NCBI GenBank assembly: GCA_029288895.1 | Contig: JARIGK010000001.1 | Coordinates: 1,446 to 65,445, forward strand | Source: Candidatus Adlerbacteria bacterium | Lineage (GTDB): Bacteria; Patescibacteriota; Minisyncoccia; Phycocordibacterales; SBAW01 | Reading direction: 5' to 3' | DNA length: 64,000 nt | Shown: positions 1 to 64,000 of the stretch, in pieces | How positions within the stretch are numbered: the stretch's first letter is position 1 | Layout: every line of letters begins with the position of its first letter | The notes under the pieces: model-generated | Seen by the model: only the letters and a program-made list of their open reading frames with translations | What the model was told of the DNA's origin: nothing | The model's database searches: none | Program-made: the position numbers and the translations under genes

Positions 1-223
1 GCAACTTGGCATCCTGCTGCCGCTCGATGGGAATGTTTCACTTACAATAACGGTGATACGGATCTGTGGCGATACGTATCGTCTAGACCTGGACAATTTG
101 CTCACCGGCGTTATGAGTAGCTTGGACGACAAGCCTTTTATGCCAAGCGCACCGCTCTTGCGGGACGATGAACAAATAACGTCGGTGCATCTGAACCTCG
201 AGACCATTACCGGCGGCGCTTAA
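1..223 (+). CDS. 3' fragment of a RusA-family Holliday-junction resolvase-like gene (5' end outside the window)
   Basis: Frame 2 is open from position 2 to TAA at 221-223. It translates to ...TITVIRICGDTYRLDLDNLLTGVMSSLDDKPFMPSAPLLRDDEQITSVHLNLETITGGA. The DLDNL...DD.Q motif pattern resembles RusA. It is missing from the ORF track because it has no start codon in the window. Confidence 0.4.
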   Translation, partial: QLGILLPLDGNVSLTITVIRICGDTYRLDLDNLLTGVMSSLDDKPFMPSAPLLRDDEQITSVHLNLETITGGA

Positions 224-246
224 TTGCGCCGCCTTTTCTTTTGTTG
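208..246 (+). terminator. Rho-independent terminator
   Basis: GC hairpin ggcggcgc-ttaatt-gcgccgcc followed by ttttcttttg, directly after the TAA at 221-223. Confidence 0.7.
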
Positions 247-311
247 AGTCTGCGACTTAAATCTGGTACTGTAGCCATTGTTCAATAGGGTCTAAAAACG
301 TTCTAAAACAT

Positions 312-387
312 GCGCGCGTAGCTCAGTTGGTAGAGCATTCGACTGATACTCGAAAGGTCCTAGGTTCGATCCCTAGCGCGCGCACCA
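312..387 (+). tRNA. tRNA-Ile (anticodon GAT), CCA encoded
   Basis: Cloverleaf read by eye. Acceptor GCGCGCG/CGCGCGC, D-arm GCTC-AGTTGGTA-GAGC, anticodon stem TTCGA/TCGAA with loop CTGATAC (anticodon GAT), T-arm CTAGG-TTCGATC-CCTAG, discriminator A plus CCA. Confidence 0.9.
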
Positions 388-395
388 TAACCATT

Positions 396-827
396 ATGTC
401 CCTCGACGATCACCACAAACACTTTCTGGGTTATATAGCCCAGAAAGCGGTTATTGAGAAAGAGGGAAAAATTTTACTTGTTCAGTACCCGAATAATGGA
501 ACTCCTTTTGCTGGATATTGGGATTTGCCAGGTGGACGACTTAACGATTTTGAGACGGCGCTAGAAGGAGCTAAGCGGGAAGTGGAGGAAGAGATAGGGG
601 CCTCTGTAAACATCCATGAAGTTTTGGCCACAGGGGCCAATCGAGTTCGAGATGATTTCAAATTGTTTTATGTAATCTACCGAGCTTCCTTGGTTGATAC
701 AGAGCAGGGGCTTACGCCTGAAGTAGGAGAGATTGGCGCAATCGAATGGAAGGACAAGGCAGAATTCTTTAACACGCTTCCGTTGGTCTATAAAGGATAC
801 GCCGAAGCGCTCAAGGGCATAATCTAA
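396..827 (+). CDS. NUDIX hydrolase
   Basis: Nudix box GGRLNDFETALEGAKREVEEEIG. The track ORF begins inside the tRNA, so the start was moved to the first ATG after the tRNA (MSLDDHH...). Confidence 0.8.
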   Translation: MSLDDHHKHFLGYIAQKAVIEKEGKILLVQYPNNGTPFAGYWDLPGGRLNDFETALEGAKREVEEEIGASVNIHEVLATGANRVRDDFKLFYVIYRASLVDTEQGLTPEVGEIGAIEWKDKAEFFNTLPLVYKGYAEALKGII

Positions 828-896
828 ATTTTCGGTAGTGTGTAACCATAGCAGATTTTAGAAATATTTTATCTCCCGGAGAGTAGAGTAGGGTGT

Positions 897-1118
897 ATGT
901 ATAGCATTGCATCACCCTACTTTGTTTTGAACGACAAACCACAAAAGGAGAGTGAAAAGAAGGCGCGGCTCGAGCGGCAGTTTGCAGATTTGTACCATTT
1001 GTTTTTGCAGAAGGTTGCTTCGATGCCAGTGCAGAAAGCCGCCTCATACGAAGAAGAACAGCGCCTGTTGGCGCTGTTTTCCGAACTCCATGAATTGAAG
1101 CGCGAGCTTGAACGCTAG
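897..1118 (+). CDS. hypothetical small protein (73 aa, charged, predicted helical)
   Basis: ORF lying between the NUDIX gene and the convergent radC. Only ORF-level evidence. Confidence 0.3.
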   Translation: MYSIASPYFVLNDKPQKESEKKARLERQFADLYHLFLQKVASMPVQKAASYEEEQRLLALFSELHELKRELER

Positions 1119-1119
1119 C

Positions 1120-1866
1120 TTACTGGTAGGTGACAGGGACGCTCGAGTAGCCGTCCTTGGTAACGATGATGTGGTCGAGTATTTCGATGCCCATAATTTT
1201 GCCCGACTGGACAAGCTGCTTGGTAAATTCGATATCAGCCAAACTTGCCTGCATATTGCCCGAGGGGTGATTGTGTGCGAGCACAATAGCAACGGCCGAA
1301 TATTCGAGCGCGGGGCGGAATACTTCGCGCGGGTGCACCAAGTTGGCATCGATAGTGCCTATAGAAATGGCCTCGTCGTGGATGAGGCGGTGGTGGCTGT
1401 TTAAGTACAGTCCGCGCAACTGTTCTTTGGGAAGCGTGCGCATATCGTGCAAATATTCGTACGCATCTTGTGCTTCTTTAATGATGGTGCTGCCGGCATT
1501 GGACGGTTTAAAGAAGCGCTTGCCAAGCTCGGCACACGCCGCAAGCTGCAGCGCTTTGTTAAGCGGAATGCCGAGCGCTTTGCTCATCGCGTCAGGGTTG
1601 ATATTGCCTGTGATGCTTTGTTCGCCATACTCGCGTAGCATGCGTTTACTCATTGCGAGGACGTCTTCTTTAGTACTGCCGCGGCCAAGCACGATGGCCA
1701 GAAGTTCGGCATTAGAAAGTGCGCCTGCGCCCAGTGACAAAAACTTCTCACGAGGCTTTTGTTCAGGCGGAAGGTCGCGAAGTTTGTAGACGTGTTTTTT
1801 ATAGGTGCCGTCGAGGATATCGACCAAGAGCTGGTGGGAATCTTTAATCAAGTAGGTCTCTTTCAT
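1120..1866 (-). CDS. radC: RadC-family JAB/MPN domain protein
   Basis: HxHPSG JAMM motif (LAHNHPSGN) and an N-terminal HhH-like region (LSNAELLAIVLGRGS). The length is typical for the family. Confidence 0.9.
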   Translation of the reverse strand: MKETYLIKDSHQLLVDILDGTYKKHVYKLRDLPPEQKPREKFLSLGAGALSNAELLAIVLGRGSTKEDVLAMSKRMLREYGEQSITGNINPDAMSKALGIPLNKALQLAACAELGKRFFKPSNAGSTIIKEAQDAYEYLHDMRTLPKEQLRGLYLNSHHRLIHDEAISIGTIDANLVHPREVFRPALEYSAVAIVLAHNHPSGNMQASLADIEFTKQLVQSGKIMGIEILDHIIVTKDGYSSVPVTYQ

Positions 1867-1878
1867 ACTGAAAGCCTA

Positions 1879-3846
1879 TCACGAAATGAGCGGCAAACGC
1901 ATCAGGAGGGTAGTGCTTTGCCCCCATACGCTGTCCGCCTCGAGGCTCCCGCCGTGGCGCTCGGCGATGTGCCGCGCTAAGGCGAGCCCCAGGCCGCTGC
2001 CGCTGATATGTTCCGAGCCCTTTGCTCGCCAGAAGCGGTCAAAGATGTGGGGGAGGTCTCCGGGCGCAATACCGATACCTGTGTCTGTAATGGTCAGGAG
2101 GGCCGTGCCGCCATCTTTGGCCAGAGAGACGCTGATGGTCCGTTCGCCATCATCGCGCATATATTTGATGGAATTGCTCAAGAGCCCCACGACCGCCTCG
2201 CGGAGTTTATTGGCGTCGCCTTTGACATGAACATCCGCGGCGAGTGTGCTCTCCAAACGAATGCCGCGATCGGCCGCAATAATGTCGACTTCTTCAAGCA
2301 GGTCGGATAGGAGCGCCGAAAAATCAACATTGATGTGCGGTTCTTCCGCGCTATTTTCCAAACGTGCGAGCCGCAAGAAGTCGTTGATGAAAACAGAGAG
2401 TTCGCTAATGGACACTTCGAGTGCGCGAATGCCAGGGTCCTCGGGCGTCGTGGCTTTGAGGGTCTCGAGCTTGGTTTGGAGCACCGTCAGCGGCGTCTGC
2501 AGGTTATGAGAAATATCGAGCATCAGATGACGTTGGTCTTCTTGCAGTTGTTTGAGTTCTTGCGTGCGTTGTTCGACCTTATCTTCGAGTTCTGCTGCGT
2601 GTTCTTTTACCTGTTCGTAGAGGGTTGCGCGTGCGAGTGCCGTGGATGCTTGGAGTGCAAATGTCTCGAGTAGATGTTTGTCTTGCACGGTATAGTCATC
2701 CCCCGAGCGTTTGGCACCCAAAAATATATTCCCTACAACCTGGTCTTCAGACATGATGGGGATCGAAAGGACAGCGCCCAGTGCCACTTCGCTCCCTTGT
2801 ACCATAGACACTTTTTCCGCGCGCAAAATGCGCGTCAAATGATGTTCGCACTGGTATATCAACTCATTGATGTCGATGCTCGCATACAAACATTCTGTCA
2901 GTGTGCGCAGTGCCTGTGCGTAGTCATAGGTATCTTTGAAAAATATAGTGTCTGTGATCTTGCGGAACTGTTTCTCAAGGCGCGGGACTGTCAGAATGCC
3001 GATGAGTGTAGTTGCAACGGCGCTCGAAAACATACGGTCCGGGTCATCTTGGAAGAACATCGCAAGCATGCTTAATATCACTGAGTAGGAAGACACTACG
3101 AGTGCCAAGAGGGCGCTGTAGATAAGGCCGCGCTGGATGACGACGCGGATGTCGAGTAGTTGGTGGCGCACAATGGCGTATGCCGCTGCGGTTGCCATCA
3201 CGATTGCTGCAGAGGGTCCAAGCAAGATATACGAGAAGATGCCGAACGCGGGCAGAAGCGCATCGCCCAGCGCCGTGGCTGCGGCGCTTACGCCAACACC
3301 AAGCAACAGGTACGACAGCTGTGTGCGTTCGCGGCCCTGCGCGCGGAGATAATGGCGGACAAAAAGTGCCAAGCTTACACAGAGATACACGACAGTGGCA
3401 GTGGCGAAGACCCATACATACGGGCCATTGATTGGATGCCACGCACCATCTCTGCCGCGCTCCATGCTTTTGATGTAGGCGCCCGTGGAGCTAAATGCAA
3501 TAACGGCAAGTAATGGGAGCGAGCCCAGCAGTGCATAGCGCGGCAACTCTTTGCGGTCAGGGTAGACGCTCGAAAAAAGAAAGAGGCCGCCAAAGATAGG
3601 GAAGTCGCAATAGACAACAAATTGGCTATACCAAAAATTGCCCGTCAAAAGGAGTAACGATAGTAGTATCGACCACGCACCAAGCCCCCAAATAAAAAAG
3701 CAGAACAATTGGTTACTGCGACGTGTGGGCCCGTGCACAAGGACGAACAGTCCAATGCACACAAGCACGACCCCGACAACAATCTGTGCGTAATAAGCGT
3801 CCTGCATGGCGGTCCTACCCATTGTCTCAAGAAAAAGGGCCCGCAC
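1879..3846 (-). CDS. sensor histidine kinase with an N-terminal multi-TM (7TM-type) sensor, a GAF-like region and HisKA/HATPase_c domains
   Basis: Multiple hydrophobic helices at the N-terminus. H-box LDISHNLQTPLT; G-boxes ITDTGIGIAPGDLPHIFDRFWRA and GSGLGLALARHIAERHGGSL. Confidence 0.9.
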   Translation of the reverse strand: MRALFLETMGRTAMQDAYYAQIVVGVVLVCIGLFVLVHGPTRRSNQLFCFFIWGLGAWSILLSLLLLTGNFWYSQFVVYCDFPIFGGLFLFSSVYPDRKELPRYALLGSLPLLAVIAFSSTGAYIKSMERGRDGAWHPINGPYVWVFATATVVYLCVSLALFVRHYLRAQGRERTQLSYLLLGVGVSAAATALGDALLPAFGIFSYILLGPSAAIVMATAAAYAIVRHQLLDIRVVIQRGLIYSALLALVVSSYSVILSMLAMFFQDDPDRMFSSAVATTLIGILTVPRLEKQFRKITDTIFFKDTYDYAQALRTLTECLYASIDINELIYQCEHHLTRILRAEKVSMVQGSEVALGAVLSIPIMSEDQVVGNIFLGAKRSGDDYTVQDKHLLETFALQASTALARATLYEQVKEHAAELEDKVEQRTQELKQLQEDQRHLMLDISHNLQTPLTVLQTKLETLKATTPEDPGIRALEVSISELSVFINDFLRLARLENSAEEPHINVDFSALLSDLLEEVDIIAADRGIRLESTLAADVHVKGDANKLREAVVGLLSNSIKYMRDDGERTISVSLAKDGGTALLTITDTGIGIAPGDLPHIFDRFWRAKGSEHISGSGLGLALARHIAERHGGSLEADSVWGQSTTLLMRLPLIS

Positions 3847-3868
3847 AATGGCGGGCCCTCGAGAGAGC

Positions 3869-4456
3869 TTAAACGGGGCGGAACGTGTCGCACCGCATCC
3901 GGAAGAGGCACGGTGGCGGGTCGGACTGGTAGTATCGGCGCCCGGCTAGAGGTACTTTGCTCAGGTCAGGGAGCGAAGCAGCATTCTCTTCGAGAATGAT
4001 GCCAAGCTCGCGAAGTCGCTTAAAGGTGTACGGCCTCCCTTCGCTGATAAGCCACTCGATGCCTTGTGCCGCAGCAAAACGGCACGCCTCATGGAGTACC
4101 CGCAGCGACACAGAAGACTTTTGTTTGGATGAAAACCACCGTCCTGCTTGGGGATGGATACTTCGGCGATAGGTGATATCGCAGAAGAGTGCGGACACCG
4201 CGTCGTATCCGTACACTTCCTCAAGTGGATGCGGAGTGTGGTCATCGCGGAACTCGATATACATCGAGCCGACCACAACTTCGTCCTGCCATGCGCCAAA
4301 GAGGAACCCGCGCGGTGAGCACGGAGGAGCTTCGCACCCATGCGTGTTGTACGCATGGGTGCGGATGAAGGCATCGATCGCATCCCACTGGCCGGGCGTC
4401 CGAGCCAGGCGAGTTTCGATGCGTTCATCCGTGGGTAGGGCGGCACTCACCACCAC
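3869..4456 (-). CDS. hypothetical protein (195 aa), possibly a GNAT-fold or N-acyl-amino-acid-synthase-like acyltransferase
   Basis: The ORF overlaps the ThiF-like gene by 10 nt and ends 22 nt before the kinase gene, so it is co-operonic. There is no unambiguous motif and the fold assignment is tentative. Confidence 0.3.
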   Translation of the reverse strand: MVVSAALPTDERIETRLARTPGQWDAIDAFIRTHAYNTHGCEAPPCSPRGFLFGAWQDEVVVGSMYIEFRDDHTPHPLEEVYGYDAVSALFCDITYRRSIHPQAGRWFSSKQKSSVSLRVLHEACRFAAAQGIEWLISEGRPYTFKRLRELGIILEENAASLPDLSKVPLAGRRYYQSDPPPCLFRMRCDTFRPV

Positions 4457-5445
4457 ACCCCGGTGTGTGAGGTGGCCTTCATGTGCACCGCATCGAATGC
4501 CAAATATCCAGGCATCGAAGGGAGAGGCTCAAACATACGCGCACGCGCTGAGCGGGCGTACACGAGTTCAGTTATGATGCGATTGGCCATAAAGCCCGTC
4601 GCCATGGGAGGGTTCGACGCGATAATGCTCGCGCGGCCTTCACGGGTGAGGCGCTCCATAAAGGCATCCTTGGTGCTATAGGTACCGCCAGGGACCCCAT
4701 ATTCGGGTAGTGTGGGCACGAATGCCCGAAGGATGACTTCGATGATGTGGTCGCGGGTGGCCTGTTGCTCTGCCTCCGTACCCGCGCGGGTACGGATTGC
4801 ATGCTCGAGCTGCGTGGCTTTTTCATAGTTAAAGCCGAGCACTTCTTCAAGTGTCATGCTGTCGTGCGTGAACTTGAAGCAGAAGGTCGAGTGCCCAACC
4901 GTGTCGCAATTGAGTAGCGGGATCCGTTGCTCGCGGGCGCGAATGTGCAGCAGTACCCGTGCGCCGATCGAGAAGAACTCGATCTCGTCGGACACGAGGT
5001 CACATCCGTAGAGAAAATGCTCGACGGTGTCCTCGGTGATTCCTTGTGGATAGATCACTAAAGGAACATCATCCGAAATGGCGCGGATCATCCGGGCTGT
5101 TTCGAGCGCCTTAGACTTGCCGACGGTCGTACGGCCAGCGCCAAACTGCCGATTGATGTTCGACGTATCGAACTCTTCGCAATCGGCGATACGCACTTCG
5201 CCTACGCCTGCACGCACAAGCGTTGCAGCAATAAGTCCGCCCATACCGCCGCAGCCAGCAACGCCGACGACGGAGGTGTGCAGCATCTGCTGTTCGTCCG
5301 GTGCGAGCCATCCAATGTTGCGGTCGGTGCGTTCGCGGTAGTAGGCATCGCTCGCGTTCGTTGGCACAAGCCGGTAGATAACCCCAGGCTCTGCATGGTC
5401 GGGCACGTCAGTGCAGGTGACTATGCGCACACTTCGTTCACTCAT
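4447..5445 (-). CDS. ThiF/MoeB/E1-like adenylyltransferase family protein
   Basis: Rossmann motif VGVAGCGGMGGLIAATL with ADCEEFDTSNINRQ (E1-like ATP-binding signature). It carries N- and C-terminal extensions relative to minimal ThiF. Confidence 0.8.
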   Translation of the reverse strand: MSERSVRIVTCTDVPDHAEPGVIYRLVPTNASDAYYRERTDRNIGWLAPDEQQMLHTSVVGVAGCGGMGGLIAATLVRAGVGEVRIADCEEFDTSNINRQFGAGRTTVGKSKALETARMIRAISDDVPLVIYPQGITEDTVEHFLYGCDLVSDEIEFFSIGARVLLHIRAREQRIPLLNCDTVGHSTFCFKFTHDSMTLEEVLGFNYEKATQLEHAIRTRAGTEAEQQATRDHIIEVILRAFVPTLPEYGVPGGTYSTKDAFMERLTREGRASIIASNPPMATGFMANRIITELVYARSARARMFEPLPSMPGYLAFDAVHMKATSHTGVWW

Positions 5446-5596
5446 TGTGTACTCCTATGTAGAGGTGCTTTCAAAGGACGGAATCGTCCACCTCAAATCG
5501 TAAGAAAAAAGCGATAAAATCGGCCCAAGGTTTTTGTCAAAACTTTAAGTATTTTTTATAAATACTTTATAACTTTTATATCAAATGTTGTTCCGA

Positions 5597-6265
5597 TTAA
5601 ACCCCTATTTTGTAGCCGCGAGAGGGAACAGTTTGGATGATACGGCTCTTGCCCGAGTCGCCAATTTTCTTACGAAGCGATAGCATGTGCGACTCAATCG
5701 TATTGGAAAAGATGTCTGTGTTCATGTCCCAGACGTGCTCCAAGATCATGCCACGCGACAGCACGGTGCCTTCGTTTTGCATCAAATAATGCAGGAGCAT
5801 AAATTCTTTGCGCGTCAGGTAAATATCTTTTTTGCCGCGGCGCACCGTATATTTTTTTGCATCAAGCACGAGGTCACCGATCGTAAACATATCGCTTTCG
5901 ATTGGTTTGGGTCGGCGCAGCAGTGCGCGGACGCGCGCCAAAAGTTCGCTTAATACAAAGGGTTTTGTAAGGTAGTCGTCGGCGCCGGTATTTAAAAGGT
6001 CGACCTTTTTCAGTGCTTCGTTTGTCACCGACAATATTAAGATAGGTGTGGTGATGCCGCTCGTACGCACCTCGCGCAAGACCTCGATGCCTTCTTTTTT
6101 TGGCAACAGGTTGTCCAAAATAATGAGGTCGTACTCGTTGATGTGCGCCAGGTGGCTGCCTTGCTCGCCATCCTCTGCGACATCAACGGCAAAGTATTCT
6201 GCCTCGAGCGATTGCTTTATGAAATTCGCGATCTTTGGTTCGTCCTCGACCAGAAGTATCCTCAT
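5597..6265 (-). CDS. OmpR-family response regulator (receiver plus winged-helix domain)
   Basis: MRILLVEDEP...DLIILDNLLP receiver motifs. C-terminal TRKEFMLLHYLMQNEGTVLSR...RGYKIGV winged helix. Confidence 0.92.
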   Translation of the reverse strand: MRILLVEDEPKIANFIKQSLEAEYFAVDVAEDGEQGSHLAHINEYDLIILDNLLPKKEGIEVLREVRTSGITTPILILSVTNEALKKVDLLNTGADDYLTKPFVLSELLARVRALLRRPKPIESDMFTIGDLVLDAKKYTVRRGKKDIYLTRKEFMLLHYLMQNEGTVLSRGMILEHVWDMNTDIFSNTIESHMLSLRKKIGDSGKSRIIQTVPSRGYKIGV

Positions 6266-6329
6266 AAATTTATCGTTTTATTATCGCGGGCCTATGCCCA
6301 TCTTAGCACCGGCTCCCTATACTTTTTGT

Positions 6330-6461
6330 ATGGAACAAATACAGGACTACCGGTGTGCGTGCGGCAAATTACTCTGTAAGGGGGCACTTTTGGCAGGGCG
6401 TATCGAGATCAAATGCCGCCGGTGTGGCGAAATCGCTTCTCTACAGGTACGTTTGTTATAG
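6330..6461 (+). CDS. Com-like zinc-ribbon small protein (43 aa)
   Basis: MEQIQDYRCACGKLLCKGALLAGRIEIKCRRCGEIASLQVRLL has the CxC-GKLL...IEIKCRRC pattern of phage Mu Com-type zinc ribbons. It is the C-terminal part of track ORF 6048..6461, whose upstream part overlaps the response-regulator gene on the opposite strand. Confidence 0.5.
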   Translation: MEQIQDYRCACGKLLCKGALLAGRIEIKCRRCGEIASLQVRLL

Positions 6462-6468
6462 TGCGCGG

Positions 6469-7137
6469 ATGGACCGATGGGATGTTACTCCAAAAGAAGC
6501 GGTAGCGTTGCAGAAAACGCTTCGCTCGCAGGTGCAGCTTGTGCCCCTCAAAAAGAAACCAGCACTCATCGGTGGATGCGACGTGAGCATGAATAGATTC
6601 GCAAAGAACGGCTTTGCAGGGTTTGTGGTGCTTGACGCAGAGACGCTGCGGATGGTTGACCATGCTGTTATAGAAGACACCATTCCGTTTCCCTATATTC
6701 CAGGGTTACTTTCTTTTCGTGAGATCCCGATGCTTCTCAAAGCCTGGGAGAAACTCAAAACAAAACCTGATGTGATTGTGGTCGATGGTGTTGGTATTGC
6801 GCACCCGCGGCGGATGGGGATTGCAACGCATTTGGGATTGGTTTTGAATATTCCAACTATTGGCTGTGCCAAGAGCGTGCTGACAGGGGTGTACGATGAG
6901 CCGGGGGATGAGTTTGGTTCAGTCTCATATATGCATGACCCGAAGACAGACGAAGTGATTGGTGCTGCGCTGCGCACCAAAGTTGGAGTAACGCCCGTCT
7001 ACATTTCGGCTGGCAACGGAATCACTCTCGAAGAGTCGATCGGCATAGTACAACGATGCGTCATTAAGCACCGTCTGCCCGAACCGACGCGCCTGGCCCA
7101 CAATACGGTGAACGAATTTCGTCTTGCATCGCACTAA
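6469..7137 (+). CDS. nfi: endonuclease V (deoxyinosine 3' endonuclease)
   Basis: The start was moved to the internal ATG (MDRWDVTPKEA...). Conserved GCDVS...VVLD...LSFRE...VDGVGIAHPRRMGIATHLG signature of Nfi. Confidence 0.85.
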   Translation: MDRWDVTPKEAVALQKTLRSQVQLVPLKKKPALIGGCDVSMNRFAKNGFAGFVVLDAETLRMVDHAVIEDTIPFPYIPGLLSFREIPMLLKAWEKLKTKPDVIVVDGVGIAHPRRMGIATHLGLVLNIPTIGCAKSVLTGVYDEPGDEFGSVSYMHDPKTDEVIGAALRTKVGVTPVYISAGNGITLEESIGIVQRCVIKHRLPEPTRLAHNTVNEFRLASH

Positions 7138-7199
7138 TGCGTTTTGTATTCTGTACACGAATCAGTTGTTTTTATTTTGCTACCAGAAGGAGGTAGAGG

Positions 7200-7565
7200 A
7201 TGGGGAAGCCACACGAGATTCGTATTGCTGACGCCAAAAAAATAAAGCCGTCTGTGCGTGTACGTGAACCCGGACCGGCGGTTGATGAGAGCGAGTGCAA
7301 GCCGAAGATCTGGTTTGCCCCAAAGTCGCTCGTGCCACCCGCAGGCTGGGAACTCGGAAAAGTTATTGAAAATTTCCGGCCGGAGTACACCTACGGCTTC
7401 GTTGCTGTCGGGCGAAGGAGTGTCTACATCTCAAAATCTCTTTTTGATAGATGCCCTGGCTTTAAAGCCGGTGCTCAGGTTTTTGTGGAGATACAAGAAG
7501 GCTGCAATGGAGAGCGCCCACGAGTAAAGAATATATTGCTGGCAGTTTCTAAGCCGGCGACATAA
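7200..7565 (+). CDS. hypothetical protein with a possible cold-shock/OB-fold-like segment
   Basis: ORF preceded by a GGAGG at 7190-7194 and followed by a terminator. The GKVIENF...YGFV...VYISKS...GAQVFVEI pattern resembles cold-shock-domain topology. Confidence 0.45.
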   Translation: MGKPHEIRIADAKKIKPSVRVREPGPAVDESECKPKIWFAPKSLVPPAGWELGKVIENFRPEYTYGFVAVGRRSVYISKSLFDRCPGFKAGAQVFVEIQEGCNGERPRVKNILLAVSKPAT

Positions 7566-7567
7566 AG

Positions 7568-7600
7568 AAAAAGGGAGAAACTCTCCCTTATTTTTTTATG
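7568..7600 (+). terminator. Rho-independent terminator
   Basis: Hairpin agggagaaactctccct followed by tatttttttat. Confidence 0.7.
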
Positions 7601-7640
7601 TAAAGTACGGTATAAAAGAGAACACGTTCGTGCATTGTGT

Positions 7641-7723
7641 GGGCATGTGGCGGAATTTGGTATACGCGTACGTCTCAGAAGCGTATCCCGTAAGGGTTGG
7701 GAGTTCGAGTCTCCCCATGCCCA
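7641..7723 (+). tRNA. tRNA-Leu (anticodon CAG), class II with long variable arm; CCA not encoded
   Basis: Acceptor GGGCATG/CATGCCC, D-arm GCGG-AATTTGGTATA-CGC, anticodon stem TACGT/GCGTA with loop CTCAGAA (anticodon CAG), long variable arm TCCCGTAAGGGTT, T-arm GGGAG-TTCGAGT-CTCCC, discriminator A. Confidence 0.88.
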
Positions 7724-7825
7724 CAGAGCGCAGGAACCTGAAGAAATCTTCATAAAACATTCATCTGCTCTGCTATAGTTTTAATGGCGAGGAATAGCCT
7801 CGTATTTAAAAACTATTCTATTTGT

Positions 7826-8431
7826 ATGAACGAACAAAACAGGCCGTGGATTTGGGGCGGTGTCGCGGTGCTCGTGGTGCTGCTCGGGCTTTGGTGGTGG
7901 CACAGCGCACATACGTCTGCCGATTTGCAGGCGGCAGATTATGGCGCCCCAGCTGCGTCGTCGACCGATGCGCTCCAGGGCCCGACCACGTCAGTTGTGG
8001 CAGAAAATCGTGGCTCGTCGACCGTGATGGGGATACTGTCTAGCCTTTCAGGAGAGTCGCGCTTTGCTGGCCTCCTTGCCAATACGGGTGTCTCGGCAAG
8101 CATCTCGGGTAAGGGCCCGTACACGGTCTTTGTGCCAACCGATGCAAGCTTTGGCATGTTGCCCTCGGGCACCATCAACAACTTGAGCGCGTCGGAATTG
8201 AAGCGCTTGGTGCAATACCATGTCATCGCGGGCAAAGCGATTGATGTAAACGCACAAGTTGCAGGCACTGTCCCAGCATTATCGAAAGACATGCTTAACT
8301 TCAGCAAGAACGTCAATGATGTCAGTGCTCGCGTTAACAGCTCGGCTGTCATCCACGCATACAAAGCATCCAATGGCGTTGTGTATGTGATCGGAGCAGT
8401 ACTGTTGCCGCCCGTATCTACAACGCACTAA
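7826..8431 (+). CDS. fasciclin (FAS1) domain protein with an N-terminal signal anchor
   Basis: YTVFVPTDASFGMLP...LVQYHVIAGK FAS1 motifs plus a hydrophobic N-terminus. The start was chosen at the internal ATG 7826. Confidence 0.75.
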   Translation: MNEQNRPWIWGGVAVLVVLLGLWWWHSAHTSADLQAADYGAPAASSTDALQGPTTSVVAENRGSSTVMGILSSLSGESRFAGLLANTGVSASISGKGPYTVFVPTDASFGMLPSGTINNLSASELKRLVQYHVIAGKAIDVNAQVAGTVPALSKDMLNFSKNVNDVSARVNSSAVIHAYKASNGVVYVIGAVLLPPVSTTH

Positions 8432-9126
8432 TGCGCGTCACTTCGACTTACCTCGCGTAACAATTTGAGGTCGTCTGACCACTTCGAGCCGTCCCACCAT
8501 TGGAGCGGCTCGAAGTTCGTTTTATAAAGTGCATGTTCTCCGTACACAGTACCCAGATAGTAATATGTAAGGCCGCGCTCTTTCGCCGCGCGAATACAAT
8601 CGAGCATGAGCCACATGCCAAGCGACTGTCGTGCGTACTCGATATTGTAAAAGGAGTACCAGTAGTGGCCCATGTCGCCATCTTCGACTTCGAGCACGTA
8701 GGCCTCGATTACTCCATTAAGTGTGTAGGTGACGACGGTCGTGATAATGCCATACGCGAACAGTGCTTCGATGCGCGGGCGCGGCATAGCGTTGGCGCCG
8801 TGCTTTTGGGCAAAGTAGGTGAGCGACAAATCCCAGAAATGATCGTCTGGCACAAACTCAGCAAATGGGATGCGCTCTATGTCGAACGTGCCGTCGAAGC
8901 GCTTTGCGATGCGGCGGTTTTCGCTTGTGAGTTCAAACTTCGGCAGCACGACGCGGGCGCTGCGGCCAGAATAAAAAATGTCGGTGCTGTTCTTTGCGCC
9001 TGAATAGGGGAGATAGCCTTCTGCGTACACATGCGCGAGCGGCTCGCCTTCGCGCATAATCCACTTTGTATCTGGGCGCGCTATGTAGATGTCGAAATCT
9101 TTGTGGGGGAGCGAGATTGATTTCAT
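8428..9126 (-). CDS. arginyl/leucyl-tRNA--protein transferase (ATE/Bpt) family protein
   Basis: C-terminal LTYYYLGTVYGEHALYKTNFEPLQWWDG resembles the ATE1 C-terminal YYYLGYYIH...KMxYKxxFxP motif. Confidence 0.55.
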   Translation of the reverse strand: MKSISLPHKDFDIYIARPDTKWIMREGEPLAHVYAEGYLPYSGAKNSTDIFYSGRSARVVLPKFELTSENRRIAKRFDGTFDIERIPFAEFVPDDHFWDLSLTYFAQKHGANAMPRPRIEALFAYGIITTVVTYTLNGVIEAYVLEVEDGDMGHYWYSFYNIEYARQSLGMWLMLDCIRAAKERGLTYYYLGTVYGEHALYKTNFEPLQWWDGSKWSDDLKLLREVSRSDAH

Positions 9127-10538
9127 GCAGGAAATTGTTTCTCGGCCAATGCAGGAATGGATGCAAGCAACCCGTCGAAGCCGCCCGAGGTCAGCAACAG
9201 TACAGCGTCTGTACCTTGTAACTCGCCTTCAAGATGCGCGAGTGCTTCGGCAGGGCTCGTAATTGCCTCTGCGTCTATACCGCTTGCGTTGACGCGCGCA
9301 ACGATTTCTTCTTGTGAAAGTTGCTCGTGCGTGTCTTTGCCCTGCGATGCAGGCTCATATATATAGACACGGTCCGCACCCTGGAAGACATGGTCGTACC
9401 ACTCGAGTGCGGCGCGGTTTCGCCAACTAAACGTGTGCGGCTCAAACACGACAACAAGGCGGCGTTCGGGGAAATGTTTTTTCATCGCAGCGATGGCGCT
9501 CTTGGCCTTTTCGTACGACGAGCCAAAGCCTTCATACACAGGCACGCTTGAGCGGGGTGAGAGTAATTCCATGCGGCGCTTTACACCTTGGAACGATGCC
9601 ACACCGTGTGCCAATTCTTCCCGAGTGAGTGCGCCCTTTTCAAGCAAGAGGGCGCTTATGCCAACGATGTTTTCTATATTGTGTTCGCCAAGCAGTGTCG
9701 TTGAAAGAGAGATGATTTTTTCTTCTGCCTTCATCAGGTCAAACGTCGTGGTTGCGCCGTAGGAAATGTTTGCTGCGTGCCACGTCGATGCGTCGCGGAG
9801 CGAATACAGCACAATCTTTCCGGTATACGCGTCTGCTAATGCGCGTGCGTACTGTTCACCGCCGTTGGCAACAAGGAGGCCGTCTGCGGGGAGCGATGCG
9901 ATCAGTTGTGTAAATGGCGCGAGGTAGTCTGCGTGGGTGGGGTAGATGTTGACGTGGTCGTGCGTTGCAGATGTGAGCAAGATGCTCTGCGCGTTGTAGT
10001 GCAAAAATTTTGATTGTGCATCCCAGTTCGATGAGGGGTATTCGTCGCCTTCGAGCACAAACATAGTTCCTTGGCCGCGGTGGGCGTGCGCGTCAAAGCC
10101 GCGCGTCACTTCTCCAATAAAATAGCTCGGGTCTTTGCCTGCTTCTTTCAAACACCAGGCGAGCAATGCAGTGGATGTAGATTTCCCATAGCTGCCCGCA
10201 ACAACAATATTGTCAGTTTCTTTCGTGAGCTCTTCCAATACATCAGGGAATGACTTCACCGATTTACCGCTTTCAAATGCCGCTTGTACTTCTTCGTTTG
10301 TTTCAGGAACAAGTTTTGCGTTTTTACCGATCACTATAATGTCTGCATCAGCGGGGATATTCTCTTTTTTGTAGCCGTGGGAAAAGAGGATGTGCGCATG
10401 TTCAAGGTAGGTGCTTACGGGCGGGTAGAAGCCTTCGTCCGAGCCGCTAATGTCCCAGCCTGCTTCGCGCAAGAGTAGCGCCGTGGCGCTCATGCCTTTG
10501 CCAGCAATGCCAATAAAGTGGGCTTTCATATACGCCAT
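9123..10538 (-). CDS. mpl: Mur ligase of the Mpl/MurC family (UDP-N-acetylmuramate:L-alanyl-gamma-D-glutamyl-meso-DAP ligase-like)
   Basis: N-terminal HFIGIAGKGMSATALLLREAGWDISGSD, P-loop VAGSYGKSTSTALLAWCL, and DEYPSSNWDAQSKFLHYNAQSILLTSATHDH, which matches the Mpl-type SKFxHY block. Confidence 0.75.
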   Translation of the reverse strand: MAYMKAHFIGIAGKGMSATALLLREAGWDISGSDEGFYPPVSTYLEHAHILFSHGYKKENIPADADIIVIGKNAKLVPETNEEVQAAFESGKSVKSFPDVLEELTKETDNIVVAGSYGKSTSTALLAWCLKEAGKDPSYFIGEVTRGFDAHAHRGQGTMFVLEGDEYPSSNWDAQSKFLHYNAQSILLTSATHDHVNIYPTHADYLAPFTQLIASLPADGLLVANGGEQYARALADAYTGKIVLYSLRDASTWHAANISYGATTTFDLMKAEEKIISLSTTLLGEHNIENIVGISALLLEKGALTREELAHGVASFQGVKRRMELLSPRSSVPVYEGFGSSYEKAKSAIAAMKKHFPERRLVVVFEPHTFSWRNRAALEWYDHVFQGADRVYIYEPASQGKDTHEQLSQEEIVARVNASGIDAEAITSPAEALAHLEGELQGTDAVLLLTSGGFDGLLASIPALAEKQFPA

Positions 10539-10561
10539 GCTAGCACCTCATCAGATAAAGA

Positions 10562-10594
10562 AAAAACCGTTCCCTAGGTAGGGAACGGTTGATC
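10562..10594 (-). terminator. Rho-independent terminator (minus strand)
   Basis: Palindrome accgttccctaggtagggaacggt; on the minus strand it is followed by TTTTTTC. Confidence 0.7.
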
Positions 10595-11482
10595 TCACGA
10601 TTGTCGGACAGCAGCCATCAGACAGCGCAACTGCTTGTCGTTATTGCGCGTCGTATGGAAACCTTCGGGCAGATAGGCGTGGCGTGTTTCCACGTTGATG
10701 CGATAGTGCCCGAATTGTTCGCGAATGATCACGGGGAGGTCGATACCGAACATCGTGCCGTCCAGTTCTTTGAGAGCTTCGTCGCCGAAGCGAGACGGGA
10801 CATGCGTGTAGAGTTTCGGGTTGCGTCGCCTGTACTCCTCCTCTTTGACCTTCCGAGGATCGCGCTCGAAGTCGAAGTGCTCGGGCGGAATGGCCCACAT
10901 AACATGCGCTTCGACTTCTTGAGGTCTGAAAAGCGTACCTTTTGCCGTGCAGATGCCTTTCAGCTTCTGCACGGCTGAATCAACAACGCTCTCGTTTTCT
11001 CTTCCTCGTTCGGTGCCGTCGGAGTCGATCCACTTCTTGTCGACAAGGCACCAAAGCCCAGCGTGGAGGAAGAGGACGATGTGGCCGTAGATGAGTATGA
11101 TCATCGGGCAACCGCCGACACTAAAGACGCCTGCGTCGCCGGGGCGGCGCAGAAACGTCCCGTCGGCGTACACAGCTTTGTTCGTGCTCCGGTGCATCGT
11201 GATGTTGCGGCCAATAGGGAACGCGACATCAAGAGCGTCGGGGTCGATGATCTTGGCGTTGAAGTCGGTTGGGGTCGGTGCGTAGACATGGGTGGCGCCC
11301 ATGTCGCGCAGCGCCAGGCTCACGCGCCCACAGAGCTCCGACTTTTCTCGAGCCGCGGCTTCGCTGTAGAGGCCTGCAAGCGACCAGTTAGGGCCGCTCA
11401 TGCAGCTCATAGCGATTGTGACGCCGCTTCGGCTTTCGATGACGGTTTCAACGGGAGTGATTCCACGGGTCAGAATGTCCAC
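10595..11482 (-). CDS. DUF152/YfiH (PgeF-like peptidoglycan-editing, purine nucleoside phosphorylase LACC1) family protein
   Basis: AVYADGTFL...GDAGVFSVGGCPMIIL...HAGLWCL matches the ADG...GCxP...HAGWRG core of the YfiH/PgeF family. Confidence 0.55.
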   Translation of the reverse strand: MDILTRGITPVETVIESRSGVTIAMSCMSGPNWSLAGLYSEAAAREKSELCGRVSLALRDMGATHVYAPTPTDFNAKIIDPDALDVAFPIGRNITMHRSTNKAVYADGTFLRRPGDAGVFSVGGCPMIILIYGHIVLFLHAGLWCLVDKKWIDSDGTERGRENESVVDSAVQKLKGICTAKGTLFRPQEVEAHVMWAIPPEHFDFERDPRKVKEEEYRRRNPKLYTHVPSRFGDEALKELDGTMFGIDLPVIIREQFGHYRINVETRHAYLPEGFHTTRNNDKQLRCLMAAVRQS

Positions 11483-11571
11483 CGGTATCTCCTTTTGGGA
11501 TCAGTGAAAGGGCAGTTCGAACGTTAGAATGCGTAAATTTTCTTTAAATGTCAATCAAACTTCATGAAAAA

Positions 11572-11602
11572 GAAAAACCCAGGTCTTGGAAGACCTGGGT
11601 CA
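11572..11602 (-). terminator. Rho-independent terminator (minus strand)
   Basis: Hairpin cccaggtcttggaagacctggg; on the minus strand it is followed by a T-run (tttttctttttcat). Confidence 0.75.
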
Positions 11603-11632
11603 TGTTCAATTCGCTGCCCTGATGAGGCAAGG

Positions 11633-12154
11633 CTAGCCGTTGGCGCCGCCGACGGAGAGCTGGAGCGAACCGGACCAGCGATGGCCGAGCGGATAGTTGC
11701 CGGCCATGATCTGGTACTTCACCTTGTCGTGATATTGGTCACGAGCAACGCGTCCATCACCGCCGACGGGCCACTTGTTGATGCGACCGTTGCCATCCGC
11801 GGGCTTGATGACGCCGTTCTCGTTGCCGATTCCGCCCGTGCCGGTGCCCGGCCCGAACTTCATCTGCGCGACCAGGCCTTCGAAGGGATCCTTGAGCACT
11901 TCGCCGACACCTTCGCTCGCGGCGAGGATGTGCAGAGTGCCAGGATCGATGATCGTCTGTTCGATCGGCATCATGGAGATCTGGTTGGCCATCTTGATGG
12001 CGTCCAGGTTCATGCCGACGATCTTGTCGGTCGGTCCGATCACGACGATGTTGAACCCGCGCAGGTCGAGGTTCTTGTCGATCGCCAGGGCCGGTGCGCC
12101 CATCACGGGGAGCCCAATAAGCGCCACCGCTGTTACCAAAGCTTTCTTCATCAT
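11633..12154 (-). CDS. secreted hypothetical protein (signal peptide, Gly-rich C-terminus)
   Basis: N-terminal MMKKALVTAVALIGLPVMGAPALA signal peptide. No recognisable catalytic motif. Confidence 0.55.
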   Translation of the reverse strand: MMKKALVTAVALIGLPVMGAPALAIDKNLDLRGFNIVVIGPTDKIVGMNLDAIKMANQISMMPIEQTIIDPGTLHILAASEGVGEVLKDPFEGLVAQMKFGPGTGTGGIGNENGVIKPADGNGRINKWPVGGDGRVARDQYHDKVKYQIMAGNYPLGHRWSGSLQLSVGGANG

Positions 12155-12299
12155 CTCCTCCTGAGTGAGAGTTTAGACGCGTACGCTTTGCAAATCTAAA
12201 AAAGAACTCCACCCCCTTTCACCTATGAGCATTTCATAGTGGGCCAATTATGCAAGAGCTAGACGTGCATAAGGATGTCGTGTCTGGTATCACTTATGT

Positions 12300-12962
12300 A
12301 TGTCAAAGCTTTCTGTCGTCGCGACCCCTATAGGCAACTTGGAAGATATAACCCTCCGCGCGCTGCGCATATTAAAGGAGGCGGACATCGTCGCGTGCGA
12401 AGATACGCGCGTCACCAAAAAGCTGCTCGCGCACTTTGATATTCATACACCCACCGCAACGCATGCGCGCGTGCTATCACTTTTAGAAGAAGGTAAACAT
12501 GTGGCGCTTGTGTCTGATGCAGGGAGTCCTGGTGTGTCGGACCCAGGTTTGGAAATTGTTTCCCACGCTCGCGACGCGGGCCACACAATAGAAGTCATTC
12601 CAGGTGCTTCTGCACTTGCGGCTGCTATTTCTATCGCAGGCCTGCGCGCGCCAACATTTACCTTCTATGGGTTTTTGCCAACCAAAAAGGGGAGAGAAAC
12701 ACTCTTTAAAGAAATTGCAGAAAGTACTCGCGCAAGCGTCTTCTACGAATCACCGCACCGGATTGTTAAAACAGTCGAGAAGCTATACGAATTACTCGGC
12801 AGTACGGGTAAAGGGCACGTGAGGCGCGTGGGACTTTTCCGCGAGCTGACCAAGATGTTCGAAGAGCACATTGTAGGTACGCCGGCCGAGATTTTGGAGG
12901 CTTTCGAGAGTGACGCCAACAAGCAGCGGGGCGAATTTGTCGTCATTGTGGAGGCGGCCTAG
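12300..12962 (+). CDS. rsmI: 16S rRNA (cytidine1402-2'-O)-methyltransferase
   Basis: LSVVATPIGNLEDITLRALRILKEADIVACEDTRVT...SDAGSPGVSDPG tetrapyrrole-methylase-type RsmI signature. Confidence 0.9.
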   Translation: MSKLSVVATPIGNLEDITLRALRILKEADIVACEDTRVTKKLLAHFDIHTPTATHARVLSLLEEGKHVALVSDAGSPGVSDPGLEIVSHARDAGHTIEVIPGASALAAAISIAGLRAPTFTFYGFLPTKKGRETLFKEIAESTRASVFYESPHRIVKTVEKLYELLGSTGKGHVRRVGLFRELTKMFEEHIVGTPAEILEAFESDANKQRGEFVVIVEAA

Positions 12963-12983
12963 CGGTTGTGCTACCATGTGGGC

Positions 12984-13232
12984 ATGTCTCGAGAAATGAC
13001 GCTCATCGTGCTGGGTATTTTGACCATCGTTATTCCGTATACCGGCTTCCCAAGCGCATGGCGTACCGCAGCGCTTGTCTTGTGCGGCGCGGCAGTGGCA
13101 CTCATCGGCTTTATGATGCGCGGCCAAGCACTCGGCAAATCTTCTGCTACGAACGAACATCATCCATTTCAAGAAAGCATGCGCCCTGTAAGTGACATCC
13201 GTCCAAGTGGGATGGAAGAACAGCTGAGCTAA
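12984..13232 (+). CDS. small membrane protein (two predicted TM helices)
   Basis: Hydrophobic segments LIVLGILTIVIPYTGF and AALVLCGAAVALIGFMM. ORF-level evidence only. Confidence 0.35.
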   Translation: MSREMTLIVLGILTIVIPYTGFPSAWRTAALVLCGAAVALIGFMMRGQALGKSSATNEHHPFQESMRPVSDIRPSGMEEQLS

Positions 13233-13273
13233 AGTCTTTTCTTCATATTGTGCTGGTATACTTCTAGAAAGGT

Positions 13274-15076
13274 ATGCAGCAGGATCCGCAGAAAGTTACA
13301 TACATTGCACAAACAAACTCGCGCGGCAAAGCGATGCCGTTTGGTATTAAGCGCCGCGACCGCGAGCGCCACATGTATATCATCGGCAAGACGGGCATGG
13401 GTAAATCAACCTTGCTCGAGAACATGGCCATCCAGGATATCCGCAACGGCGAGGGTATGGCCTTTATCGACCCGCACGGCTCCACGGCAGACCGCTTGCT
13501 TGAATATGTACCAGAACACCGGATCAAAGACGTGGTGTACTTTGCGCCGTTCGATATGGACCACCCTGTGGCCTTTAACGTCATGGAAGACGTGGGCTAC
13601 GACAAGCGCCACTTAGTTGTCTCGGGGTTGCTTTCTGCGTTTAAAAAATTGTGGGTGGATGCATTTAGCGCCCGCATGGAGTACATCTTGTCCAACACAT
13701 TGTTGGCGCTTTTGGAGTACCCAGGCGCAACACTTCTGGATGTGAACCGCATGCTCGTCAACAAAAACTTCCGCAAAAAAGTTGTTGAGAATATCAGCGA
13801 TCCAGTTGTGAAGGCATTTTGGGCAGAAGAATTTGCAAACTACACCGACCGCTATACGCAAGAAGCGACGCCGGCAATTCAAAACAAAATCGGCCAGTTC
13901 ACGAGCAACCCTCTGATTCGCAACATTGTGGGGCAGCCCAAGTCGTCGTTCGACATACGCCAGCTGATGGATGAGAAAAAAATCATCATCATGAACCTCT
14001 CGAAGGGGCGCGTGGGCGAAGTAAATGCAAACCTGCTTGGCTCGATGCTCGTCACCAAAATTTATTTGGCAGCGATGTCGCGCGCCGATGTGCCGGCACG
14101 CACGCTTACTGAGCTTCCGTCATTCTACTTTTACGTCGACGAATTCCAGAACTTTGCGAACGAAAGCTTTGCCGACATTTTGTCGGAGGCTCGTAAATAT
14201 AAATTGAATCTCATCATCGCGCACCAATATATAGAACAGATGGAAGAAGAGGTGCGCAACGCCGTGTTCGGCAACGTTGGTACGACGGTGGCCTTCCGTG
14301 TGGGGCCCTTTGATGCCGAGGTGCTCGAGACCATCTTCCAGCCGCAGTTTAGCCAGTCGGACTTGGTGAACTTGGGGTTTGCGCAGGTGTATATGACGCT
14401 CATGATTGACGGCGTTGGTTCGCCGCCGTTTTCGGCAACGACAATGGCGCCGTTTGACCAGCCGCCTGCAAAATTTGTTGAACAAGTTATAGAAAGCTCG
14501 CGCTCGCAGTTTGCCAAGAGACGCCAGGATGTCGAAAAAGCGCTTGTAGAGTGGAGCGAGCCCGACAGCATGGTTCAGAAAAAAGCTCCAGCTCCAGCGG
14601 CACAGAAACCAGTTTCTCCCGAGCCTGCGCGAAACTTTTCGACCGGTGCTGCCGCGCCTACCAACGTTTCGGCTAAGCCTATTTCTGCTTCGCCCAAACA
14701 CGACGTGTCGCGGATGCCGAAGCAGAATTTTGCCGCGGTTCCCCAGAACCGATCGGAAAATTCTGCGCAGGCTTCGTCCACACCTATGAAGCCAAAGGCG
14801 CCAGAGAGGCCGCCGATAGAAGGTGCAACCAGTTTGAAAGAAGCACTTCTGCAGGCGCAAGCGCACGCAAAAAAACCAGACGAAAAGCCAGAGCAGCACG
14901 CAGTCGTTCGAGAGCCACAGATGCCGGCCGCACAACAACCCTCTTCAAACAATTATCAACCAACGCTTAAAGAAGCGCTTGGCAAAATAGTAGGGGACAA
15001 AACTCCTACATCAATGCCTGCAGAGACGCTCCGCGATATGCTTCGCGTCGATGAACCAGGTAAAACAGCTCAGTAA
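13274..15076 (+). CDS. TraG/TraD/VirD4-like type IV secretion coupling-ATPase-family protein, soluble, with a Pro/Ala/Gln/Lys-rich disordered C-terminal tail
   Basis: Walker A IIGKTGMGKST and Walker B FYFYVDEFQNF. The central region is typical of the T4SS DNA-binding-domain ATPases annotated in CPR genomes. There are no N-terminal TM helices. The last 190 aa or so are low-complexity. Confidence 0.7.
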   Translation: MQQDPQKVTYIAQTNSRGKAMPFGIKRRDRERHMYIIGKTGMGKSTLLENMAIQDIRNGEGMAFIDPHGSTADRLLEYVPEHRIKDVVYFAPFDMDHPVAFNVMEDVGYDKRHLVVSGLLSAFKKLWVDAFSARMEYILSNTLLALLEYPGATLLDVNRMLVNKNFRKKVVENISDPVVKAFWAEEFANYTDRYTQEATPAIQNKIGQFTSNPLIRNIVGQPKSSFDIRQLMDEKKIIIMNLSKGRVGEVNANLLGSMLVTKIYLAAMSRADVPARTLTELPSFYFYVDEFQNFANESFADILSEARKYKLNLIIAHQYIEQMEEEVRNAVFGNVGTTVAFRVGPFDAEVLETIFQPQFSQSDLVNLGFAQVYMTLMIDGVGSPPFSATTMAPFDQPPAKFVEQVIESSRSQFAKRRQDVEKALVEWSEPDSMVQKKAPAPAAQKPVSPEPARNFSTGAAAPTNVSAKPISASPKHDVSRMPKQNFAAVPQNRSENSAQASSTPMKPKAPERPPIEGATSLKEALLQAQAHAKKPDEKPEQHAVVREPQMPAAQQPSSNNYQPTLKEALGKIVGDKTPTSMPAETLRDMLRVDEPGKTAQ

Positions 15077-16469
15077 CGTTCTCTTTCTCGCAAGTGTGAT
15101 GTTCGTGTGCTGCACGCCCATAAGGGCGTTTGCGGCAGTGCAGATTACAGAAATTATGTACGACGTGCCAGGTACCGACACCGGTCGCGAATGGGTCGAA
15201 GTCACGAACACGGGCTCTGTGGCCGAAGACTTGGGTGCGTACAGATTATTCGAAGGCAATACCAACCACAGCATCACAGTGTTGTCGGGCAGCGGCATAT
15301 TGGTTGCGGGTGCATCTGCAGTAGTTGTCGAAGATGGTGCAAAGTTCGCTGCCGACTGGCCGTCGTATGCGGGGCCGGTGCTCAAAAGTTCGTTCTCACT
15401 TTCAAACACGGGCGAGACGATAGGGATAAAAGATTCGTCGCTCACGCTCGTTGATTCGGCGACGTACGATTCGAGTATGGGTGCCGCGGGCGATGGAAAT
15501 TCTTTGCAGCGCTCGGGCGCTACGTTTGCAGCAGGTGCGGCCAACCCGGGCACATATAGCGGCAGCGCATCACCGAGCACACCAAACCAACAACAGAGTT
15601 CGTCATCGCCCCCTGCTCCTGGGCAAACGCAGCAAGTGAGCGCAGGCACCGTAAGCGGACCTGCGTCCTTGTCAATTGATATCGATGCAGAACCATACGT
15701 GCTCGTAGGGGCGGGGTCGTTCTTTACTGGTTCGGCGAGCGATGACAAAGGCCAAAAATCAGACGCTCGGTACATCTGGAGCTTTGGCGACGGCGCAACA
15801 GAAATAGGGCAGACGGTCTTCCATTCATTCACATACCCGGGCACATATATAGTCGAGCTCTCTGCCGGATGGGGCGTGCAGGCTGGCATTGGTCGTATCA
15901 CTGTCGAAGCTGCGCCACCGCAGGTCGGGTTGCTTGTAGAACCTGATGGATCGATTGCTGTTATGAACAAAGCGCAGAACGAACTCAACCTTGGGCTTTG
16001 GAGCATTACTTCTGGCACAACAACGTTTGTGATCCCAGAACACACCATCCTCATGGCGCACGGCAGTGTCCGCTTCGCAACATCGGTAATGCATATGAGT
16101 GCAGGGCAGGACGCAGCACTCAGGTATCCCAATCAAACATTCGTCGCTGGAGCCATTCCGGTACATGCCGAGCCTGCGCAAAACTTTTCCAGCGGTTCTT
16201 CCGAACCGGGAGAAAGTTCTGCTTCGGCATCAGCTAAGTCTCGAGTAGGTTCTGCCGCAAAGATACAGGCCACTACAGAAAAGACTTCTTCAACTACGCC
16301 AACCATTCTTGTGGCTGCAGCTGGGCAGAGTGGATTTTCGCTGCCGCTGTGGTCGTATGTATTGGGTGGGGCAGGGTTCGTGTTTCTTGGGATTGGCGGG
16401 GCCTCGTATGTAGGCTTTCCGCGCCGCAAGGTAACTAATATCGGTACAGATGAGTTTGAGATAGAATAA
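15051..16469 (+). CDS. secreted lamin-tail-domain (LTD) plus PKD-domain protein with a C-terminal transmembrane anchor
   Basis: N-terminal signal peptide. LTD motif ITEIMYDVPGTDTGREWVEVTNTG...YRLFEGN. PKD-like YIWSFGDGATEIGQTVFHSFTYPGTYIVELSA. C-terminal hydrophobic LPLWSYVLGGAGFVFLGIGG. It overlaps the upstream ATPase gene by 26 nt. Confidence 0.75.
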   Translation: MNQVKQLSNVLFLASVMFVCCTPIRAFAAVQITEIMYDVPGTDTGREWVEVTNTGSVAEDLGAYRLFEGNTNHSITVLSGSGILVAGASAVVVEDGAKFAADWPSYAGPVLKSSFSLSNTGETIGIKDSSLTLVDSATYDSSMGAAGDGNSLQRSGATFAAGAANPGTYSGSASPSTPNQQQSSSSPPAPGQTQQVSAGTVSGPASLSIDIDAEPYVLVGAGSFFTGSASDDKGQKSDARYIWSFGDGATEIGQTVFHSFTYPGTYIVELSAGWGVQAGIGRITVEAAPPQVGLLVEPDGSIAVMNKAQNELNLGLWSITSGTTTFVIPEHTILMAHGSVRFATSVMHMSAGQDAALRYPNQTFVAGAIPVHAEPAQNFSSGSSEPGESSASASAKSRVGSAAKIQATTEKTSSTTPTILVAAAGQSGFSLPLWSYVLGGAGFVFLGIGGASYVGFPRRKVTNIGTDEFEIE

Positions 16470-16490
16470 GGCTACCCTTAGCCTTTTTCT

Positions 16491-17600
16491 ATGCTCGAAA
16501 AGAAGAAAATCCTTATTTTGAGCCTCGCATACTACCCTCATGTAGGTGGGGCGGAGGTTGCTATCAAAGAGATTACCGACCGAATTTCTGACATCGAATT
16601 CCACATGGTAACGATGCGCTTTTCGCCATCCGAACTGGCACAAGAACAAATCGGGAACATACTCGTGCATCGAATAGGGAATGGTAGTTCGATGCTCGAT
16701 AAATTCTTCTTCCAACTTCGTGCAGCACCATTCGCATCAGCATTACATCGCCAACATACGTACGATGCCGTGTGGGCGATGATGGCGCACTCGGCGGGTG
16801 TGCCCGCAGCATTGTTCAAGCAATCACATCCAGATGTGCCGTTGCTTCTTACACTTCAAGAAGGTGACCCGCCAAAACACATTGAGCGCACGATGGTGCC
16901 ATTGTGGCCACTCTTCACGCGCGCGTTCACAAAGGCCGACCGCGTACAAACAATTTCCAATTTCTTGGGTGTATGGGCACGAGCGCGCCACTTCAAGGGC
17001 CCGCTTATTGTCATACCAAACGGTGTTGATCTTCTGCATTTTGCAGGTGCATCTATTCCGCACGAGGGGACGGTGCTTGTGACAGCGTCGCGCTTGGTCC
17101 ACAAAAATGCAGTCGACGATATCATTCGCGCACTCAAACTTCTGCCTGACGTTCGCCTTTGTATTGCGGGCACTGGTAAGGAAGAATCTGCGCTTCGCAT
17201 GTTGGCACGTAGAGAGGGTGTAGAGCAGCGCATCGAGTTTATAGGCCACGTCGACCACGCACAGTTGCCAAACGTTTTGCACGCGTCCGATATCTTCATC
17301 CGTCCGTCGCGCTCGGAAGGTATGGGCAATGCATTTATCGAAGCGATGGCGGCGGGCATCCCAGTTATTGGCACCGCTGTTGGTGGTATCCCTGACTTTC
17401 TGCACGACAACGAAACTGGTTTTGTTGTCGAAGTAAATAATCCAAAAAGTATTGCCGCTGCAGTCCAAAAAATCATTTCTGACAAAACAAACACGGCGCG
17501 CATTGTCCAGAATGCAATGCAGCTTTCAAAGGAGTACGATTGGAATATTGTGGCAGAGCGGATGGAAAAGGAAGCGTTTGAACCTCTATGGCAAAAGTAA
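16491..17600 (+). CDS. glycosyltransferase family 4
   Basis: GT4 C-terminal motif RPSRSEGMGNAFIEAMAAGIPVIGTAVGGIPDFL. Confidence 0.8.
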   Translation: MLEKKKILILSLAYYPHVGGAEVAIKEITDRISDIEFHMVTMRFSPSELAQEQIGNILVHRIGNGSSMLDKFFFQLRAAPFASALHRQHTYDAVWAMMAHSAGVPAALFKQSHPDVPLLLTLQEGDPPKHIERTMVPLWPLFTRAFTKADRVQTISNFLGVWARARHFKGPLIVIPNGVDLLHFAGASIPHEGTVLVTASRLVHKNAVDDIIRALKLLPDVRLCIAGTGKEESALRMLARREGVEQRIEFIGHVDHAQLPNVLHASDIFIRPSRSEGMGNAFIEAMAAGIPVIGTAVGGIPDFLHDNETGFVVEVNNPKSIAAAVQKIISDKTNTARIVQNAMQLSKEYDWNIVAERMEKEAFEPLWQK

Positions 17601-18703
17601 TTTGTATTGCCACACCGCTCTATGCGCCGCAAATCGGCGGCCCTGCGACTCATGTCGCATTGCTTGAGCATGAACTTCCAAAAGAGGAGTTTGAACTGCG
17701 TATCGTGAAGTTTTCTGATGTGTTGCGCTTGCCCAAAGCACTTCGCCATATCGTGTACTTTTTTTCTGTACTTCATCATGCAAAAGATGCAGATTTCGTC
17801 TATGCGCTTGACCCGGTGAGCGTGGGGTTGCCCGCGTTGTTGGCAGCACGCGTGCGCGGCAAAAAAATGCTGCTGCGCGTTGGCGGCGACTACGCATGGG
17901 AGCAGGGGACGCAGCGCTTTGGTGTGGAAGAAACGCTTGATGAGTTTGTGACGCATCGACAGTCTTCACGCAGCGTCCGCCTTTTGCAATGGGTACAGAA
18001 TTTTGTTGCGCGCCGCGCCGCGCTTGTAATCGCACCAAGCGAATATTTGAGCGGCATAATACGAACGTGGGGAGTACACCAGAAAAACATTCGCGTTGTC
18101 TATAGCCAGCCAGAACTTTCTGCGGCGCACATCTCGCGCAGCGAAGCGCGCAAGAAACTAAATATTCACGAAGACGAAGAGCTCGTACTGTCGGCCGGGC
18201 GCCTCGTGCCGTGGAAAGGCTACGAAGGCCTTATCGATGCCGTGGCATTGGTGCGGCAGGAGCGTGCAGCGCGCCTCTATATCGCAGGCGATGGCCCGTA
18301 TCGAGCCGCTGTGGAGGCGCATATCAACAAACAGAATGCTGCTGAGTATGTCACATTGCTTGGGCAGCTGCCGCAGCAAGAATTGGCGCTGTGGATTGCA
18401 GCCGCTGATATGTTTGTGCTTAACACGCGCTACGAAGGGCTCTCGCACGTATTGCTCGAGGCGTTTGCCGTGGGCACACCCGTTATTACTACGCCAGTGG
18501 GCGGCAACCACGAGCTTGTGGAGGATGGTTCGACCGGCCTGCTTGTACGCTACAACGATATTCCGCTGCTCGCATCTGCTATACTTCGCCTGTTCAAGAA
18601 TAGAGATATGGCAATCGCCCTCGCGGGCCGTGCCCATGAATCGCTCGAGAAATTTTCTCCCGAGCGCGCGATAGGGCAGCTTCGTTCAATTTTCTTATCA
18701 TGA
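17588..18703 (+). CDS. glycosyltransferase family 4
   Basis: EGLSHVLLEAFAVGTPVITTPVGGNHELV GT4 motif. It overlaps the upstream gene by 13 nt. Confidence 0.8.
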   Translation: MAKVICIATPLYAPQIGGPATHVALLEHELPKEEFELRIVKFSDVLRLPKALRHIVYFFSVLHHAKDADFVYALDPVSVGLPALLAARVRGKKMLLRVGGDYAWEQGTQRFGVEETLDEFVTHRQSSRSVRLLQWVQNFVARRAALVIAPSEYLSGIIRTWGVHQKNIRVVYSQPELSAAHISRSEARKKLNIHEDEELVLSAGRLVPWKGYEGLIDAVALVRQERAARLYIAGDGPYRAAVEAHINKQNAAEYVTLLGQLPQQELALWIAAADMFVLNTRYEGLSHVLLEAFAVGTPVITTPVGGNHELVEDGSTGLLVRYNDIPLLASAILRLFKNRDMAIALAGRAHESLEKFSPERAIGQLRSIFLS

Positions 18704-19581
18704 AGGTATTGATGATCACAGGGGATGCTCGTTTTGGGCCCGGTAACCCGCGCTTTGACCTACAAAAATCAGCAGTAGGCCAGCTCTCCGTGTTGTATTG
18801 GGGCCGAGGCAATATACTCCCGCGCATCCCGCACGGTGTGTTTGATATTGTCACCGCACAAGACCCGTTTATGCGCGGACACTTAGCGTGGCATATTGCA
18901 CTGTTAAAAGATGCCCGCCTCAACATTCAGGTCCATACCGATTTGGATGCGCAGCCGTGGTGGAAGCGCCTCTTCGCTGCGTTCCAGTTGCGTCGTGCAC
19001 ACTCGGTGCGTGTTGTGTCAGAAAAAATAAAACAGCAAGTACTTGCACTGGCGCCGCATGCGAAGGTGTCGGTGCTGCCAGTGTTTATTGATACAGAGTC
19101 GTTCGCGCGCATGGCACACGTGGAAGATACAGAAAAGGTGGTGCTGTGGGTGGGCCGGTTCGAATCAGAAAAAGATCCGCTTGCGGCGCTCGACGTGATG
19201 CAGGATGTCAAAGGCGCAAAGCTTGTCATGTTGGGTGCAGGAAGTTTGGAGCAGCCGCTGCGGGCGGCGTCACGTGGGATGGCTGTCGAATTTGCGCCAT
19301 GGCAAGACCCAAAGCCTTTTTTGGCCAAGGCTGATGTTGTGCTCTCTACGTCACGCCACGAGAGTTATGGTGCATCTATTATCGAGGCGCTCGCGGCAGG
19401 CGTACCTGTAGTGGCGCCCGACGTTGGTGTTGCAAAAGAAGCGGGGGCACACGTCGTGCCGCGCAACCAATTGGCGCGAGGCGTAGTTTCATTGCTTGAG
19501 AGCGGCGAACGCGGCCATTTATTACTTGATATGCCTACTGCTGAAGAATGGAAACAACAATGGCTCGAAACCCTTCGTTAA
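18700..19581 (+). CDS. glycosyltransferase (GT4-like C-terminal domain)
   Basis: RHESYGASIIEALAAGVPVVAPDVG motif. ATGA overlap with the upstream gene. Confidence 0.65.
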   Translation: MKVLMITGDARFGPGNPRFDLQKSAVGQLSVLYWGRGNILPRIPHGVFDIVTAQDPFMRGHLAWHIALLKDARLNIQVHTDLDAQPWWKRLFAAFQLRRAHSVRVVSEKIKQQVLALAPHAKVSVLPVFIDTESFARMAHVEDTEKVVLWVGRFESEKDPLAALDVMQDVKGAKLVMLGAGSLEQPLRAASRGMAVEFAPWQDPKPFLAKADVVLSTSRHESYGASIIEALAAGVPVVAPDVGVAKEAGAHVVPRNQLARGVVSLLESGERGHLLLDMPTAEEWKQQWLETLR

Positions 19582-20570
19582 CAAAACGTACAGGGCCCGT
19601 GCTTGTAACCGGCGCTGCTGGTTTTATTGGCTATTCTGTATGCGACGCGCTCCTTCAGCGCGGGGAGCGCGTTATTGGGTTTGACGCGCTTACTCCCTAC
19701 AACGACCCGGCGCTCAAAAAGAAGCGTTTGAGTTTTTTGCAGGCGCACAAGAATTTTTCTTTTGTAAAAGGAGATCTTTCAAAAAGTGACACATTCCTTT
19801 CGCTCGTGAAAAAAGAAAAACCGCGCGCCATCATCCACTTGGCCGCGCAGGCAGGAGTCCGGTATAGCCAAGAAAATCCGCAGTCGTATATAGATTCCAA
19901 TATCACAGGGAGTCTTGCTGTATTTGAAGCCGCGCGGTTATTTGGCACACCAATCGTATACGCATCGTCGAGCTCAGTGTATGGCGACCGCGGAGGCGTG
20001 TTTAGAGAAACGGACAGAACGGATTCGCAGTCATCGCTCTACGCTGCCACGAAAAAAAGTACAGAGATTATTGCCGAAAATTATTACAACCTCTACCGTA
20101 TACCGCTTGTGGGGTTGCGCTTCTTTACCGTATATGGCCCATGGATGCGCACAGACTTGGCGATGTTTTCGTTTGCGCGCAAATTGCTGCTTGGCAAGGA
20201 AATACCATTGTTTGCCAATGGAAAGGGTAAGCGCAGCTATACGCACATATCGTTTGTAGTGGAAGGAGTACTTCGTGCGCTCGACCGCATGAAAGGAGGG
20301 CATACTATATATAACCTCGGTGAGGAGCGCACAGTCGAAACAAACCGCATGCTCGCATTGCTTTCAAAAGAATTCGGTGTAGCTGCAAAAACAAAACTTC
20401 TGCCGCCGCAAAAAGGTGATGTGATGATGACGCGTGCGTCAGGTGCAAAAGCAAAACGTGAGCTCGGGGTTTCATCAAAGATGCAACTTGAGCAAGGCGT
20501 TAAAGAATTTGCCATGTGGTTCCGTGAGAATGAGAAATTCTTACTCTCACTCAAGGATATGCACAGCTAG
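19548..20570 (+). CDS. NAD-dependent nucleotide-sugar epimerase (UDP-glucuronate/UDP-GlcNAc 4-epimerase-like, extended SDR)
   Basis: VTGAAGFIGYSVCDALLQRG Rossmann motif, YAATKKSTE catalytic YxxxK, and a C-terminal epimerase-type region. Confidence 0.85.
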   Translation: METTMARNPSLTKRTGPVLVTGAAGFIGYSVCDALLQRGERVIGFDALTPYNDPALKKKRLSFLQAHKNFSFVKGDLSKSDTFLSLVKKEKPRAIIHLAAQAGVRYSQENPQSYIDSNITGSLAVFEAARLFGTPIVYASSSSVYGDRGGVFRETDRTDSQSSLYAATKKSTEIIAENYYNLYRIPLVGLRFFTVYGPWMRTDLAMFSFARKLLLGKEIPLFANGKGKRSYTHISFVVEGVLRALDRMKGGHTIYNLGEERTVETNRMLALLSKEFGVAAKTKLLPPQKGDVMMTRASGAKAKRELGVSSKMQLEQGVKEFAMWFRENEKFLLSLKDMHS

Positions 20571-20571
20571 T

Positions 20572-21459
20572 ATGAAATTACTGATTTGCACGCAAGCTGT
20601 TGACCTTAATGACCCGATTCTCGGATTCTTTGTGCGATGGTTGGAAGAATTTGCAAAGCACTGCGAAACAGTAGACGTTATCTGTTTGCGAAAAGGAGAG
20701 TACGCGCTTCCACAAAACGTATCAGTGCACTCGCTCGGCACAGGCGGCAAACTTCCCCGTGCAATTCGTCTTTTGAGCCTTTCGGCAAAACTTCGCAATC
20801 ACTATACCCATGTGTTTGTACATATGAACCCCGAGTATCTCGTCGCTGCTGGCTGGTACTGGCGCCTCCGAGAGAAGAAGACAGCGTTATGGTACACGCA
20901 CAAAAACGTTGATACTAAACTTCGTATTGCAGAAAAATTCGCGGATGTAATTTTTACGGCATCGAAAGAAAGTTTTAGATTACCAAGTAAAAAAGTGCAG
21001 GTTGTAGGCCATGGCATTGATACGGAATTTTTCTGCCCCGACGCATCGGTGGCTCGCGAAGCGTGGGTACTTTCTGTCGGCCGACTAACCAAGAGCAAGC
21101 GCCACGATTTGGCGATAGAACATGCGCATAATGCTGGCAAAGAACTCCGTATTGCAGGCGATGGTCCGGAGCGCTCAGCGCTCGAAGTCTATGCACAAAC
21201 GCTGGGTGCTCAGGTGCAATTTTTGGGTGGCTTGAATCAAGTGCAGTTGCGCGATCTGTATCGGAAGGCGTCGTACATGATCCATACAAGTGAGACGGGG
21301 AGCTTGGACAAAGTGACGCTTGAGGCTGTGGCGTGCGGCTGCCCCATACGAACCAATGATCCGGCGCTCAAGTTTTTGGAAAAGGAAACACCCGAGTATG
21401 TGCAAACAAACCATTCGCTCGAACGCCTCATCCCTCGTATACTTTCGTTACTCGTATGA
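20572..21459 (+). CDS. glycosyltransferase family 4
   Basis: The start was moved to the ATG immediately after the epimerase stop (MKLLICTQAVDL...). GT4-like C-terminal ETGSLDKVTLEAVACGCP. Confidence 0.7.
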   Translation: MKLLICTQAVDLNDPILGFFVRWLEEFAKHCETVDVICLRKGEYALPQNVSVHSLGTGGKLPRAIRLLSLSAKLRNHYTHVFVHMNPEYLVAAGWYWRLREKKTALWYTHKNVDTKLRIAEKFADVIFTASKESFRLPSKKVQVVGHGIDTEFFCPDASVAREAWVLSVGRLTKSKRHDLAIEHAHNAGKELRIAGDGPERSALEVYAQTLGAQVQFLGGLNQVQLRDLYRKASYMIHTSETGSLDKVTLEAVACGCPIRTNDPALKFLEKETPEYVQTNHSLERLIPRILSLLV

Positions 21460-22085
21460 CCTACGCGCCTCAAGTCGATAGACGTCATTATGAAGGTTCG
21501 GCATATCGCTCAAGCGAGCGGTGGATGTCGTACTGGCATCAGCTTGAGCTTGTCCGTGCACAAAAGCCAGCCTCAGTACTCGAGGTTGGGGTAGGTGAAG
21601 GTGTGGTTGCGGAGCGCCTCAAGGCCGATGGCGCTGCAGTAACAACAATCGACATTGCAGAAGATCTGCATCCGGACGTTGTTGGGTCTGTCACCGCGAT
21701 GCCATTTGGCGACAATTCGTTCGACCTTGTGCTTGCTGCTGAAATTTTGGAACATATCGAGTGGAAGGATGTACCGCAGGCGCTATCGGAAATTGCACGC
21801 GTGTCCAAATCGCACGCAGTCATTTCCATCCCGCACCCAGGCTGGGTATTTTCTGCTATCGTCAAAATTCCTCTGTTTTCACGATTCGAACTGTTTTTCC
21901 AAATCCCATTTTTCTGGAAGAGCCACGAATTTAATGGCGAGCACTATTGGGAGCTGGGCAAAAATGGATACCAAATAAAAGAGTTCTTGAAGCGAGCCCA
22001 TGCCGCAGGCCTAGAGCTTGTTGTCTATAAAAAACATGCAGATGACCCGGCGCACCGGTTTTTTGTATTCGAGAAACGCGCATGA
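21456..22085 (+). CDS. class I SAM-dependent methyltransferase
   Basis: VLEVGVGEGVVAERL motif I and FDLVLAAEILEHI. Confidence 0.8.
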   Translation: MTYAPQVDRRHYEGSAYRSSERWMSYWHQLELVRAQKPASVLEVGVGEGVVAERLKADGAAVTTIDIAEDLHPDVVGSVTAMPFGDNSFDLVLAAEILEHIEWKDVPQALSEIARVSKSHAVISIPHPGWVFSAIVKIPLFSRFELFFQIPFFWKSHEFNGEHYWELGKNGYQIKEFLKRAHAAGLELVVYKKHADDPAHRFFVFEKRA

Positions 22086-23179
22086 AGATAGCCTACGTCG
22101 CAAATATCCGGTTTCCCACAGAGAAAGCGCACGGCATCCAAATTGCGAAAGCGTGCGAGGCACTCGCAAAAGCGGGGGAGGAAGTTGTGCTGCTCGTGCC
22201 GTCGCGGCACACTGATATACAGGAGCCTGCACTGCAGTACTACGGCATTAAAGAGTCGTTCCGTATCCAGTATGTTGCATCGGCTGACACGGCCTCGTGG
22301 GGCAAGCTTGGGTTTTGGCTACAGTCGCTATTGTTTGCGCTTTCTGTGCGTGTACATCTGCGCGATATAGAACCAGACGTCGTCTACGGGCGCGACGAAC
22401 TTGTGCTCTCCATACTTTCTCTGTGTGGCGTCACAAAAATTTTCTGGGAATCGCACGACGGCACCTGGAACATCGCATCCCGTTACATCGCAAAGCGTAT
22501 GGAAGGTGTGGTCGTTGTGTCTCGAGGCTTGAAAGCGCTGTACGAGCGTTTGGGTATTGCAGCAGAAAACATTTGCGCTGTGCCAAACGGCATCGACATG
22601 GCCGCATTCTCTGCGGTGGAAACAAAAGAGATCGCTCGCGAGAGGCTCCATCTTCCGCAGGATAAAAAAATTGCACTCTACATTGGCCGGCTCGATGGGT
22701 GGAAGGGGAGCGAGACGCTTCTTGAAGCGTCTAGGTTTCTTCCCGAAGATTTTTCTGTCGCCATAATTGGCGGCGAACTTGCGCAGATAGAAACACTCAA
22801 GAAAAAATATCCGGGCGTGCTGTTCTTGGGCTATAGGCCCTACAGCGAGCTCGCTAACAACCAAGCCGCAGCAGATGTCCTAGTGGTGCCAAACACTGCC
22901 AAAGACAAAGTCTCTGTTAGCTATACGTCGCCGCTCAAACTTATTGCACACATGGCGTCGCACAGGCCTATCGTCGCCTCCGACCTCCCAAGTATCCGCG
23001 AATTGGTCGACGACACATCCGCTGTCCTTGTTGCCCCAGACAGCCCACAGGCGCTTGCCGATGGCATACAGAAGGCCTATGGCAATACAGAGGTCGCTGA
23101 AGCGGCCTTTCAGAGGGCAGCGTCCCTCGACTGGCAGGCCCGAGCAAAAACTATTCTTTCGTTCCTTGCTTCGAAATAA
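22082..23179 (+). CDS. glycosyltransferase family 4
   Basis: N-terminal MKIAYVANIRFPTEKAHGIQI and GT4 architecture. Confidence 0.8.
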   Translation: MKIAYVANIRFPTEKAHGIQIAKACEALAKAGEEVVLLVPSRHTDIQEPALQYYGIKESFRIQYVASADTASWGKLGFWLQSLLFALSVRVHLRDIEPDVVYGRDELVLSILSLCGVTKIFWESHDGTWNIASRYIAKRMEGVVVVSRGLKALYERLGIAAENICAVPNGIDMAAFSAVETKEIARERLHLPQDKKIALYIGRLDGWKGSETLLEASRFLPEDFSVAIIGGELAQIETLKKKYPGVLFLGYRPYSELANNQAAADVLVVPNTAKDKVSVSYTSPLKLIAHMASHRPIVASDLPSIRELVDDTSAVLVAPDSPQALADGIQKAYGNTEVAEAAFQRAASLDWQARAKTILSFLASK

Positions 23180-23182
23180 TAC

Positions 23183-24097
23183 CTACCATGGGTAGATAGT
23201 GCGGAAGGGGTTACGCTTCCAGCGCTTGAGCGAATGCATATCTTTGTACCCAATCGCATTCTGCGAGAAGTGATTCAAGACAGGAATGTAGGTATATATA
23301 CGGTCAGGAATATTACGAAGGAGAGGTTTGAAATATCGTAATAGTGTATACAACTCAGCGTAGACAAGTTCTTTCTTTGAAACGTGTGCGCGTAACCATG
23401 CACGGTACTGCGCAGCGCTGTCGTAGTACTGCTTTGGATTTTTAACGCCGTTTGCGCTTGGTGTTTTTCTATACGCACCAAGCACTGTGTTTACGTGCCA
23501 CATGCGGGCGCCTGCAGCAAAGAAGTGGCACCAAAGCCCATAGTCTGCAGCCCAGCCAAGGCCGTAGTCCCATTTGCCTCCGGCGCGTTCAAACAAACTG
23601 CGGCGCCAAAAAGTTGATTCTGCCTGTACATTCCATGGCACATGGATGAGGTGTTCGTGCAGGTCTTTTCGCACGGGCGCGATTGAAATAATTTCACCGG
23701 TTTCGTTTACAACCGTTGTGATGCCACTGATCCATTCGACGTCTTTGTACTCTGCAAAAATGCGGCCAATAGTAAAGAGACTGCCTGGCAGCAACAGGCC
23801 TTTGTCGGTGATGTGCCCAACGATTTCGCCTTTTGCTTTTGAGAATCCATACTCAAGTTGCGGCTGGGCAGAGGTCGCGTGGATATTCATATTCTCGTAA
23901 TACCCCAGCTTGTCTTTATAGCTTTCGATAATCCCCCAACTTCCATCAGTCGATGCGTCATCAATGACCACCAAATCAATGTTCGGGTATCCTTGCGACA
24001 GCACAGATTCGATCGCTTGGCGTATAAACGGCGCTCGATTGTGGGAGGGGATTACGATTGAAATTGTTGGCAGGGGCTCCATATTACTGTTTTCCAT
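23183..24097 (-). CDS. glycosyltransferase family 2
   Basis: ISIVIPSHNRAPFIRQAIESVLSQGYPNIDLVVIDDASTDGS (GT2 DxD region). Confidence 0.85.
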   Translation of the reverse strand: MENSNMEPLPTISIVIPSHNRAPFIRQAIESVLSQGYPNIDLVVIDDASTDGSWGIIESYKDKLGYYENMNIHATSAQPQLEYGFSKAKGEIVGHITDKGLLLPGSLFTIGRIFAEYKDVEWISGITTVVNETGEIISIAPVRKDLHEHLIHVPWNVQAESTFWRRSLFERAGGKWDYGLGWAADYGLWCHFFAAGARMWHVNTVLGAYRKTPSANGVKNPKQYYDSAAQYRAWLRAHVSKKELVYAELYTLLRYFKPLLRNIPDRIYTYIPVLNHFSQNAIGYKDMHSLKRWKRNPFRTIYPW

Positions 24098-25109
24098 ATA
24101 GTACCGCTTTTATAAGTATCTGGGACACAACTTCGTGCCCGAAGGGTGTTAGGTGTGGGTCGCCTGGCCAGTGAACCGGTGCCGTTGAGCTTGCTGCGTT
24201 AAGTGCGGGCGCCACATCGACCAGAGCTATATTATTCACGCGTGCAAAAGTTTGGAGCGGCACAATGGATGCAGCCTTGAGTGTAGGGAAATTGACGATC
24301 ACCAGGTGCGATTTGTCTGCGTGGGTGTCATGTGCAAGCTGCGAAATAAGTGCGCCTGTTAAGCGCCAGGCGTTCTCTGTGCTCGATGGCGCTTCCTCTG
24401 CTGCCCCAAGTTTCGCCCCAGCAACGCTATTTGCATGGATAAAAAGAATATGGCGTATAAGTTCTGAGTGATCTTTTAAGAAATAGAGAATGCCCGGATA
24501 GAGCGTGGCGCGGTCCGCGAGCCTTTGTGAAATATGAGTTTTGTAACTTTCATCGAGCGATAGAGTTCCGTCTTTGAGTGCAAATGTTGGTGTAAATTGA
24601 TCTTGTCGGAACGCATTGTCGGAAAGGTCGTCGGTGTTGAACCCAAGCACAACCACGTCTGGGTGGTACTGTCTTCCAAAACATTCGTACGCTCGGAGTT
24701 CTTGGCCAGTGCTCCAGCTCGAGACACTCATGCTCATTATTTCAACATTGAGATGTTTTTCGTCTGCCTCTTTTTGGAGACGGCGCCAGAAAATATCTTC
24801 AAACGGTACTTGCAATGCTTCTGTGTACGAGTCGCCTAAAAAGAGTACGCGATAGATGCCGGCTGGTTTTGTTTGCTCGTGTTCAACATCGCGGAAGCCG
24901 ATTGAATTGATCGAGACAGGGATGCGGCCCATTGGCCCACCAGCGTAGCCGCGGGCGTCTGGGATGCCTTTGTATCCTACGCAGGAATCCAGAGTTATAA
25001 GAGGTGCTGGGTTCAAATGAAGCACGCGCGCACCCAATTCCCCAAACACAAAAACAAGAATGCATACGCCAAGCGCAAATACAGCCGTTCGCATATATTC
25101 GCGCTTCAT
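24084..25109 (-). CDS. SGNH/GDSL-family hydrolase, membrane-anchored (AlgX/AlgJ/DltD-like)
   Basis: N-terminal TM helix. VLFLGDSYTE GDS(L/Y) block; no other motif assigned. Confidence 0.6.
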   Translation of the reverse strand: MKREYMRTAVFALGVCILVFVFGELGARVLHLNPAPLITLDSCVGYKGIPDARGYAGGPMGRIPVSINSIGFRDVEHEQTKPAGIYRVLFLGDSYTEALQVPFEDIFWRRLQKEADEKHLNVEIMSMSVSSWSTGQELRAYECFGRQYHPDVVVLGFNTDDLSDNAFRQDQFTPTFALKDGTLSLDESYKTHISQRLADRATLYPGILYFLKDHSELIRHILFIHANSVAGAKLGAAEEAPSSTENAWRLTGALISQLAHDTHADKSHLVIVNFPTLKAASIVPLQTFARVNNIALVDVAPALNAASSTAPVHWPGDPHLTPFGHEVVSQILIKAVLYGKQ

Positions 25110-25121
25110 GTTGGGGCTATT

Positions 25122-26198
25122 ATGCCCTACAATACCCCCATGTTAAAGGTTGGGTATCTCTTCACGGGTTGGCGTACGCCCCACCTAGAAAAGGTCAAAC
25201 AGGGCCTAGAACAGGGGAATGGTTTTTGGGGGATGCTTCGGCTTCACTCCTTTAATGTCGACGCTTCACACATCGAATTAGAGCAATTCTATCCGATGTT
25301 CTTGGCACGATTTTTACGCAAACACCTCAGTGTGAATTGGGTGCATTTGCCCACATACCTAGCATTTTTTAGGTACGATATTATTTTCTCATCGACTGGG
25401 TACGGAACGCAGCTCGTACATACCTTGCTTCATATCAAGAGGCCGAAATGGGTCATGCACGACTTTAGCATCATGGGCACCATAGGGAATGAACAGACAT
25501 TCAAACAGAAGCTCTATGCGTGGATGGTTGCGCGCTGTGCGGGCATCGTCACTATTAGCAAAAAAGAAAAGCAACTTTTGGAAGAGAAATTTCCGAATTT
25601 GCGCGGCCGTGTCGAATTTATTCCCTATGGTGTCGATCTTGATTATTTCAAGCCGTCAGGCGCACTCGGCGAAGGTGCGATCTTTTCACCGGGCCGTGAC
25701 CCCGACCGTGATTTAAAACTTTTGTTTCAGGCAACAGAAGGGTTAGGTAAAGAAGTGATCATTACGACGCGTGAATCGCGTTTGGAAGCGCTTAAGCCTC
25801 TACCTGCGCACGTTGTACACAAGACATTCTCTGTGCCGGAACTAAAAGCTGCATATGATGATGCATCTGTTGTTGTTATACCGCTCGACACATCCTCAGG
25901 GCTCAACAATGAAATGGGTATCTCCGCGGTGTATGAAGCGCTGTCGATGGGTAAGGCTATTGTTGCCTCGCGCTCGCAGGGCATGGAAGCCTATATCGAA
26001 GAGGGCGTAAACGGTTTGCTCGTGCCGCAGCACGACGAGGCCGCTATGCGGCAAGCTATTTCACGCCTGCTGAATGACAAAGAGTTGCGCGAACGCTTGG
26101 GCAAAAACGCACGCGTGTTTGTAGAAGAGCATTTAAATCCTGATAGATGCACAGAGCGTCTCGCACAATTTTTCCAAAAAATTAGCGAACAAAAATAG
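25122..26198 (+). CDS. glycosyltransferase family 4-like
   Basis: C-terminal GISAVYEALSMGKAIVASRSQGMEAYIEEGVNGLL motif. The start was chosen downstream of the overlapping minus-strand gene. Confidence 0.65.
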   Translation: MPYNTPMLKVGYLFTGWRTPHLEKVKQGLEQGNGFWGMLRLHSFNVDASHIELEQFYPMFLARFLRKHLSVNWVHLPTYLAFFRYDIIFSSTGYGTQLVHTLLHIKRPKWVMHDFSIMGTIGNEQTFKQKLYAWMVARCAGIVTISKKEKQLLEEKFPNLRGRVEFIPYGVDLDYFKPSGALGEGAIFSPGRDPDRDLKLLFQATEGLGKEVIITTRESRLEALKPLPAHVVHKTFSVPELKAAYDDASVVVIPLDTSSGLNNEMGISAVYEALSMGKAIVASRSQGMEAYIEEGVNGLLVPQHDEAAMRQAISRLLNDKELRERLGKNARVFVEEHLNPDRCTERLAQFFQKISEQK

Positions 26199-26871
26199 AG
26201 TCCTGATAGAGCAGTTCACCGTTTTTTGGGTTGCGGTGTTCACTTGCCGCACCGCGGTACAAAAAGCCCAGGGCTTTCAATTGGTCGTGGATGTCGCCAA
26301 AGAGCGGCTGGCCTTCGTATAGTTCAACAAACGATGTTTCGATAAGAACGAGCGATGCGCGTTTGAATGTCTCTGTGCCTCCGCGAATGACAGCGTCTTC
26401 AAATCCTTGCACATCAATTTTGATCATCATATTTCCATGGATATGTGCGTCTCTCATAACCTCATCGAGGCGCGCTACCGTAATAGTTTCTTTCTGCATC
26501 CCTGCAGTTTTAGGGTAGAGATCCTTATGGAGTTTTGCCATCGTACGAAGTGATGATGAGGGGTGGAAGCTGCTACGCTGCATCTCCATTTCACCTGCGC
26601 TGTCGCCAAGCGCGACCTGCATCGCGTGCATGTGCGGATTGTTAATAAATGCGTTTTTGAGTGTGGCAAAGCAGTCGGGGAGTGGCTCGAATGCGTACAC
26701 CTCGGCATCGGGTAGATGGGCGAATATTTCTTTTGAGAACTCACCGTTGTTAGCGCCAATGTCCAGTACGGTTTTGATATGCATCGGCAGTACAGCTGTA
26801 TCCCAAAACGAATAGTAGCGGCGTACATCATAGCCATACTTCCGCAAGAATTGTTTTACGCGCATCAACAT
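26182..26871 (-). CDS. FkbM-family methyltransferase
   Basis: VLDIGANNGEFS...EVYAFEPLP FkbM signature. Confidence 0.8.
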   Translation of the reverse strand: MLMRVKQFLRKYGYDVRRYYSFWDTAVLPMHIKTVLDIGANNGEFSKEIFAHLPDAEVYAFEPLPDCFATLKNAFINNPHMHAMQVALGDSAGEMEMQRSSFHPSSSLRTMAKLHKDLYPKTAGMQKETITVARLDEVMRDAHIHGNMMIKIDVQGFEDAVIRGGTETFKRASLVLIETSFVELYEGQPLFGDIHDQLKALGFLYRGAASEHRNPKNGELLYQDSIFVR

Positions 26872-26873
26872 AC

Positions 26874-27779
26874 TTATCGAATATAAAACGTTTTCATATT
26901 TTTTTGAACAACGCAGCCTTCTTCAATAGTGAGGTATGGGCGCGGCGTGAATGGGAAGAGAAATGGATACAGAGCTTCGAGGATTTTTTGCACACCGCGT
27001 GATGTATGGAAGTATGGCCAGAAAAAGAGGCGTGGAATCCATGCGCCTAAAGGGCGCGGACCGCGTGCTTGCTTCTTTTGGGCAAGAAGTCGGTCGGCAT
27101 TGACGCGGCTGTCTTGGCCGGCGCGTTTGCGGAAGCAGCTAAGCGGCGCGTCGATGCTCGTGAGTTCTGCATACTTTGCCATCTGCGGCCACAGCCAATA
27201 GTCGCCTGAGCTTTTAAAGTAGGCAGGAAAAGGGCCAGCCTTCTTCCAGACCTCGGGCCGCCAAAAGACGCTGTCCTGCTCGACATGATATGCCTCCATG
27301 CCGTATACGCCCATTTTGAGCCAATCGCGACGGTATGTGCGGCACTGGCCGCTCACGAGCTTATTGCCTTTTTCGTCTATTACCGAGGTGATGCCTTTGA
27401 GCCAGAGCACATCTGGGCGAGCTTTGAAGGTGCGGGCTACTACATCGAATGCGCCTGGCTCATAAATGTCGTCGCCCGCGATCCAGGCACAGATGTCGCC
27501 CGTCGTTGCATCAAATCCTTTGTTAAGTGCGACATACATGCCTTCTGCTATTTCAGGTTCGATCACGCGCATCGAAATGTTGTTACACTTCGGTTTGTAT
27601 TCGCCTGACGCAACGCGTGCGGCATAGTCTTTCGCAACTGCCACTGTGCTGTCCTTTGATGCGTCTGCGACGACAATATATTCAATAGAAAAATCTCCGG
27701 CCTGTGACAAGACGCTCTCAATAGTTGTGGGGAGCCATTCGGCAACTTCCCACGCTGGCGTGACGATAGAGAATTTCAT
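26874..27779 (-). CDS. glycosyltransferase family 2
   Basis: FSIVTPAWEVAEWLPTTIESVLSQAG...YIVVADASKDST. Confidence 0.8.
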   Translation of the reverse strand: MKFSIVTPAWEVAEWLPTTIESVLSQAGDFSIEYIVVADASKDSTVAVAKDYAARVASGEYKPKCNNISMRVIEPEIAEGMYVALNKGFDATTGDICAWIAGDDIYEPGAFDVVARTFKARPDVLWLKGITSVIDEKGNKLVSGQCRTYRRDWLKMGVYGMEAYHVEQDSVFWRPEVWKKAGPFPAYFKSSGDYWLWPQMAKYAELTSIDAPLSCFRKRAGQDSRVNADRLLAQKKQARGPRPLGAWIPRLFFWPYFHTSRGVQKILEALYPFLFPFTPRPYLTIEEGCVVQKNMKTFYIR

Positions 27780-28633
27780 ACGATGTATTTCTCATATCCG
27801 ACATAGTCCGGATTTTCTATATTTGCATTCCAAAGGTAGAGCGGAAGTTTAAACACCCATGTATTTTTAAATACGTGGGTGACGTTGTAGGCGAAATCGC
27901 GCCCTGAGCCGCGGCCCGAAGGGATGCCCCATGTACGCTTATTGCGTGGGCGGAAGTAGACGCCTTTATCGATAACTTCACGATTAAACATCATACAGTT
28001 ATCTGCGCCGGGGAATGGAGTTGTGTCGCGGTAAAATAGCCTGCGCGTATAGGGAAACCATTTAATAGGAAATGGAATGAACTGGTGCAACGGTTCAAGC
28101 ATCAAGATACCGCGGCGCTGCCGTGGCAAATCATTTACTTTTTCAGGGCGAAGTACAACCTGCGCTTCGCCTTTTTCTCCAAAAATTCTTTCAACGTCGA
28201 GTTTCTTGTCTAGCAATTCGGGTTTCAGCCGTTGATACTGAATCATGACCATGGTCGCGTTGTATTTTTGTGCGAGCTTGTATTGTTCTTCGATGCGATT
28301 GGCGAGGGACGCGTCGTCGGCATCTTGTGTGGTAATCCATTCGCCTTTTGAAATTGAAAAGCCATAATTGCGTGCAGCAAAACCAGCATTGATGTCATAC
28401 CCGCGCCAGTTGGTGCGGGGCGACTTCCATGGATTGTCGTAGAATGATATGCGCGGATCTGTTTTTGCAATGTCTTTGACAATATCTTGTGTGCCGTCTG
28501 TAGAGCCATCGTCAACCACAATAATTTCTAGGTTCTTCCACGTCTGGTTTTGCATAGACTGAATCGCCCGTGCGATTCGGTCCTTTTCATTCCAGACGGG
28601 TATGACAACCGAGATAAGTTCTTGTTTAGGCAT
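27776..28633 (-). CDS. glycosyltransferase family 2
   Basis: ISVVIPVWNEKDRIARAIQSMQNQTWKNLEIIVVDDGSTDGT. Confidence 0.85.
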   Translation of the reverse strand: MPKQELISVVIPVWNEKDRIARAIQSMQNQTWKNLEIIVVDDGSTDGTQDIVKDIAKTDPRISFYDNPWKSPRTNWRGYDINAGFAARNYGFSISKGEWITTQDADDASLANRIEEQYKLAQKYNATMVMIQYQRLKPELLDKKLDVERIFGEKGEAQVVLRPEKVNDLPRQRRGILMLEPLHQFIPFPIKWFPYTRRLFYRDTTPFPGADNCMMFNREVIDKGVYFRPRNKRTWGIPSGRGSGRDFAYNVTHVFKNTWVFKLPLYLWNANIENPDYVGYEKYIV

Positions 28634-29753
28634 GTAGTGTATCTAAGAATACCCGATAGTTTTTTGCAAATTCCTCGCGTGTATGGTGCGCACGCGCATA
28701 CTCCCATGTGCGGCGAGCTCTTTCTTTGAGTGTGTCAGTAGGCAGTACCGAAAGGTTTTTTAGTGCACTCTGGAGCGTTTCAACATCTGAGTTAGGAAGT
28801 AGTGTTCCAAAATCCCCAACATCAACAGATGATTCGTAATTAACAAGTGGGATAAGCCCTGCGTGCATGCCTGTGATGACGCTACCGCCTCCGCCTTCCG
28901 AACATGAAAGAGAAACAACACCAACAGACTCGCTACATACCTGTGCAAATTCCTTACTACCTTGATCCACAAAGCCCAGCATCTTGATGTTTGGTGTGTG
29001 ATAAAGCTCTTGTGTAAACGCCTGCGCAAACGGGTCTTCTGGTGCGAGCTTGGCACACACTACTAGTGTGTAGTCTCGCATCCCCACAAAGGCTTCGAGC
29101 ACAAGGTCCAAACCTTTATGGAGTGGTCCTGCGCCGCCGATCCAGACAAATTGTTTTTTTGCAGCGTTGAAATCTTTATGTTCAGGAGAAGGGAAGAGAT
29201 GAGTTGCAGAAATAGGAATGCGGGCTATTGGTTTCTTTGCATAGGCATAGGTGTCGGTAGTAAAACGGTTACCAAGCGCTGTGCCGCACTCGGCCAATTC
29301 AAGCGTCTTAACTTCGGGGATATTTCTATCTGGTGCGAGTGTTATGCCGCGACGATGTTTAAGAGCGTCGGCGCGCATCTGCCCTGCATGATTCTGGAAC
29401 TTCGGTTCTGCGTTCGTAATATGAAATATTTTTTTACATGATGGCGGGAGAAGGGGTGCGAGGCGCTGCATATTACCTGCATTGTCGACAAAGAAATCGT
29501 AGTTCTTGCGTGGAAGAAAACTTTGGTTCGTTGAGTCGATAACATCGACCGCGTATCCGCGCTCAATAAATGCGTCGACCATATTTTTTCCTTCCCAATA
29601 ATTTGTGTGGCTATCCCACGGACCAGGGCGCAACCATGGAAGCGTAACGTACGAAAAAAGAACGGTGCCTTTTGGAGTGCCTTTGGGCGTGAGCGAGATA
29701 ACTCTGCCGTGGAGGCGAAAGAAAATCCGTTTTAAAAATTCACTACTCTGCAT
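28626..29753 (-). CDS. glycosyltransferase (GT-B, group 1-like)
   Basis: C-terminal SCSEGGGGSVITGMHAGLIPLV motif. ORF overlaps with both neighbours. Confidence 0.6.
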   Translation of the reverse strand: MQSSEFLKRIFFRLHGRVISLTPKGTPKGTVLFSYVTLPWLRPGPWDSHTNYWEGKNMVDAFIERGYAVDVIDSTNQSFLPRKNYDFFVDNAGNMQRLAPLLPPSCKKIFHITNAEPKFQNHAGQMRADALKHRRGITLAPDRNIPEVKTLELAECGTALGNRFTTDTYAYAKKPIARIPISATHLFPSPEHKDFNAAKKQFVWIGGAGPLHKGLDLVLEAFVGMRDYTLVVCAKLAPEDPFAQAFTQELYHTPNIKMLGFVDQGSKEFAQVCSESVGVVSLSCSEGGGGSVITGMHAGLIPLVNYESSVDVGDFGTLLPNSDVETLQSALKNLSVLPTDTLKERARRTWEYARAHHTREEFAKNYRVFLDTLHA

Positions 29754-31497
29754 GAGTTTTTAACCACACCTCTAAGCACAATAGCGTCCATAGTTGGTAG
29801 TACGCTTTTGGTTTCTGCCCAGCGAGTGTTTCGCGGACGAATGTCTGTATGCGTTCACGGTCGAGATACTGGTAGACGCGCGCATTCTCAAATGTCTTTT
29901 CGACATAGGCACGCAGTGTAGGCTCGGCGAGCCATTTGCGTATCGGCGCACCGAAGCCTTGTTTTTTACGGTCGACGAATTCGCGTGGCATGATATCGGC
30001 GAGCATATCTTTCAAAATAAGTTTGCCAGTCTTGCCATCGGTTTTGTATTCGATAGGTAGGTTGAATGCAAATTCGGCAAGTTTGTAGTCCAAAAATGGA
30101 CAGCGGATTTCCAAACCATGCATCATGCCCATTTCGTCGACTTTAGTAAGCAACTGGCCTTGCATGTGCGTTGTGATGTCGAACAGGTCCATCTTTTCTA
30201 CTGCGGAGCCAACAAAATTTTTAACCAATGTGTCTATCTGTTCGGTCCAAAGGTTGCCCGAATTTTTTTGGAGATTTTTGCGTAGCGAAAGAGGGAAGAC
30301 AGTGCTCTGCTTTAAGAAATCTTTGTACTGATTTGAGAATAACGCATTGCGCAGGCGGGACAGTTTGTTGGTATGCCAGTACGAGAAATAGCGGCCGTAC
30401 CCCAAGAACATTTCATCACCGCCTTCGCCCGACAGTGCCACTTTGACGTGCTTGGCAGTTTCGCGTGAGAGAAGGTGTTGCGGGAAGTCAGCAGGGTCAC
30501 CGTGTGGTTCGTCGAAGTAGGCAAGCGCGGCTTCTAGCTCGTGGATAAGGTCCGCGGATGCCTGCAGCGTTTGATGTTTGGTGCCAACTTTTTTGGCGAG
30601 CTGTTCTGCAAAGGGAAGTTCGTCTATCAAATCGCCATAACCAAGCGAAAAAGTTTGGAGCGGGCGCGTGAGTTCTTTCTGTGCGTAGGCGACAACAAGC
30701 GACGAGTCGACACCTCCCGAAAGAAATGCACCAACTTCGACATCGGCAGCGATCATGCGCTTTTTGACTGCATCAGCAAAGAGGCGCTTTGCTTCTACTT
30801 TTGCTTCGTCGTAGGAAAGAGTGAGCGGCTTTCGTTCGAGCTTCCAGTATTGGGTGACGTTGAGTGCCCCGTCTTTGTACGTTGCAGCATGGCCGCCCAA
30901 AATGGTGTGGACGTTTTTGTATATCGTGCGCCACGGCGGCACGTACATAAGCGCCAGGTATGCATCTATGCCTTGTGGGTCGATTTCTGGCTTCACCCCC
31001 GCGGCGATAAGCGCTTTGATCTCGGAGCTTACCGCAAGTTTCCCATCAGGTGTGTGTGCATAGAAAAGCGGTTTCTTTCCAAAACGGTCGCGCGCCATAA
31101 AGGCCTGTTTTTTCTCGTCATCCCAAATGACAAACGCGAACATGCCATCGAGATACTTCGGACATTCGGACCCGTACCCTTCGTATGCTTTTAAAATGAC
31201 TTCTGTGTCGGACTGGGTAGAAAATATGTAGCCTTTTTTCTCGAGTTCTGCGCGCAACTCTTTGTAGTTATAGATTTCGCCGTTAAATGTGATAGCAATA
31301 TTTTTTGCATTGTCGCGCATTGGCTGGTGGCCAGAAGGCGAGAGGTCGATGATAGCCAGGCGCGTATGGCCAAGTGCGGCGTCGCCGAACGCCATCGTGC
31401 CGTGGCTATCTGGCCCGCGATGGGCGAGCATGTTGAGCGCCTTATCAAGAGATGTGTTGCCGGCATCTGTGCCGATAATACTGATGATGCCGCACAT
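29743..31497 (-). CDS. asnB: asparagine synthase (glutamine-hydrolysing) family amidotransferase
   Basis: N-terminal MCGIISIIG (Ntn Cys2) and SGGVDSS PP-loop. Confidence 0.9.
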   Translation of the reverse strand: MCGIISIIGTDAGNTSLDKALNMLAHRGPDSHGTMAFGDAALGHTRLAIIDLSPSGHQPMRDNAKNIAITFNGEIYNYKELRAELEKKGYIFSTQSDTEVILKAYEGYGSECPKYLDGMFAFVIWDDEKKQAFMARDRFGKKPLFYAHTPDGKLAVSSEIKALIAAGVKPEIDPQGIDAYLALMYVPPWRTIYKNVHTILGGHAATYKDGALNVTQYWKLERKPLTLSYDEAKVEAKRLFADAVKKRMIAADVEVGAFLSGGVDSSLVVAYAQKELTRPLQTFSLGYGDLIDELPFAEQLAKKVGTKHQTLQASADLIHELEAALAYFDEPHGDPADFPQHLLSRETAKHVKVALSGEGGDEMFLGYGRYFSYWHTNKLSRLRNALFSNQYKDFLKQSTVFPLSLRKNLQKNSGNLWTEQIDTLVKNFVGSAVEKMDLFDITTHMQGQLLTKVDEMGMMHGLEIRCPFLDYKLAEFAFNLPIEYKTDGKTGKLILKDMLADIMPREFVDRKKQGFGAPIRKWLAEPTLRAYVEKTFENARVYQYLDRERIQTFVRETLAGQKPKAYYQLWTLLCLEVWLKTHAE

Positions 31498-31539
31498 AGT
31501 GTGAGTTCAGTATATATGACTCCTCGCTCTAGAAAAATG

Positions 31540-32145
31540 TTACATTAAGGCTTCGATTTCCCGGGCCACATCCTCTGCAGTAGGGACTGTGCCGTCTGTC
31601 CGACGCGCCAGTAAGTTTCTTACACCCTCCGGCAAATTTTTATTAAGGCCGCCTGGCAGAAAAGGCGGGGCGATTTCGTAAACACGGATGCCTTTCTCGC
31701 TCCATTGCTCGCGCAGCGCGGAGAGTAATTCGCGAAGTTTTTGTTTCGCAGGTATGTATGCACCGATGTTTTTCTCCGGCTCTGCTTTATCGAGTGATGC
31801 AGTTGTAATGCCTAGAAAAAGGGAACCATGCTTCATGTGCGGCAAAAACGTGTTGGCCAAAATTTCTGCAGCCGTGACAGTGACTGCAAACTCGTCAGCA
31901 ACTTCTTTCTCTGTTGTATCTTCGAGCGCCTTGCGTGTAGTCGCCATGCTCGCCATATGGATGACGCAATCAGGCGCGCCACGTTCTTCTAAGATTTTCT
32001 CTGTTATCTGCGTAAGAGCTGTGGCGTCTCGCACGTCGCAGATTTCTCTGCCGATATTGAATACATCAAACCCATGCGTACGGAGCATCTGCGTAACTGC
32101 ACTTCCAACGTAGCCTGAGCCGCCTGTAACTACTGCGGTTTTCAT
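31540..32145 (-). CDS. SDR-family NAD(P)-dependent oxidoreductase (short, atypical)
   Basis: TAVVTGGSGYVGSAV Rossmann motif. YxxxK-like AYIPAKQK. Confidence 0.7.
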   Translation of the reverse strand: MKTAVVTGGSGYVGSAVTQMLRTHGFDVFNIGREICDVRDATALTQITEKILEERGAPDCVIHMASMATTRKALEDTTEKEVADEFAVTVTAAEILANTFLPHMKHGSLFLGITTASLDKAEPEKNIGAYIPAKQKLRELLSALREQWSEKGIRVYEIAPPFLPGGLNKNLPEGVRNLLARRTDGTVPTAEDVAREIEALM

Positions 32146-32561
32146 AGAACTTTTGTGTAGACAGTTCCTTGGACAAGAATATCTGTGTCGCGACGGATTG
32201 TTATGTCGAGCGAAAGTATACGCCCTGCTTCGCTCTTGTGTGCAATGACGCCCTCTACCTGTACGGTGTCACCGGCGAATGCGGGGAGTTTAAATACAAG
32301 CGACTCCTGCATGAGCAGGCATCTCTTGCCTGGAATATGCATACCAACAAGTTGTGATACAAGTGCGCCGAGAAACATCCCATGCACGACGGGTTTATTA
32401 AATTGCGTTGTTGCAGCGTATTCTGCATCAGTGTGCAATGGATTATTGTCACCTGAAAGCTGCGCAAATGTAGAGACGTCGCCCGCGCTAATTGTTCGTG
32501 TTAGTGCGCATGTTTCGCCAACCACGAATGATTCAAATGTTCTGTCGGCGGCTTGGTTCAT
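32142..32561 (-). CDS. MaoC-like (R)-hydratase/dehydratase, hotdog fold
   Basis: GDNNPLHTD...PVVHGMFLGALVSQLVG motif of MaoC/PhaJ dehydratases. Confidence 0.8.
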   Translation of the reverse strand: MNQAADRTFESFVVGETCALTRTISAGDVSTFAQLSGDNNPLHTDAEYAATTQFNKPVVHGMFLGALVSQLVGMHIPGKRCLLMQESLVFKLPAFAGDTVQVEGVIAHKSEAGRILSLDITIRRDTDILVQGTVYTKVL

Positions 32562-32788
32562 ACATTCGCACCCTTTGTTTTCAGGGCTGTACGCACGGCG
32601 CCCAAACTTTCAGCAGAGAGCACTTCGTCCATGGTGAATGTGACGTTATATTCTTTCTCGAGTTCTGCAATAAAAAGCAGATAATTCATGGAGTCCCAAT
32701 CAGGTACGTCCTTGGGTGTGAGGACGTCACTAATATTCTCGCGAGGGATATGCAGCTGTTCGAACACAATATCTTCAAATGATTTCAT
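32558..32788 (-). CDS. acyl/peptidyl carrier protein (DltC/ACP-like)
   Basis: 76 aa with DVPDWDSMNYLLFIAELE, the DSL/DSM phosphopantetheine-attachment motif. Confidence 0.7.
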   Translation of the reverse strand: MKSFEDIVFEQLHIPRENISDVLTPKDVPDWDSMNYLLFIAELEKEYNVTFTMDEVLSAESLGAVRTALKTKGANV

Positions 32789-32794
32789 ACGGTG

Positions 32795-33838
32795 TTATGT
32801 AATAGTAATCCATTCTGGCTTGTGCACATCATGCGCATCCAACATGCCATTGTTGAAGCGTGTCTCGGCAAATGTGCGAGCAGGTTCATTTTTCTCACTT
32901 GGTACGACAGGCAAGGCAAGCATGTGTGCACCTTCTGCCTGTGCAGCTTGTGCAATAGCGTACAGTAAGGCGTCCTCGATGCCTCGTTCAAATACGCGGC
33001 AGCTCATAAGCATAGTTTCAATGACCCAGGTAGTCTCTTCTTTTGTAACTATCGCGAGCGCCACAATACCGTGGTCGCCGAAGCGGTCGAGTGCGTGCGC
33101 ATGGAAGACTTCGTGTAAGCCATCCTGCATAAAGCTGTGCAGTGTATCTTCCGAGTGAGGGATTTTATTGGTATTGAATTGATTTGTTTTTTCAGTCATC
33201 TGCGCAAGGCGTGCGAGGGCGCTTTCGTCGTTGCGCCCGATGCGAACTTCTAACGACAAACTTTTCAAAAATTCATTCTTATTCTCGAACTTCTTTTCTG
33301 CCTCGCGGCGCAGGCGTTCAGTAACATACATATTGCCGCGCATCTTGTCCTCGTCCGTTACGGCGTTTGATGCAAAGTAGGGGAGCGAATGCAACATGCG
33401 CGTGTACTCGCGTGGGTCCGCCGGGAGGTCAGGCACGGCAACGTCCGGAAGTGCTGTACGCACGAGCTCGCGCTCAACAGGGTTGTCGTCGAGGAACACC
33501 ATCGAGTCAAGCCCGATGTTTAGCTCTTGTGCGAGTTCTTTGATATTTTCTGCCTTTTCTTTCCAGTTAATGCGATGTGCTGCAAAATGCGGCTCTTTCA
33601 AAATCATGTTCGGATGCGTGCGGATGGCGTCGAGCGCATCTGCTTCGTTATTTTTACTGCTGATTGCAAGCAAGATGCCACGGTCGTACAGATCACGCAG
33701 CGCCTGCTGAAACGATACAAATGATGCGCCGGGTTCTTCAAGCGAGAGCGCTATACCGTTTATGCCGTCTTCGCCAACGACGCCGCCCCAGAGCGTATTA
33801 TCCAAATCAAGCACAATGCATTTCTTTTGCTCAGCCAT
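32795..33838 (-). CDS. FkbH-like domain protein (HAD-superfamily IIIC phosphatase plus C-terminal GNAT-like transferase domain)
   Basis: N-terminal KCIVLDLDNTLWGGVVGEDG HAD motif I, SSKN motif II, VFLDDNPVERE motif III, and a C-terminal domain of roughly 150 aa. Confidence 0.75.
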   Translation of the reverse strand: MAEQKKCIVLDLDNTLWGGVVGEDGINGIALSLEEPGASFVSFQQALRDLYDRGILLAISSKNNEADALDAIRTHPNMILKEPHFAAHRINWKEKAENIKELAQELNIGLDSMVFLDDNPVERELVRTALPDVAVPDLPADPREYTRMLHSLPYFASNAVTDEDKMRGNMYVTERLRREAEKKFENKNEFLKSLSLEVRIGRNDESALARLAQMTEKTNQFNTNKIPHSEDTLHSFMQDGLHEVFHAHALDRFGDHGIVALAIVTKEETTWVIETMLMSCRVFERGIEDALLYAIAQAAQAEGAHMLALPVVPSEKNEPARTFAETRFNNGMLDAHDVHKPEWITIT

Positions 33839-33841
33839 ATT

Positions 33842-34171
33842 TTAGTGTGCTACTGCAACTGCTGTGGCGAGTGTGTCAGTGTGAGAAATCGAAATAGAGA
33901 CCAGGTCACTCTTTGTGCCGCCAAACCACACTTCTGGTTTACCACTTTCGTTGCGACGTATCTCGATATCTTTAAATAACGAAAAATCTCCCGTTGCTTT
34001 GCGAACGGCTTCTTTTGCTGCAAACGTACCTGCAAAATGCACTGCTTTGTTTGTGTAGGAATTACAGTACTCCTGTTCGAGTTTTGAAAATGTATTGTCC
34101 ATAAATTGCTGCTGGCCCAAGGCCTGTTCCATGCGTGCAACTTCCACCAAGTCTATACCGACGCCTGCCAT
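33842..34171 (-). CDS. acpS: holo-[acyl-carrier-protein] synthase (4'-phosphopantetheinyl transferase)
   Basis: MAGVGIDLVEVARM...FAAKEAVRKA...ISISHT: classic AcpS motifs in 109 aa. Confidence 0.85.
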   Translation of the reverse strand: MAGVGIDLVEVARMEQALGQQQFMDNTFSKLEQEYCNSYTNKAVHFAGTFAAKEAVRKATGDFSLFKDIEIRRNESGKPEVWFGGTKSDLVSISISHTDTLATAVAVAH

Positions 34172-34189
34172 AGCTGTGCCGCTATGATA

Positions 34190-35182
34190 CTAGTTCGAGG
34201 AGACTTTTAAAAGTTTAGGAAGGAGTGGTGTAATGATGCGTATCATCTCTTGTGTCCGAGCCTCTTTCCCGGCCTCATTTGGATGTTCCGCATCGAGGTA
34301 CATCGAATACGGAAAGGCAAAATCATCCTCTGTCCCAAGTACTGTGCTTGTGCCAATTGCATTTTGTATTTGTTCTATCTGGGCAGCAATAAGTGCGGTG
34401 TTTGCCGCGACGATCTCTTCTGGGGCGCTCGGCGGCATATAGAACACATGAATACCACGTGCCTGTGATTGTTGAACAAATGACTTCATGTCCGCCAACA
34501 CGCCTGAATCTACAGGACTGATAAAACCTGCAGCATCTGCATATGCGGCTTCACGTGTCATATGCTTCTCTCCTGCAAGCTCGGTATTAACATCGCCATA
34601 GTTATTAAATGCCTCGAGCGTGTTCATTCTGTCGGCCGCAGTAAGGGTGCGATGAGGGAAGAAGAGTGCCAGATAAAATTTATATGCTTGTGCCTGCAAC
34701 CATGATGGTGAGTGCCGTAGCATCACAACAATGGTATGAAGCGACAGCACAGCGCGCGCCTGTTCAGGATTTGAATGCAGCATTTCAAGTAGATAAAACC
34801 CATCACCATAGTCTGGCTGCTGCAATACGACGTGTTCGGGGCTAAGTACGACGATATCGCCCGGTCGGAGATTGTCCGTAAGTTCGTGCAGCATAAACTT
34901 CAATCCCAATGCACCATATATACCCATGTTGATGGGATGGAGGCCCGTTTCTTTTTCTATAAGAGGTGAGTCTATACCAAGTGCAACACCCGAGCCTCCA
35001 ACAAAAATAATTCGCGGGCTTTCTGTTGTATCGAGTAAGGCAATTTTTTCTTTAAGACTCGACGCGTAATCGTGTGAGTTGTAACTCACAGCCCACACTC
35101 CTGCACAAAATAAGAGTATAAGTAAAAAACATCCTACAGCTTCTCCTGCGTACACAAGAAATTGTGAGAATTCGCTCCGCAT
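34190..35182 (-). CDS. DltD/AlgJ-like SGNH-fold protein, membrane-anchored, paralogue 1
   Basis: N-terminal TM helix followed by a periplasmic/extracellular domain of about 300 aa with the DltD-like IIFVGGSG block. Confidence 0.5.
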   Translation of the reverse strand: MRSEFSQFLVYAGEAVGCFLLILLFCAGVWAVSYNSHDYASSLKEKIALLDTTESPRIIFVGGSGVALGIDSPLIEKETGLHPINMGIYGALGLKFMLHELTDNLRPGDIVVLSPEHVVLQQPDYGDGFYLLEMLHSNPEQARAVLSLHTIVVMLRHSPSWLQAQAYKFYLALFFPHRTLTAADRMNTLEAFNNYGDVNTELAGEKHMTREAAYADAAGFISPVDSGVLADMKSFVQQSQARGIHVFYMPPSAPEEIVAANTALIAAQIEQIQNAIGTSTVLGTEDDFAFPYSMYLDAEHPNEAGKEARTQEMIRIITPLLPKLLKVSSN

Positions 35183-35187
35183 AGCAA

Positions 35188-36180
35188 CTATTGCTTTTTC
35201 AAGCGTGACATAAGAAGCGGTAGAAGTTTTGCAGTGTATTCTTTTCTACCCTGATCGGTTAAGTGAGAAGATGTATCTAAAAATTCCGTGTCCGGCATTA
35301 CAAATGTGCTTATGGTGCCTACGAGAATGCTTGTGCCGAGCTCATTCTCGACCTGCGTCTCGCGTGCTGCAGCGCGCGTAGGGTTGGCGTCATAGACAGA
35401 CTGTGCGAGGGGAGGCCATACAACAAGAACATGCACGCCACGCGTTTGTAGGTTCTGTATTGTGTGGGCAAGATAGGAGAGTGTTTGTGGATCCGCGCCG
35501 CGGTCGCCTATTTGTCCCGCATCGTTTGTAAGAACCTCTGCCGTTGTTAGATGTGCGTCGCCAGCGACGGTTGATATGGTGTCGCCATAGATATTAAAGT
35601 TATGCTTGCTGTATAACAAAACACTTAGCGGTTTTGGTTGTGCGCAGAACGGTAGCCCAGATCTCAAACAAAGTGCGTTTGCTTTTTCCTGCATCCAATT
35701 GGGAAGGTGTCGCACCATAACAACAATGCCGTGCGGTGTTGCTCCTGTTGGGATGTATTGCGGGTTTGCTTGCAGCGTGTCGAGCAATGCTGCGCCATCG
35801 CCGTAATAGGGTTGCTGGATTACCTGCTCCTCCATTAGATATAGGATAGTGTCGCCAGCATGTAATCTGCTATCTATCGACGCAAACATAAATCGCAATC
35901 CGAGCCCGGCCGAAGAGCCCATGTTGACGGGGTTGTAGTGCGTTTTGTCGTAGATCATTTGAGAGTCGATATCCATTGCGCCGCTTGAACCCGCAACAAC
36001 AATAATGCGTGGATCAGGTGCCGTGGCCATGCGCGTATCTTTTGGGGAAAGATTGTAATACGAATCGTGGTTATAGCTTATGACAGCAAGAAAGAGTACG
36101 AACGAGCATACCAGCATGGCGCATCCGACCATAGAGAATACGAAGCGTGCAAACTGCTTCCGCTCATCTGAGAACATCAT
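35188..36180 (-). CDS. DltD/AlgJ-like SGNH-fold protein, membrane-anchored, paralogue 2
   Basis: Same architecture and recognisable similarity to 34190..35182 (IIVVAGSSGAMDID vs IIFVGGSGVALGID; VHVLVVWPPLAQSVYDANP vs IHVFYMPPSAPEEIVAANT). The start was set at an internal ATG to avoid overlap with the MBOAT gene. Confidence 0.5.
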   Translation of the reverse strand: MMFSDERKQFARFVFSMVGCAMLVCSFVLFLAVISYNHDSYYNLSPKDTRMATAPDPRIIVVAGSSGAMDIDSQMIYDKTHYNPVNMGSSAGLGLRFMFASIDSRLHAGDTILYLMEEQVIQQPYYGDGAALLDTLQANPQYIPTGATPHGIVVMVRHLPNWMQEKANALCLRSGLPFCAQPKPLSVLLYSKHNFNIYGDTISTVAGDAHLTTAEVLTNDAGQIGDRGADPQTLSYLAHTIQNLQTRGVHVLVVWPPLAQSVYDANPTRAAARETQVENELGTSILVGTISTFVMPDTEFLDTSSHLTDQGRKEYTAKLLPLLMSRLKKQ

Positions 36181-36185
36181 GAGAT

Positions 36186-37643
36186 TTAGAATTGGAAGTA
36201 AATAAACTGTACGCCCGAGCTGAATGAGCCCAAAAGTAAAATGGCACAAATAGCCCCTGCGTAGAGAGTCATGCGTGCAAATTCAGGAGTGCGTATGAGA
36301 CGCGGTATAAGTACGCCACGCGCGTGCAATGCTTCGACTAGCTCAAGTGCGACAATGCCCGCTAGGCCAACGATGGTTGGCCATATAGCGCTGTCCATAA
36401 ACACAACGTGGGAGAGTCCTGCGACTGACGTAAGGCTTGCAAAAAACGATGGGATGCCACGGCCAAGGCCTGCAAGTATAGAAAGTGCAATGTTGATTGT
36501 GGGCGAGCGGAAAAATACATAGGTGGTACAGACAAGAGCGAATACGGTGAGTTGTTTTAAGAATCGTGGTGTGTGGATATACGTCGAGCGCCATCTGCCG
36601 GTGAGGCCGCCGACGACGAGATACATACCATGGAGTGCGCCAAATACGACATACGTCCAATTTGCGCCATGCCAAAGGCCGATGAGTGTAAGCGTTACAA
36701 AGAGACTTGTGTAAATCCGGGTTGGTGTGATGCGTTTGCTGCTAAATACCAGTGGTTGGTAGAGATATTCGCGTAACCAACTTGTGAGCGAGATATGCCA
36801 ACGATTCCAAAAATCTGTCATTGATATTGCATGGAATGGGCGATTGAAGTTGATCATCAACTCATAGCCAAAGAATCGTGCAGCGCCCCGCGCAATGTCG
36901 GTGTAGCCAGAAAAGTCGCAATAGATCTGATAGGCAAATAGTGCTGTTGCAAGTACGAGGCTGGGCCCGGGGTACAGAGACGAGTGTGCGTACACGGCGC
37001 TCACCGCCGTGGCTATATTGTCGGCGATGACCAATTTTTTAAAGAAGCCCCAAAGCATGAGACGCGTGCCGCTTTGTGCCATCTCAAGGGAGAATTGGCG
37101 ACCTTCGACAATTTGTTTGAGCAACCCCTGCGGGCGTTCAATGGGGCCTGCAGCCAGCTGCGGGAAGAAGCTCACATATAGCGCGAACTTTCCAAAATGT
37201 TTTACAGGAGTGAATTTGCGACGGTACACCTCTATGGTGTAGCTCATGCTTTGGAATATATGGAAGGAGATGCCAATCGGCAGAATTATATTCAAAAGCG
37301 GGAAATGTGTTGCGATGCCAGCAGCGCCCAGCACTTCGTGGAGCGATGTAAAAAAGAAGTTGAAGTATTTAAAGTAGAACAAAATACCCAGGTTGGCACA
37401 TATACTTGCTGCCAAGTAGAGGCGGCGGCGGTGTTCATTCTGGTCGGCGCCCATAGCGAGGCCGGCGACATAATCTATGCAGGTAATGGCAAACAAAAGC
37501 AATCCGTAGGATGCTTTAAATGCCATATAGAAGATATAGCTTGCGATGAGCAGCGGTACCCAGCGAAAACGCTTGGGAGTAAGCATCCATAACACAAGAA
37601 CAGTTGGGAAGAAGAAGACGAAGCGTACGTCGACAAAGCTCAT
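36186..37643 (-). CDS. MBOAT-family membrane-bound O-acyltransferase (DltB/AlgI-like)
   Basis: Multi-pass membrane protein with MBOAT hallmarks: the WHISLTSWLREYLYQPL region containing the conserved His, and FRSP-type segments. Confidence 0.85.
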   Translation of the reverse strand: MSFVDVRFVFFFPTVLVLWMLTPKRFRWVPLLIASYIFYMAFKASYGLLLFAITCIDYVAGLAMGADQNEHRRRLYLAASICANLGILFYFKYFNFFFTSLHEVLGAAGIATHFPLLNIILPIGISFHIFQSMSYTIEVYRRKFTPVKHFGKFALYVSFFPQLAAGPIERPQGLLKQIVEGRQFSLEMAQSGTRLMLWGFFKKLVIADNIATAVSAVYAHSSLYPGPSLVLATALFAYQIYCDFSGYTDIARGAARFFGYELMINFNRPFHAISMTDFWNRWHISLTSWLREYLYQPLVFSSKRITPTRIYTSLFVTLTLIGLWHGANWTYVVFGALHGMYLVVGGLTGRWRSTYIHTPRFLKQLTVFALVCTTYVFFRSPTINIALSILAGLGRGIPSFFASLTSVAGLSHVVFMDSAIWPTIVGLAGIVALELVEALHARGVLIPRLIRTPEFARMTLYAGAICAILLLGSFSSGVQFIYFQF

Positions 37644-37650
37644 AAGTAGA

Positions 37651-38523
37651 TTACAGAGATAATACTATCCAGTGGGAGGGGAGTAAATCGACGCTATCGA
37701 GTTTTGCGTTCCAATGCTTGGGCGCAATGGTGATGCCGGTTCTGTAATGGTCAGAAAGCCATGAGCCCCACCACCCAAAGGTGCTGTTTGCGAGAATGTG
37801 GTGGTGGCATAGGCGCATGAGTTCAAGATCCTCATAATTTTTCTCCGCGCCTTGCCCTACGAATTCAGTCGGGAATCCAGTCTTAATATGTTCTTGCGCC
37901 CAGGGTAGGTCGTCCGAAAAGACAAAAAATATTGGGTCTTCGACCCGTTCTCGTATTATGGCTATCGCCGCTTCGTAATATTCCATAGACGCTGTACCAA
38001 GTATTTTGTTAAAGCGGGGGACAGAGACGAAGTCGCCGCGGCGTACATGCAACATGACTGGTGCACGTGCAGACCGTATCTTGTGAGCCATATCCTCTGC
38101 GTAAGGGCCAAGTGGTTCTCGCAATGTAAACTCTGTACGCAAAAGAGGTTCTATCTCAAGAAAATATTTTTCTGTCTGCCAATAGCCATCCACCTCGCAC
38201 GGAGCTTCAAGGTCCATCATTTCCGGAGAAAATGTAAATTTCGGCTCAACGACATACTTGGTAGTATCAGCGAAAAAGCGATTTAAGCGCCGCCCTATGC
38301 GCCCGCTGCGTGGTTTGTATCGTACAAACTTCGCTAAATCTTCTTTAGTGGCGATGTGCTCGTCTATATTAAGGTGTCCGAGGCTGTATGAGTGATACTC
38401 ATAATTATCAAATAGCGATATATCGAGTTTTAGCTCGGTATTATTTCGGAGTGCGAGCATGCGCCCAAACGCATATTGGAACATTGTGTTGCCAAGGCCG
38501 CCTTGTAATTTCGTTATAATCAT
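37651..38523 (-). CDS. alpha-1,2-fucosyltransferase (glycosyltransferase family 11)
   Basis: N-terminal IITKLQGGLGNTMFQYAFG is the GT11 hallmark. C-terminal HVRRGDF motif. Confidence 0.85.
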   Translation of the reverse strand: MIITKLQGGLGNTMFQYAFGRMLALRNNTELKLDISLFDNYEYHSYSLGHLNIDEHIATKEDLAKFVRYKPRSGRIGRRLNRFFADTTKYVVEPKFTFSPEMMDLEAPCEVDGYWQTEKYFLEIEPLLRTEFTLREPLGPYAEDMAHKIRSARAPVMLHVRRGDFVSVPRFNKILGTASMEYYEAAIAIIRERVEDPIFFVFSDDLPWAQEHIKTGFPTEFVGQGAEKNYEDLELMRLCHHHILANSTFGWWGSWLSDHYRTGITIAPKHWNAKLDSVDLLPSHWIVLSL

Positions 38524-38598
38524 GGACGTCGTACAGTAATTGTCGCACAGTAGGAATTTTAAATCTATGTGCTATGCTTTCCTCATACTTTAGAAAAT

Positions 38599-39621
38599 AT
38601 GGCTGCAGCAAAGAAAAAAACGGCTCCCAAAAAGCCTGCTCGTACTACTCAGAAAGGCAAGACCGCTATTATTACAGGTGTTACAGGTCAGGATGGTTCG
38701 TATCTCGCGGAACTTTTGCTCGGAAAAGGATACCAAGTGTATGGTGTTATGCGCCGCGTGTCGTCGTTTGGTTCAACAGGGAGAATTGATCATCTCCTAG
38801 ATAACCCTAATTTCCATAAAGTCTACGCAGATCTTGATGATGGCCCTTCTATAGATGCGCTTGTTGCAAAAGTTAAGCCGGACGAATTTTATAACTTGGG
38901 CGCTATGTCGCATGTTCGAGTCTCATTTGAAGTGCCGCGCTATACGATAGCGACGAATACACTTGGCGTACTCACTGCCCTTGAAGCAATCCGTCAGCAT
39001 TCTCCACACACCAAGTTCTACCAGGCCTCAAGTTCAGAAATGTTCGGCGACCCAGGTGTGCCGGTGCCATTTAATGAAAAGACGCCGATGATACCTCAGA
39101 GCCCTTATGGCGTATCAAAACTCGCGTCATATCACCTTGTGCAGCAATATAAAAACGGCTACGGACTATTTGCCACCACGGGCATTCTCTTCAATCACGA
39201 AAGTCCGCGCCGTGGAGAAAACTTTGTTACTAAAAAAATTAGCTTAGCTGTCGCACGCATCAAAAAAGGCCTGCAAGACAAACTTGAACTTGGTAACTTG
39301 GATGCGAAACGTGATTGGGGATGGTCGCCAGAATTCGTCGAGGCGATTTACCAGATTATGCAGCACGACAAACCAGATACTTTCGTCGTTGCAACGGGCG
39401 AGACGCATACGATTCGTGAGTTCGTTGAAGAAGCGTTCAAACATGTAGGACTTAACTGGAAAGACTACGTTACATTCCATGAGAAACTGTTGCGCCCAAA
39501 TGAAGTGCCTAAGCTTTTGGGTGACGCTACAAAAATCCGTAAAACACTCGGGTGGAAACCTGCAAAGAAGTTCAAAGACATAGTCCGGGAAATGGTCGAC
39601 CACGATCTTCAAAATCTATGA
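38599..39621 (+). CDS. gmd: GDP-mannose 4,6-dehydratase with a Lys-rich N-terminal extension
   Basis: KTAIITGVTGQDGSYLAELLLGKGYQVYGVMRRVSSF..., SSSEMFG, YGVSKL catalytic motifs. The start is at 38599 (MAAAKKKTAPKKPARTTQKGK...). Confidence 0.92.
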   Translation: MAAAKKKTAPKKPARTTQKGKTAIITGVTGQDGSYLAELLLGKGYQVYGVMRRVSSFGSTGRIDHLLDNPNFHKVYADLDDGPSIDALVAKVKPDEFYNLGAMSHVRVSFEVPRYTIATNTLGVLTALEAIRQHSPHTKFYQASSSEMFGDPGVPVPFNEKTPMIPQSPYGVSKLASYHLVQQYKNGYGLFATTGILFNHESPRRGENFVTKKISLAVARIKKGLQDKLELGNLDAKRDWGWSPEFVEAIYQIMQHDKPDTFVVATGETHTIREFVEEAFKHVGLNWKDYVTFHEKLLRPNEVPKLLGDATKIRKTLGWKPAKKFKDIVREMVDHDLQNL

Positions 39622-40007
39622 TCCGCGAGTTGGTCGCTGGTGGGCAGGTTGTTGCTAAAGTCTTTGATGGGACACCCACGCAACTGGGTGTCGAAGCTGC
39701 TTCTGATGCGGCAGCGCCTTTGCAGGTATTGCGCATGCAACGCGAGAAAGGATATGTCGTTGCAAAACATGGGCATGCGCAGATGGTTCGAACAACGAAT
39801 GCACGGCAGAAAGCCCTTGTGGTGATTTCGGGTTCGATTGATGTGGTCGTGTGCGATACCAAAGGAGTCGATGGCGATGCGCATACGCTAACACCCGGCC
39901 AATGCCTGTACCTTATGGACGGCGGCTATTCGCTGACGTGCGCCGAAGATACAGTGTTTTATGAATTTAAAAACGGTCCTCATGCCGATGATAAAATAAC
40001 GCTATGA
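39618..40007 (+). CDS. cupin-domain protein (probable nucleotide-sugar epimerase/isomerase)
   Basis: ATGA overlap with the gmd stop. About 129 aa of beta-rich cupin-like sequence (KHGHAQ...GSIDVVVCD...). Confidence 0.5.
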   Translation: MIRELVAGGQVVAKVFDGTPTQLGVEAASDAAAPLQVLRMQREKGYVVAKHGHAQMVRTTNARQKALVVISGSIDVVVCDTKGVDGDAHTLTPGQCLYLMDGGYSLTCAEDTVFYEFKNGPHADDKITL

Positions 40008-41209
40008 ATGTAACTGCATGCCATCTGTGTGGATCGTCTAATTTAGTTAAGACTATTGATCTTGGCTTCCATCCGCTCGCCGATTTCTTTGTGAAAGAAC
40101 ATCAACTTAATGAGATGGAACGTCGCTACCCGCTATCGGTACTTCTGTGTCGAGAGTGCGGGCATTCGATGAACAGTTACGTTGTCCCGGCAGAAGTACG
40201 CTACCAGGAAAATGACTATAGCTACGATTCAAGTAATTCAAAAATAGCCATTCAGCATTTTACTGATATGGCTCGTGAGGTGAGTGAGCGGGCCGGGTCT
40301 GCGCCTGGCGATTTGGTTGTTGATATTGGAAGCAACGTGGGAACGCTTCTTGCCGGGTTTAAAGCGCTTGGGATGAGAGTGCAAGGCGTGGACCCGTCAC
40401 ACAATATTGCCGCCCTTGCAGTCGAGAACGGCATTCCAACCATTAATGATTTTTGGAGCGAGGCGGCGTCAGGAGAAATTCAAAAGCTTGGGAAAGCAAA
40501 AGTTATTACTATGACGAATGCGTTTAACCACGTGAGCGATCTCCATGCGTTTATGAAAGCGCTTGTGCCGGCGCTGCGCGATGACGGGGTGTTTGTTATC
40601 GAACTCCCGTATTACCTCACGCTACTGCTTAAATATCACTTCGATACGATTTATCTCGAGCATGTCTCGTACGTGTCTGTAAAACCTCTTATGGCATTCT
40701 TTGAGAGATTCGGTCTTACTGTCCTCCACGCAGAGGAGAATGACTATATGAGCGGTTCTGTCCGTATCTTTGTAGGCAAAGGGCAGAGCGATGCCACTGT
40801 CGCTGAACTCATAGAAAAAGAAAAAGCCGCAGGTCTCTTTGAAGAACAGACGTATATTGAATTTTGTAAAAAACTCGAAGCGCTTAAAGTGCACCTGCTC
40901 GGGGAGCTTGTTGCTGCACGGAAGGCGGGTGGCAAAATTGTAGCGATTGGTGCCGCTGCAAAAGGGAATACGCTTCTCAATTATTGCGGCATTGATCGGA
41001 CGCTTATCGATTTTGCAACGGATGCATCGCCGCTTAAAGTCGGCAAATATACTCCTGGTTCGCATTTGCCAATAAAGAGCGATGACGCGATAGACGACAC
41101 AGTGACGCACGCGCTTATTTTGGCGTGGAATATCGCTGATTTCTTGATAGGGAAGATTGGCCCAAAGCATCCTCACCTAGACTTCATTACCCCGCATGTT
41201 ATAAAGTGA
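40004..41209 (+). CDS. nucleotide-sugar C-methyltransferase family protein (TylCIII/NovU-like; N-terminal Zn-ribbon plus SAM-MTase)
   Basis: N-terminal CHLCGSS...CRECGH zinc-binding motif, VVDIGSNVGTLL SAM motif, and a C-terminal C-methyltransferase-type domain. Confidence 0.65.
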   Translation: MNVTACHLCGSSNLVKTIDLGFHPLADFFVKEHQLNEMERRYPLSVLLCRECGHSMNSYVVPAEVRYQENDYSYDSSNSKIAIQHFTDMAREVSERAGSAPGDLVVDIGSNVGTLLAGFKALGMRVQGVDPSHNIAALAVENGIPTINDFWSEAASGEIQKLGKAKVITMTNAFNHVSDLHAFMKALVPALRDDGVFVIELPYYLTLLLKYHFDTIYLEHVSYVSVKPLMAFFERFGLTVLHAEENDYMSGSVRIFVGKGQSDATVAELIEKEKAAGLFEEQTYIEFCKKLEALKVHLLGELVAARKAGGKIVAIGAAAKGNTLLNYCGIDRTLIDFATDASPLKVGKYTPGSHLPIKSDDAIDDTVTHALILAWNIADFLIGKIGPKHPHLDFITPHVIK

Positions 41210-41213
41210 CATT

Positions 41214-41681
41214 ATGAAGATAGAAAAGAGAAAGATTAATTTTGAAGATGCTCGTGGCACCATTTCTGATATTTTTGAAAGCCAGCCCAAAGAGCACTGC
41301 ACAATCATTCATTCCAATAAAAATTCTGTCCGTGGCAACCATTACCATAAGCAGACAGTTCAGTGGGACTACATGGTGCAAGGTCGCATGCTCGCCATTC
41401 ATGAGAAGCTTGGCAGCGGTGTAGTTGAAGAACACATCTTGGAACCAGGAGACTTCGTTGAGTGGCCTGCGAACGAAGTGCATGAGTTTATCGCCCTTGA
41501 TGATGTTATTTTCATCACGTTCCACAATGGCCCGCGCGGCGGCGACAATTACGAAAACGATACATTCCGCGTTGATGTCCCGCTCCACGAACGCTTGGGT
41601 AAGAAAATCGAAAACGGTATCTTTGTAGACCCGACTTTGTACGCACGCATCGCCGCACAGCGCGCAGCAGAAGGTAAGTAA
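41214..41681 (+). CDS. cupin-fold sugar 3,4-ketoisomerase-like protein (FdtA/WxcM C-terminal domain family)
   Basis: FEDARGTISDIFE...HYH...H pattern typical of FdtA/QdtA-type ketoisomerases. Confidence 0.55.
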   Translation: MKIEKRKINFEDARGTISDIFESQPKEHCTIIHSNKNSVRGNHYHKQTVQWDYMVQGRMLAIHEKLGSGVVEEHILEPGDFVEWPANEVHEFIALDDVIFITFHNGPRGGDNYENDTFRVDVPLHERLGKKIENGIFVDPTLYARIAAQRAAEGK

Positions 41682-43436
41682 TTATCGCTTTGTAGCGAGG
41701 TAGTCGCCAATAGCGAGCACATCTATCATCCCGCTGGTGAGGGATTTAAGCGCGTCATCTGGCGTGCATACGATCGGTTCTTCATGGACGTTGAAACTTG
41801 TATTGATAACGAGCGGTAAACCCGTGAGTTTTTTATATTCTGTAAGTAGGGCATGGAAACGCGGGTTCGTATCCTGGCGAACAAGCTGCGGGCGGGCGGT
41901 ACCGTCTACGTGTGCAACGGCAGACGCTTTTTCTACCCACTCCTTTTTCATATCAAATGTTATGGTCATAAATTCGGCAGGACGTTTCATTGATGATTTT
42001 TCCATATGAAAAAGTTCTTCCGAAGCTTCATATAAGCAGCTTGGGGCAAAGGGCATAAATTCAGTGCGCTTCATGCGATCGTTGAGCCACTTGTTTATTG
42101 ATGCGTCGGTTGGGTGTGCGAGTACGCTTCTGTTGCCAAGTGCGCGAGGCCCATATTCCATACGGCCTTGGAACCAGCCAACAATCTTTTTTTCTGCAAT
42201 CAGCGCAGCAGTTTCTTGTTCTATAGTGTCTGTTTTTCTATAGACGATTAACGATTCTGCGGAAAGCGCGCGCTCTATTGCTGCATCATCAAATTGGGGC
42301 CCAAGGTACGCATCTTTCATTCGCCGTTCTTGCGGCGTGTATGGATGCGTCCTGTGGTAGGCAAGCATTGCTGCTCCATAGGCATTGCCGCCATCGCCCA
42401 TGTCGGGGAAGACAAACAAACTCTGCACTGACGGCATTTCAGAAATACGCTGGTTGAGTTTGACGTTGGCAAAGATGCCGCCTGCAAGCACAAGGTTCTG
42501 TTTCCCAGTTTTTTGTACCCAATAGGAAATGAATTCGCACGCTCGCTGCTCAAGCGCATACTGGACCGCTGCGGCCATATCTTTTTGCGGGAGATGCGAG
42601 ATGCTGTCGATAATAATACGCCACGGGTTTGAGCTGTAAGGAATTAGTTTCAATTTCATCCGAACGCGATTATAAAATTTCCACAGCGGCGTAGAGTGCG
42701 GATATATAATCGCTCCATCTTCTACAAGGATTTGTTTCTTGAGAATCTCCCATCCTTGTTCTGGGTTTCCCAATGCTGCAAGGCCAGTAATTTTTCCTTC
42801 ATGCCGCGAAACTTTAAATCCGCAAAAACGAGTCATCTCTGAATAGAGCCAGCCCAGCGATGCAGAAGAGGGTACTGTTGTAAGTGTCTCCATCTGGCCC
42901 TTTGAGCAGACCCGCACAGAGCCGGAGCACAAGTCTCCCTCTCCATCGAGCGTTATTGCAAGTACGTCATCCTCGCCGCTTGCATAGTATGCGCTTGCTG
43001 CGTGGCACGCGTGATGGTCGAAAAATGCTATCTCAGCAGAAATGCCTACTGCCAAAAGGAGTGTGCGGATTTTTTTCTCGACATACGCTTTACACTCTTC
43101 GTCGCTTTGCACAGCCTTCCATTCTTTGTCATTAAGATAAAAATCAGGCCCAGGTTTTTCGTTTTGCAAATCGTAATACTGTTTATCTTCCGTAAGCAAA
43201 AATGCCATAGTGCGCGCCCATTCTTTTTTAAATGTACCCATCGAGACGGCAACAACATCAACTTCTTTCGGGTCGACTATCTTTTCTTTGATGATGTAGC
43301 GCAAACTTTCAAACGGAAAGCCAGTGTATGCCTTTATGCGGTTAAGGCGCTCTTCTGCAATAGAAAAAATATGCGAACCGTCGCGGATGACGGTCAGTGT
43401 ACCGTCGTGGGAAGGTGAAATGCCAAGTATGGTCAT
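41682..43436 (-). CDS. carbamoyltransferase (NodU/CmcH/NovN family)
   Basis: N-terminal ILGISPSHDGTLTVIRDGSHIFSIAEERLNRIK and the C-terminal domain typical of O-carbamoyltransferases. Confidence 0.85.
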   Translation of the reverse strand: MTILGISPSHDGTLTVIRDGSHIFSIAEERLNRIKAYTGFPFESLRYIIKEKIVDPKEVDVVAVSMGTFKKEWARTMAFLLTEDKQYYDLQNEKPGPDFYLNDKEWKAVQSDEECKAYVEKKIRTLLLAVGISAEIAFFDHHACHAASAYYASGEDDVLAITLDGEGDLCSGSVRVCSKGQMETLTTVPSSASLGWLYSEMTRFCGFKVSRHEGKITGLAALGNPEQGWEILKKQILVEDGAIIYPHSTPLWKFYNRVRMKLKLIPYSSNPWRIIIDSISHLPQKDMAAAVQYALEQRACEFISYWVQKTGKQNLVLAGGIFANVKLNQRISEMPSVQSLFVFPDMGDGGNAYGAAMLAYHRTHPYTPQERRMKDAYLGPQFDDAAIERALSAESLIVYRKTDTIEQETAALIAEKKIVGWFQGRMEYGPRALGNRSVLAHPTDASINKWLNDRMKRTEFMPFAPSCLYEASEELFHMEKSSMKRPAEFMTITFDMKKEWVEKASAVAHVDGTARPQLVRQDTNPRFHALLTEYKKLTGLPLVINTSFNVHEEPIVCTPDDALKSLTSGMIDVLAIGDYLATKR

Positions 43437-44068
43437 GAGAGTCTCGAAACTATGCTGACTTGTTCGTCCTGTACGCGGATGATGTCGCCGCTAAGGTACT
43501 CACTCTGTTCGCCGACTAGCTGCTGTACTAGTGCTGCGACAACGTCTGGGCTTTGCTTTGTTGCTGCGTCATGGGCGATACGTTCGCGCATTGCTGTGTT
43601 TGTGGGTCCGGGACAGACAGAGAAGAATTTTTTATCGGATTTATTGCGCGCCAGTGCTTGCGCGAGAGAGTTCACTGCGGCTTTTGAAGCCGAGTATGCC
43701 GCAAGCCGCCCGTTTGCATTAATGCCCGCGGTCGAAGAAATAAATATCATGCCGCCTCCGGCAGAAATCTGGTCCATAAACACTTTTGCTATATAGAAGA
43801 GCGAAAGCGTATTTACTTCGAATGTCTTCTGCATATTTTCGGGCGTCTGTTCATCGATGCTCAAGCTGTCATCCACAAAACCGTGGGTGCAGATAAGCCA
43901 GCCGATTGCCTCCTGGTGTGCTATGCGGAGTTTTTCTACAGCAGAGAACGACGAAAGATCTGCATCTTTGTGAGAAATAGGAATGACTCTGCAGCCAGTT
44001 TTTTCTAAGGCATTCACAATCGCTGAACCTATGCCTCCTGAAGCGCCAGTAACCAGAACAGTTTTCAT
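43433..44068 (-). CDS. SDR-family oxidoreductase
   Basis: TVLVTGASGGIGSAIVNAL. YSASKAA catalytic YxxxK. Confidence 0.8.
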   Translation of the reverse strand: MKTVLVTGASGGIGSAIVNALEKTGCRVIPISHKDADLSSFSAVEKLRIAHQEAIGWLICTHGFVDDSLSIDEQTPENMQKTFEVNTLSLFYIAKVFMDQISAGGGMIFISSTAGINANGRLAAYSASKAAVNSLAQALARNKSDKKFFSVCPGPTNTAMRERIAHDAATKQSPDVVAALVQQLVGEQSEYLSGDIIRVQDEQVSIVSRLS

Positions 44069-44077
44069 GTAGCTATA

Positions 44078-45334
44078 CTACAATGTTTTGTAGATTAGGT
44101 AGAGCGCAAGGGCTGCGCCAGCTTCCGAAAGTATGGTTGCCCACACAGCGCCCCAGAGTCCAAATAAAGGGATAAGGGCGCAGAACAAGACAAATTCTAC
44201 TGCCTGGCTTGAGAGGACGGCTACATATCGCTTCTTTATCTCGCCGTGGGCAATGATGTAGGTGTCTATAATGCCGCGCGGCTGGAACAAGATAATGAGT
44301 GCGAGTACCTGACTCACAAGAATAGATGGCAGATATTTAGGGAAGAGGAATGTAAAGAGGAAGGGAATAAGCACGATATAGCCAATCGTCCCGACTATGG
44401 CCATTACGGTTAATTGTTTGAGGCGCAAAGAGAGGCCTTTTTTTGCTTCTTCCTTTTCTTTTGCAGCAAGTTTAGGAAATAAGATAGACAAAACGTTATC
44501 AAGCAAGTTGCGAGCTTCTTGCACTGGCGTTAGCGCAAGTGCGTAGACCGCTAATGCGGTAGCACCTACGAAATGGAATAGAAGCAATTGATCTATTTGC
44601 CCGGAAATAAGAACGAAAAATCCAAGTACGCTCAGCTGTTTGCCAAACCGGACTGTATCATCAACGTCTGCATGTGATGCGTGGATATCGTATCGGCGCA
44701 AGATAATGAGATATTGGACATAGCTTGCAAGTGCGTTGGAGAAAAAGTATGCGGCTAAAATCCAGATGATGTTGTGTGTAAGGTAGAGCGTTGCGACGAT
44801 GACCGCGACAGGGAAGCCGCTGCGTGCAACCCCTTGCCAAAAGGCTCGCCCAAATTGAGCTTTTGCAAGGATGACAGATTTAGATAATCCATACCCATTC
44901 GACAATATGTTGAACAGGGCAATAAAGATAAATCCGTATCCAAGCGTCGTGTTGTGGTGATAGAAATAGTAGCCGCCAATACCTGCGCTCATAAGAGCGG
45001 CAGGTACGCTCCACCACATCATTGCTTTGACTACGCCAGGGACGACGTGTTGTTTGCCTTGTGCGACAGCGCGCATAAGAGCGCCGCTCATATTGTTGAG
45101 AGTAAATGCGCCAACGACGCTCGCGGCGGCCAGCACGTATTGATAGGTACCGAACGATTCTTGTGAAAGAAGGTTTGCGAAGGCGGTTGTGAGTATAAGA
45201 CCCATCCCAAGCGAAATGATTCTGCCTAAATTGAGCCACACATTACTTACGAAGAAGTACACCATATCCGTTTTGGTGTACTTCTCGCTCCAGCGCAGGA
45301 GGGAATAGAGGCGGGTTTTTGTCCAGGTAAACAT
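44078..45334 (-). CDS. wzx: oligosaccharide flippase (Wzx, MOP superfamily)
   Basis: 12 or more predicted TM helices and a polysaccharide-biosynthesis-protein family pattern. The start is uncertain: 45334 was chosen, but the track ORF extends to 45379. Confidence 0.75.
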   Translation of the reverse strand: MFTWTKTRLYSLLRWSEKYTKTDMVYFFVSNVWLNLGRIISLGMGLILTTAFANLLSQESFGTYQYVLAAASVVGAFTLNNMSGALMRAVAQGKQHVVPGVVKAMMWWSVPAALMSAGIGGYYFYHHNTTLGYGFIFIALFNILSNGYGLSKSVILAKAQFGRAFWQGVARSGFPVAVIVATLYLTHNIIWILAAYFFSNALASYVQYLIILRRYDIHASHADVDDTVRFGKQLSVLGFFVLISGQIDQLLLFHFVGATALAVYALALTPVQEARNLLDNVLSILFPKLAAKEKEEAKKGLSLRLKQLTVMAIVGTIGYIVLIPFLFTFLFPKYLPSILVSQVLALIILFQPRGIIDTYIIAHGEIKKRYVAVLSSQAVEFVLFCALIPLFGLWGAVWATILSEAGAALALYLIYKTL

Positions 45335-45398
45335 GGGGTTACCAGCAGTATAACCGTTCTTGGAGGCAGAATGGCACATCTGTTACAATGCGGCGTAT

Positions 45399-47708
45399 AT
45401 GTCGTATACACGCCTGTTGCGCTCGAGCCTGCTTGTGGGCCTTGCTGCGGTCTTTTTTATACCGTTTGTTATTGCCGATGGTGGCTCGGGTTTTTCGAAC
45501 TCTGGTCTCTCCAACCTCTACATCCCGTTCTTCGGGATGTTCTTCCCATTTATTACAGGTAAGAACTTCGTCTTCCGTATCATCGTCGAAATAGTGTGTG
45601 CGCTCTACGTGTTGCTTGCCTTGCGCGAGCCGAAGTACCGCCCACGCGCATCGCACGTGATGTGGGTGCTTGGCGCGTTCGTATTGTGGATCGGCGTCTC
45701 GACTATCTTCAGTGTGGACCCGGTCAAAAGCTTCTGGAGCAACCTTGAGCGTATGGAAGGGTATGTCACGATGCTGCATCTCTTTGTGTACTTCACTATT
45801 GTTGGTGCTGTTGTCGCAGCAGAAGAGTGGTGGGACAAATTGTTTAAAGTTTCTATCGCATCGTCGGTGTTGATGGGCTTGTATGCAGTGCTCCAACTTT
45901 CGCACATCTTTCCGATTAGCAGCCAGAGCGGTACCCGCGTGGACGGTACCTTCGGCAATGCGATCTACTTGGCAGTGTTTATGCTCTGCAACTTGTTCCT
46001 GACATTGTTTATGTTGGTGCGCCGCCGCCACACTCCGACAAACCAGGCGCTCTATGGCGTAGCGCTCGTACTCCAGTTTGCTGGACTCTTCTTTACTGAA
46101 ACCCGCGGTGCGTTGCTTGGCTTTATCGGCGGCCTTATCATCGCCGCGCTCTATATTGTATGGAAAGGCCGTTCGGCCGAGGTGCGCCCGCTGCGCCGCA
46201 TCGCGATGTGGGGGCTCGGCATTCTCGCAATCCTTATTGTTGCCTTTGTTGCGCTACGCTCGACACCATTTCTCCAGCACAGCAGCACATTAGGCCGCCT
46301 CGCATCTATCTCGCTTAACGACACCACAACTCGTGCACGCCTCTTCTATATATGGCCAATTGCGCTGAAGGGTGCGACAGAAAGTCCGCGCGCAATGATC
46401 GTGGGCCACGGCGAAGAAAACTTTAACTTCGTCTTCAACAAATACTATGTACCGCAGATGTACAACCAAGAGCAGTGGTTTGACCGCGCACACAACCAAT
46501 TCCTCGACTGGTTGATTGCGGGCGGCATCCCAGCCTTCCTTCTCTACGTTGCGCTGTTTGGTGTCATGGTGTGGATCATCATGGGCTCAGCTCTGAGCGT
46601 GCCAGAACAGGCGATACTGCTTGGCCTCCTTGGTGCGTATGCATTCAACAACCTCACAGTGTTCGACGACATCATGAGCTCGATCTACTTCATGCTCGTG
46701 CTCGCGTTTGTACACTCGCTTACCAAAAAGAATCCGCCGCGCTGGATGTTTATGACGCGCCCAGCAAACGATCAGGCACTTGCTATTGCTGCACCGATTG
46801 TTGCTATCGCAGCCGTGTTTGTAATTTGGGTGACGAATGCGCCAGCTATGGCCCGTGCAGAAAATCTCCTCACGGCGCTCACAACGCAGGTGGCGATACC
46901 AAACGGCCAAGGTGGCTTCACGGCACAGCAAAAAGATGCAAAGACGATTTTGGCAAATTACCAAACAGCACTTGGCGCTGGCGTATGGCCAGGTACCGAG
47001 CTTGGACGCCAAGAGGTGACAGAGCAGTTGCTGCAGTATGCGTCGGGCTTGGCATCGTCTAACTCAGTCGACCCGGCAGTCAAACAAGATACGGCAAGCG
47101 CAGCGCAGAATGCTATTACATCGCTGATGCAGCAGCGTCCGCATGACGCACGCCTCGAACTCTTCAACGGTGCATTTCTGGATAGCTTTGGCCAGTATCC
47201 GCAGGCAATAGAAATCTTGAAGCAGGCGCTCGCCGACTCGCCAAACAAACAGCAGATTATGTTTGAAATGGGCGTGTCGTACTTGAATGCAGGGCAGAAT
47301 GCACAGGCGTTGCCAATATTGAAAGCAGCGTTCGATGAAGAGCCAGACTTTGCTGATGCACGCATTCTCTATGCGTCGGGCCTCTACTATACGGGGGACA
47401 AAGCAGATGCAGATGCGTTGCTCACGGCGGGCTTTGGTTCGGTACTCGTTGATGACTCGCGCTTAATGCAGGTCTACGTTAACACGAAGCAGTACGACCG
47501 CGTCGTCGGTATCTGGAAGCTTCGCGTGCAGAAAGACCCGGGCAACGTGCAGTATGTGTTGGGGCTTGCGGCTGCATATTTCACCGCGGGTGACAAAACA
47601 AATGCTATCGCACAGCTTGAGCGTGCAGCACAGCTCGACCCTGCATTGAACTCACAGATTCAAGCCGTCATTACGCAAATCAAAAACGGCACCCTCAAAA
47701 CTCAGTAA
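45399..47708 (+). CDS. O-antigen ligase/polymerase-like (Wzy_C) membrane protein with C-terminal TPR repeats
   Basis: Multi-TM N-terminal half with a large extracytoplasmic loop. The C-terminal part of about 300 aa has TPR-like repeats (QYPQAIEILKQALADSPN..., GDKTNAIAQLERAAQLDP). The start was chosen at MSYTRLL. Confidence 0.7.
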   Translation: MSYTRLLRSSLLVGLAAVFFIPFVIADGGSGFSNSGLSNLYIPFFGMFFPFITGKNFVFRIIVEIVCALYVLLALREPKYRPRASHVMWVLGAFVLWIGVSTIFSVDPVKSFWSNLERMEGYVTMLHLFVYFTIVGAVVAAEEWWDKLFKVSIASSVLMGLYAVLQLSHIFPISSQSGTRVDGTFGNAIYLAVFMLCNLFLTLFMLVRRRHTPTNQALYGVALVLQFAGLFFTETRGALLGFIGGLIIAALYIVWKGRSAEVRPLRRIAMWGLGILAILIVAFVALRSTPFLQHSSTLGRLASISLNDTTTRARLFYIWPIALKGATESPRAMIVGHGEENFNFVFNKYYVPQMYNQEQWFDRAHNQFLDWLIAGGIPAFLLYVALFGVMVWIIMGSALSVPEQAILLGLLGAYAFNNLTVFDDIMSSIYFMLVLAFVHSLTKKNPPRWMFMTRPANDQALAIAAPIVAIAAVFVIWVTNAPAMARAENLLTALTTQVAIPNGQGGFTAQQKDAKTILANYQTALGAGVWPGTELGRQEVTEQLLQYASGLASSNSVDPAVKQDTASAAQNAITSLMQQRPHDARLELFNGAFLDSFGQYPQAIEILKQALADSPNKQQIMFEMGVSYLNAGQNAQALPILKAAFDEEPDFADARILYASGLYYTGDKADADALLTAGFGSVLVDDSRLMQVYVNTKQYDRVVGIWKLRVQKDPGNVQYVLGLAAAYFTAGDKTNAIAQLERAAQLDPALNSQIQAVITQIKNGTLKTQ

Positions 47709-47717
47709 TATAGGAGG

Positions 47718-48728
47718 ATGAAGGTAGAAGAAAATATCGCGTTGGCTCCGTATACGACATTTCGTATAGGCGGGCCGGCGCGATTTTTCGCTGTCGCAAA
47801 ATCAATCGACGATATACGCGAAGCCGTTCGTTTTGCGAACGAACACTCGTGCGCCGTTTTTATTCTTGGTGGCGGCTCAAACGTACTTGTTGATGATGCA
47901 GGGTTCGATGGGCTTGTACTTAAAGTCGAGCTTCAGGGCGTGGATGTAGACAAGAACGAAAAAGAAGTTCGTATAACAGCGTCGGCGGGTGAGGTGTGGG
48001 ACGAAGTTGTTGCACGTGCAGTCGGGGAAGATGCGTGGGGCATTGAAAATCTTTCGGGTGTGCCGGGCACTGTGGGAGGCGCGGTGGTGCAAAACATTGG
48101 CGCCTATGGCGCAGCGCTTTCGCAAACCCTTACAAGCGTAGAGGTATTTGATACGCGTACGAATGATGTAAAAACACGTTCTGTTGGTGAATGTAAGTTC
48201 GGATATCGTGGAAGTATCTTTAAAGAAGAAGAGGGGAGATATGTGGTGCTTACTGCAACATTCGTACTTTCAAAGAACCCTGCGCCTAATATCTCGTACA
48301 AAGATTTGAAGGCCCGCTTCGGGGATTCGAGCATGGATATACGAGCCATTCGCGATGCGGTGTTGGCGATACGTGCTGCGAAATTCCCTGATTTGCATGT
48401 TGAAGGCACGGCCGGTTCGTTCTTTAAAAACCCTATTATGTCGCGTGCTGATGCGGATGCACTTAAAGCCACGTACCCTGATATGCCGTTATTTGATATG
48501 CCAGAAACGGATGGCGTAAAAGTGCCGCTTGCATGGCTTCTTGATAATGCATTGCATATGAAAGGTGCAACGGTTGGCGGCGCACGTTTGTTTGAAAACC
48601 AAGTGCTCGTGATCGCAGCAAAGAGAAATACGCACGCGCGTGATGTGAAAGAACTTGCATCGAATGTGCAGAAAAAAGTTTTTGAAGAATTAAAAATTGA
48701 AATAGAACCAGAAGTAAAAATTTTATAA
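47718..48728 (+). CDS. murB: UDP-N-acetylenolpyruvoylglucosamine reductase
   Basis: TFRIGGPARFF...ILGGGSNVLV FAD-binding motif and MurB C-terminal domain. Confidence 0.92.
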   Translation: MKVEENIALAPYTTFRIGGPARFFAVAKSIDDIREAVRFANEHSCAVFILGGGSNVLVDDAGFDGLVLKVELQGVDVDKNEKEVRITASAGEVWDEVVARAVGEDAWGIENLSGVPGTVGGAVVQNIGAYGAALSQTLTSVEVFDTRTNDVKTRSVGECKFGYRGSIFKEEEGRYVVLTATFVLSKNPAPNISYKDLKARFGDSSMDIRAIRDAVLAIRAAKFPDLHVEGTAGSFFKNPIMSRADADALKATYPDMPLFDMPETDGVKVPLAWLLDNALHMKGATVGGARLFENQVLVIAAKRNTHARDVKELASNVQKKVFEELKIEIEPEVKIL

Positions 48729-48905
48729 AAACTTTTTTAGAAAAAAGTTATCCACAGAAAAAAAATAATTTTCATTGTATCTACAATTTATTTTCGTGAT
48801 ACTTACAACAGAGCATCGAGATTGCTCTTGAAATTTCCGCGGAGGTTTCTTGAAGCAAGGTCGGTCGATGTCCAAAACAATTTGCGACGAAAGTTGCACA
48901 CAATT

Positions 48906-48947
48906 ATGGCAAAGAAGAAGAAAGCAGCAAAGAAGAAGCGCCGCTAA
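48906..48947 (+). CDS. polybasic micro-ORF (MAKKKKAAKKKRR), speculative
   Basis: ATG...TAA reading frame of 13 codons in a 345-bp intergenic spacer, followed 50 nt later by a strong intrinsic terminator. Confidence 0.2.
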   Translation: MAKKKKAAKKKRR

Positions 48948-48993
48948 CCGCGTTTCTCTCCTGCAGTTCTATGCAGGACATCCTCTCGAAAGA

Positions 48994-49028
48994 AAAGTCT
49001 CCCGCCCCGGCGGGGGATTTTTCTTTGT
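48994..49028 (+). terminator. Rho-independent terminator
   Basis: tctcccgccccggcgggggatttttctttg: GC hairpin followed by a T-run, upstream of secA. Confidence 0.75.
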
Positions 49029-49073
49029 ACTGCGCCTGCGTAAATGGGTCATTTGTGGTAGTCTGGTTTAATC

Positions 49074-51539
49074 ATGATTTCCCTGAAATCTCTCTTTGGC
49101 GGAGGCTCTAACCGGGTGGTGAAAGACACGGCGAGGGCGGTGGCACGTATCAATGCCTTGGAGCCAGAATTCCAAGCGCTGTCAGACGAGGGGCTTACGG
49201 CAAAAACCGCTGAATTCCGGGTACGCTTGGGACAGGGGGCAACATTGGATGAGCTTTTGCCTGAGGCGTTTGCTGCTGTACGGGAAAGCGCCCGCCGTAC
49301 TCTTAAATTGCGCCCTTTTGACGTACAGCTTATTGGCGGCATCGTGATGCATAACCGCGGCATTGCCGAGATGCGCACGGGCGAAGGCAAGACACTTGTC
49401 GCAACATTACCAACCTACTTGAATGCCCTCGCAGGAAAAGGCGTGCACGTGGTTACCGTCAACGACTACTTGGCCCGCCGCGACGCAGTATGGATGGGGC
49501 AGGTATATGCAGCGCTTGGATTGACGGTGGGCGTCATCAACCACGACGCGTCATTTATATATGACGAGACCCACAAAGAGAACGATGCCATCCGCGACGA
49601 AGAAGCGAGCTTCCATGTCTTCCATGAATTTTTGCGCCCGTGCACACGCGCGCAGGCGTACGAAGCCGACATTACCTACGGCACCAACAGCGAATACGGC
49701 TTTGACTATTTGCGCGACAACATTGCGTACAACTCAAATGAGTTGCGCCAACGCGGCCACTACTTTGCTGTGGTCGACGAAATCGACTCTATATTGATCG
49801 ACGAAGCGCGCACGCCGCTTATTATTTCGGCGCCTGCCGCAGAGTCGGAAGACTTGTACCGCACCTTTGCTGACTTGGCCGGAAAGTTGAACCCTTCGAC
49901 CGATTACACCGTCGACGAAAAGCAGAAAGCCATCCAGATGACTGATGCGGGCATTGAGCATGCCGAAAAATTACTTGGCATCGAAAATATCTATACCGAA
50001 AAGGGCATTAAGTACGTGCATCATTTGGAAACTGCGGTGCGAGCACGTGCCTTGTTTGAGCGCGACAAGCAATATGTCGTCAAAGACGGCGAGGTTGTTA
50101 TTGTCGACGAATTTACGGGCCGTATGCAGCCGGGCCGCCGCTGGAGCGAGGGTTTGCATCAGGCAATTGAGGCAAAAGAACATGTGACGGTACAGAAAGA
50201 GTCGCGCACCTACGCGTCGATTACGTACCAAAACTATTTCCGCCTCTACGAAAAGTTGGCGGGTATGACGGGTACTGCCAAGACCTCTGCAGAAGAGTTC
50301 TACAAAGTGTATGGATTGGAGGTCGTCGATATCCCGACCAACAAACCGGTAGTACGAGAAGATCGCCACGACTTTATCTTCCAAACAGAGAACGGTAAGT
50401 TCAAAGCGCTTGCACGCAAAATAAAAGAATTGCACAAAAAAGGCCAGCCTGTCTTGGTAGGTACCGTTTCAATCGAGAAGAACGAGTTGCTGTCTGCATA
50501 CTTGAAGCAAGAAGGTATCCCGCACGAATTGTTGAACGCAAAGAACCACGAGCGCGAAGGCGAGATTGTGGCCGAGGCAGGCAAGAAGGGGAGAGTCACG
50601 GTTGCCACTAACATGGCAGGCCGCGGCGTCGACATTAAATTGGGCGGCATTGCAGCCACCAAAGAAGAGGCCGATGAGATACGCGCGATGGGCGGGCTCT
50701 TTGTGCTTGGCACTGAACGCCACGAGGCACGCCGCATCGACAACCAATTGCGCGGCCGCTCGGGCCGCCAAGGCGACCCAGGCGAGACGCAGTTTTTCGT
50801 ATCGCTTGAGGACAGCTTGATGCGCATTTTTGCCTCCGATTCTATTAAAGGGTTAATGGGGCGCTTTGGTATTGCAGAAGACGAGCCGATTACTAATTCG
50901 CTCGTGTCGCGCGCACTTGAAAGTGCACAGACAAAGATCGAGGGTTTTAACTTCGATGCCCGCAAGCACGTGCTTGAGTTCGACAATGTGCTGGACCGCC
51001 AGCGCAAAGCCGTGTACGACCGCCGCCGCAAAGTACTTATTGGTACGCTCGACGATGTTGAAGATGTATTGAAAGAGCTTGCAGGCGAAAGTGAGGCGGC
51101 GCTTGAAGTACTCAAGAAAAAAGAAATTGAGCTTGGCCGCGAGGTGATGCTTGGCGCTGCACGCATGATGGTGCTTCAGACACTCGACATGCTCTGGGTC
51201 GAGCATTTGGAATCAATGGAATATTTGCGCGGCAGCGTCAACTTGCGTGCCTATGGCCAGCGCGACCCGCTCACGGAGTATCGCAAAGAAGGCACGCGCA
51301 TCTACAAAGACATGGAGTACATGTTGGCAGCGCGCGTTTTTGAGATGCTCGAGAATCTCACTAAAGAATCGATGCAGCCAGCGCCTGTGCCTGTGATTAC
51401 CTTGGAAGTCCCGCCCGGCGGGGAAGAGGTGGGCCGCAACGATAAAGTGACTATCACCAACGGTACCGAAACTCAGGAACTAAAATATAAAAAAGCAGAA
51501 CCGCTCTTGAAGCAGGGCTGGCGTATTGTCGAAAAATAG
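49074..51539 (+). CDS. secA: preprotein translocase ATPase SecA
   Basis: GEGKTLVATLP Walker A, VTVNDYLARRD, DEIDSILIDEARTPLIIS, GRSGRQGDPG motifs. Confidence 0.97.
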   Translation: MISLKSLFGGGSNRVVKDTARAVARINALEPEFQALSDEGLTAKTAEFRVRLGQGATLDELLPEAFAAVRESARRTLKLRPFDVQLIGGIVMHNRGIAEMRTGEGKTLVATLPTYLNALAGKGVHVVTVNDYLARRDAVWMGQVYAALGLTVGVINHDASFIYDETHKENDAIRDEEASFHVFHEFLRPCTRAQAYEADITYGTNSEYGFDYLRDNIAYNSNELRQRGHYFAVVDEIDSILIDEARTPLIISAPAAESEDLYRTFADLAGKLNPSTDYTVDEKQKAIQMTDAGIEHAEKLLGIENIYTEKGIKYVHHLETAVRARALFERDKQYVVKDGEVVIVDEFTGRMQPGRRWSEGLHQAIEAKEHVTVQKESRTYASITYQNYFRLYEKLAGMTGTAKTSAEEFYKVYGLEVVDIPTNKPVVREDRHDFIFQTENGKFKALARKIKELHKKGQPVLVGTVSIEKNELLSAYLKQEGIPHELLNAKNHEREGEIVAEAGKKGRVTVATNMAGRGVDIKLGGIAATKEEADEIRAMGGLFVLGTERHEARRIDNQLRGRSGRQGDPGETQFFVSLEDSLMRIFASDSIKGLMGRFGIAEDEPITNSLVSRALESAQTKIEGFNFDARKHVLEFDNVLDRQRKAVYDRRRKVLIGTLDDVEDVLKELAGESEAALEVLKKKEIELGREVMLGAARMMVLQTLDMLWVEHLESMEYLRGSVNLRAYGQRDPLTEYRKEGTRIYKDMEYMLAARVFEMLENLTKESMQPAPVPVITLEVPPGGEEVGRNDKVTITNGTETQELKYKKAEPLLKQGWRIVEK

Positions 51540-51577
51540 TCGGTATACTAAAGCTCTATAAGTCTAGTTTTTATAGT

Positions 51578-51961
51578 ATGAACATGATGCGTAGTCGTGC
51601 GTATGAGATGGGTGCTACTTGGATAGCGCGCATATTTTTAGCAGCACAATTTGGTGTTGCGGCATATTTTAAAATAATCGGCTTTTCGGGCGAGGCAGCA
51701 ATGACCGCCTCTGTGGGCGTACCATTTGCCACAGTCGCCGTGGGCGCTGCGCTCGTGCTTGAAATTGTTGGCGTTATCGCACTTCTTTCGGGCGTTATGA
51801 TCCGCCAGGTGTCGCTCGTGCTTGCGCTCTATGTCGCGCTCTTGGCCGTACTTTTCTACCACAACTGGGCAGACCAGATGAGCTTCGGTTTCTTCATGAG
51901 CCACCTTGGCCTTGTCGCCGCACTGCTCTATGTTTCTGTCTTTGGCGCGCACAAGCACTAA
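51578..51961 (+). CDS. DoxX-family membrane protein
   Basis: Four predicted TM helices in 127 aa. Confidence 0.6.
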   Translation: MNMMRSRAYEMGATWIARIFLAAQFGVAAYFKIIGFSGEAAMTASVGVPFATVAVGAALVLEIVGVIALLSGVMIRQVSLVLALYVALLAVLFYHNWADQMSFGFFMSHLGLVAALLYVSVFGAHKH

Positions 51962-52025
51962 GCTCGACAGTTTGCCAAAATTCTAAAAATAACGTATAGT
52001 ATTTTTGGAATTGGGAGATTGAAGA

Positions 52026-52412
52026 ATGACTATTCCATTCGACCGGCACACGCCGGGCTGTAAGCCCACCTCACCTTGCCGGAACTGCGAGTTTTGGAAA
52101 CTGCTCAAAGAGGCGGTCAAAGAAAATCACGACTACGACAAATTAGTCGCATTGGCCCACGGGAACGAGTACGACTCTCAACTTCGAGAGAAACTCGAAC
52201 TTTCGATCCATGACTCAGGGTTTGGATTGCTGGGAGCTACCCGCAAGCTTTTGGAAGGCCAAGGTATTTCTCGTTTGCGAGATTTGGTTCCAAAGGAGGA
52301 ATCTGAACTTCTTCGGATTCCAAACCTTGGGAAGAAAAAGCTCATAGACATCAAGGATCGTTTGATGGCTCAAGGGTTGCATTTGGGCATGGATATCAGT
52401 CGCGCGGCTTAA
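52026..52412 (+). CDS. stand-alone protein with an RNA polymerase alpha-subunit C-terminal-domain-like HhH module and an N-terminal Cys cluster
   Basis: LELSIHDSGFGLLGATRKLLEGQGISRLRDLVPKEESELLRIPNLGKKKLIDIKDRLMAQGLHLGM closely mirrors RpoA alpha-CTD (LEL...S.R..N.L....I.T..DL......EL..I.NFGKKSL.EI...L...GL.LGM). The N-terminus carries C-x5-C-x2-C. Confidence 0.6.
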   Translation: MTIPFDRHTPGCKPTSPCRNCEFWKLLKEAVKENHDYDKLVALAHGNEYDSQLREKLELSIHDSGFGLLGATRKLLEGQGISRLRDLVPKEESELLRIPNLGKKKLIDIKDRLMAQGLHLGMDISRAA

Positions 52413-52435
52413 TAGGCCGCGCTTTTTTCTTTTGG
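52402..52435 (+). terminator. Rho-independent terminator
   Basis: gcgcggc-ttaatag-gccgcgc followed by ttttttcttttgg; overlaps the stop codon. Confidence 0.75.
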
Positions 52436-52442
52436 TACACTC

Positions 52443-52868
52443 ATGTATATGAGAGACACTGCAGGTGGCATCGTTAAAGGACCGGATGGAAGGATTGTCT
52501 TGGTGAATCAAGGCAGCAATGTGTGGTCATTCCCAAAAGGAGGTATTGAGCCAGGTGAAGATATTCAGAAGGCTGCCGAGCGCGAAGTAGAAGAAGAAAC
52601 TGGTATTACACAGCTCGAATGTGTAGAGGAACTTGGGTCGTATGAGCGATACAGAATAGGGAAGGGCGGCGTGGGCGAAGACATCGCTGCTGGGCTTATG
52701 AAACGCACCATATTCTTTTTCCGCACAAATCAACATGCGCTGCATCCTAAAGATGCGCAGGAAATTATAGATGTGCGCTACGTCACGCTTGACGAAGCGT
52801 ACGAACTTTTGACGCACCCGAAGGATAAAGAGTTTTTGAAGTCAGTTTGGAGTAAAATAGAAGAGTAA
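52443..52868 (+). CDS. NUDIX hydrolase
   Basis: GGIEPGEDIQKAAEREVEEETGI Nudix box. Confidence 0.85.
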   Translation: MYMRDTAGGIVKGPDGRIVLVNQGSNVWSFPKGGIEPGEDIQKAAEREVEEETGITQLECVEELGSYERYRIGKGGVGEDIAAGLMKRTIFFFRTNQHALHPKDAQEIIDVRYVTLDEAYELLTHPKDKEFLKSVWSKIEE

Positions 52869-53626
52869 TGCCCGACGCACTTACTTTGGCACCTGCCGCA
52901 TTCTTGGCCGGCCTTTTGATGTTCTTAGCTCCGTGCACGTTGCCGCTTGTGCCGGGCTACTTGGCATTTATCGCAGGCGTTCCTGAGACAGAGGTTGCAA
53001 AAACAGGCGCCCGCGAAGCCAAGCGTCGCGTGATGAAAAACGCATTCGCGTTCGTGCTTGGCTTCTCGTTCATATTTGTTGGGCTTGGGTTGTTTGCCGG
53101 AAGTATTGGTGCGTTACTCTTGCCGTGGCGAGATCTCGTCAGCCGTGGGGCAGGCGTGCTGCTTATTATCTTTGGGCTCACCATGCTTGGTGCGCTCAAG
53201 ATCCCATTTCTGATGAACGAGAAGCACATCAAACTTCCGCGTTTTATTACTATCGGGCGCCCTGAAAGTTCGTTCCTCATTGGTGCCTTGTTTGCGCTCG
53301 GGTGGACGCCTTGTATCGGGCCTATATTAGGAACAGTACTTTTGTTTGCATCGGCGTCTGCCACCGCGCTCCAAGGCGCACTACTTCTGTGTCTCTTTTC
53401 TCTTGGCCTAGCGCTTCCGTTTCTCGTCACCGCGTACCTCATCGGTACCGCAGGGCCTTTCTTTGCCCGCATGCAGGGTGCTGTGGCGCTGCTTTCCAAG
53501 GTTGCAGGGGGCATGCTCGTGGTATTTGGTGTCTATATGCTCGTGGGGTACATGGCGTTCTTCATGGCATGGACAGAAAACCTCTTTTCGCCCGAGATAT
53601 ATCGTTCATTGCTCAACCATCTGTGA
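52868..53626 (+). CDS. ccdA: cytochrome c-type biogenesis / thiol-disulfide transporter CcdA (DsbD transmembrane-domain family)
   Basis: FLAPCTLPLVPGYLAF and a second LGWTPCIGPILG half-site: the two conserved Cys of CcdA in a 6-TM protein. Confidence 0.85.
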   Translation: MPDALTLAPAAFLAGLLMFLAPCTLPLVPGYLAFIAGVPETEVAKTGAREAKRRVMKNAFAFVLGFSFIFVGLGLFAGSIGALLLPWRDLVSRGAGVLLIIFGLTMLGALKIPFLMNEKHIKLPRFITIGRPESSFLIGALFALGWTPCIGPILGTVLLFASASATALQGALLLCLFSLGLALPFLVTAYLIGTAGPFFARMQGAVALLSKVAGGMLVVFGVYMLVGYMAFFMAWTENLFSPEIYRSLLNHL

Positions 53627-53644
53627 GATAGTACGATTGCCTAT

Positions 53645-53845
53645 ATGATCAAGGCGCTCATACATACAGCCATTCTTGTTGGGGCAGTGCTTGTGCTTGC
53701 CCAGTTTGTGCCCTTTGTTGCGGCGCACGAGCAGCTGATGCTTATAGTTGCCGTTGTTATCGGCCTGGCGAGTTTTGTGCTGCGCTCGGTATTTATCTTG
53801 ATTCTGGTGGCGCTGGCAGCTGCCGCGTTTTACTTCTTCTCATAA
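53645..53845 (+). CDS. small hydrophobic membrane protein (66 aa)
   Basis: Two predicted TM helices. ORF-level evidence only. Confidence 0.4.
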   Translation: MIKALIHTAILVGAVLVLAQFVPFVAAHEQLMLIVAVVIGLASFVLRSVFILILVALAAAAFYFFS

Positions 53846-53848
53846 CCT

Positions 53849-54817
53849 ATGGCGTTCGTTGATGAAATGACAATAGCCGCACGCGCGGGCAACGGAGGAG
53901 ACGGCGTCGTGCGCTGGCTGCACTTAAAGGCACAAGAATTTTCTGGGCCTGCAGGCGGCAACGGTGGCAACGGTGGCGATTTCTATATCCAAGGCGTACG
54001 CGACATTAACTTGCTTGCGCGCTACCGCGGTGAGAAAAAGTTCCAAGCAGAAGATGGGCATGAGGGCCAAAATCGCCACAAAGCTGGCGCGGGCGGCAAA
54101 GACTTTACGCTCAACTTGCCTGTGGGCTCTATTGTCACCAATAAAAACACGGGCGAAGTCTTTGAACTTGTTGAAGAGAATAAACCAATCCTTGTGCTCA
54201 AAGGTGGCCGAGGCGGAGCCGGAAACATGGCATTTAAATCATCGACGAATCAAAGCCCGATGGAATCGACGCCGGGCGCACGTGGCGAAGAGGCAGAACT
54301 CCATGTCGAGCTGCGCCTCATAGCAGACGCAGGGCTTGTAGGCTTGCCCAACGCGGGCAAATCATCACTGTTGAATTCACTTACGGGCGCCTCGGCTAAA
54401 GTAGGTGCGTACGCCTTTACCACGCTCGACCCAAACTTGGGTGCTCTGTACGGATATGTGATAGCCGATATTCCTGGGTTAATCGATGGCGCATCGTCGG
54501 GGAAGGGTCTCGGTTTCCAATTTTTGCGTCACATCGCGCGGACGAAATTGCTCGTACACTGCGTGTCGCTTGAATCAGAAGACCCACTTGGCGACTACAA
54601 ACGTATCCGCAGCGAACTTGAACAATTTGAGGGCGGCATGCTCTCGGCAAAGCAAGAACTCGTTGTACTTACTAAATCTGATGCCCGCGACGCTGCCTAT
54701 ATAGAAGAAGTGCAGGCGCAGTTCAAAAAAGAGGGGAGGGAGACCCATACAGTGACTGTGCTCGACGACGAATCGGTCAAGAATTTCCGGGATACACTTA
54801 TTGCCGCATTGCGGTAA
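53849..54817 (+). CDS. obg: GTPase Obg
   Basis: Gly-rich N-terminal Obg fold (GGNGGNGGD), G1 GLPNAGKSSLL, G3 DIPGLI, G4 TKSD. Confidence 0.92.
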   Translation: MAFVDEMTIAARAGNGGDGVVRWLHLKAQEFSGPAGGNGGNGGDFYIQGVRDINLLARYRGEKKFQAEDGHEGQNRHKAGAGGKDFTLNLPVGSIVTNKNTGEVFELVEENKPILVLKGGRGGAGNMAFKSSTNQSPMESTPGARGEEAELHVELRLIADAGLVGLPNAGKSSLLNSLTGASAKVGAYAFTTLDPNLGALYGYVIADIPGLIDGASSGKGLGFQFLRHIARTKLLVHCVSLESEDPLGDYKRIRSELEQFEGGMLSAKQELVVLTKSDARDAAYIEEVQAQFKKEGRETHTVTVLDDESVKNFRDTLIAALR

Positions 54818-54829
54818 TATAGGGAAGAT

Positions 54830-56179
54830 ATGAGCGAATATCGGCCTACGATAGGCTTGGAAATCCATGCCGAACTCTCGACGCGCACAAAGATGTTTTG
54901 CGCGTGCCTAAACGACGCCGACGAGAAGCGCCCTAACACCAACATCTGCCCGGTATGTATGGCACACCCGGGCTCATTGCCCGTGATCAACAAAGAGGCG
55001 GTGCGCCATGTGCTCCGCGTAGGGAAGGCCTTGGGTGCAAAACTCGCCGACTATACCGAGTTCGACCGCAAGAACTATTTTTACCCAGATATTCCAAAGG
55101 GCTATCAGTTGAGCCAGTTTGCATTTCCATTGGTAAGCGGCGGCTCGCTTCGCAACGTCGACATCACACGCGTCCACTTGGAAGAGGACACAGCGCGCTC
55201 GCAACACGAGGGCAATGCAAGCCTTGTCGACTATAACCGCGCAGGTGTGCCTTTGATGGAGCTTGTAACGGAACCTGTCGTGCACACAGCCGAAGATGCT
55301 GGCGCCTTTGCAAAAGAACTGCAACTCTTACTGCGCTCACTTCGCGCAGGGGAGGCAAACATGGAAAAGGGCGAGATGCGCGTCGAGGCAAACATTTCAG
55401 TAAGTAAAACCGACACCTTTGGTACAAAGGTGGAAGTGAAGAACTTGAACTCCTTCCGCAGCGTCGAGCGTGCAATTGCGTACGAAGTTAAGCGCCAGAT
55501 CGAAGTGCTCGAAAGCGGCGGCACCGTTGTGCAAGAGACCCGTGGCTGGGACGAAGCAAAGCAGCAGACCTTCTCGCAGCGCAAGAAAGAAAGTAGCCAC
55601 GACTACCGCTACTTCCCAGACCCAGATTTGCCAAAACTTACACTTTCCGAGATCTCGGAATTCAAAGATCTAGAATTGCCAGAACTTCCGTGGCAGAAGC
55701 GTGCACGCTTAGCCGAGCTCGGCTTCTTGCAAACACAAGATATCGAACAGCTCATCGGAGACGAAAAGTTGGGTGCCTTGTTTGCACAGATGGAGGATGA
55801 TCTCGGCTCGCCCGAGCTTTTGAAAGTTGCAGCAAACTTTATCTTGAACGATATCGCTGGCCAGCGTAAAAAGGATGCGATGTGGATGCCAACTCCGGCA
55901 CTCCTCAAACAGGTGGTTGAACAGTATGCGGCGGGCACACTTGCGTCGCCGCAAGCAAAGCAATCTATCCTCACGGGCACACTTGTCGTTGCTGGCGATG
56001 CGAGCGCCTTGCCAGAACTCGTGCAAAAAATCATCGCGGCACACCCGGGGCCTGTAGCCGAGTACAAAGCAGGGAAGGAATCGACCCTCCAGTTTTTGGT
56101 AGGCATGGGTATGCGCGAAAGCAAAGGTTCGGCAAACCCGTCGGCGCTTGCTGAGGAATTTAAAAAGGCGCTTCTCTAG
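54830..56179 (+). CDS. gatB: Asp-tRNA(Asn)/Glu-tRNA(Gln) amidotransferase subunit B
   Basis: IGLEIHAELSTRTKMFCAC...ICPVCMAHPGSLPV and the remainder of the GatB signature. Confidence 0.95.
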   Translation: MSEYRPTIGLEIHAELSTRTKMFCACLNDADEKRPNTNICPVCMAHPGSLPVINKEAVRHVLRVGKALGAKLADYTEFDRKNYFYPDIPKGYQLSQFAFPLVSGGSLRNVDITRVHLEEDTARSQHEGNASLVDYNRAGVPLMELVTEPVVHTAEDAGAFAKELQLLLRSLRAGEANMEKGEMRVEANISVSKTDTFGTKVEVKNLNSFRSVERAIAYEVKRQIEVLESGGTVVQETRGWDEAKQQTFSQRKKESSHDYRYFPDPDLPKLTLSEISEFKDLELPELPWQKRARLAELGFLQTQDIEQLIGDEKLGALFAQMEDDLGSPELLKVAANFILNDIAGQRKKDAMWMPTPALLKQVVEQYAAGTLASPQAKQSILTGTLVVAGDASALPELVQKIIAAHPGPVAEYKAGKESTLQFLVGMGMRESKGSANPSALAEEFKKALL

Positions 56180-56197
56180 AGATACACGCTTGCACTC

Positions 56198-56231
56198 TAC
56201 ACATCCCGCCCATGGCGGGATTTTTGTTTGC
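56198..56231 (+). terminator. Rho-independent terminator
   Basis: cccgcccatggcggg followed by atttttgtttg, downstream of gatB. Confidence 0.7.
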
Positions 56232-56247
56232 CGATATACTGTATGCA

Positions 56248-57057
56248 ATGGACGAACTAGAAATCTCGGGTAAGCGATACATCTCGTCTAAGCGTATCGC
56301 CAAGGAAAATAAGTACCACCCCGACTATATGGGCCAGCTTATCCGTGCCGGCCGCGTCGCGGGCACGAAGGTGGGCCGGGCCTGGTACGTGGAGGAACAG
56401 TCCTTCCTCGACTACCTCGGCAAAGAGAGAGGGCCACAGGTTGTAACCGAGCCCGCTCTGGTAGCCGCAAGCAATGTTGTCGATGCAGGGGCTCCGCAGG
56501 GCGACGGCCCGAGGACTGAGCAGATTCCTAGCAAGGAATCTGTGTACCCGGAATCGACACACGTTGCTGAAGTTTTTGTTCCGGCTGAAGTTTCTGTTCC
56601 AGCTGAAGTGCACGTGCCAATCGTCGAAGAGAAAATTTTTATTCCAGAAATAAAAAAAGAAGAACCAAAAAAAGAAGAGCCGAAGGTGGCGCCAATTATG
56701 CGCAAGCCGACACTCACATATATTTCTGACTCAAGCCCACTCTTCCCTGAAATCTCTAAACGTCCAATAGTAAAAAAACAATTTGTTTCTCCTGCCCCTG
56801 CAGCAGCGCCTGTTCAAACAATAGCCGCTGCAGTTGAGATACATCCACAGATTGTAGAGAAGAAGGGTGGCTTGGTACGCAAAACGTTTGCAATCGCATC
56901 ACTCACCTTGGCGGCAGTAGCAATATTTTCTGTAGCATTTTTTGGCTCGCTTGATGTTAATACCACTGTCTTGGTAGAGCAGGGCAAACCTGCAAGCGTT
57001 GCGTTTTCGCAAAATAAAACATTGTGCTTCATTTTTGGAACATGTCAAAACGACTAA
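56248..57057 (+). CDS. membrane protein with an N-terminal HTH-like (excisionase/MerR-like) module, Pro/Glu/Lys-rich linker and C-terminal TM segment
   Basis: The start was moved past the terminator hairpin to MDELEISGKRYISSKRIAKENKYHPDYMGQLIRAGRVAGTKVGRAWYVEEQSF. Repetitive PAEVxVP and KKEEPKKEEPK linker. C-terminal hydrophobic FAIASLTLAAVAIFSVAFFG. Confidence 0.6.
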   Translation: MDELEISGKRYISSKRIAKENKYHPDYMGQLIRAGRVAGTKVGRAWYVEEQSFLDYLGKERGPQVVTEPALVAASNVVDAGAPQGDGPRTEQIPSKESVYPESTHVAEVFVPAEVSVPAEVHVPIVEEKIFIPEIKKEEPKKEEPKVAPIMRKPTLTYISDSSPLFPEISKRPIVKKQFVSPAPAAAPVQTIAAAVEIHPQIVEKKGGLVRKTFAIASLTLAAVAIFSVAFFGSLDVNTTVLVEQGKPASVAFSQNKTLCFIFGTCQND

Positions 57058-57098
57058 TGTAGAGAAAATAAGCGGAGAAAATACCATCAAATAAATTA

Positions 57099-57133
57099 TC
57101 CCCCGGACAATATGGTCCGGGGGATTTTTTGTT
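57099..57133 (+). terminator. Rho-independent terminator
   Basis: tcccccggac-aatat-gtccggggga followed by ttttttgtt. Confidence 0.8.
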
Positions 57134-57449
57134 CCGAGATATGGCTCTGCTAGGCGAGATCTCGGCACGGCAAGACGATAAAACTATAATTTGCAATGTA
57201 GAAAATTTACAAAAATCTCGTCACAAAATGAGATGAAAGTTGAAATAAAAATGCAAAATAATTTTTTATATGAGCCATGAGTCGCATGTTGAAAATAAAT
57301 TTGTCTAGCAACGTTTTAATGAATTTTTGTTTGCATTTCTATCCACAGATTTTTGTGAAATTTTACTGAAGAAAAGCGCATTTGTTTCGTAAAATATATT
57401 GTAGTGCTCTCCTCGAAATCACTGCATAAACAAAAGCATTATCGGACCT
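57134..57449 (+). promoter_or_regulatory. AT-rich (about 30% GC) leader/promoter region upstream of the giant surface-protein gene
   Basis: A sharp composition drop relative to flanking coding DNA. It contains several TTG...TAnAAT-like hexamers (for example ttgcat...tgtgaaat). No single confident -35/-10 pair was identified. Confidence 0.35.
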
Positions 57450-60400
57450 ATGTCACCTAATAAAAAAATACTCGACACACATGGTGACCCGATGCTTTCC
57501 GCACGCAAGGCGGCACTCCGTTTGCGTTGCGCATCCGACTACGTTTCGAAGCTTTGCCGCGAGGGTAAACTCGACGGCCAGCTCGTGGACGGGCAGTGGT
57601 TTGTAGCCCCAGCTTCTATCAAGGCTTTTGAAGAAGCTCGTATCCGTGCGAAGCAAGAACGTTCGCAGCAGCTTGCAGAACAGCGCCGCAAGGAGAATTT
57701 TGAATATAAAAAAACATATGGTTCGTTTGGTACGCGCACATTGTTGCGAGCACGCGCACTCGCTGTCAGTGCGCCTATAGGTGCGATTGCGGGTGGTGCG
57801 ATGTTGTTCGGTGCAGTTGTCTTTGCGTCGACGATGCATACGCCGGCGCATTCGCAGCTTGCGTCTGTGTCTTCCGCAGAGTCGGCATTTTTCGGCACAC
57901 AACCTCCGGCAGTACATGTCTCGGGTGCAGCATTTGAAAATGCATCGAACTTTTTGCGCGGCACATTTGCAACTTTGTTTGGTTCGTCAAAAAACAACAC
58001 AATTGAACTCGCGCAGAATTCAAGCCCGTCTCAACGCGGAGAATTGTCTGCTGACAATTCTCCTATGTCCGGCGCCGTCGCGCCTGCCAACGTTTCGACT
58101 GGGCTTAATTCTGCTTCAGCACCTGTCGTCCAGAACATCACGAACACATACCCTGTCATCCAGCGCACGGTGGTGCAGCAGGTTGCATCTGCGGGCGTGA
58201 GCGAAGACTACGTCACGCTGCGCCTCCAGGACCTCTACAACCGCATCGCGGTCCAGCTCTCGAACCTGCAGAACCCGGGCCGCGAAAGCCCGCTGCAAAA
58301 CTTTGCAGTGTCACAGGTCATTAACAACCTTTCCAACGTGCGCCTTAATGGGCTCTCAACCGCAGATGATATCAACGCGCACACGATCAACAGCGGCAGC
58401 CTTTCTATCACAGGTGATGCATCGTTTGGCGGGACAAACAATTTCAATACGGTACATATCGCCGGCATACTTACTGCGGCGACCACCACTACGGGTGCGT
58501 TGACCGTCAACGGTAATGCAACAACCACGGGCGTTGCGTACTTCCAGAATGATGTAAATATCGGCGGCAATACGGTCATCGCAGGCAACCTTACAGTGCT
58601 CAACAATAACGGCAACCCAGGTACTGCATTTGCTGGTACCACCACCGTAACGAACCTTGGTGTAACCAACCTTTCGACCTCGACGTTTGCAGGCTCACTC
58701 CAGACAGGTGGCGCGCTTGCGGTAGGCGGTAATCAATACAGCGGTTTTAAGCTCAGCGTAAATGGTTTGGCATACATCGGCGACCCAGCTGCACCGTACC
58801 CAGGCCTTGTTCCTGGCGACGAGATGGAAGCGCAGCTTGTTATCCGCCGCGATGCGAACCCCGCAACGATGGTGTTGCGCAATATGAATGCATTGACTGA
58901 TGCGGCAGATATCATTTCGTTTGCAAACAGCAGTGACGACCAGGACGGCAAACTGCAGCTCAACGGCGTAGCTGCAACAAGTTTGAGCGGCAGCCGCTCG
59001 TTTAACATCATGTCGAACTTTGGTGACATTGGGTTTTGGCGCAATTACTCAGGCGCAGGTACGCCGACCAACTCGTTGACCATCAAGGGCGCAAGCGCAG
59101 GTACAACGGCAGGATTTGTTGGCATCGGTACGCAAAGCCCACAGGCAAAACTCGACGTGCGCGACCAGATCTTTGTTCGCAACACCGATGGTCTTGTCGG
59201 CACCAATGACGGCGTAGAAATTGCAACCGACTCAAGCGTGCCGCGCATAAGCATCGTGGCGGGTAACCGCTACGTTGGCCTCTTTGGCGGAACTGCATCG
59301 GGTGATGTGCTTGTTCAAAATTCGGCAGGCGGCTCGACGATTTTTAAGGGCGGGTCGGGCGGCAATGTCGAACTTGCACGCATCACCAACGATGGAAATT
59401 TTGGCCTTGGCACTGCGAATCCAAATTACAAACTTTCGATAGAGAATGGTTCGGCCCCGGGCGCATCGTTCCCAACGAGCGGCTTCGGCTTTGTCCTTTC
59501 TGGCACTGGGTTTGCAAATGCAAACAATCGCTTTGCGTCGGTAGAAGGCAACAAGGCAACCTACTTCCTCACGCGCGACACAGGGGTCTCGACCGGTGAA
59601 CTTTCGACCTACGACTATGGTGCAGGAGTTGGGATGCCACTTCTGTTGAACGCAAACGGAGGAAATGTTTCCATTGGCTCTGCGACTGTTGCACAATCGA
59701 CCCTCGATGTGTTTGGTTCACTTGCTCTTGGAAGTTATGCAGGTGTAAACGCTGCACCAACAAACGGGTTTATTGTGAGCGGCAATGTTGGCATCGGCAC
59801 GACGACGCCAGCTACAACGTTCGCGGTGCAAGGCAACGGCCTTGTTTCGGGCACGTTTACTGCAGGCAGCATCATTGCAACATCAAGCTTTACGCTTAAT
59901 GGCTCGGGCACGATCAATGGCGGGTTTGCTGCGTACGCATCATCAACTATCGGCAACGGCAACCAAAACGGCGGCCTCACTATCTTCGGTGGCGCAACGA
60001 CGACGGGCAATGCATTGTTTACTGGCGGTGTTGGGATTGGCGTCGCAACCTCGGCCGCTGGCACATTGCAGGTTGCAAACAACGCCTACTTTGGCGGCAA
60101 CTTGTTTGTTGGCGGCAACTCCACAACCATCGGCAATAGCACATCCAACAGCTTGGTCATTAATTCGAGCATCAAGTCCGACCTTGTACCCGACCAGAAC
60201 ATCACCCGCGACTTGGGCTCGCCATCGTTCTACTGGCGCAATGTGTATGTCGGCAACATCGTTGCAAATAATATCTCCGCTGCATCGACTACAATTTCTG
60301 GTACCAACTCGGCAACGTTTACTATCAACGCAGACAACGTCACATCGGACACTGAAGATCAGGATCTTATCTTCTTCCGCGGCAACGTGGTGCCAAATGC

Positions 60401-63400
60401 GTTACTTTCGTGGAAAACTACGCCAAAGCGTTTTGAATTTAACCAGCCATTGTTTATCCAAAACAACACAAACAACACGCTCGGCAACACGACGCTCGAT
60501 TTGAAGGGCGAAACAGGGCAAACGGGAGCACTCTTTAACGTTGCGTCATCGACCGGTACAAGTTACTTCAATATCGCAAACACAGGCCTAACAACCCTTG
60601 CGCAAGGGTTTATCTCGCAGGCCTCATCGACGGTCAACGGTTCTCTCACCGTCAACGGCAGCGCAATAACAAACGGCACTATCACTGCAAGCAACATTAT
60701 CGCGACTTCAACATTGACGGTTAACGGCCTTGCTATTTTCTCTAACGGCATCTCGCTTACCTCATCAACAACCATTGGCAACGGTAATCAAAACGGAGGT
60801 CTGACGATCTTTGGTGGCGCAACGACGACGGGTAATGCGCTGTTTTCAGGCGCGTTGACTGCTGCTGGCAACTCGCTGTTTTCAAACGCAACCTCGACAA
60901 ACTTCTTCTCGACTACCGCATCAAGCACAAATCTATTTGCAGCAAATGCATCGTTTGGTACCGCAGCGGCGCAGTATCTTACAACAACTGCTGGTGCAAA
61001 TATCGACAACTACATCACGCTTGGGAAGAATATTTTCGGCGCTGGTGGCCATGGTGACTTTGACGGCGGTATACGTTTTAACGACACTGGCACAAATATC
61101 CCGCGCGGTATTACCTCGGCAAGCAATGGCACCGCGATGGCGATTGGCATTAATGGCAATAACTTTGGTTCTCAGGCTCTTTCCAATCAAGGCGTGCAAA
61201 TGTATTTTGACGCACGCGGACCGTATGGACGCTTTGATGTGTACACCTATGAAGCAGGCACTGGGGCAGAGAATGCTCCTATTTCGCTTTCGAGCGTTAA
61301 CACGTTGAATATTGGTGACGGCGCCCCAACCAATTCGCAGGTGGCAACGCTCTACGTTAAAGACAACACGAGCCTTGCTTCGGTGCCAACGTTCCGTATC
61401 GATCAAAACGGAAATGGTACAAGCGATTTGATGCAATGGTTTACAAGCGGCGGCGTACAGTTGGGTGCAATAAAGGCAAATGGCAACCTTGGTATTGGAA
61501 CATCGACTGCATCGCAAGCTCTCTCCGTCCAAGGCAACGGCCTCTTCTCAGGAAACATTTCTGCAGCTGCGATTACTGCAACATCGACCTTGAATGTCAC
61601 AGGTCTTTCGTCATTCTTTAACGGTATTCTTGCAACTGCATCTTCAACAATTGGCAACGGCAATCAAAACGGCGGCCTCACTATTAACGGCGGCGCAACA
61701 ACGACAGGCAGCGCATACTTTGCATCCAATGTCGGCATCGGCACGGCGAACCCAGGTTACACGCTCGATGTGAACGGCAGCTTCCATGCCAACAGCATGT
61801 TTTTGACTGGTGGCGGCAATTCGCTGAGCTTCGGCACTTCGAATGCAAACGCACGAATCACTGGCGATAACGCATCATCGGCAAACTACCTCGACTTTTA
61901 CACCGAAGGCTTCTCTCGATTACATATTTCGGATAACGGCAACGTTGGCATCGGTACAACAACCCCATCACAACTCTTCGCAGTGCAGGGTAATCAGTAC
62001 ACCTCCGGCACTGCCTTCTTCGGCGGCGCAATTACCGCAACATCGACATTGAATGTCACCGGCCTCTCAACGCTCGGTTCACTTTCAGTCACAGGTAACA
62101 CCACGCTCGCTAACGCAACATCGACGAACTTCTTCTCGACGGTTGCGTCGTCAACAAACTTGTTCGCACAAACAGGTTCTATCGGTACACTCAATGCGCA
62201 AGCACTGACGGTGTCTGGAAATACCACCCACACTGGCACACTCACTCAAACAGGTCTTGCAACCTTCACAAACGGCTTTGTGTCGCAGGCATCGTCAACC
62301 GTCAGTGGCGGCCTCTTTACTGCAAACGGTGGAGCATCAACCACAGTACTTTCTGCAAGTGGCAGCGCATACTTTGCAACTTCAGGCGGTAACGTGGGTA
62401 TTGGGCAAAACTCACCGAAAGAAAAACTTGATTCCAATGGAGCTGGAATTTTTAGCGGAGATTTCGCCACCGGTATAAATGCAGAAAATTACGCGGCGGC
62501 TGTGCTTATTTCCACAAATAGTGGTGCAACTACAGGCAGAATTAGTGCTGCTTCAAACGGAGCAAACAACGTAGATTTGGAACTCCGCGCCCTGAACGCA
62601 GGGTCTTCAAATAGTGGGCAATTATATCTTAAATCAAACGGCAATGTTGGTATCGGTACAACATCGCCGTTCTATAAACTTTCTGTCGAAGGTAGCTCGA
62701 CATTAGGCAATCAGGCAATCGCGGGCTTCTTTAATGCAACATCGACAACCGCAACATCAACATTCTCAGGAGGTCTCACTGTCGGCGGCAGCAACTTCAA
62801 CGTCACACCAAACGGTAATGTCGGCATTGGCGCCGCAACAGACGGCAGCTTCCCATTTGAAGTCAGCAACGCAGGTGGTTCTTTCGCACAATTTACCCGC
62901 TCAAGTGTGGGGACATGGATATTGGGTATGACAGGAAGCTTTGGGGCGAGCGCAGGAAGCTATCATGACAATGGAGATTTCCAGATAGCTGGAAGTGGTA
63001 CCGTTGCCGGCCAAGGTTTGATTATACAGACTCGCAACACAGGTAATAGTTTAATAAACGCTCTCTATCTGAACGGTTCGGGAGCTGTTGGCATCGGAAC
63101 CACAACAACAAACGTAAGTCAGAGCGGCTTGCTCACGGTCAATGCAAATCCATCAACATATTTGCCAAATGCATTTGTTGTGAGCTCGACAACAGCTGCG
63201 GGTGTGACAAGCAACCTCTTCAATGTATTAGCAAACGGCACTGTTGGTGTCGGTACATCGTCACCTGCAACAACTCTTTCAGTGCAGGGAAATGGGTACT
63301 TTACTGGCAACGTCGGCGTCGGCCTCTCGAGCCCAACCGCATTGCTTGAAGTGGCCGGTAATGCAAACTCTTCTGACTTCCGTGTAAGCCGCATAGGCAA

Positions 63401-64000
63401 TGCCTCATCATATTTCTCGATTGCTGCAACGGGTGGCAACAACAATGCCTCGGTATTTGGCGTTAACGGAACATCCGTGCTTGCTCTTCAGTTAAACGGT
63501 GGCATCCAAGTGGGCAGCTATGTGAACATTTCAAACACGCTTGTTGCAGCTCCTGCAAACGGTCTTATCATGGCGGGAAGCTTGGGCATCGGTACAACGT
63601 CTCCAAACTCCGCACTTCAAATTGCAGGTGTGGGCCAGACAACGGCAAATATGACTGACAGCGGCGTACAGACCGCAACGCTCAATATTGAAGACAATAA
63701 CGCATCAAATCCAGCTGGTGCCGGCGGCGCACTTGTCTTTTCATCAGCGGCAACTGCGGGGACTTATGCGCAGGCTGCAATTAAAGCGCTTATCACAAAT
63801 GGTGGCGGTAGAGGCATCGGCGACCTTGCGTTCTCGACACGTAACGCAACAAGCGATACAAACCTTACTGAGCGTTTGCGCATTACAGCGGGAGGTAACA
63901 TCGGCATCGGTACGACATCGCCATACGCAACGTTTGCAGTAAACGGAAATTCTGACTTGGGCACCAGCGCAACAGCTGGCTACTTCACTGCAACCTCAAC
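57450..64000 (+). CDS. giant repetitive Gly/Asn/Thr/Ser-rich cell-surface protein, 5' partial (at least 2183 codons, continues beyond the window)
   Basis: Frame 0 (positions 3n) has a TAG at 57402-57404 and the first ATG at 57450, then no stop codon through position 64000. This was checked codon-by-codon and confirmed at checkpoints 57780, 58020, 60000 and 63000. Product: N-terminal HTH-like module (MSPNKKILDTHGDPMLSARKAALRLRCASDYVSKLCREGKLDGQLVDGQWFVAPASIKAF), one TM helix (ALAVSAPIGAIAGGAMLFGAVVFA), then repeats such as GNVGIGTTSP, IGNGNQNGGLTIFGGATTTGNA and ATSTNFFSTxASSTNLFA, reminiscent of tail-fibre and beta-helical adhesin repeats. The ORF track does not list it because no stop codon occurs in the window. 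Confidence 0.85.
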   Translation, partial: MSPNKKILDTHGDPMLSARKAALRLRCASDYVSKLCREGKLDGQLVDGQWFVAPASIKAFEEARIRAKQERSQQLAEQRRKENFEYKKTYGSFGTRTLLRARALAVSAPIGAIAGGAMLFGAVVFASTMHTPAHSQLASVSSAESAFFGTQPPAVHVSGAAFENASNFLRGTFATLFGSSKNNTIELAQNSSPSQRGELSADNSPMSGAVAPANVSTGLNSASAPVVQNITNTYPVIQRTVVQQVASAGVSEDYVTLRLQDLYNRIAVQLSNLQNPGRESPLQNFAVSQVINNLSNVRLNGLSTADDINAHTINSGSLSITGDASFGGTNNFNTVHIAGILTAATTTTGALTVNGNATTTGVAYFQNDVNIGGNTVIAGNLTVLNNNGNPGTAFAGTTTVTNLGVTNLSTSTFAGSLQTGGALAVGGNQYSGFKLSVNGLAYIGDPAAPYPGLVPGDEMEAQLVIRRDANPATMVLRNMNALTDAADIISFANSSDDQDGKLQLNGVAATSLSGSRSFNIMSNFGDIGFWRNYSGAGTPTNSLTIKGASAGTTAGFVGIGTQSPQAKLDVRDQIFVRNTDGLVGTNDGVEIATDSSVPRISIVAGNRYVGLFGGTASGDVLVQNSAGGSTIFKGGSGGNVELARITNDGNFGLGTANPNYKLSIENGSAPGASFPTSGFGFVLSGTGFANANNRFASVEGNKATYFLTRDTGVSTGELSTYDYGAGVGMPLLLNANGGNVSIGSATVAQSTLDVFGSLALGSYAGVNAAPTNGFIVSGNVGIGTTTPATTFAVQGNGLVSGTFTAGSIIATSSFTLNGSGTINGGFAAYASSTIGNGNQNGGLTIFGGATTTGNALFTGGVGIGVATSAAGTLQVANNAYFGGNLFVGGNSTTIGNSTSNSLVINSSIKSDLVPDQNITRDLGSPSFYWRNVYVGNIVANNISAASTTISGTNSATFTINADNVTSDTEDQDLIFFRGNVVPNALLSWKTTPKRFEFNQPLFIQNNTNNTLGNTTLDLKGETGQTGALFNVASSTGTSYFNIANTGLTTLAQGFISQASSTVNGSLTVNGSAITNGTITASNIIATSTLTVNGLAIFSNGISLTSSTTIGNGNQNGGLTIFGGATTTGNALFSGALTAAGNSLFSNATSTNFFSTTASSTNLFAANASFGTAAAQYLTTTAGANIDNYITLGKNIFGAGGHGDFDGGIRFNDTGTNIPRGITSASNGTAMAIGINGNNFGSQALSNQGVQMYFDARGPYGRFDVYTYEAGTGAENAPISLSSVNTLNIGDGAPTNSQVATLYVKDNTSLASVPTFRIDQNGNGTSDLMQWFTSGGVQLGAIKANGNLGIGTSTASQALSVQGNGLFSGNISAAAITATSTLNVTGLSSFFNGILATASSTIGNGNQNGGLTINGGATTTGSAYFASNVGIGTANPGYTLDVNGSFHANSMFLTGGGNSLSFGTSNANARITGDNASSANYLDFYTEGFSRLHISDNGNVGIGTTTPSQLFAVQGNQYTSGTAFFGGAITATSTLNVTGLSTLGSLSVTGNTTLANATSTNFFSTVASSTNLFAQTGSIGTLNAQALTVSGNTTHTGTLTQTGLATFTNGFVSQASSTVSGGLFTANGGASTTVLSASGSAYFATSGGNVGIGQNSPKEKLDSNGAGIFSGDFATGINAENYAAAVLISTNSGATTGRISAASNGANNVDLELRALNAGSSNSGQLYLKSNGNVGIGTTSPFYKLSVEGSSTLGNQAIAGFFNATSTTATSTFSGGLTVGGSNFNVTPNGNVGIGAATDGSFPFEVSNAGGSFAQFTRSSVGTWILGMTGSFGASAGSYHDNGDFQIAGSGTVAGQGLIIQTRNTGNSLINALYLNGSGAVGIGTTTTNVSQSGLLTVNANPSTYLPNAFVVSSTTAAGVTSNLFNVLANGTVGVGTSSPATTLSVQGNGYFTGNVGVGLSSPTALLEVAGNANSSDFRVSRIGNASSYFSIAATGGNNNASVFGVNGTSVLALQLNGGIQVGSYVNISNTLVAAPANGLIMAGSLGIGTTSPNSALQIAGVGQTTANMTDSGVQTATLNIEDNNASNPAGAGGALVFSSAATAGTYAQAAIKALITNGGGRGIGDLAFSTRNATSDTNLTERLRITAGGNIGIGTTSPYATFAVNGNSDLGTSATAGYFTATS
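59948..61716 (+). repeat. three copies of a roughly 66-nt intragenic repeat spaced about 830-880 nt apart, reflecting an approximately 280-aa module duplication inside the giant gene
   Basis: The repeat core attggcaacggcaa(c/t)caaaacgg(c/a)gg(c/t)ct...ggcgcaac(g/a)acgac(g/a)gg encodes IGNGNQNGGLTI(F/N)GGATTTG. Copies lie at about 59948-60013, 60774-60839 and 61651-61716. A second repeat, acatcgac(g/a)aacttcttctcgac...aa(a/c)(c/t)t(a/g)tt(t/c)gca, lies at about 60890-60945 and 62117-62170. Confidence 0.8.

Follow-up and report, generated by a model that had tools for sequence, protein, structure and literature searches.

N-acyl oxazolones are made in Pseudoalteromonas rubra and Mycobacterium tuberculosis by a synthase and a ThiF-like cyclase (bioRxiv 10.1101/2020.06.11.147165; PMC10404671; PMC12856293), and the cyclase TrzS first cyclises a saturated N-acyl amino acid (PMC12856293). 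[quoted passage not shown] Separately, LuxI-like genes beside sensor kinases in genomes of CPR bacteria were proposed as candidate quorum-sensing systems (PMC7567580). The oxazolone synthetases OxzAB, TyzABC and TrzAS are the closest characterised system to the locus described here, which lies in a genome of Candidatus Adlerbacteria. The window, meaning the whole stretch of DNA analysed, is 64,000 nt of contig JARIGK010000001.1 (GCA_029288895.1; positions 1,446-65,445, forward strand). On its minus strand, genes for a response regulator, a ThiF-like enzyme, an N-acyl synthase-like protein, a 7TM histidine kinase and RadC follow one another, with these features (positions within the window):

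5597..6265, minus strand: OmpR-family response regulator, 222 aa (Response_reg and Trans_reg_C)
5446..5596, minus strand: regulator-ThiF spacer, 151 bp, candidate regulatory region (sequence inspection)
4447..5445, minus strand: ThiF/E1-like adenylating enzyme, 332 aa, predicted carboxylate-activating cyclase (Pfam ThiF)
3869..4456, minus strand: N-acyl synthase-like GNAT protein, 195 aa, divergent LuxI/FeeM fold (family search and fold)
3828..3860, minus strand: intrinsic-terminator-like hairpin at the synthase/kinase junction (hairpin scan)
1879..3846, minus strand: sensor histidine kinase, 7TM, GAF, HisKA and HATPase_c (Pfam)
1120..1866, minus strand: RadC, 248 aa (RadC JAB and UPF0758_N)
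1057..1078, minus strand: terminator-like hairpin 3' of radC (hairpin scan)

An ORF check of the window found all five reading frames where a preliminary description of this DNA had first placed them, and its domain assignments, 151-bp spacer and 12-nt kinase-radC gap were likewise borne out. That description had also called the genes an operon. The enzyme pair, set between the OmpR-type regulator gene and the 7TM-GAF kinase gene, is bracketed by terminator-like hairpins. The hairpin at the synthase/kinase junction reads GAGGGCCCGC-CATTGT-GCGGGCCCTT, followed by TTTTCTT (10-bp stem, 8 GC), and a counterpart with a T-run occurs at the same junction in approximately 17 of 21 related loci. Lying at 3860-3835, the hairpin takes in the GTG nominally assigned as the kinase start; the true start is probably the ATG at 3822 or 3807. 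In the regulator-ThiF spacer there is an AT-rich palindrome (AAGTATT...AATACTT, about 5567-5547) and a TTGACA hexamer (5540-5535). Taken with the junction hairpin, these signals suggest that the genes, while co-oriented as "operon" implies, probably do not form one simple transcript. The radC gene begins 12 nt past the kinase stop with no hairpin in the gap, is probably co-transcribed with the kinase, and is followed by a hairpin of the form AACAGCGCC-AACA-GGCGCTGTT and then CTTCTTC (9-bp stem, 6 GC pairs). Over 21 loci, a TCTTTA/TTTATC motif is enriched 5' of ThiF (16 TCTTTA observed versus 2.4 expected); it stands in tandem with 11-bp spacing in L007, L014 and L015, and a repeated TCTTTATC-like motif precedes ThiF in several loci. 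The window's own spacer has a single TTTATC copy (about 5518-5513), so the motif evidence is weak for the window.

The regulator is of OmpR type (Response_reg, E 2e-25; Trans_reg_C, E 2e-24; Pfam), and the kinase matches HisKA_7TM (E 7e-12) as well as GAF_2, HisKA and HATPase_c. A hydropathy scan of the first 265 residues of the kinase placed approximately eight hydrophobic segments in residues 19-264, joined by short loops only and with no extracytoplasmic domain, a form that would be in keeping with a lipophilic ligand, for example the product of the enzyme pair.

The 195-aa reading frame overlaps the ThiF stop and likely begins at its third GTG (4450), which would give a GTGA start/stop overlap. 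The protein itself matched nothing in Pfam or NCBIfam searches, but an exhaustive search returned 100 family representatives, which place it in a conserved family. Among 62 family members, 31 matched PF12261 (T_hemolysin) and 22 matched PF21926 (FeeM). An AF2 model (pLDDT 93.7) had LasI, MesI, TofI, FeeM, RpaI and BjaI as its top Foldseek matches in the PDB (E about 1e-7, TM about 0.6), and hhalign related the family to the FeeM-like domains of "type A" cassettes, FeeM/LuxI-like versions found at L010, L023, L028, L036 and L051 (96% probability, E 4e-9). The C-terminal domain of ThiF fusions of 490-527 aa is homologous to the same family. The acyltransferase fold that had been suggested for this protein is thereby upheld: homology and the modelled fold show an N-acyl synthase of the LuxI/FeeM GNAT type.

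In the 332-aa ThiF-like enzyme, Pfam ThiF covers residues 42-323 (E 6e-29). Its best NCBIfam models were PRK08223 (147 bits), PRK14851 (113), PRK14852 (90) and the Rv1355c family (78), all scores lying below the curated cutoffs; PRK14851, PRK14852 and PRK07877 describe ThiF-nitroreductase fusions. The ThiF and MoeB models scored lower (69 and 56 bits), well below their equivalog cutoffs, and we rejected assignment as a MoeB/ThiF sulfur-carrier activator, a grouping that would have spoken against the original proposal. An alignment of 30 homologues contained no CxxC motif in the enzyme. The same alignment showed invariant ATP-site residues (R39, R42/N43, G64-G70, D88, N98/R99/Q100, K112 and D153), motifs that show an intact adenylation site. 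In the TrzS cyclase, mutation of the adenylation-motif Asp that corresponds to D153 abolishes activity (PMC12856293).

An E1-like enzyme beside a GNAT is also the pairing of MccB and MccE (PMC12250964), and the preliminary description had raised a microcin-C-type pathway, in which ThiF would adenylate a short ribosomal peptide and the GNAT would confer immunity. We consider this very improbable. No credible MccA-like peptide ORF, and no short ORF ending in Asn, was found in the 151-bp spacer, and equivalent spacers shrink to 25-95 bp in several related loci. Only part of the Rossmann core (profile positions 52-119, E 1e-7) resembles MccB, and the peptide-clamp domain is unmatched; moreover, the GNAT belongs with the acyl synthases of LuxI/FeeM type rather than with the acetyltransferases of RimL/MccE type, and no exporter or peptidase gene is present.

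Comparison of 44 non-redundant loci, with counts taken over those evaluable for each gene and with ThiF proteins only approximately 45-55% identical to that of the window, showed that the order of response regulator, ThiF, synthase and 7TM kinase recurs in Patescibacteria. Downstream of ThiF, 25 of 28 loci have a homologous kinase; a same-family regulator lies 5' of ThiF in 23 of 33, and the synthase is adjacent to or fused with ThiF in 32 of 36, including three fusions that keep the N-to-C order of the separate genes. These counts support both the functional pairing of ThiF with the acyltransferase-fold protein and the significance of its setting, as first proposed: the two enzymes appear to be a functional pair inside a two-component system, in a placement that is conserved rather than accidental. 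Exceptions exist. No two-component genes lie on the 5.7-kb contig of L001, the closest relative of the enzyme pair (67% and 63% identity); the kinase is also missing at L005 and L035, and at L008, L044 and L048 the kinase directly follows ThiF with no synthase between. Across eight complete cassettes, median identity was 60% for the regulator, the best-kept component, 56% for ThiF, 36% for the kinase membrane domain and 27% for the synthase, the last two diverging fastest. Five loci (L002, L012, L014, L015 and L050) carry tailoring genes within the cassette, the inserted enzymes including a methyltransferase, an arginine-deiminase-fold enzyme, a ketosynthase and a glycosyltransferase; by analogy with biosynthetic gene clusters, such insertions suggest a small-molecule character.

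RadC stands apart from this core. Of 19 evaluable loci, only 3 have it directly 3' of the kinase, and on that ground we do not count it as part of the core. The protein is full-length and canonical (RadC JAB, E 1.5e-40, with UPF0758_N; NCBIfam PRK00024 211 bits versus an equivalog cutoff of 180), no second RadC occurs in the 64-kb window, and we regard it as a housekeeping-type neighbour outside the cassette mechanism. The preliminary description had instead linked it to ubiquitin-like conjugation, with the E1-like enzyme activating a Ubl that the RadC JAB domain processes or removes. The two genes do share a strand and sit within 3.3 kb of DNA, and if a partial copy at L034 is counted, four loci spread over three separate ThiF clades have RadC directly after the kinase. 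However, it is missing from 16 of the 19 loci, a search of the surrounding 14 kb gave no 40-130 aa ORF with a terminal GG, no E2 was found (the 195-aa protein being a GNAT), and the conserved partner of ThiF, at times fused to it, is an acyl synthase. Conjugation of this kind is thus hardly credible. Of the signal-controlled tagging originally envisaged, the conserved two-component placement stands, but the data favour small-molecule chemistry over tagging of proteins or peptides.

The explanation that we favour, with moderate confidence, is a two-enzyme module for a small molecule of the N-acyl amino acid or oxazolone type, nested in and coupled to a two-component system and possibly closing an autoinducer loop. 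The synthase would N-acylate an amino acid or a related amine. The ThiF-like enzyme, by analogy with OxzB, TyzB, TrzS and TcdA, would then use ATP to adenylate the free carboxylate of the N-acyl product, and attack by the amide oxygen or another internal nucleophile could close a ring and leave a reactive compound, for example a 5(4H)-oxazolone. The 64-kb window has no flavin desaturase, and almost all related loci lack one too; the product would therefore be an oxazolone left saturated, or else some other derivative formed by cyclisation or ligation, and the end product may not be an oxazolone at all. The phosphorylated regulator would drive the ThiF-synthase promoter, and we favour a putative circuit in which the lipophilic product is the ligand of the 7TM kinase, as in autoinducer-type loops like CqsA/CqsS or agr.

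Alternatively, the same enzymes could serve a response module, a possible though less than likely reading. The kinase would respond to a stimulus from outside or from the envelope, for instance a lipid of the host or stress on the membrane, and the regulator would turn on ThiF and the synthase. The lipid that they make would be an effector: it could be an antibiotic, an N-acyl amide that modulates the host, or a lipid of the membrane or cell surface. The terminator-bracketed unit between regulator and kinase would then be the output genes. N-acyl amino acids do serve as antibiotics, membrane constituents and host-receptor ligands, and antibiotics induce oxazolone production in P. rubra. This reading also accommodates the ThiF-synthase pairs without a two-component system (L001, L005 and L035) and the divergence of the synthase relative to the kinase sensor: distances of the two were uncorrelated (rho 0.01 over 28 pairs, a comparison of low power) and give no co-evolution support for a signal-receptor pair. 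Against it, a signal synthase embedded in the operon of its own sensor is a hallmark of autoinduction circuits (agr, com, CqsA/CqsS), and a kinase without an extracytoplasmic domain would fit the lipophilic product as ligand.

The acyl donor counts against our favoured explanation, the host organisms being mostly without fatty-acid synthesis. Fatty-acid and CoA biosynthesis are generally missing from CPR bacteria, which lends something to a reversed order of chemistry that we nevertheless think doubtful: ThiF would adenylate a carboxylic acid such as a scavenged fatty acid, and the GNAT would take its acyl group from the adenylate or from an acyl-Cys thioester instead of from the acyl-CoA or acyl-ACP that small-genome bacteria may lack, yielding a linear N-acyl amino acid. 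ThiF precedes the synthase in genes and fusions alike, its cysteines are conserved in the 30 homologues (C148 invariant, C180 nearly so), and the lack of a flavin desaturase also speaks for this order. Yet we know of no ThiF-family enzyme that activates fatty acids. In addition, acyl-CoA or acyl-ACP are the donors of the characterised partner synthases, and the oxazolone cyclase, the one small-molecule precedent in the family, works after the acyltransferase (PMC12596934).

Among ThiF-like enzymes of solved structure, the closest by sequence is the tRNA ct6A dehydratase TcdA (E only 2e-14), which adenylates a carboxylate neighbouring an N-acyl or carbamoyl group and brings about ring closure to an oxazolone (PMC12596934). 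TcdA acts on tRNA, its gene context is entirely unlike that of the window's enzyme, and the latter scores 51 bits against the TcdA equivalog cutoff of 304. At the level of architecture, CqsA/CqsS, LqsA/LqsS and agrBDCA likewise encode a signal enzyme together with a regulator and a polytopic kinase lacking a large external domain. The signal of the present cassette is a putative one. Architecture is all that is shared, as the Cqs and Lqs enzymes are PLP-dependent synthases and agr depends on peptide processing, both unrelated to the enzymes here.

The oxazolone synthetases of P. rubra (OxzA/OxzB) and M. tuberculosis (TyzA/TyzB/TyzC, TrzA/TrzS) come closer: as here, an N-acyl synthase of the FeeM/AHL-synthase fold stands beside a ThiF-like ATP-dependent enzyme. 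Compared through NCBIfam models, the window's ThiF has its highest scores, all below cutoff, with those of their architecture, and it keeps their adenylation-motif Asp; FeeM and BjaI, the reported structural neighbours of TyzA, are also nearest to the window's synthase. Unlike all characterised members, which have a flavin-dependent oxidase of the nitroreductase family, the pair here has none fused or adjacent; it is nested in a two-component system, its synthase is too divergent for Pfam or NCBIfam models, and it is found in Patescibacteria, not in the Proteobacteria or Actinobacteria that carry the others. The pairs that Bernard et al. (2020) found in CPR genomes share with the window an acyl-synthase-fold gene immediately 5' of a membrane sensor kinase, and the "type A" cassettes are probably the same kind of locus (PMC7567580). 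That study built on recognisable similarity to LuxI, a feature missing from the 195-aa family; it did not describe the regulator-ThiF-synthase-kinase cassette, and neither "ThiF" nor "adenylyltransferase" appears in its text and the supplements examined. The recurrence of this layout across many ultra-small (CPR) bacteria suggests a self-contained module for chemical signalling or response.

The window cassette is a predicted N-acyl synthase and ThiF-type cyclase pair, lacking a desaturase, nested within a two-component system of the Patescibacteria. Its layout, five co-oriented open reading frames on the minus strand at 1120-6265, is as the preliminary description had reported:

5597-6265, minus strand, OmpR-type response regulator (Pfam)
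5446-5596, minus strand, 151-bp spacer between the regulator and ThiF genes
4447-5445, minus strand, ThiF-family protein of 332 aa
3869-4456, minus strand, 195-aa acyl-synthase-fold ORF, overlapping the ThiF gene
1879-3846, minus strand, histidine kinase of 655 aa with HisKA_7TM, GAF, HisKA and HATPase_c domains
1120-1866, minus strand, RadC, 12 nt beyond the kinase

The receiver, winged-helix, HisKA and HATPase_c domains of the regulator and kinase all score above the Pfam gathering thresholds, and the first 265 residues of the kinase comprise about eight hydrophobic segments, with no external loop of appreciable size. The third GTG (4450) is probably the start codon of the 195-aa ORF, which would make it overlap the ThiF stop as GTGA; such start/stop overlaps are a classic mark of translational coupling. 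The cassette is flanked by tRNA-Ile (312-387) and tRNA-Leu (7641-7724), and no second regulator, kinase, ThiF or RadC gene was found elsewhere in the 64-kb window. The longest NUDIX ORF (327-827) overlaps at its 5' end with the tRNA-Ile(GAT) gene at 312-387, and the true NUDIX start therefore lies further downstream than the mechanical ORF call. Elsewhere on the minus strand, the window encodes a 232-aa protein with Acetyltransf_6 and ATE_C domains (8428-9126; arginyl-tRNA-protein-transferase-like or Fem-like) and, upstream with a 4-nt overlap, a 471-aa ORF (9123-10538) that by eye resembles a Mur-ligase family protein. This pair (8428-10538) may have a role in cell-wall peptide chemistry. A 295-aa minus-strand ORF at 10595-11482 had no Pfam match.

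The 195-aa protein alone gave zero matches in Pfam or NCBIfam, and word-index searches with the protein or its profile returned just 2-4 proteins. An exhaustive profile search with the family recovered 100 cluster representatives, nearly all of 180-215 aa; of 62 aligned members, 31 match PF12261 (T_hemolysin, thermostable hemolysin) and 22 match PF21926 (FeeM N-acyl amino acid synthase). Much of this synthase family escapes current domain libraries. An AlphaFold (AF2) model built with the 62-sequence alignment reached a pLDDT of 93.7, superseding an unusable earlier model (pLDDT 43) based on just three sequences. Its best matches among PDB structures were the acyl-homoserine lactone (AHL) synthases LasI, MesI, TofI, RpaI, BjaI and EsaI, plus FeeM (E ~1e-7, TM ~0.6, 10-17% identity). 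Profile-profile alignment (hhalign) to FeeM/Acetyltransf_5-like domains at the equivalent genomic position elsewhere gave 96% probability (E 4e-9 over 171 columns). The earlier guess of an acyltransferase fold for this ORF holds, and it is a real, conserved protein with an acyl-synthase fold. Membership of the LuxI family itself (PF00765 or TraI-type) was rejected, as the likeness is at the level of fold only and no Pfam or NCBIfam model is matched. LuxI/LuxR quorum sensing was likewise set aside: the regulatory genes next to the pair are of OmpR response-regulator and histidine-kinase type, with no LuxR-type receptor nearby.

Homologues of the ThiF-like enzyme number several hundred at ~50% identity, almost all of them from Patescibacteria (Parcubacteria, Paceibacterota, Azambacteria and Liptonbacteria among the source names); it is by the names of homologues that the cassette was assigned to Patescibacteria. 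Among the homologues listed, seven are fusions of 490-527 aa, in which an N-terminal ThiF is joined to a domain that is FeeM/LuxI-like or homologous to the 195-aa protein. Across 30 homologues, R39, R42/N43, a glycine-rich loop (64-70), D88, N98-R99-Q100, K112 and D153 are invariant, and D153 aligns with the motif Asp of TcdA; by these residues, the ThiF-like domain retains a complete ATP-binding motif for adenylation. Against NCBIfam, the top scores were to PRK08223 (147 bits), PRK14851 (113), PRK14852 (90) and the Rv1355c family (78), all below cutoffs of 266 to 1337, and a place in one sequence cluster with the oxazolone-forming cyclases TyzB, OxzB and TrzS is at most tentative. The nitroreductase-family oxidase from a related locus (L032) maps to the C-terminal halves of PRK07877 (Rv1355c), PRK14851 and PRK14852, from which these three models read as fusions of ThiF and a flavin oxidase, the architecture of oxazolone synthetases. 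Lower scores included ThiF TIGR02356 (69 bits, cutoff 275), MoeB PRK08762 (56 bits, cutoff 449) and the SAMP E1 and TcdA models (51 bits each), with every NCBIfam score under its cutoff. A role as a MoeB/ThiF sulfur-carrier adenylyltransferase was therefore rejected, because the equivalog scores are far under cutoff and CxxC zinc motifs are absent from both the window protein and the 30-homologue alignment; the enzyme does not group firmly with MoeB/ThiF, an assignment that would have counted against the preliminary description. By sequence, the nearest solved structure is TcdA, at only E 2e-14, followed by PDB entries 9egb/9egc, ThiF-type proteins for which a literature search found no publication.

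Loci L056, L060, L062 and L070-L079 (e.g., L070:4080-6706) carry a ThiF subfamily that is further removed, scoring 214-240 bits with the cassette ThiF profile. It is followed by an aspartate/ornithine-carbamoyltransferase-like gene in all five loci scanned (L056, L060, L062, L070, L078) and preceded by an ArsR/MarR-type HTH gene in both loci checked upstream (L062, L070). ThiF and the carbamoyltransferase-like protein may form a further pair, with an N-carbamoyl amino acid as substrate.

Conservation of the cassette was scored with an HMM for each component, in 80 loci from metagenomes and two from genomes (L002, L003); counts were drawn from 44 non-redundant loci with a cassette-type ThiF, with evaluable loci as denominators. 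A homologous 7TM kinase lies downstream in 25/28 loci, a homologous OmpR-type regulator upstream in 23/33 (two on the opposite strand), and an acyl synthase is adjacent or fused in 32/36 (three fused). As the ThiF proteins at these loci are only ~45-55% identical to that of the window, the arrangement is not recent shared synteny. No description of the four-gene cassette came up in the literature search. L001 holds the closest relative of the window pair (67% and 63% identity for ThiF and synthase), on a 5.7-kb contig on which two-component genes are absent; next to this pair (L001:1125-4542) are several small ORFs and a gene for an AAA_15/AAA_21 ATPase. Kinase genes are absent from L005 and L035, and in L008, L044 and L048/L049 the kinase comes straight after ThiF, without an acyl-synthase gene in between. 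Upstream of the cassette-type ThiF of L048 is gyrB.

Between the synthase stop codon and the kinase, the window carries a 10-bp GC-rich hairpin with a T-run (3860-3835, within an element at 3828-3860), and a GC-rich hairpin and T-run recur at this junction in ~17/21 related loci (L002-L054), which suggests regulated termination ahead of the kinase gene, or read-through into it. In several loci a terminator also follows the regulator gene. With hairpins bracketing it, the enzyme pair is probably a transcription unit between regulator and kinase rather than plainly a segment of a single long operon. No hairpin separates the kinase from radC in the window, and a terminator-like hairpin follows radC. 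Upstream of ThiF, the motif TCTTTA/TTTATC is overrepresented across loci (16 occurrences of TCTTTA against 2.4 expected), with tandem copies at 11-bp spacing in L007, L014 and L015, as would be expected of a site for an OmpR-family protein. The enrichment of this candidate regulator motif, TCTTTATC, is real across loci, and the window holds a single copy.

Several cassettes carry inserted genes. These encode a SAM methyltransferase (L002), a SAM methyltransferase fused to an arginine-deiminase/DDAH-fold domain (L012), stand-alone arginine-deiminase-fold proteins (L014, L050), a β-ketoacyl synthase (also L014) and a GT1 glycosyltransferase between ThiF and synthase (L015). Their predicted functions are those of tailoring enzymes, of the sort that biosynthetic gene clusters typically encode and protein-modification systems do not. 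The smallest gaps among related loci are 25 bp between regulator and ThiF and 3 bp between synthase and kinase, so that no cassette has space for a conserved precursor peptide.

The preliminary description had proposed that the E1-like ThiF and the JAB metalloprotein RadC form a ubiquitin-like (Ubl) conjugation system or, alternatively, that the cassette adenylates a peptide in the manner of microcin C. Neither proposal is borne out, and interpretation as a protein- or peptide-tagging system is unsupported as a whole. RadC is a canonical full-length housekeeping protein (PF04002, E 1.5e-40; UPF0758 N-terminal domain PF20582, E 8e-17; NF000642, 211 bits where the cutoff is 180). The kinase has RadC as its immediate downstream neighbor in only 3/19 evaluable non-redundant loci (the window, 1120-1866; L015:8172-8909; L042:10708-11484), with a partial copy in L034 (10725-11069), in each case 2-12 nt past the kinase stop codon. 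These loci span three separate ThiF clades, and recurrence of RadC beside the kinase exceeds chance, yet is rarer than expected of a core component. No GG-ending ORF of 40-130 aa was found on either strand at 1-14000 of the window, nor was any E2-like partner, the sole conserved partner protein being the GNAT-fold acyl synthase; with no Ubl candidate within 14 kb and no E2, the presence of RadC does not support a functional E1-JAB pair. For a microcin C-type pathway, the 151-bp spacer contains no short precursor ORF ending in Asn (short ORFs there end in I, Q, L or T), and the equivalent spacers are only 25-95 bp in L023, L024, L027, L031 and L044. The profile match to MccB chains is confined to profile positions 51-119 (chain 109-180; E 1e-7), with no match to the N-terminal peptide-binding (clamp) domain of MccB, and the N-terminal extension of the window ThiF is ~40 aa.

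By precedent, the synthase would make an N-acyl amino compound, and the ThiF enzyme would adenylate the carboxylate of this product, driving cyclization to a predicted saturated oxazolone or related species. Judging from the layout, the regulator would control the enzyme unit. We favor, tentatively, a role for the product as ligand of the kinase, which would close an autoinducer loop. In such a complete CPR/Patescibacteria circuit, a labile cyclized N-acyl amino acid would be sensed in the membrane by the 7TM-GAF kinase, with the OmpR-type regulator feeding back on the ThiF-synthase promoter; taken as a whole, this circuit is speculative and we would not yet expect it to hold in full. The chief competing reading is a response module: the kinase would detect some other cue, and the product would serve as an effector lipid. 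Median identities are 60% for the regulator and 56% for ThiF, falling to 36% for the membrane domain of the kinase and 27% for the synthase, and rapid divergence of the latter two fits a diversifying signal and its receptor. Against this, pairwise distances of synthase and kinase sensor domain were uncorrelated in a mirror-tree test (rho 0.01), as the response module would allow.

If the autoinducer circuit is true, signaling would be the first biological role proposed for oxazolone-type lipids made by ThiF enzymes, and ultra-small episymbiotic bacteria would have a lineage-specific chemical language. CPR bacteria have genomes of ~1 Mb and live attached to hosts, and retention of the module in such genomes implies a lifestyle in which chemical communication, or lipid production in response to the host, is important. 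That the layout is kept in dozens of divergent Patescibacteria provides direct genomic evidence of a tie between oxazolone-type chemistry and signal transduction. The module is also compact enough to test, involving four genes, a single promoter region and a single predicted lipophilic product, and it belongs to a bacterial radiation that is poorly understood.

The pairing of an N-acyl amino acid synthase with a ThiF-like cyclase is a recent discovery, and its N-acyl oxazolone products have no established biological role. Among characterized systems, these oxazolone synthetases (OxzAB, TyzABC and TrzAS) come nearest to the window cassette. In the Tyz system of Mycobacterium tuberculosis, the nearest structures to TyzA are FeeM and BjaI, and TyzB is a stand-alone ThiF homologue that cyclizes N-acyl-Tyr with ATP. 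In TrzA/TrzS, the saturated N-acyl amino acid is cyclized first, and the Asp of the adenylation motif is essential (PMC12856293). Oxazolone cyclization is the only ThiF-like chemistry on a small molecule listed in a 2025 review (PMC12596934). The synthase and ThiF pair is common to these synthetases and the window cassette, in which a gene with the FeeM/AHL-synthase GNAT fold overlaps that for ThiF. In contrast, the flavin-dependent oxidase (nitroreductase superfamily) that is fused or adjacent in oxazolone synthetases is missing from the cassette: no nitroreductase homologue was found among ORFs of at least 60 aa in the 64-kb window (phmmer, L032 protein as query), and none was seen beside CPR-type ThiF genes among the loci scored, L032 excepted. 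With this one defining feature missing, we regard the cassette as working like the oxazolone synthetases without filing it as a member. L032 itself (1-5310) encodes a split TrzS-like pair followed by a histidine kinase; its ThiF, at 312 bits against the Rv1355c family, precedes the oxidase, with a cassette-type ThiF ~500 bp beyond. From this layout, an oxidase-containing oxazolone-type module is likewise kinase-linked at this locus. In CPR genomes, Bernard et al. (2020) noted 18 LuxI homologues that lie beside sensor kinases, as candidates for quorum sensing (PMC7567580). A ThiF partner is unmentioned for those LuxI-kinase pairs, and to them our analysis of the cassette adds an ATP-dependent partner.

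Follow-up and report, generated by a model that had tools for sequence, protein, structure and literature searches.

The window, a 64-kb stretch of DNA from an uncultivated ultra-small, Paceibacterota-like CPR bacterium, contains a Wzx/Wzy-type glycan cluster of 31 kb with glycosyltransferases, sugar-nucleotide enzymes, Wzx and Wzy. Inside this cluster sits a block of eight co-directional, tightly packed genes (31540-37643, minus strand, from open reading frames and start codons). The block, its flanks and one further gene of the cluster are as follows.

24084-25109, minus strand: third TM-anchored SGNH protein, GDSL type, 341 aa (PF13472), in the same glycan cluster
29743-31497, minus strand: AsnB-like glutamine amidotransferase, 584 aa (TIGR01536, 481 bits), downstream neighbour
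31540-32145, minus strand: compact SDR reductase, 201 aa (PF00106, 64.9 bits; PF13561)
32142-32561, minus strand: MaoC hotdog dehydratase, 139 aa (PF01575, 67.9 bits)
32558-32788, minus strand: carrier protein, 76 aa (PF00550, 22.2 bits, gathering cutoff 20.8), with Ser33 in W-D-S-M (32690-32692)
32795-33838, minus strand: FkbH-family loader, 347 aa (TIGR01686, 318 bits over residues 5-325, cutoff 147)
33842-34171, minus strand: AcpS-type phosphopantetheinyl transferase, 109 aa (PF01648; TIGR00556, 73.6 bits, cutoff 45)
34190-35182, minus strand: X1, DltD-fold SGNH protein, 330 aa, with N-terminal TM helix
35188-36180, minus strand: X2, DltD-fold SGNH protein, 330 aa, with N-terminal TM anchor, paralog of X1
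36186-37643, minus strand: MBOAT, 485 aa (PF03062, 71.3 bits; TIGR04091, partial match)
37651-38523: GT11, flanking the MBOAT side of the block

Counted from the AsnB-like gene through to GT11, the intergenic gaps measure 42, -4, -4, 6, 3, 18, 5, 5 and 7 nt, and overlaps of 4 nt couple translation of the MaoC and SDR genes to that of the carrier gene. An earlier note on this DNA had described a co-directional, tightly packed minus-strand block of nine genes. Its packing and its gene families stand, but the block comprises eight genes, and a ninth is reached only if the flanking AsnB-like gene or GT11 is counted. For X2, the ATG at 36180 was taken as the start and an upstream TTG, which overlaps the MBOAT gene, was set aside.

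For each of the eight genes, a profile, a motif or a predicted fold confirmed the family assignment. The carrier protein aligns with solved ACPs at the DS motif, and its W-D-S33 motif is kept in at least 95% of 65 homologs, so the phosphopantetheine serine expected by the earlier note is in place. FkbH is, as had been proposed, a HAD/GNAT didomain protein, with D11-L-D-N-T15 (33794-33808) in its N-terminal HAD domain and an S-C280-R motif (32996-33004) in its C-terminal GNAT-fold domain. The dedicated AcpS scores well above its family cutoff. MaoC carries the hydratase motif S-G-D-N-N-P-L-H (32433-32456), and its Asp/His motif and H-G pair are conserved across 30 homologs; the SDR has a T-G-G-S-G-Y-V-G nucleotide motif and a Ser115, Tyr130, Lys134 triad (Y-I-P-A-K, 31744-31758) conserved across 17 homologs, so both of these assignments likewise hold. 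The claimed lack of DltA was borne out, with no AMP-binding or DltA-like ORF among the larger ORFs of the window.

The MBOAT has its closest solved structure in DltB (6bug/8jem, E 1e-28) and possesses the catalytic residues His283 (WNRWH) and His325 (GLWHG). Its C-terminus F-I-Y-F-Q-F (36189-36206) is an FxYxxF acyl-shuttle motif (defined in PMC12148441), with Tyr482, and a tail of this kind is common to 120/120 of its closest database homologs. The fused tail and the absence of a DltX microprotein alongside give the protein a PatA/AlgI-type and not a DltB-type architecture. Close homologs carry the source label 'AlgI'. X1 and X2 have DltD as best structural match, although by sequence neither is a member of the DltD family; they are 34% identical to each other (E 4e-58), in agreement with the proposed pair of DltD-like paralogs. 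X1 has G-G-Ser64 (34991-34993), Asn85, Gly108-Asp109 and Asp297..His300 (34283-34294), and the conserved motifs of the family are also found in X2. The third SGNH protein is possibly an additional extracytoplasmic partner: its orthologs stand beside the MBOAT or the donor genes in L011, L030/L048 and L172, while L001 and L007 have theirs at another place in the glycan cluster.

Taken together, the block appears to make a glycolysis-derived C3 acyl group, probably lactyl, on the carrier protein and to pass it via the MBOAT to a surface glycan. With moderate confidence we regard it as a variant of the bacterial MBOAT/SGNH machinery for envelope acylation that is fed by a carrier protein, in which glycerate loaded by FkbH would become lactyl and finally a glycan ester. 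From the gene families, catalytic motifs, predicted folds and comparative-genomic coupling observed here we infer each chemical step, the acyl identity, the donor of the MBOAT and the acceptor. In the cytoplasmic donor half, AcpS would turn the carrier into its holo form, a dedicated enzyme presumably being needed because CPR bacteria are without fatty-acid synthesis. FkbH would take the glycolytic C3 acyl phosphate 1,3-bisphosphoglycerate, which is the established C3 source of FkbH and OzmB, dephosphorylate it in the HAD domain and, using the conserved Cys of the GNAT-fold domain, transfer glycerate to the carrier. MaoC would remove water across C2-C3 to an enol-pyruvoyl group tautomerising to pyruvoyl-S-carrier, whose 2-keto group the SDR would reduce to give lactyl-S-carrier. 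In the transfer half, in the membrane and outside, the MBOAT would draw the acyl group off the phosphopantetheine arm via its cytoplasmic tunnel and hand it to Tyr482 of its own tail, from where it would reach the Ser nucleophile of the membrane-anchored X1 and X2; these would esterify hydroxyls of the glycan that the surrounding cluster makes, flips (Wzx) and polymerises (Wzy-like).

The proposed donor chemistry resembles that of trans-AT PKS FkbH-DH-KR loading modules and of glyceryl-ACP formation by FkbH/OzmB. There, glycerate from 1,3-bisphosphoglycerate is placed on an ACP by FkbH. A hotdog dehydratase acting on the glyceryl thioester and an SDR-type ketoreductase acting on the alpha-ketone then turn glyceryl- into pyruvoyl- or lactoyl-ACP as polyketide starter units (PMC6162330, citing He et al. 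2014). The earlier suggestion that glyceryl is dehydrated and reduced to a lactyl or pyruvyl group matches this documented route. In contrast to those modules, the activities in the window are discrete small proteins with no ketosynthase after them, and their product is proposed to end up on a glycan and not as the primer of a polyketide. We consider it highly improbable that the genes are a piece of a secondary-metabolite pathway of polyketide or tetronate type, supplying a glycerate-derived unit unrelated to the envelope. FkbH and glyceryl-ACP in the literature found do belong to polyketides, tetronates and NRPS products, save for one paper on Campylobacter jejuni flagellin glycosylation, but genes for a ketosynthase, a FabH-like enzyme, an NRPS or a thioesterase are absent from the window, the neighbours are glycan genes, and the homologous loci compared are all glycan clusters.

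The C. jejuni case concerns cj1302, an FkbH-domain gene in a flagellin-glycosylation locus associated with dimethylglyceric-acid-modified pseudaminic acid (PMC7099621). As in our window, such a gene stands in a glycan-modification locus, here of strains with glycerate-derived acyl decorations, and the locus resembles the variant of L003, L008 and L010, which combines the cassette with an N-acyltransferase and NeuB; unlike in our window, no MBOAT or SGNH partner is reported in that paper, and the modified sugar is a nonulosonic acid of cytoplasmic origin, in whose decoration cj1302 has a putative role. Dimethylglyceric acid derives from glycerate, not lactate, and this favours an alternative that we judge quite unlikely, in which the same architecture carries another acyl group. 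This could be pyruvoyl, some other C3 derivative, or glyceroyl, in which case MaoC and SDR would edit or act elsewhere. Many FkbH-ACP loci are without both MaoC and SDR, and in thaumarchaeal loci MaoC was found and SDR not detected, which points to different end products within the family; moreover, the sequence of the SDR fixes neither the direction in which it works nor its substrate. Nevertheless, both genes overlap within the carrier operon with their catalytic residues kept, practically every CPR locus with the cassette has them, and the same enzyme pair turns glyceryl-ACP into lactoyl-ACP in the polyketide loading modules. In favour of the main reading, methyltransferase genes inserted within the cassette in L005 and L012 fit an acyl group that retains a free hydroxyl.

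The genes AcpS-FkbH-ACP-MaoC-SDR are a portable donor module, near-invariant in CPR loci whose FkbH is at least 54% identical; AcpS is a member in CPR and archaeal loci and absent from Acidobacteriota-type FkbH-ACP loci. The neighbourhood check suggested in the earlier note recovered this five-gene cassette repeatedly, but with a varying partner: across about 100 related loci it is accompanied by either an MBOAT (at least 13 distinct loci) or a cytoplasmic AAC(3)-like N-acyltransferase (8 loci), and by both in none. An MBOAT adjoins the cassette in four lineages, which appear independent in NJ trees without support values: the window type with the order MBOAT-X-cassette, a type whose MBOAT gene follows that of the SDR, a short type of about DltB size (L048, L072), and L105 with ACP-MaoC-SDR-MBOAT. 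In L048, whose short MBOAT is motif-less, two operon-embedded membrane microproteins end in FIYTLF and FIYNNF, a DltX-type motif; one belongs to DUF5989 and may not serve the MBOAT, because this family also adjoins carbamoyltransferases.

Cassette presence is mirrored in two residues 12 and 4 positions before the catalytic His on the same helix (His-12 and His-4), which are Ser313 (36705-36707) and Ile321 (36681-36683) in the window MBOAT. His-12 is Asn in 73/78 generic MBOATs and in 5/5 context-checked cassette-less CPR relatives, and never in cassette-linked MBOATs. His-4 is Ser in 73/78 generic MBOATs, and of the five cassette-less CPR relatives four have Ser there and one has Cys; it has changed from Ser to Ile in most cassette-adjoining MBOATs, and is Ile or Met in 15/16 MBOATs with FkbH in the locus versus 0/27 without (Fisher 1e-10, phylogeny-uncorrected), L072 and L105 being exceptions to the rule. 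The switch follows the cassette even among relatives just 52-57% identical: L167, L171 and L172 bear the cassette, and L168, L169, L173 and L174 do not. DltB, a proven carrier-dependent MBOAT, has Ala at His-12 and Met at His-4, and the window MBOAT is likewise non-Asn and hydrophobic at these sites. Together with two further residues, Met332 of DltB, its His-4 residue, gates the tunnel for the phosphopantetheine arm (PMC11035591). Ancestry and function are partly confounded here, because all cassette-linked long MBOATs come from CPR.

With Dlt the block further shares the small carrier with a phosphopantetheine Ser, N-terminally anchored SGNH proteins and, as proposed here, a route on which an acyl group activated as a thioester crosses the membrane by way of the Tyr of FxYxxF. 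It differs in that FkbH, loading from a glycolytic intermediate, with a dehydratase and a reductase editing afterwards, stands in for DltA, that the MBOAT itself carries the shuttle motif as a fused tail, where Dlt has it on DltX, that two DltD-fold paralogs are present, that the acyl group is a proposed hydroxy acid instead of D-alanine, and that in this CPR host a Wzx/Wzy-type glycan probably takes the place of teichoic acid as acceptor. With PatA/PatB and AlgI/AlgJ/AlgX it has in common an MBOAT of about 485 aa with the fused tail, an extracytoplasmic SGNH partner and a location in a polysaccharide cluster. Those systems, however, use acetyl-CoA and no carrier protein (PMC12148441), whereas the window has a full carrier-loading cassette beside an MBOAT without the near-invariant Asn and Ser. 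No earlier description of this combination was found in the literature searched, as the earlier note had supposed.

Alternatively, two unrelated systems may simply adjoin, an acetyl-CoA-dependent MBOAT with X1 and X2 of PatA/PatB or AlgI/AlgJ type, and a cassette feeding another acyltransferase, unrecognised or encoded elsewhere; we hold this to be unlikely. In PMC12148441 the fused tail goes with MBOATs that use acyl-CoA and 'lack a similar carrier protein', and the cassette clearly serves the N-acyltransferase in other genomes. The recognition helix of the carrier is identical in MBOAT-linked and N-acyltransferase-linked loci, and there is therefore no co-variation with the presumed transferase. 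MBOAT-X pairs 52-54% identical have no cassette within 6-7 kb in L168, L169, L173 and L174, some in syntenic clusters (e.g. L168), and FkbH occurs in 0/80 metagenomic relatives (ACP match in 3/80). The MBOAT-SGNH pair is thus a generic, widespread unit, autonomous in principle since close relatives keep it without the cassette, and for the same reason we only infer its coupling to the cassette. Against mere adjacency, the 31-kb cluster holds no other acyltransferase or aminotransferase, MBOAT and N-acyltransferase exclude each other beside the cassette, direct juxtaposition arose in about four MBOAT lineages, and the change from Asn/Ser to Ser/Ile on the donor-tunnel helix coincides with the cassette, towards the DltB state. 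Of the interpretation in the earlier note, the serine and the missing DltA hold, the proposed chemistry has its match in the polyketide route, and the putative hand-off to the MBOAT draws support from several independent comparative lines; in need of correction are the gene number, a DltB-type architecture of the MBOAT and any exclusive pairing of MBOAT and cassette.

The AsnB-like gene comes after the cassette in L001, L007, L011, L048, L167 and L171 and directly after MBOAT-X in L173, from which the cassette is cleanly missing; it is probably a piece of the ancestral glycan cluster, not of the acyl-transfer chemistry. In L174 ATP-citrate-lyase-like genes (acetyl-CoA supply) occupy the slot after MBOAT-X, which suggests that this slot encodes donor provision.

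The minus-strand block at 31540-37643 had been described in the earlier note as nine tightly packed, co-directional genes; packing and strand are as described, but the block holds eight ORFs, spaced by -4 to 18 nt:

31540-32145, minus strand, SDR
32142-32561, minus strand, MaoC dehydratase
32558-32788, minus strand, carrier protein (ACP), 76 aa
32795-33838, minus strand, FkbH-family protein
33842-34171, minus strand, AcpS
34190-35182, minus strand, X1, 330 aa, SGNH protein, paralog of X2
35188-36180, minus strand, X2, 330 aa, SGNH protein, paralog of X1
36186-37643, minus strand, MBOAT

The start of X2 is the ATG 5 nt past the stop codon of the MBOAT gene and not the TTG farther upstream given by the mechanical ORF, and about 2.3 kb lie between the MBOAT and FkbH genes. 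Promoter-like sites were fewer than in shuffled sequence and no convincing minus-strand terminator was found within the block; an Rfam scan of the window returned two tRNA genes only (312-384 and 7641-7723 (+)), distant from the locus. The block is embedded in a glycan cluster of about 31 kb (about 16.5-47.7 kb of the window), which contains GT1, GT2 and GT4 enzymes, several methyltransferases, a GDP-mannose 4,6-dehydratase, a C-methyltransferase, cupins, a NodU-like carbamoyltransferase, a Wzx flippase, a Wzy_C/TPR protein and a third SGNH protein. A GT11 glycosyltransferase lies upstream of the block on the same strand, and an AsnB-like amidotransferase and more glycosyltransferases lie downstream.

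The donor-side proteins belong to the families assigned to them from the sequence. The FkbH-family protein scores 318.1 bits against TIGR01686 (cutoff 146.65), its residues 5-325 aligning to model positions 3-315 of 323, and the match takes in the C-terminal region that only FkbH has; it possesses a HAD-IIIC phosphatase domain with the DxDxT motif and an acyl-transfer domain with a conserved Cys, and its nearest homologs, labelled Candidatus Paceibacterota or Adlerbacteria, place the window in the CPR (Patescibacteria). The carrier protein retains the phosphopantetheine serine (W-D-Ser33 in at least 95% of 65 homologs) and matches PF00550 with 22.2 bits (cutoff 20.8), i.e. a generic ACP fold and not the DltC family specifically. 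AcpS is recognised by TIGR00556 (73.6 bits, cutoff 45.35) and PF01648 (51.9, cutoff 25), with the equivalog model TIGR00516 slightly under its cutoff (53.6 against 59.8). The MaoC protein, of hotdog fold, scores 67.9 bits with PF01575, has the conserved hydratase-2 motif S-G-D-N-N-P-L-H and retains G-D-x-N-P-x-H; the SDR (PF00106, 64.9 bits) is unusually short with 201 aa and has T-G-G-S-G-Y-V-G and conserved Ser115, Tyr130 and Lys134. No AMP-binding or DltA-like ligase occurs among the window ORFs, so that DltA is missing as had been claimed. Non-CPR FkbH homologs are mostly ~576-650 aa long (L020-L086 among the homologous loci surveyed, e.g. L048:9359-11089), with an extra N-terminal region of ~230 aa that the 347-aa window protein does not have.

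Enzymes of the FkbH family charge an ACP with a glyceryl unit taken from 1,3-bisphosphoglycerate, as is established for FkbH and OzmB. The MaoC and SDR genes are discrete and translationally coupled to the carrier gene. This fits a polyketide starter route, mentioned in a passage of PMC6162330 that cites He et al. 2014, in which a dehydratase and a ketoreductase convert glyceryl-ACP to pyruvoyl- or lactoyl-ACP, and by this analogy points to lactyl-S-carrier as the putative donor. Methyltransferase genes inserted within the cassette (AcpS-FkbH-ACP-MaoC-SDR) in L005 and L012 would fit a product with a free hydroxyl. In the literature searched, glyceryl-ACP appears in polyketide contexts throughout, and the only precedent for FkbH in a glycan context is cj1302, an FkbH-domain gene of the Campylobacter jejuni flagellin-glycosylation locus in strains making dimethylglyceric-acid-modified pseudaminic acid (PMC7099621).

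The Dlt-like reading of the acyltransferase side needs correction. Among solved structures the MBOAT is closest to DltB (E 1e-28), to which it aligns at both catalytic His motifs, but its architecture is not that of DltB: TIGR04091 (DltB) gives 155 bits, under the cutoff of 375, and the C-terminus reads F480-I-Y482-F-Q-F485, which together with His283 and His325 matches the fused FxYxxF shuttle type. This 'acyl shuttle' motif resides on the microprotein DltX in Dlt systems and is fused to the MBOAT in PatA, AlgI and other systems (PMC12148441); no ORF for a DltX-like microprotein with FxYxxF was found at 25-45 kb of the window. The locus thus shares the carrier protein with Dlt, whereas a DltA-type ligase and a separate DltX are absent; with PatA/AlgI-type systems it shares the fused motif and the catalytic His of the MBOAT, whereas those systems use an acyl-CoA donor and no carrier protein, so that a carrier with loading enzymes in an operon-like block is atypical there. 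The window joins an acetyl-CoA-class architecture to a carrier-protein loading cassette, which makes the locus interesting, yet leaves the coupling of MBOAT and cassette uncertain. The X-type SGNH proteins have an N-terminal TM helix and GGS and D..H motifs, and no Pfam or NCBIfam match. A structural model suggests a DltD fold (Foldseek top 10 all DltD, E 6e-6 to 9e-5); this likeness came from the fold, a sequence search of X1 against the PDB giving no match. The family comprises more than 7,000 representative clusters without a Pfam model and merits a family definition.

A neighbourhood survey seeded with FkbH yielded 86 loci. The cassette is nearly invariant in CPR loci with FkbH of at least 54% identity, and several of the loci carrying it are labelled Saccharibacteria. 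The window and nine further distinct loci have an MBOAT of ~485 aa with the C-terminus FIYF[QK]F, placed immediately upstream of AcpS or immediately downstream of the SDR gene. In L048 (Magasanikbacteria) and L072 (Micrarchaeota) a short, DltB-sized, motif-less MBOAT heads the series MBOAT-AcpS-FkbH-ACP-MaoC-SDR. L030, which bears the label of an uncultured gammaproteobacterial MAG, matches L048 in its gene coordinates and has near-identical proteins; it is probably a mis-binned CPR contig, and the two were counted as one lineage. A further lineage, L105, has the order ACP-MaoC-SDR-MBOAT-(307 aa)-NeuB. In L048 two ATG-initiated membrane microproteins abut neighbouring genes and end FIYTLF and FIYNNF, a split MBOAT/shuttle arrangement. 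The former was counted weakly because it is a member of DUF5989, a family also found beside carbamoyltransferases, which leaves the FIYNNF microprotein as the only clean DltX-like candidate there. More distantly, FkbH-ACP pairs are widespread (Acidobacteriota, Thaumarchaeota, Asgard archaea); no MBOATs were found at these and other distant loci. Only in CPR and archaea does the cassette include AcpS; it lacks AcpS in bacteria having fatty-acid synthesis, and the thaumarchaeal loci have MaoC with no SDR detected.

Several features of these loci may be recorded in their own right. The membrane microproteins of DUF5989 (PF19451) have the C-terminus P-F-I-Y-T-[LI]-F, in agreement with FxYxxF (L048:11094-11255; L011:5330-5521, minus strand; L086:61-234); the gene lies directly beside a NodU-like carbamoyltransferase in L011 and between the FkbH and carrier genes in L048, and the family may be a free-standing shuttle. 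In loci with the MBOAT behind the SDR gene, the ORF after the MBOAT encodes a different TM-anchored protein of ~370 aa with a conserved L-G-T-S-R and no Pfam match (L005:14861-15973; L014, L017, L018, L019), presumably another extracytoplasmic partner family. A second MBOAT is encoded in L017 (2718-5158, minus strand; Thr and Met at the positions 12 and 4 residues before the catalytic His), ~5.8 kb away from the cassette and accompanied by an X-like SGNH gene of its own and by an AsnB-like gene. The contig behind two other sequences, P0289 and P0301, may likewise carry two MBOATs and one cassette, which, if so, would fit one donor module serving two transferases.

Eight loci (L003, L008, L010 and five more) lack an MBOAT and have an AAC(3)-like N-acyltransferase (PF02522) adjoining the cassette, often accompanied by NeuB and PseB-like nonulosonic-acid genes. 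Three of these directly flanking genes are:

L003:7535-8323, AAC(3)-like N-acyltransferase
L008:12407-13195, AAC(3)-like N-acyltransferase
L010:1185-1958, AAC(3)-like N-acyltransferase

MBOAT and N-acyltransferase never co-occur beside the cassette across all loci; the cassette thus behaves as a portable acyl-donor module plugged into either transferase, and the AAC(3)-linked loci suggest that a nonulosonic acid is N-acylated there with this acyl group. A co-variation of the carrier with the presumed transferase was rejected, helix II being identical in MBOAT-linked and N-acyltransferase-linked loci. The glycan cluster of the window holds no N-acyltransferase, GNAT, LbH or aminotransferase gene, which leaves the MBOAT and the SGNH proteins as the only candidate consumers of the acyl group.

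The survey seeded with the MBOAT tempers the claim of coupling. Among 80 metagenomic relatives of 38-48% identity the C-terminus FIYFQF is almost universal and an X-like neighbour is present in 17; FkbH occurs in none of the 80 neighbourhoods and an ACP match in three, by which carrier linkage of the whole MBOAT family was rejected. Closer relatives are divided.

Context of close relatives of the window MBOAT (identity to it; MBOAT-X is the pair of MBOAT and X-like SGNH genes)
L167, 57%: cassette after MBOAT-X
L171, 55%: cassette after MBOAT-X
L172, 53%: cassette after MBOAT-X
L168, 53%, syntenic SecA-MurB-Wzy-Wzx-...-MBOAT-X: no cassette
L169, 50%: no cassette
L170, 48%: no cassette
L173, 54%, MBOAT-X-AsnB: no cassette
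L174, 52%: MBOAT-X, then ATP-grasp/citrate-binding, CoA-ligase and citrate-synthase domain genes

The cassette-less relatives and L174 indicate that MBOAT-X is an autonomous unit and that the slot behind it appears to hold donor-supply genes. The three genes of L174 (8493-11226, on a CPR contig; ATP-grasp_2/Citrate_bind, CoA_binding/Succ_CoA_lig/Ligase_CoA and Citrate_synt domains) resemble an ATP-citrate lyase in split form, which would be a dedicated source of acetyl-CoA at the position taken by the cassette in the window. A role of the AsnB-like gene in the acyl chemistry was rejected, as it directly follows MBOAT-X in the cassette-less L173. The main rival explanation, that two independent systems lie side by side in the window, draws on this autonomy and on the acetyl-CoA-class architecture of the MBOAT. 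Against it stand the want of another consumer in the cluster and the repeated juxtaposition of MBOAT and cassette: a single clade of all cassette-linked MBOATs, seen in a first NJ tree, split into separate lineages with more sequences, so that the argument is one from independent juxtapositions and not from monophyly. We regard the rival as rather unlikely, though it deserves to be kept in mind.

Further evidence comes from the helix bearing the catalytic His325 (S313-L-F-V-T-L-T-L-I321-G-L-W-H325-G in the window), in which two positions, 12 and 4 residues before this His (His-12 and His-4), differ between cassette-linked and cassette-less MBOATs. The near-invariant Asn and Ser of the PatA/AlgI family are Ser and Ile in the window MBOAT.

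Residues at His-12 and His-4 by group
78 generic MBOATs: His-12 Asn 73/78; His-4 Ser 73/78
5 context-checked cassette-less CPR relatives: His-12 Asn 5/5; His-4 Ser 4, Cys 1
14 long cassette-linked MBOATs, two lineages: His-12 Ser 12, Ala 2; His-4 Ile 14/14
Short type, L030 and L048 (near-identical): His-12 not Asn; His-4 Ile
DltB: His-12 Ala; His-4 Met

The Asn at His-12 is lost in every cassette-linked MBOAT. When the count is limited to loci with sufficient flanking sequence, His-4 is hydrophobic in 15 of the 16 MBOATs that share a locus with FkbH and in none of the 27 that do not (Fisher p 1e-10, uncorrected for shared ancestry); L072 (S/S) and L105 (G/S) depart from the His-4 rule. Among the 120 closest database homologs the combinations are discrete: S/I 26 and A/I 1 versus N/S 76, N/C 10 and N/M 5. 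In DltB, according to PMC11035591, Trp285, Met332 and Ser293 gate the cytoplasmic tunnel for the phosphopantetheine arm, and Met332 occupies the His-4 position; the signature changes therefore lie on the donor side, towards the state of the one proven carrier-dependent MBOAT.

Taken together, we favour, with somewhat better than even confidence, a carrier-fed MBOAT/SGNH acylation of the envelope in which FkbH would load glycerate, MaoC and SDR would yield a lactyl group, and MBOAT and SGNH proteins would esterify a surface glycan; what we infer is the transfer from carrier to MBOAT, the lactyl nature of the acyl group and the acceptor. The interpretation of the earlier note is thereby largely upheld by comparative and structural inference, with the refinements that the MBOAT is of PatA/AlgI type, the MBOAT-SGNH pair is generic and the cassette is portable. 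The gene combination appears undescribed: none was found in the literature searched, whose coverage leaves out most subscription journals. More tentatively, and at slightly under even confidence, the loci might represent an unrecognised class of carrier-dependent MBOAT/SGNH envelope acylation, distributed among CPR members and with relatives on a DPANN (Micrarchaeota) contig, that would install glycolysis-derived hydroxy-acyl (lactyl-type) esters on surface glycans, with FkbH in place of DltA, a fused tail in place of DltX, and His-12/His-4 (Asn/Ser versus Ser or Ala/Ile or Met) predicting an acyl-CoA or a carrier donor in any bacterial MBOAT. A recent generalisation assigns a carrier donor and a separate DltX to Dlt, and an acyl-CoA donor and a fused shuttle to all other MBOAT/SGNH systems (PMC12148441). 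If our reading is true, a carrier donor with a fused shuttle would break this two-way division and show that the type of donor and the architecture of the shuttle evolve separately; the chemistry of FkbH, known from secondary metabolism only, would extend to cell-envelope decoration, and lactyl or a related C3 hydroxy acid would be a new surface ester modification. It would also explain an activated acyl donor obtained straight from glycolysis without fatty-acid synthesis, where acetyl-CoA is possibly limited. For thousands of unannotated MBOATs the two-residue signature would offer an inexpensive prediction of donor type that can be put to the test.

Some neighbours of the block are also of note. 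At 38569-41681 (plus strand), adjoining the GT11 fucosyltransferase-family gene, lie a GDP-mannose 4,6-dehydratase, a small cupin-like ORF without Pfam match, a sugar C-methyltransferase (PF08484/PF08421) and a second cupin, a set that suggests a GDP-linked, C-methyl-branched 6-deoxy sugar. The NodU/CmcH-type carbamoyltransferase at 41682-43436 (minus strand) recurs in or near the clusters of L003, L005, L009, L011, L013, L048, L172 and L174, where it often adjoins the cassette or the MBOAT. Just upstream of the glycan cluster, a TrwB/TraG-like coupling-ATPase homolog (13274-15076, plus strand) is followed by a lamin-tail-domain/PKD surface protein (15051-16469, plus strand); in L005 this pair is found again (L005:6412-9593), immediately upstream of AcpS, a case of conserved synteny.

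Follow-up and report, generated by a model that had tools for sequence, protein, structure and literature searches.

The locus described here raises the question of whether a group of adjacent sugar-tailoring genes in the genome of an ultra-small Patescibacteria/CPR bacterium (Parcubacteria-type) encodes a single pathway and, if so, what sugar that pathway would supply. The analysis covered a window of 64,000 nucleotides, the whole stretch of DNA under study, and the region is best explained as the nucleotide-sugar arm of a Wzx/Wzy-type surface-glycan locus of about 30 kb. All seven genes that a preliminary description had placed in the region were found, and its domain assignments stand: a GDP-mannose 4,6-dehydratase (Gmd), two cupins (cupin1 and cupin2), a sugar C-methyltransferase, an O-carbamoyltransferase, a short SDR and a GT11 glycosyltransferase. 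The reading to which we give a probability of roughly 0.55, judging from the encoded sequences, is that the cassette would convert GDP-mannose to a GDP-linked, methyl-branched 6-deoxysugar for a surface glycan.

Organization of the locus

Read directly from the sequence, Gmd overlaps cupin1 and cupin1 overlaps the methyltransferase at ATGA junctions, and a 4-nt spacer without overlap lies between the methyltransferase and cupin2; of the overlaps previously claimed downstream of Gmd, the first two are genuine and the third is not. Cupin2 and the carbamoyltransferase converge stop against stop with 0 nt between them, the SDR and the carbamoyltransferase are joined on the minus strand by a further ATGA overlap, and 9 nt separate the stop of a Wzx-type flippase gene from the SDR start. 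The flippase (433 aa, 44078..45379, minus strand; PF01943 at 9e-10, with PF13440) is the first gene of the minus-strand unit Wzx-SDR-carbamoyltransferase, and Wzx homologues flank many cassette loci. GT11 and Gmd diverge from an intergenic region, likewise read from the sequence (38524..38598), which presumably holds a promoter shared by the two; a sigma-70 consensus scan of this interval gave no match, the consensus being uninformative for this phylum.

The glycan locus ends with the gene for a 782-aa membrane protein that combines an O-antigen ligase/polymerase-like Wzy_C domain with TPRs (45360..47708, plus strand; PF04932 at 4.6e-18, with TPR families), after which come MurB and SecA, an order that is repeated in two other loci (L001 and L108). 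The glycan locus also holds further independent decoration systems, namely an MBOAT/FkbH/ACP block and an FkbM methyltransferase. Neither ManB nor ManC was identified among those window ORFs that were scanned, which counts against the model.

The dehydratase and the C-methyltransferase

Gmd (340 aa, 38599..39621, plus strand) likely starts at the ATG at 38599, the mechanical ORF (38569-39621) opening at a GTG at 38569, and has a Lys-rich N-terminal tail. It matches PF16363 at 8e-121, and it scores 397 bits against TIGR01472 and 124 bits against the dTDP-glucose dehydratase profile; the former score misses the NCBIfam equivalog cutoff of 415 by 18 bits, which counts against the model. In the PDB it matches MUR1 (1n7g) at 3.4e-109 over the full length, and by comparison with this structure the catalytic and GDP-binding motifs (SSE, YxxxK and NHESPRRGENF) are kept. 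Across about 20 cassette loci Gmd shows 71-78% identity. On sequence grounds it is a genuine GDP-mannose 4,6-dehydratase. A search of the window ORFs with NCBIfam profiles found no Rmd- or Fcl-type reductase that would complete a separate GDP-deoxyhexose from its product.

The methyltransferase (401 aa, 40004..41209, plus strand) is a TylC3/TcaB9-type NDP-4-ketohexose C-methyltransferase in which Methyltransf_13, _23 and _14 (PF08421, PF13489 and PF08484) are all present, the N-terminus being a zinc ribbon with four Cys. It can be aligned over its whole length with sugar 3-C-methyltransferases: with TylC3 (4rv9) at 1e-76 over residues 3-387 and 37% identity, with YLEH at 217-220 aligned to the YHEH of TylC3 (a Y-x-E-H motif), and with TcaB9/KijD1 in the PDB at 1e-52. 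The UbiG profile yields only 27 bits (cutoff 103), and the alignment to O- or N-methyltransferases of non-sugar substrates that had been named beforehand as the ground for abandoning the assignment did not occur. Homologues of the enzyme number more than 4000, and the best of them (57-72% identity) come without exception from CPR MAGs. The solved homologues all use dTDP-sugars and, to our knowledge, so do the characterised ones throughout, which counts against a GDP model. Assignment to the family is strong; which carbon is methylated, and that the substrate is GDP-linked, are what we infer. Relatives that occur without a neighbouring Gmd (the Group B loci and L028) make the GDP specificity less secure.

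The cupins and the probable reductase

Cupin2 (155 aa, 41214..41681, plus strand; Cupin_2 at 4e-7) is preceded by the methyltransferase in all the loci compared. It scores 26.3 bits against PF14667 (cutoff 28.7), matches to which are found throughout its family, and H43, H45, Q50, E88 and H90 are invariant, so that the canonical cupin metal positions are retained. It had been described as an FdtA-like 3,4-ketoisomerase, a label that does not survive: Pfam gives no PF05523 match, and in searches of the PDB with the family profile the CapF cupin (3.8e-6) and RmlC-like proteins (3e-5) come well ahead of FdtD (1.5e-3) and FdtA (0.077), the range for FdtD, QdtA and FdtA being 1.5e-3 to 0.08. The AF2 model is confident (pLDDT 93.5), and its Foldseek matches (an RmlC homologue, CapF, FdtA, StrM, ChmJ and Cj1430, all near 1e-7) place only NDP-4-ketosugar epimerases and isomerases at the top, among them the GDP-heptose 3,5-epimerases Cj1430 and MlghB; RmlC, CapF and FdtA fit equally well, so that the fold search does not separate the epimerase and 3,4-ketoisomerase classes. 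Among sugar enzymes, the Zn-dependent epimerase cupin of CapF comes closest by sequence profile, and cupin2 is likely to be an epimerase. In CapF the cupin performs an epimerisation, which is followed by a reduction by the SDR domain (PMC5393024).

Cupin1 (39618..40007, plus strand) is a small, divergent protein whose start is moved from the GTG at 39552 to the ATG at 39618, giving 129 aa, in line with homologues of 127-133 aa. It has no Pfam match, a sub-threshold match to the WbuC-cupin TIGR04366 (1e-5) and, in a profile-profile comparison of the two cupin families with hhalign, a match to cupin2 at 92.8% (E 3.9e-7); these two matches alone mark it as the cupin that it had been called. H51 and H53 are invariant across 17 homologues. 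The window's subclade has RQK/GGYS where most homologues have QPQE/GGHE and so lacks two motif residues that are otherwise conserved, which counts against the model; the AF2 model is poor (pLDDT only 66), with weak structural matches to FdtD and WlaR. Every locus that bears Gmd has cupin1 and every locus without Gmd lacks it. From these comparisons, cupin1 is best explained as distantly paralogous to cupin2 and as restricted to loci with Gmd, whose product it may epimerise or isomerise.

The short classical SDR (211 aa, 43433..44068, minus strand; adh_short at 7.6e-27) carries TGASGGIG and YSASK motifs; its PDB and NCBIfam matches are generic only, and a PDB sequence search gave no CapF match at E <= 1e-10. 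GDP-4-keto sugars are normally reduced by extended SDRs (Rmd, Fcl, Tld), and the dissimilarity of this generic classical SDR to them counts against the model. Homologues with 40-58% identity adjoin the methyltransferase in L001, L007, L014, L019-L024, L026 and L028, and short SDR genes occupy the equivalent position in L108 and L109. Since the SDR is a conserved partner of the methyltransferase and cupin2, it is likely to be the NAD(P)H-dependent 4-ketoreductase of the pathway rather than an accessory of the carbamoyltransferase.

The glycosyltransferase and the carbamoyltransferase

The GT11-family protein (290 aa, 37651..38523, minus strand; PF01531, 108.7 bits, 4e-31) contains HVRRGD, FSDD..W and NSTFGWWG, which we take to be the family motifs; a PDB search by sequence found no solved GT11 homologue. 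L001, L007, L012, L014, L026 and L028 have homologues (33-68% identity) close to the cassette, and GT11-domain genes adjoin Gmd directly in L108 and L109. Counting the window, GT11 is within 10 kb of the cassette in 8 loci, as an immediate neighbour in 6 of them, and is a plausible candidate transferase for the pathway product.

The carbamoyltransferase (584 aa, 41682..43436, minus strand; Carbam_trans_N/C, PF02543 and PF16861) had been called NodU/CmcH-type; the O-carbamoyltransferase family is correct, and in the PDB the protein matches NovN (9s2t, 1.2e-77), GdmN (4e-69) and TobZ (2e-65), the NodU equivalog giving only 156 bits (cutoff 1000). Full-length homologues with at least 60% identity were found by scans in L007 and L028, both adjoining methyltransferase, cupin2 and SDR, as does the copy in L108, which is syntenic with the window; no homologue at or below 55% identity lies beside these genes. 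The enzyme is confined to four loci of one methyltransferase subclade, in three gene arrangements (window/L108, L007 and L028), and about 80% of cassette loci lack it; it is a lineage-specific addition to the cassette.

Distribution of the cassette

Some 20 independent loci spread over several Patescibacteria lineages (Parcu-, Kaiser-, Magasanik- and Nomurabacteria, as well as other CPR MAGs) share the colinear order Gmd-cupin1-methyltransferase-cupin2, at 32-78% protein identity. The arrangement is far beyond chance, and the four genes are a conserved cassette and not a one-off. ATGA overlaps are frequent among these loci, the 4-nt cupin1/methyltransferase overlap being common to the window and at least nine others, and Gmd, cupin1 and the methyltransferase are translationally coupled in the window and many relatives. 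The methyltransferase, cupin2 and short SDR are a portable unit, found together even in loci without Gmd and cupin1. In the Group B loci and L028 their neighbours are a truncated UGDH-like protein and an extended SDR, and neither Gmd nor cupin1 is found within 10 kb; L014 has both the UGDH-like pair and Gmd/cupin1. The methyltransferase and cupin2 are paired as well in an Alphaproteobacteria MAG (L110), where a short SDR is close by, and on another large contig (L111).

The proposed pathway and its alternatives

The central idea of the preliminary description, a GDP-activated, C-methylated 6-deoxyhexose, is upheld by the genuine Gmd, the sugar C-methyltransferase alignment and the coupling of Gmd, cupin1 and the methyltransferase. 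In the proposed scheme, GDP-4-keto-6-deoxymannose would be the intermediate that enters C-methylation, followed by epimerisation and reduction at C4. The least secure step is that of cupin1, which might adapt this mannose-derived intermediate ahead of methylation, C3 epimerisation being one example; the methyltransferase would use SAM to methylate the carbon adjoining the 4-keto group, most likely C3; cupin2 would epimerise the 4-keto intermediate, with C5 as the simplest site; and the SDR would reduce the 4-keto group. The product would be a GDP-6-deoxy-C-methylhexose that plausibly belongs to the L series, and GT11 would transfer the sugar to a lipid-linked repeat unit. The NovN/TobZ-type enzyme of this subclade could O-carbamoylate the sugar in the cytoplasm at the expense of carbamoyl phosphate and ATP, and Wzx would flip the unit afterwards.

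It is unlikely that the methyltransferase, cupin2 and SDR instead act on a non-GDP sugar from elsewhere, leaving Gmd and cupin1 as a separate neighbouring pathway to a rhamnose-, talose- or fucose-type GDP-deoxyhexose moved by GT11. Such a division would suit the Group B loci and L028, the CDP-glucose pathways that hold the Legionella and Sinorhizobium enzymes, and the dTDP-sugars of the solved homologues, but it fits poorly with the ATGA coupling of Gmd, cupin1 and methyltransferase in the window, with the cupin1/methyltransferase overlap elsewhere, and with the window's lack of a reductase to finish the GDP-deoxyhexose. No second NDP-sugar 4,6-dehydratase adjoins the methyltransferase in the window, where the one other extended SDR (19548-20570) is GalE/dehydratase-ambiguous and lies at a distance of about 20 kb, and the coexistence in L014 implies that the UGDH-like pair does not have to replace Gmd and cupin1 as the front end. 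Slightly less probable again is that one cupin is a 3,4-ketoisomerase, which would give a 3-keto intermediate and a different product class, for example a sugar methylated or reduced at a different position, or a 3-keto/4-hydroxy sugar. Cupin2 does superpose on FdtA, QdtA and FdtD (TM 0.62-0.73, rmsd about 2.2 A), its R-G-x-H-x-H-K...Q stretch resembles what we take to be the catalytic His pair of FdtA, and the best, weak matches of cupin1 are the ketoisomerases FdtD and WlaRA/B. Against this, cupin2 lacks PF05523, the ketoisomerases score 2-4 orders of magnitude worse in its profile search than the CapF cupin and RmlC-like epimerases, and TylC3-type methyltransferases require a 4-keto group for activation of C3 or C5. 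In known 3,4-ketoisomerase pathways the next enzyme is a 3-aminotransferase or 3-reductase, and the cassette has no aminotransferase.

Carbamoylation of the C-methyl sugar itself is plausible, and the competing view, which accepts the proposed route to the branched sugar but makes the carbamoyltransferase a co-located tailoring gene for another repeat-unit residue or another acceptor, is doubtful but carries more weight than either of the preceding alternatives. The acceptors of characterised relatives are, as far as we know, glycosylated small molecules or oligosaccharides rather than NDP-sugars, which counts against the model; the gene is missing from most cassette loci, its four occurrences in one methyltransferase clade may count as a single acquisition, homologues at 50-55% identity lie in marine contigs with no methyltransferase nearby, and the MBOAT/FkbH/ACP and FkbM systems decorate independently. 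Yet the gene stays next to methyltransferase, cupin2 and SDR through three gene orders and overlaps the pathway SDR. The cassette of L109 is interrupted by a class-I methyltransferase and its contig has no carbamoyltransferase, which suggests interchangeable decorations on one sugar. The sugar on which NovN, the best PDB match, places its carbamoyl group is noviose, a C-methyl-branched deoxysugar.

Comparison with known systems

The nearest precedent for the pathway is the GDP route to virenose in Coxiella, itself hypothetical; in Legionella and Sinorhizobium, homologous C-methyltransferases are placed in CDP-glucose pathways. The action of cupin2 at C5 after the methyltransferase would parallel that of TylK after TylC3 in mycarose synthesis. 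The sugar set had been thought unusual, a view that gives way to its common occurrence in Patescibacteria and to the C-methyltransferase genes of Coxiella, Sinorhizobium and Legionella, which lie, as here, within surface-glycan loci.

Gene order and locus setting

The ORF map and translations of the window recover all seven genes named in the preliminary description. A GT11 gene lies on the minus strand (37651-38523), next to the plus-strand genes for Gmd (38569/38599-39621), a small cupin of 129 aa called cupin1 here (39618-40007), a methyltransferase of 401 aa, MT (40004-41209), and a second cupin of 155 aa, cupin2 (41214-41681); these four plus-strand genes are referred to below as the cassette. 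Beyond them, on the minus strand, are the genes for a carbamoyltransferase of 584 aa (41682-43436) and a short SDR of 211 aa (43433-44068). The overlaps that had been claimed for the plus-strand genes are present at the Gmd/cupin1 and cupin1/MT junctions, both of which read ATGA, but not at the MT/cupin2 junction, where there is a 4-nt spacer. The stop codons of the cupin2 and carbamoyltransferase genes are adjacent with a gap of 0, the short SDR and carbamoyltransferase genes overlap by ATGA on the minus strand, a Wzx flippase gene stops 9 nt before the short SDR gene begins, and 75 nt separate the divergent GT11 and Gmd genes. Because of these spacings and overlaps, which are read directly from the sequence, the genes form two convergent, tightly coupled units, one of them plus-strand (Gmd, cupin1, MT, cupin2) and the other minus-strand (Wzx, SDR, carbamoyltransferase). 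Scans of 37.4-45.6 kb for sigma-70 promoters and intrinsic terminators returned fewer promoters than the shuffle expectation and about as many terminators as that expectation, so no operon boundaries are drawn from them.

The cassette sits inside a glycan locus of about 30 kb (roughly 16.5-47.7 kb of the window) that contains many GT1, GT2 and GT4 genes, an FkbM methyltransferase, the Wzx flippase and a Wzy_C+TPR protein, and that is followed by MurB and then SecA. The order AsnB, Gmd, Wzx, Wzy_C-TPR, MurB, SecA, with other genes between the first three, is common to the window, L001 (a Taylorbacteria contig) and L108 (a Logan contig). This synteny, together with the names of the MT homologues, assigns the window to a Patescibacteria genome of Parcubacteria type. 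The Wzy_C+TPR protein (45360-47708, 782 aa) is O-antigen ligase/polymerase-like and ends in a C-terminal TPR array, and MurB and SecA occupy 47718-48728 and 49074-51539. Since Wzy_C domains are found in O-oligosaccharyltransferases too, the glycan could be attached to protein instead of being polymerised. Just upstream of the glycan locus, the stretch 13274-16469 encodes a type IV secretion coupling-protein-like ATPase of 600 aa, which has TrwB/TraG domains, and a protein of 472 aa that combines lamin-tail and PKD domains; for both of them surface or DNA-uptake roles in this CPR genome are possible.

The dehydratase and the methyltransferase

The identification of Gmd stands. The protein matches PF16363 at 404 bits (8e-121) and, over its full length, the Gmd profile TIGR01472 at 397 bits, which is 18 bits below the strict equivalog cutoff of 415 and far above the scores of the dTDP-glucose (124), LegB (106) and CDP-glucose (76) dehydratase profiles. 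It is matched by 11 solved Gmd structures at 1e-90 to 1e-109, and its segments SSEMFG, SPYGVSK and NHESPRRGENFVTKK align to identical residues in MUR1 (1n7g), so that the catalytic Ser/Thr-x-Glu (here Ser-x-Glu), the YxxxK motif and the NHESPRRG GDP-binding loop are kept. The sequence evidence strongly predicts that the enzyme makes GDP-4-keto-6-deoxy-D-mannose. An N-terminal extension of about 20 residues, rich in Lys, Ala and Pro (MAAAKKKTAPKKPARTTQKGK; window 38599-38660), precedes the Rossmann GxxGxxG motif, and the mechanical ORF starts further upstream, at a GTG.

The reading of MT as a sugar C-methyltransferase is likewise borne out. Three domains score above cutoff, namely PF08421 (residues 6-67), PF13489 (86-242) and PF08484 (251-382), which together give an N-terminal zinc ribbon, in which Cys6, Cys9, Cys49 and Cys52 are all present, a class-I SAM domain and a C-terminal Methyltransf_14 domain. 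The best solved homologue is TylC3 (4rv9), aligned over residues 3-387 at 37% identity (1e-76), followed by TcaB9 and KijD1 at about 1e-52. In this alignment the segment YLEH (217-220) corresponds to YHEH, so that the Y-x-E-H motif is kept, whose residues we take, from the work on TcaB9, to be active-site residues with a catalytic role. The alignment to sugar enzymes runs end to end, and an alignment to non-sugar O- or N-methyltransferases is not seen; the label "UbiE/UbiG methylase" carried by homologues in JGI is generic, since the UbiG profile gives 27 bits against a cutoff of 103. MT is thus, on strong homology evidence, predicted to be a SAM-dependent C-methyltransferase acting on NDP-4-keto sugars. 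All of its solved homologues are C3 enzymes with dTDP-sugars as substrates, and C3 is the probable position of methylation here, with a NovU-like methylation at C5 as the alternative. The close homologues of MT are almost exclusively from CPR MAGs (Taylor-, Kaiser-, Magasanik-, Nomura- and Adlerbacteria, and Parcubacteria).

The two cupins

Single-sequence matches of cupin2 are weak, and its assignment is derived from the family. In an alignment of 25 members the residues H43, H45, Q50, E88 and H90, at the positions where cupins canonically bind metal, do not vary, and a tail of the form GPRGG...E.DT is conserved; H43, H45, Q50 and H90 form a putative metal site, and H45 lies by offset near the CapF zinc ligand His290, a mapping that is approximate. 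When the family profile is compared with the PDB, the top matches are to the metal-cupin motif of oxalate decarboxylases, and among sugar enzymes the order is the CapF cupin (3.8e-6, covering about residues 257-352 of Cap5F), archaeal RmlC-like proteins (3e-5), FdtD (1.5e-3), QdtA (0.02) and FdtA (0.077). A Foldseek search with the AlphaFold model (pLDDT 93.5) returns essentially only NDP-4-ketosugar cupins at about 1e-7, including an RmlC homologue, FdtA/QdtA/FdtD, StrM, ChmJ, the GDP-heptose 3,5-epimerases Cj1430 and MlghB, and CapF (7e-8, with a TMq of just 0.55). On these profile and model matches cupin2 is a nucleotide-sugar cupin, and may be either an epimerase or an isomerase.

The more specific proposal that cupin2 is an FdtA-like 3,4-ketoisomerase has no specific support. 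No match to PF05523 is found in cupin2 or cupin1 at E <= 0.01, PF05523 occurs in 1 of 120 cupin2 homologues among the matches listed, and the profile E-values for the FdtA class are weaker than those for the CapF and RmlC-like proteins. The positions in question, the invariant H43-x-H45 of cupin2 and H49/H51 of FdtA, belong to folds that superpose (TM 0.64/0.73), but this comparison is made at the level of the fold, which does not discriminate between the classes. To our knowledge, FdtA-type enzymes do not use the full four-position metal motif, which cupin2 keeps. The match of cupin2 to PF14667 is below cutoff (26.3 against 28.7 bits), and most of its homologues have a precomputed match to this family. 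PF14667 bears the name "Polysacc_synt_C", for a C-terminal domain of polysaccharide biosynthesis. Its matches, however, fall consistently on the soluble cupin2 family, and the Wzx flippase of the window has no match to it; the name is therefore misleading for the annotation of cupin2 proteins.

The possibility that cupin2 and the short SDR are the two halves of a split CapF was considered and rejected, since only the cupin is related. Profile and PDB searches place the SDR among generic classical short-chain reductases, with no CapF match at E <= 1e-10, and the comparison is retained as a functional analogy only.

The smaller cupin1 has no Pfam match, a sub-threshold match to WbuC-cupin, and nothing meaningful in the PDB by sequence or profile, but profile-profile comparison identifies it as a distant paralogue of cupin2 (92.8%, E 3.9e-7), and an HxH pair is invariant in its family. 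In the window and its three closest relatives, RQK and GGYS replace the QPQE and GGHE of the other 13 members (GGWG in the homologous locus L007), and because of these replacements two of the four canonical metal positions are lost in the subclade of the window. The AF2 model, built on just 4 admissible sequences, is poor (pLDDT 66) and its best Foldseek match is weak (8e-3), so that the model supports the designation of a cupin only, and no function.

Conservation of the cassette in other genomes

The proteins of the window were compared by tblastn with 27 fetched loci, and further look-ups were made, among them L108 and L109. The four cassette genes are colinear in about 20 loci, with identities of 71-78% for Gmd, 32-43% for cupin1, 66-72% for MT and 47-62% for cupin2, and the 4-nt cupin1/MT overlap is kept in at least 9 of them. 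A genome scan by short exact peptide patterns found close relatives only, all of them CPR; the reach of such patterns is limited, and absence of the Gmd-linked cassette outside CPR therefore cannot be claimed.

A homologue of the short SDR directly adjoins MT in many loci, including those of Group B (L019-L024 and L026), which have MT, cupin2 and the short SDR in the absence of Gmd and cupin1. In Group B, in L028, which also lacks Gmd, and in L014, these genes are found beside a UGDH-like gene and an extended SDR, as for example at 7511-11610 of L019. The UGDH-like gene of Group B is truncated (262-318 aa, with the C-terminal domain missing), and the similarity of the extended SDR is ambiguous between 4,6-dehydratases and UDP-4-keto-pentose synthases. 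MT is also directly followed by a cupin2 homologue at 6730-8387 of L110, from an Alphaproteobacteria MAG (GCA_015229215.1), where an adh_short gene of 247 aa lies next to it, along with genes for several glycosyltransferases and for B12-binding radical SAM enzymes, and at 6744-8381 of L111, another large contig; this two-gene unit seems to be widespread and is uncharacterised. Since MT and cupin2 recur with the short SDR but without Gmd in Group B, and as an adjacent pair in L110 and L111, MT and cupin2, with or without the short SDR, are a portable module, and cupin1 is a companion specific to Gmd.

Proposed pathway and its alternatives

In the proposed pathway Gmd would convert GDP-mannose to GDP-4-keto-6-deoxy-D-mannose and MT would methylate this product at C3, the Gmd product being the probable substrate because of the coupling and synteny of the genes. 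The same coupling and synteny suggest the remaining steps, in which cupin2 would epimerise the 4-keto intermediate, most simply at C5 on the analogy of TylK acting after TylC3, the short SDR would reduce C4, and cupin1 would condition a mannose-derived intermediate. The most far-reaching reading is that Patescibacteria have a widespread, dedicated and so far undescribed route to a GDP-linked, C-methyl-branched 6-deoxy-L-hexose, in which two small metal-type cupins and a classical SDR replace an Fcl/Rmd-type enzyme, which includes the first GDP-sugar C-methyltransferase, and whose product is O-carbamoylated in some lineages, O-methylated or acylated in sister lineages, and placed on the surface by GT11. 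This reading is tentative, and we put its probability at roughly 0.3.

Several observations weigh on the proposed pathway. The characterised homologues of MT take dTDP-sugars, and the surface-glycan loci of Legionella and Sinorhizobium that contain an MT homologue are CDP-glucose based. The Group B loci keep the MT module without a nearby Gmd, although L014 has both gene sets. One explanation of these loci is that the UGDH-like protein and the extended SDR serve as an alternative front end in place of Gmd and cupin1, and Group B may represent a second route to a different C-methyl-branched sugar; the explanation is weakened by the same locus L014, in which the UGDH-like pair and Gmd/cupin1 occur together. 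With respect to the later steps of the GDP route, a classical SDR is an atypical reductase for GDP-sugar pathways, and cupin1 has lost conserved residues in the subclade of the window. No biochemistry of any GDP-sugar C-methyltransferase, or of the cassette, was found in the literature, the coverage of which is incomplete, so that this is weak evidence of absence.

The surface chemistry of CPR/Patescibacteria is hardly known, though these ultra-small bacteria rely on contact with host cells, and from a conserved five-gene set, the cassette with its short SDR, one of their sugars can be predicted concretely enough to be tested. If the GDP route is correct, its MT would be the first C-methyltransferase demonstrated to use a GDP-sugar, and the route would show a small-cupin and classical-SDR alternative to GMER-type finishing, and a sugar placed by GT11 could shape the attachment of episymbionts to their hosts or recognition by phage. 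Because the cassette is short and its products are soluble, reconstitution in vitro or in E. coli is feasible without culturing. If the sugar is instead an ordinary deoxyhexose variant, then the locus reflects routine O-antigen-style diversity. Conservation across a phylum about which little is understood, and the prospect of direct tests in vitro, make the cassette moderately interesting, though it holds no conceptual surprise.

Predicted transfer and decoration of the sugar

The assignment of GT11 to its family is secure, with a score of 108.7 bits against PF01531 (cutoff 23.9; model positions 127-280 of 298 covered) and the segments HVRRGD, FSDD..W and NSTFGWWG, which are conserved motifs of the family; a sequence search of the PDB gave no match. 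The usual donor of GT11 enzymes is GDP-beta-L-fucose. No Fcl/GMER gene for making fucose is found among the scanned ORFs of the window, where Gmd itself gives the sole GDPFucSynFcl signal (22.6 bits) and the extended SDR of 340 aa (19548-20570) is GalE/dehydratase-like, and the cassette product is therefore more likely than GDP-L-fucose to be the donor. The family membership would fit an L-configured GDP-6-deoxyhexose donor. GT11 is adjacent to or near the cassette genes in the window and in L001, L007, L012, L014, L026, L028, L108 and L109.

The carbamoyltransferase, which had been described as NodU/CmcH-type, is a two-domain member of the TobZ/NovN family, with Carbam_trans_N (Kae1-like; PF02543, 155 bits) and Carbam_trans_C (YrdC-like; PF16861, 216 bits) and an HHxxHAxS motif aligned with NovN, but with 156 bits to the NodU profile NF041651, whose cutoff is 1000, it is no NodU orthologue. 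Among solved structures NovN comes closest (1.2e-77), ahead of GdmN (4e-69) and TobZ (2e-65). Since the enzyme is cytoplasmic and depends on ATP and carbamoyl phosphate, it would act on the GDP-sugar or on a lipid-linked unit before flipping by Wzx. Among the 27 fetched loci and the further look-ups, the gene occurs in four loci only (the window, L108, L007 and L028). A neighbour-joining tree of MT places these loci in one clade, which may reflect a single acquisition; the gene nevertheless remains beside the cassette in three different arrangements. In a metagenome scan, both full-length homologues of at least 60% identity are linked to the cassette, and those of 50-55% are not. In the sister locus L109, a 259-aa class-I methyltransferase (11048-11827) is inserted between the short SDR and MT and no carbamoyltransferase is found within the contig, which hints that O-methylation and O-carbamoylation are interchangeable decorations across lineages.

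Directly upstream of GT11, on the minus strand at 29743-37643, is an ACP-dependent acyl-decoration block. It contains an MBOAT/DltB-like protein (155 bits to TIGR04091, which is below cutoff), two membrane-anchored paralogues with 34% mutual identity and no Pfam match that are possibly DltD/AlgX-like, a protein with an FkbH domain scoring above cutoff (318 bits), an ACP-like ORF of 76 aa with a DSM motif (32558-32788), a PPTase, a MaoC protein, another short SDR and an amidotransferase of the AsnB type. The block adjoins the cassette in L108 and L109 too, and in L028 an MBOAT gene comes after the carbamoyltransferase; this recurrence suggests that the same glycan is acylated extracellularly with an FkbH-derived group.

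Comparison with known systems

The late steps of dTDP-L-mycarose biosynthesis are carried out, in order, by the 3-C-methyltransferase TylC3, the cupin 5-epimerase TylK and the 4-ketoreductase TylC2. The cassette and its SDR resemble this trio of C-methyltransferase, cupin epimerase and ketoreductase working on an NDP-4-keto-6-deoxyhexose, but mycarose is an antibiotic sugar made from a dTDP-linked, 2,6-dideoxy substrate, whereas the cassette has a Gmd (GDP) front end and a Wzx/Wzy surface-glycan setting, its cupin2 is CapF-C/PF14667-like as opposed to the typical RmlC/TylK type, and its reductase is a 211-aa classical SDR. In novobiocin biosynthesis NovU adds its methyl group at C5 of a dTDP-sugar, and NovN carbamoylates the 3-hydroxyl after glycosyl transfer onto the aminocoumarin. 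The noviose system shares with the window a C-methyltransferase of the same Pfam architecture and a carbamoyltransferase, NovN, to which the enzyme encoded here is closest among solved structures, and differs in being dTDP-based antibiotic tailoring rather than a GDP pathway to a polymer-type surface glycan. FdtA, QdtA and FdtD resemble cupin2 as small cupins of similar size with an HxH pair and a TM of up to 0.73, but they differ in PF05523 membership and in E-values (1.5e-3 to 0.08), and the cassette has no downstream aminotransferase.

In CapF (Cap5F) of Staphylococcus aureus a zinc cupin epimerises a 4-keto intermediate, which is then reduced by a fused SDR domain (PMC5393024). The profile and fold matches of cupin2 and its invariant metal positions (H, H, Q, H) recall this enzyme, and epimerisation followed by reduction, with a 4-keto-6-deoxy nucleotide sugar as substrate, offers a helpful parallel for cupin2 and the short SDR; CapF, however, is fused, acts on a UDP-2-acetamido sugar and involves no methylation, while the proteins of the window are separate and the SDR is not detectably CapF-like. 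TylC3/TylK/TylC2, CapF and NovU/NovN are functional analogues in other nucleotide or product settings.

The nearest precedent is the GDP route proposed for virenose (6-deoxy-3-C-methylgulose) in the O-antigen of Coxiella burnetii, with CBU_0689 as Gmd, CBU_0691 as a TylCIII-like methyltransferase and CBU_0688 as GMER (PMC3539893, PMC3204966), a route that is itself hypothetical and derived in silico. Both systems have Gmd and a TylCIII-type methyltransferase in one surface-glycan locus, both pathways are in silico, and both predict a GDP-linked 3-C-methyl-6-deoxyhexose, so that a GDP-sugar C-methyltransferase in the cassette would also bear on virenose. The Coxiella finisher is, by its published description, a proposed bifunctional extended-SDR GMER/Fcl, and no Fcl/GMER that would complete a Coxiella-type pathway is seen among the profile signals on the scanned ORFs of the window, where two small cupins and a classical short SDR are found in its place. 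Beyond the Coxiella route as published, the cassette has translational coupling between Gmd and MT, and partners in GT11 and the carbamoyltransferase.
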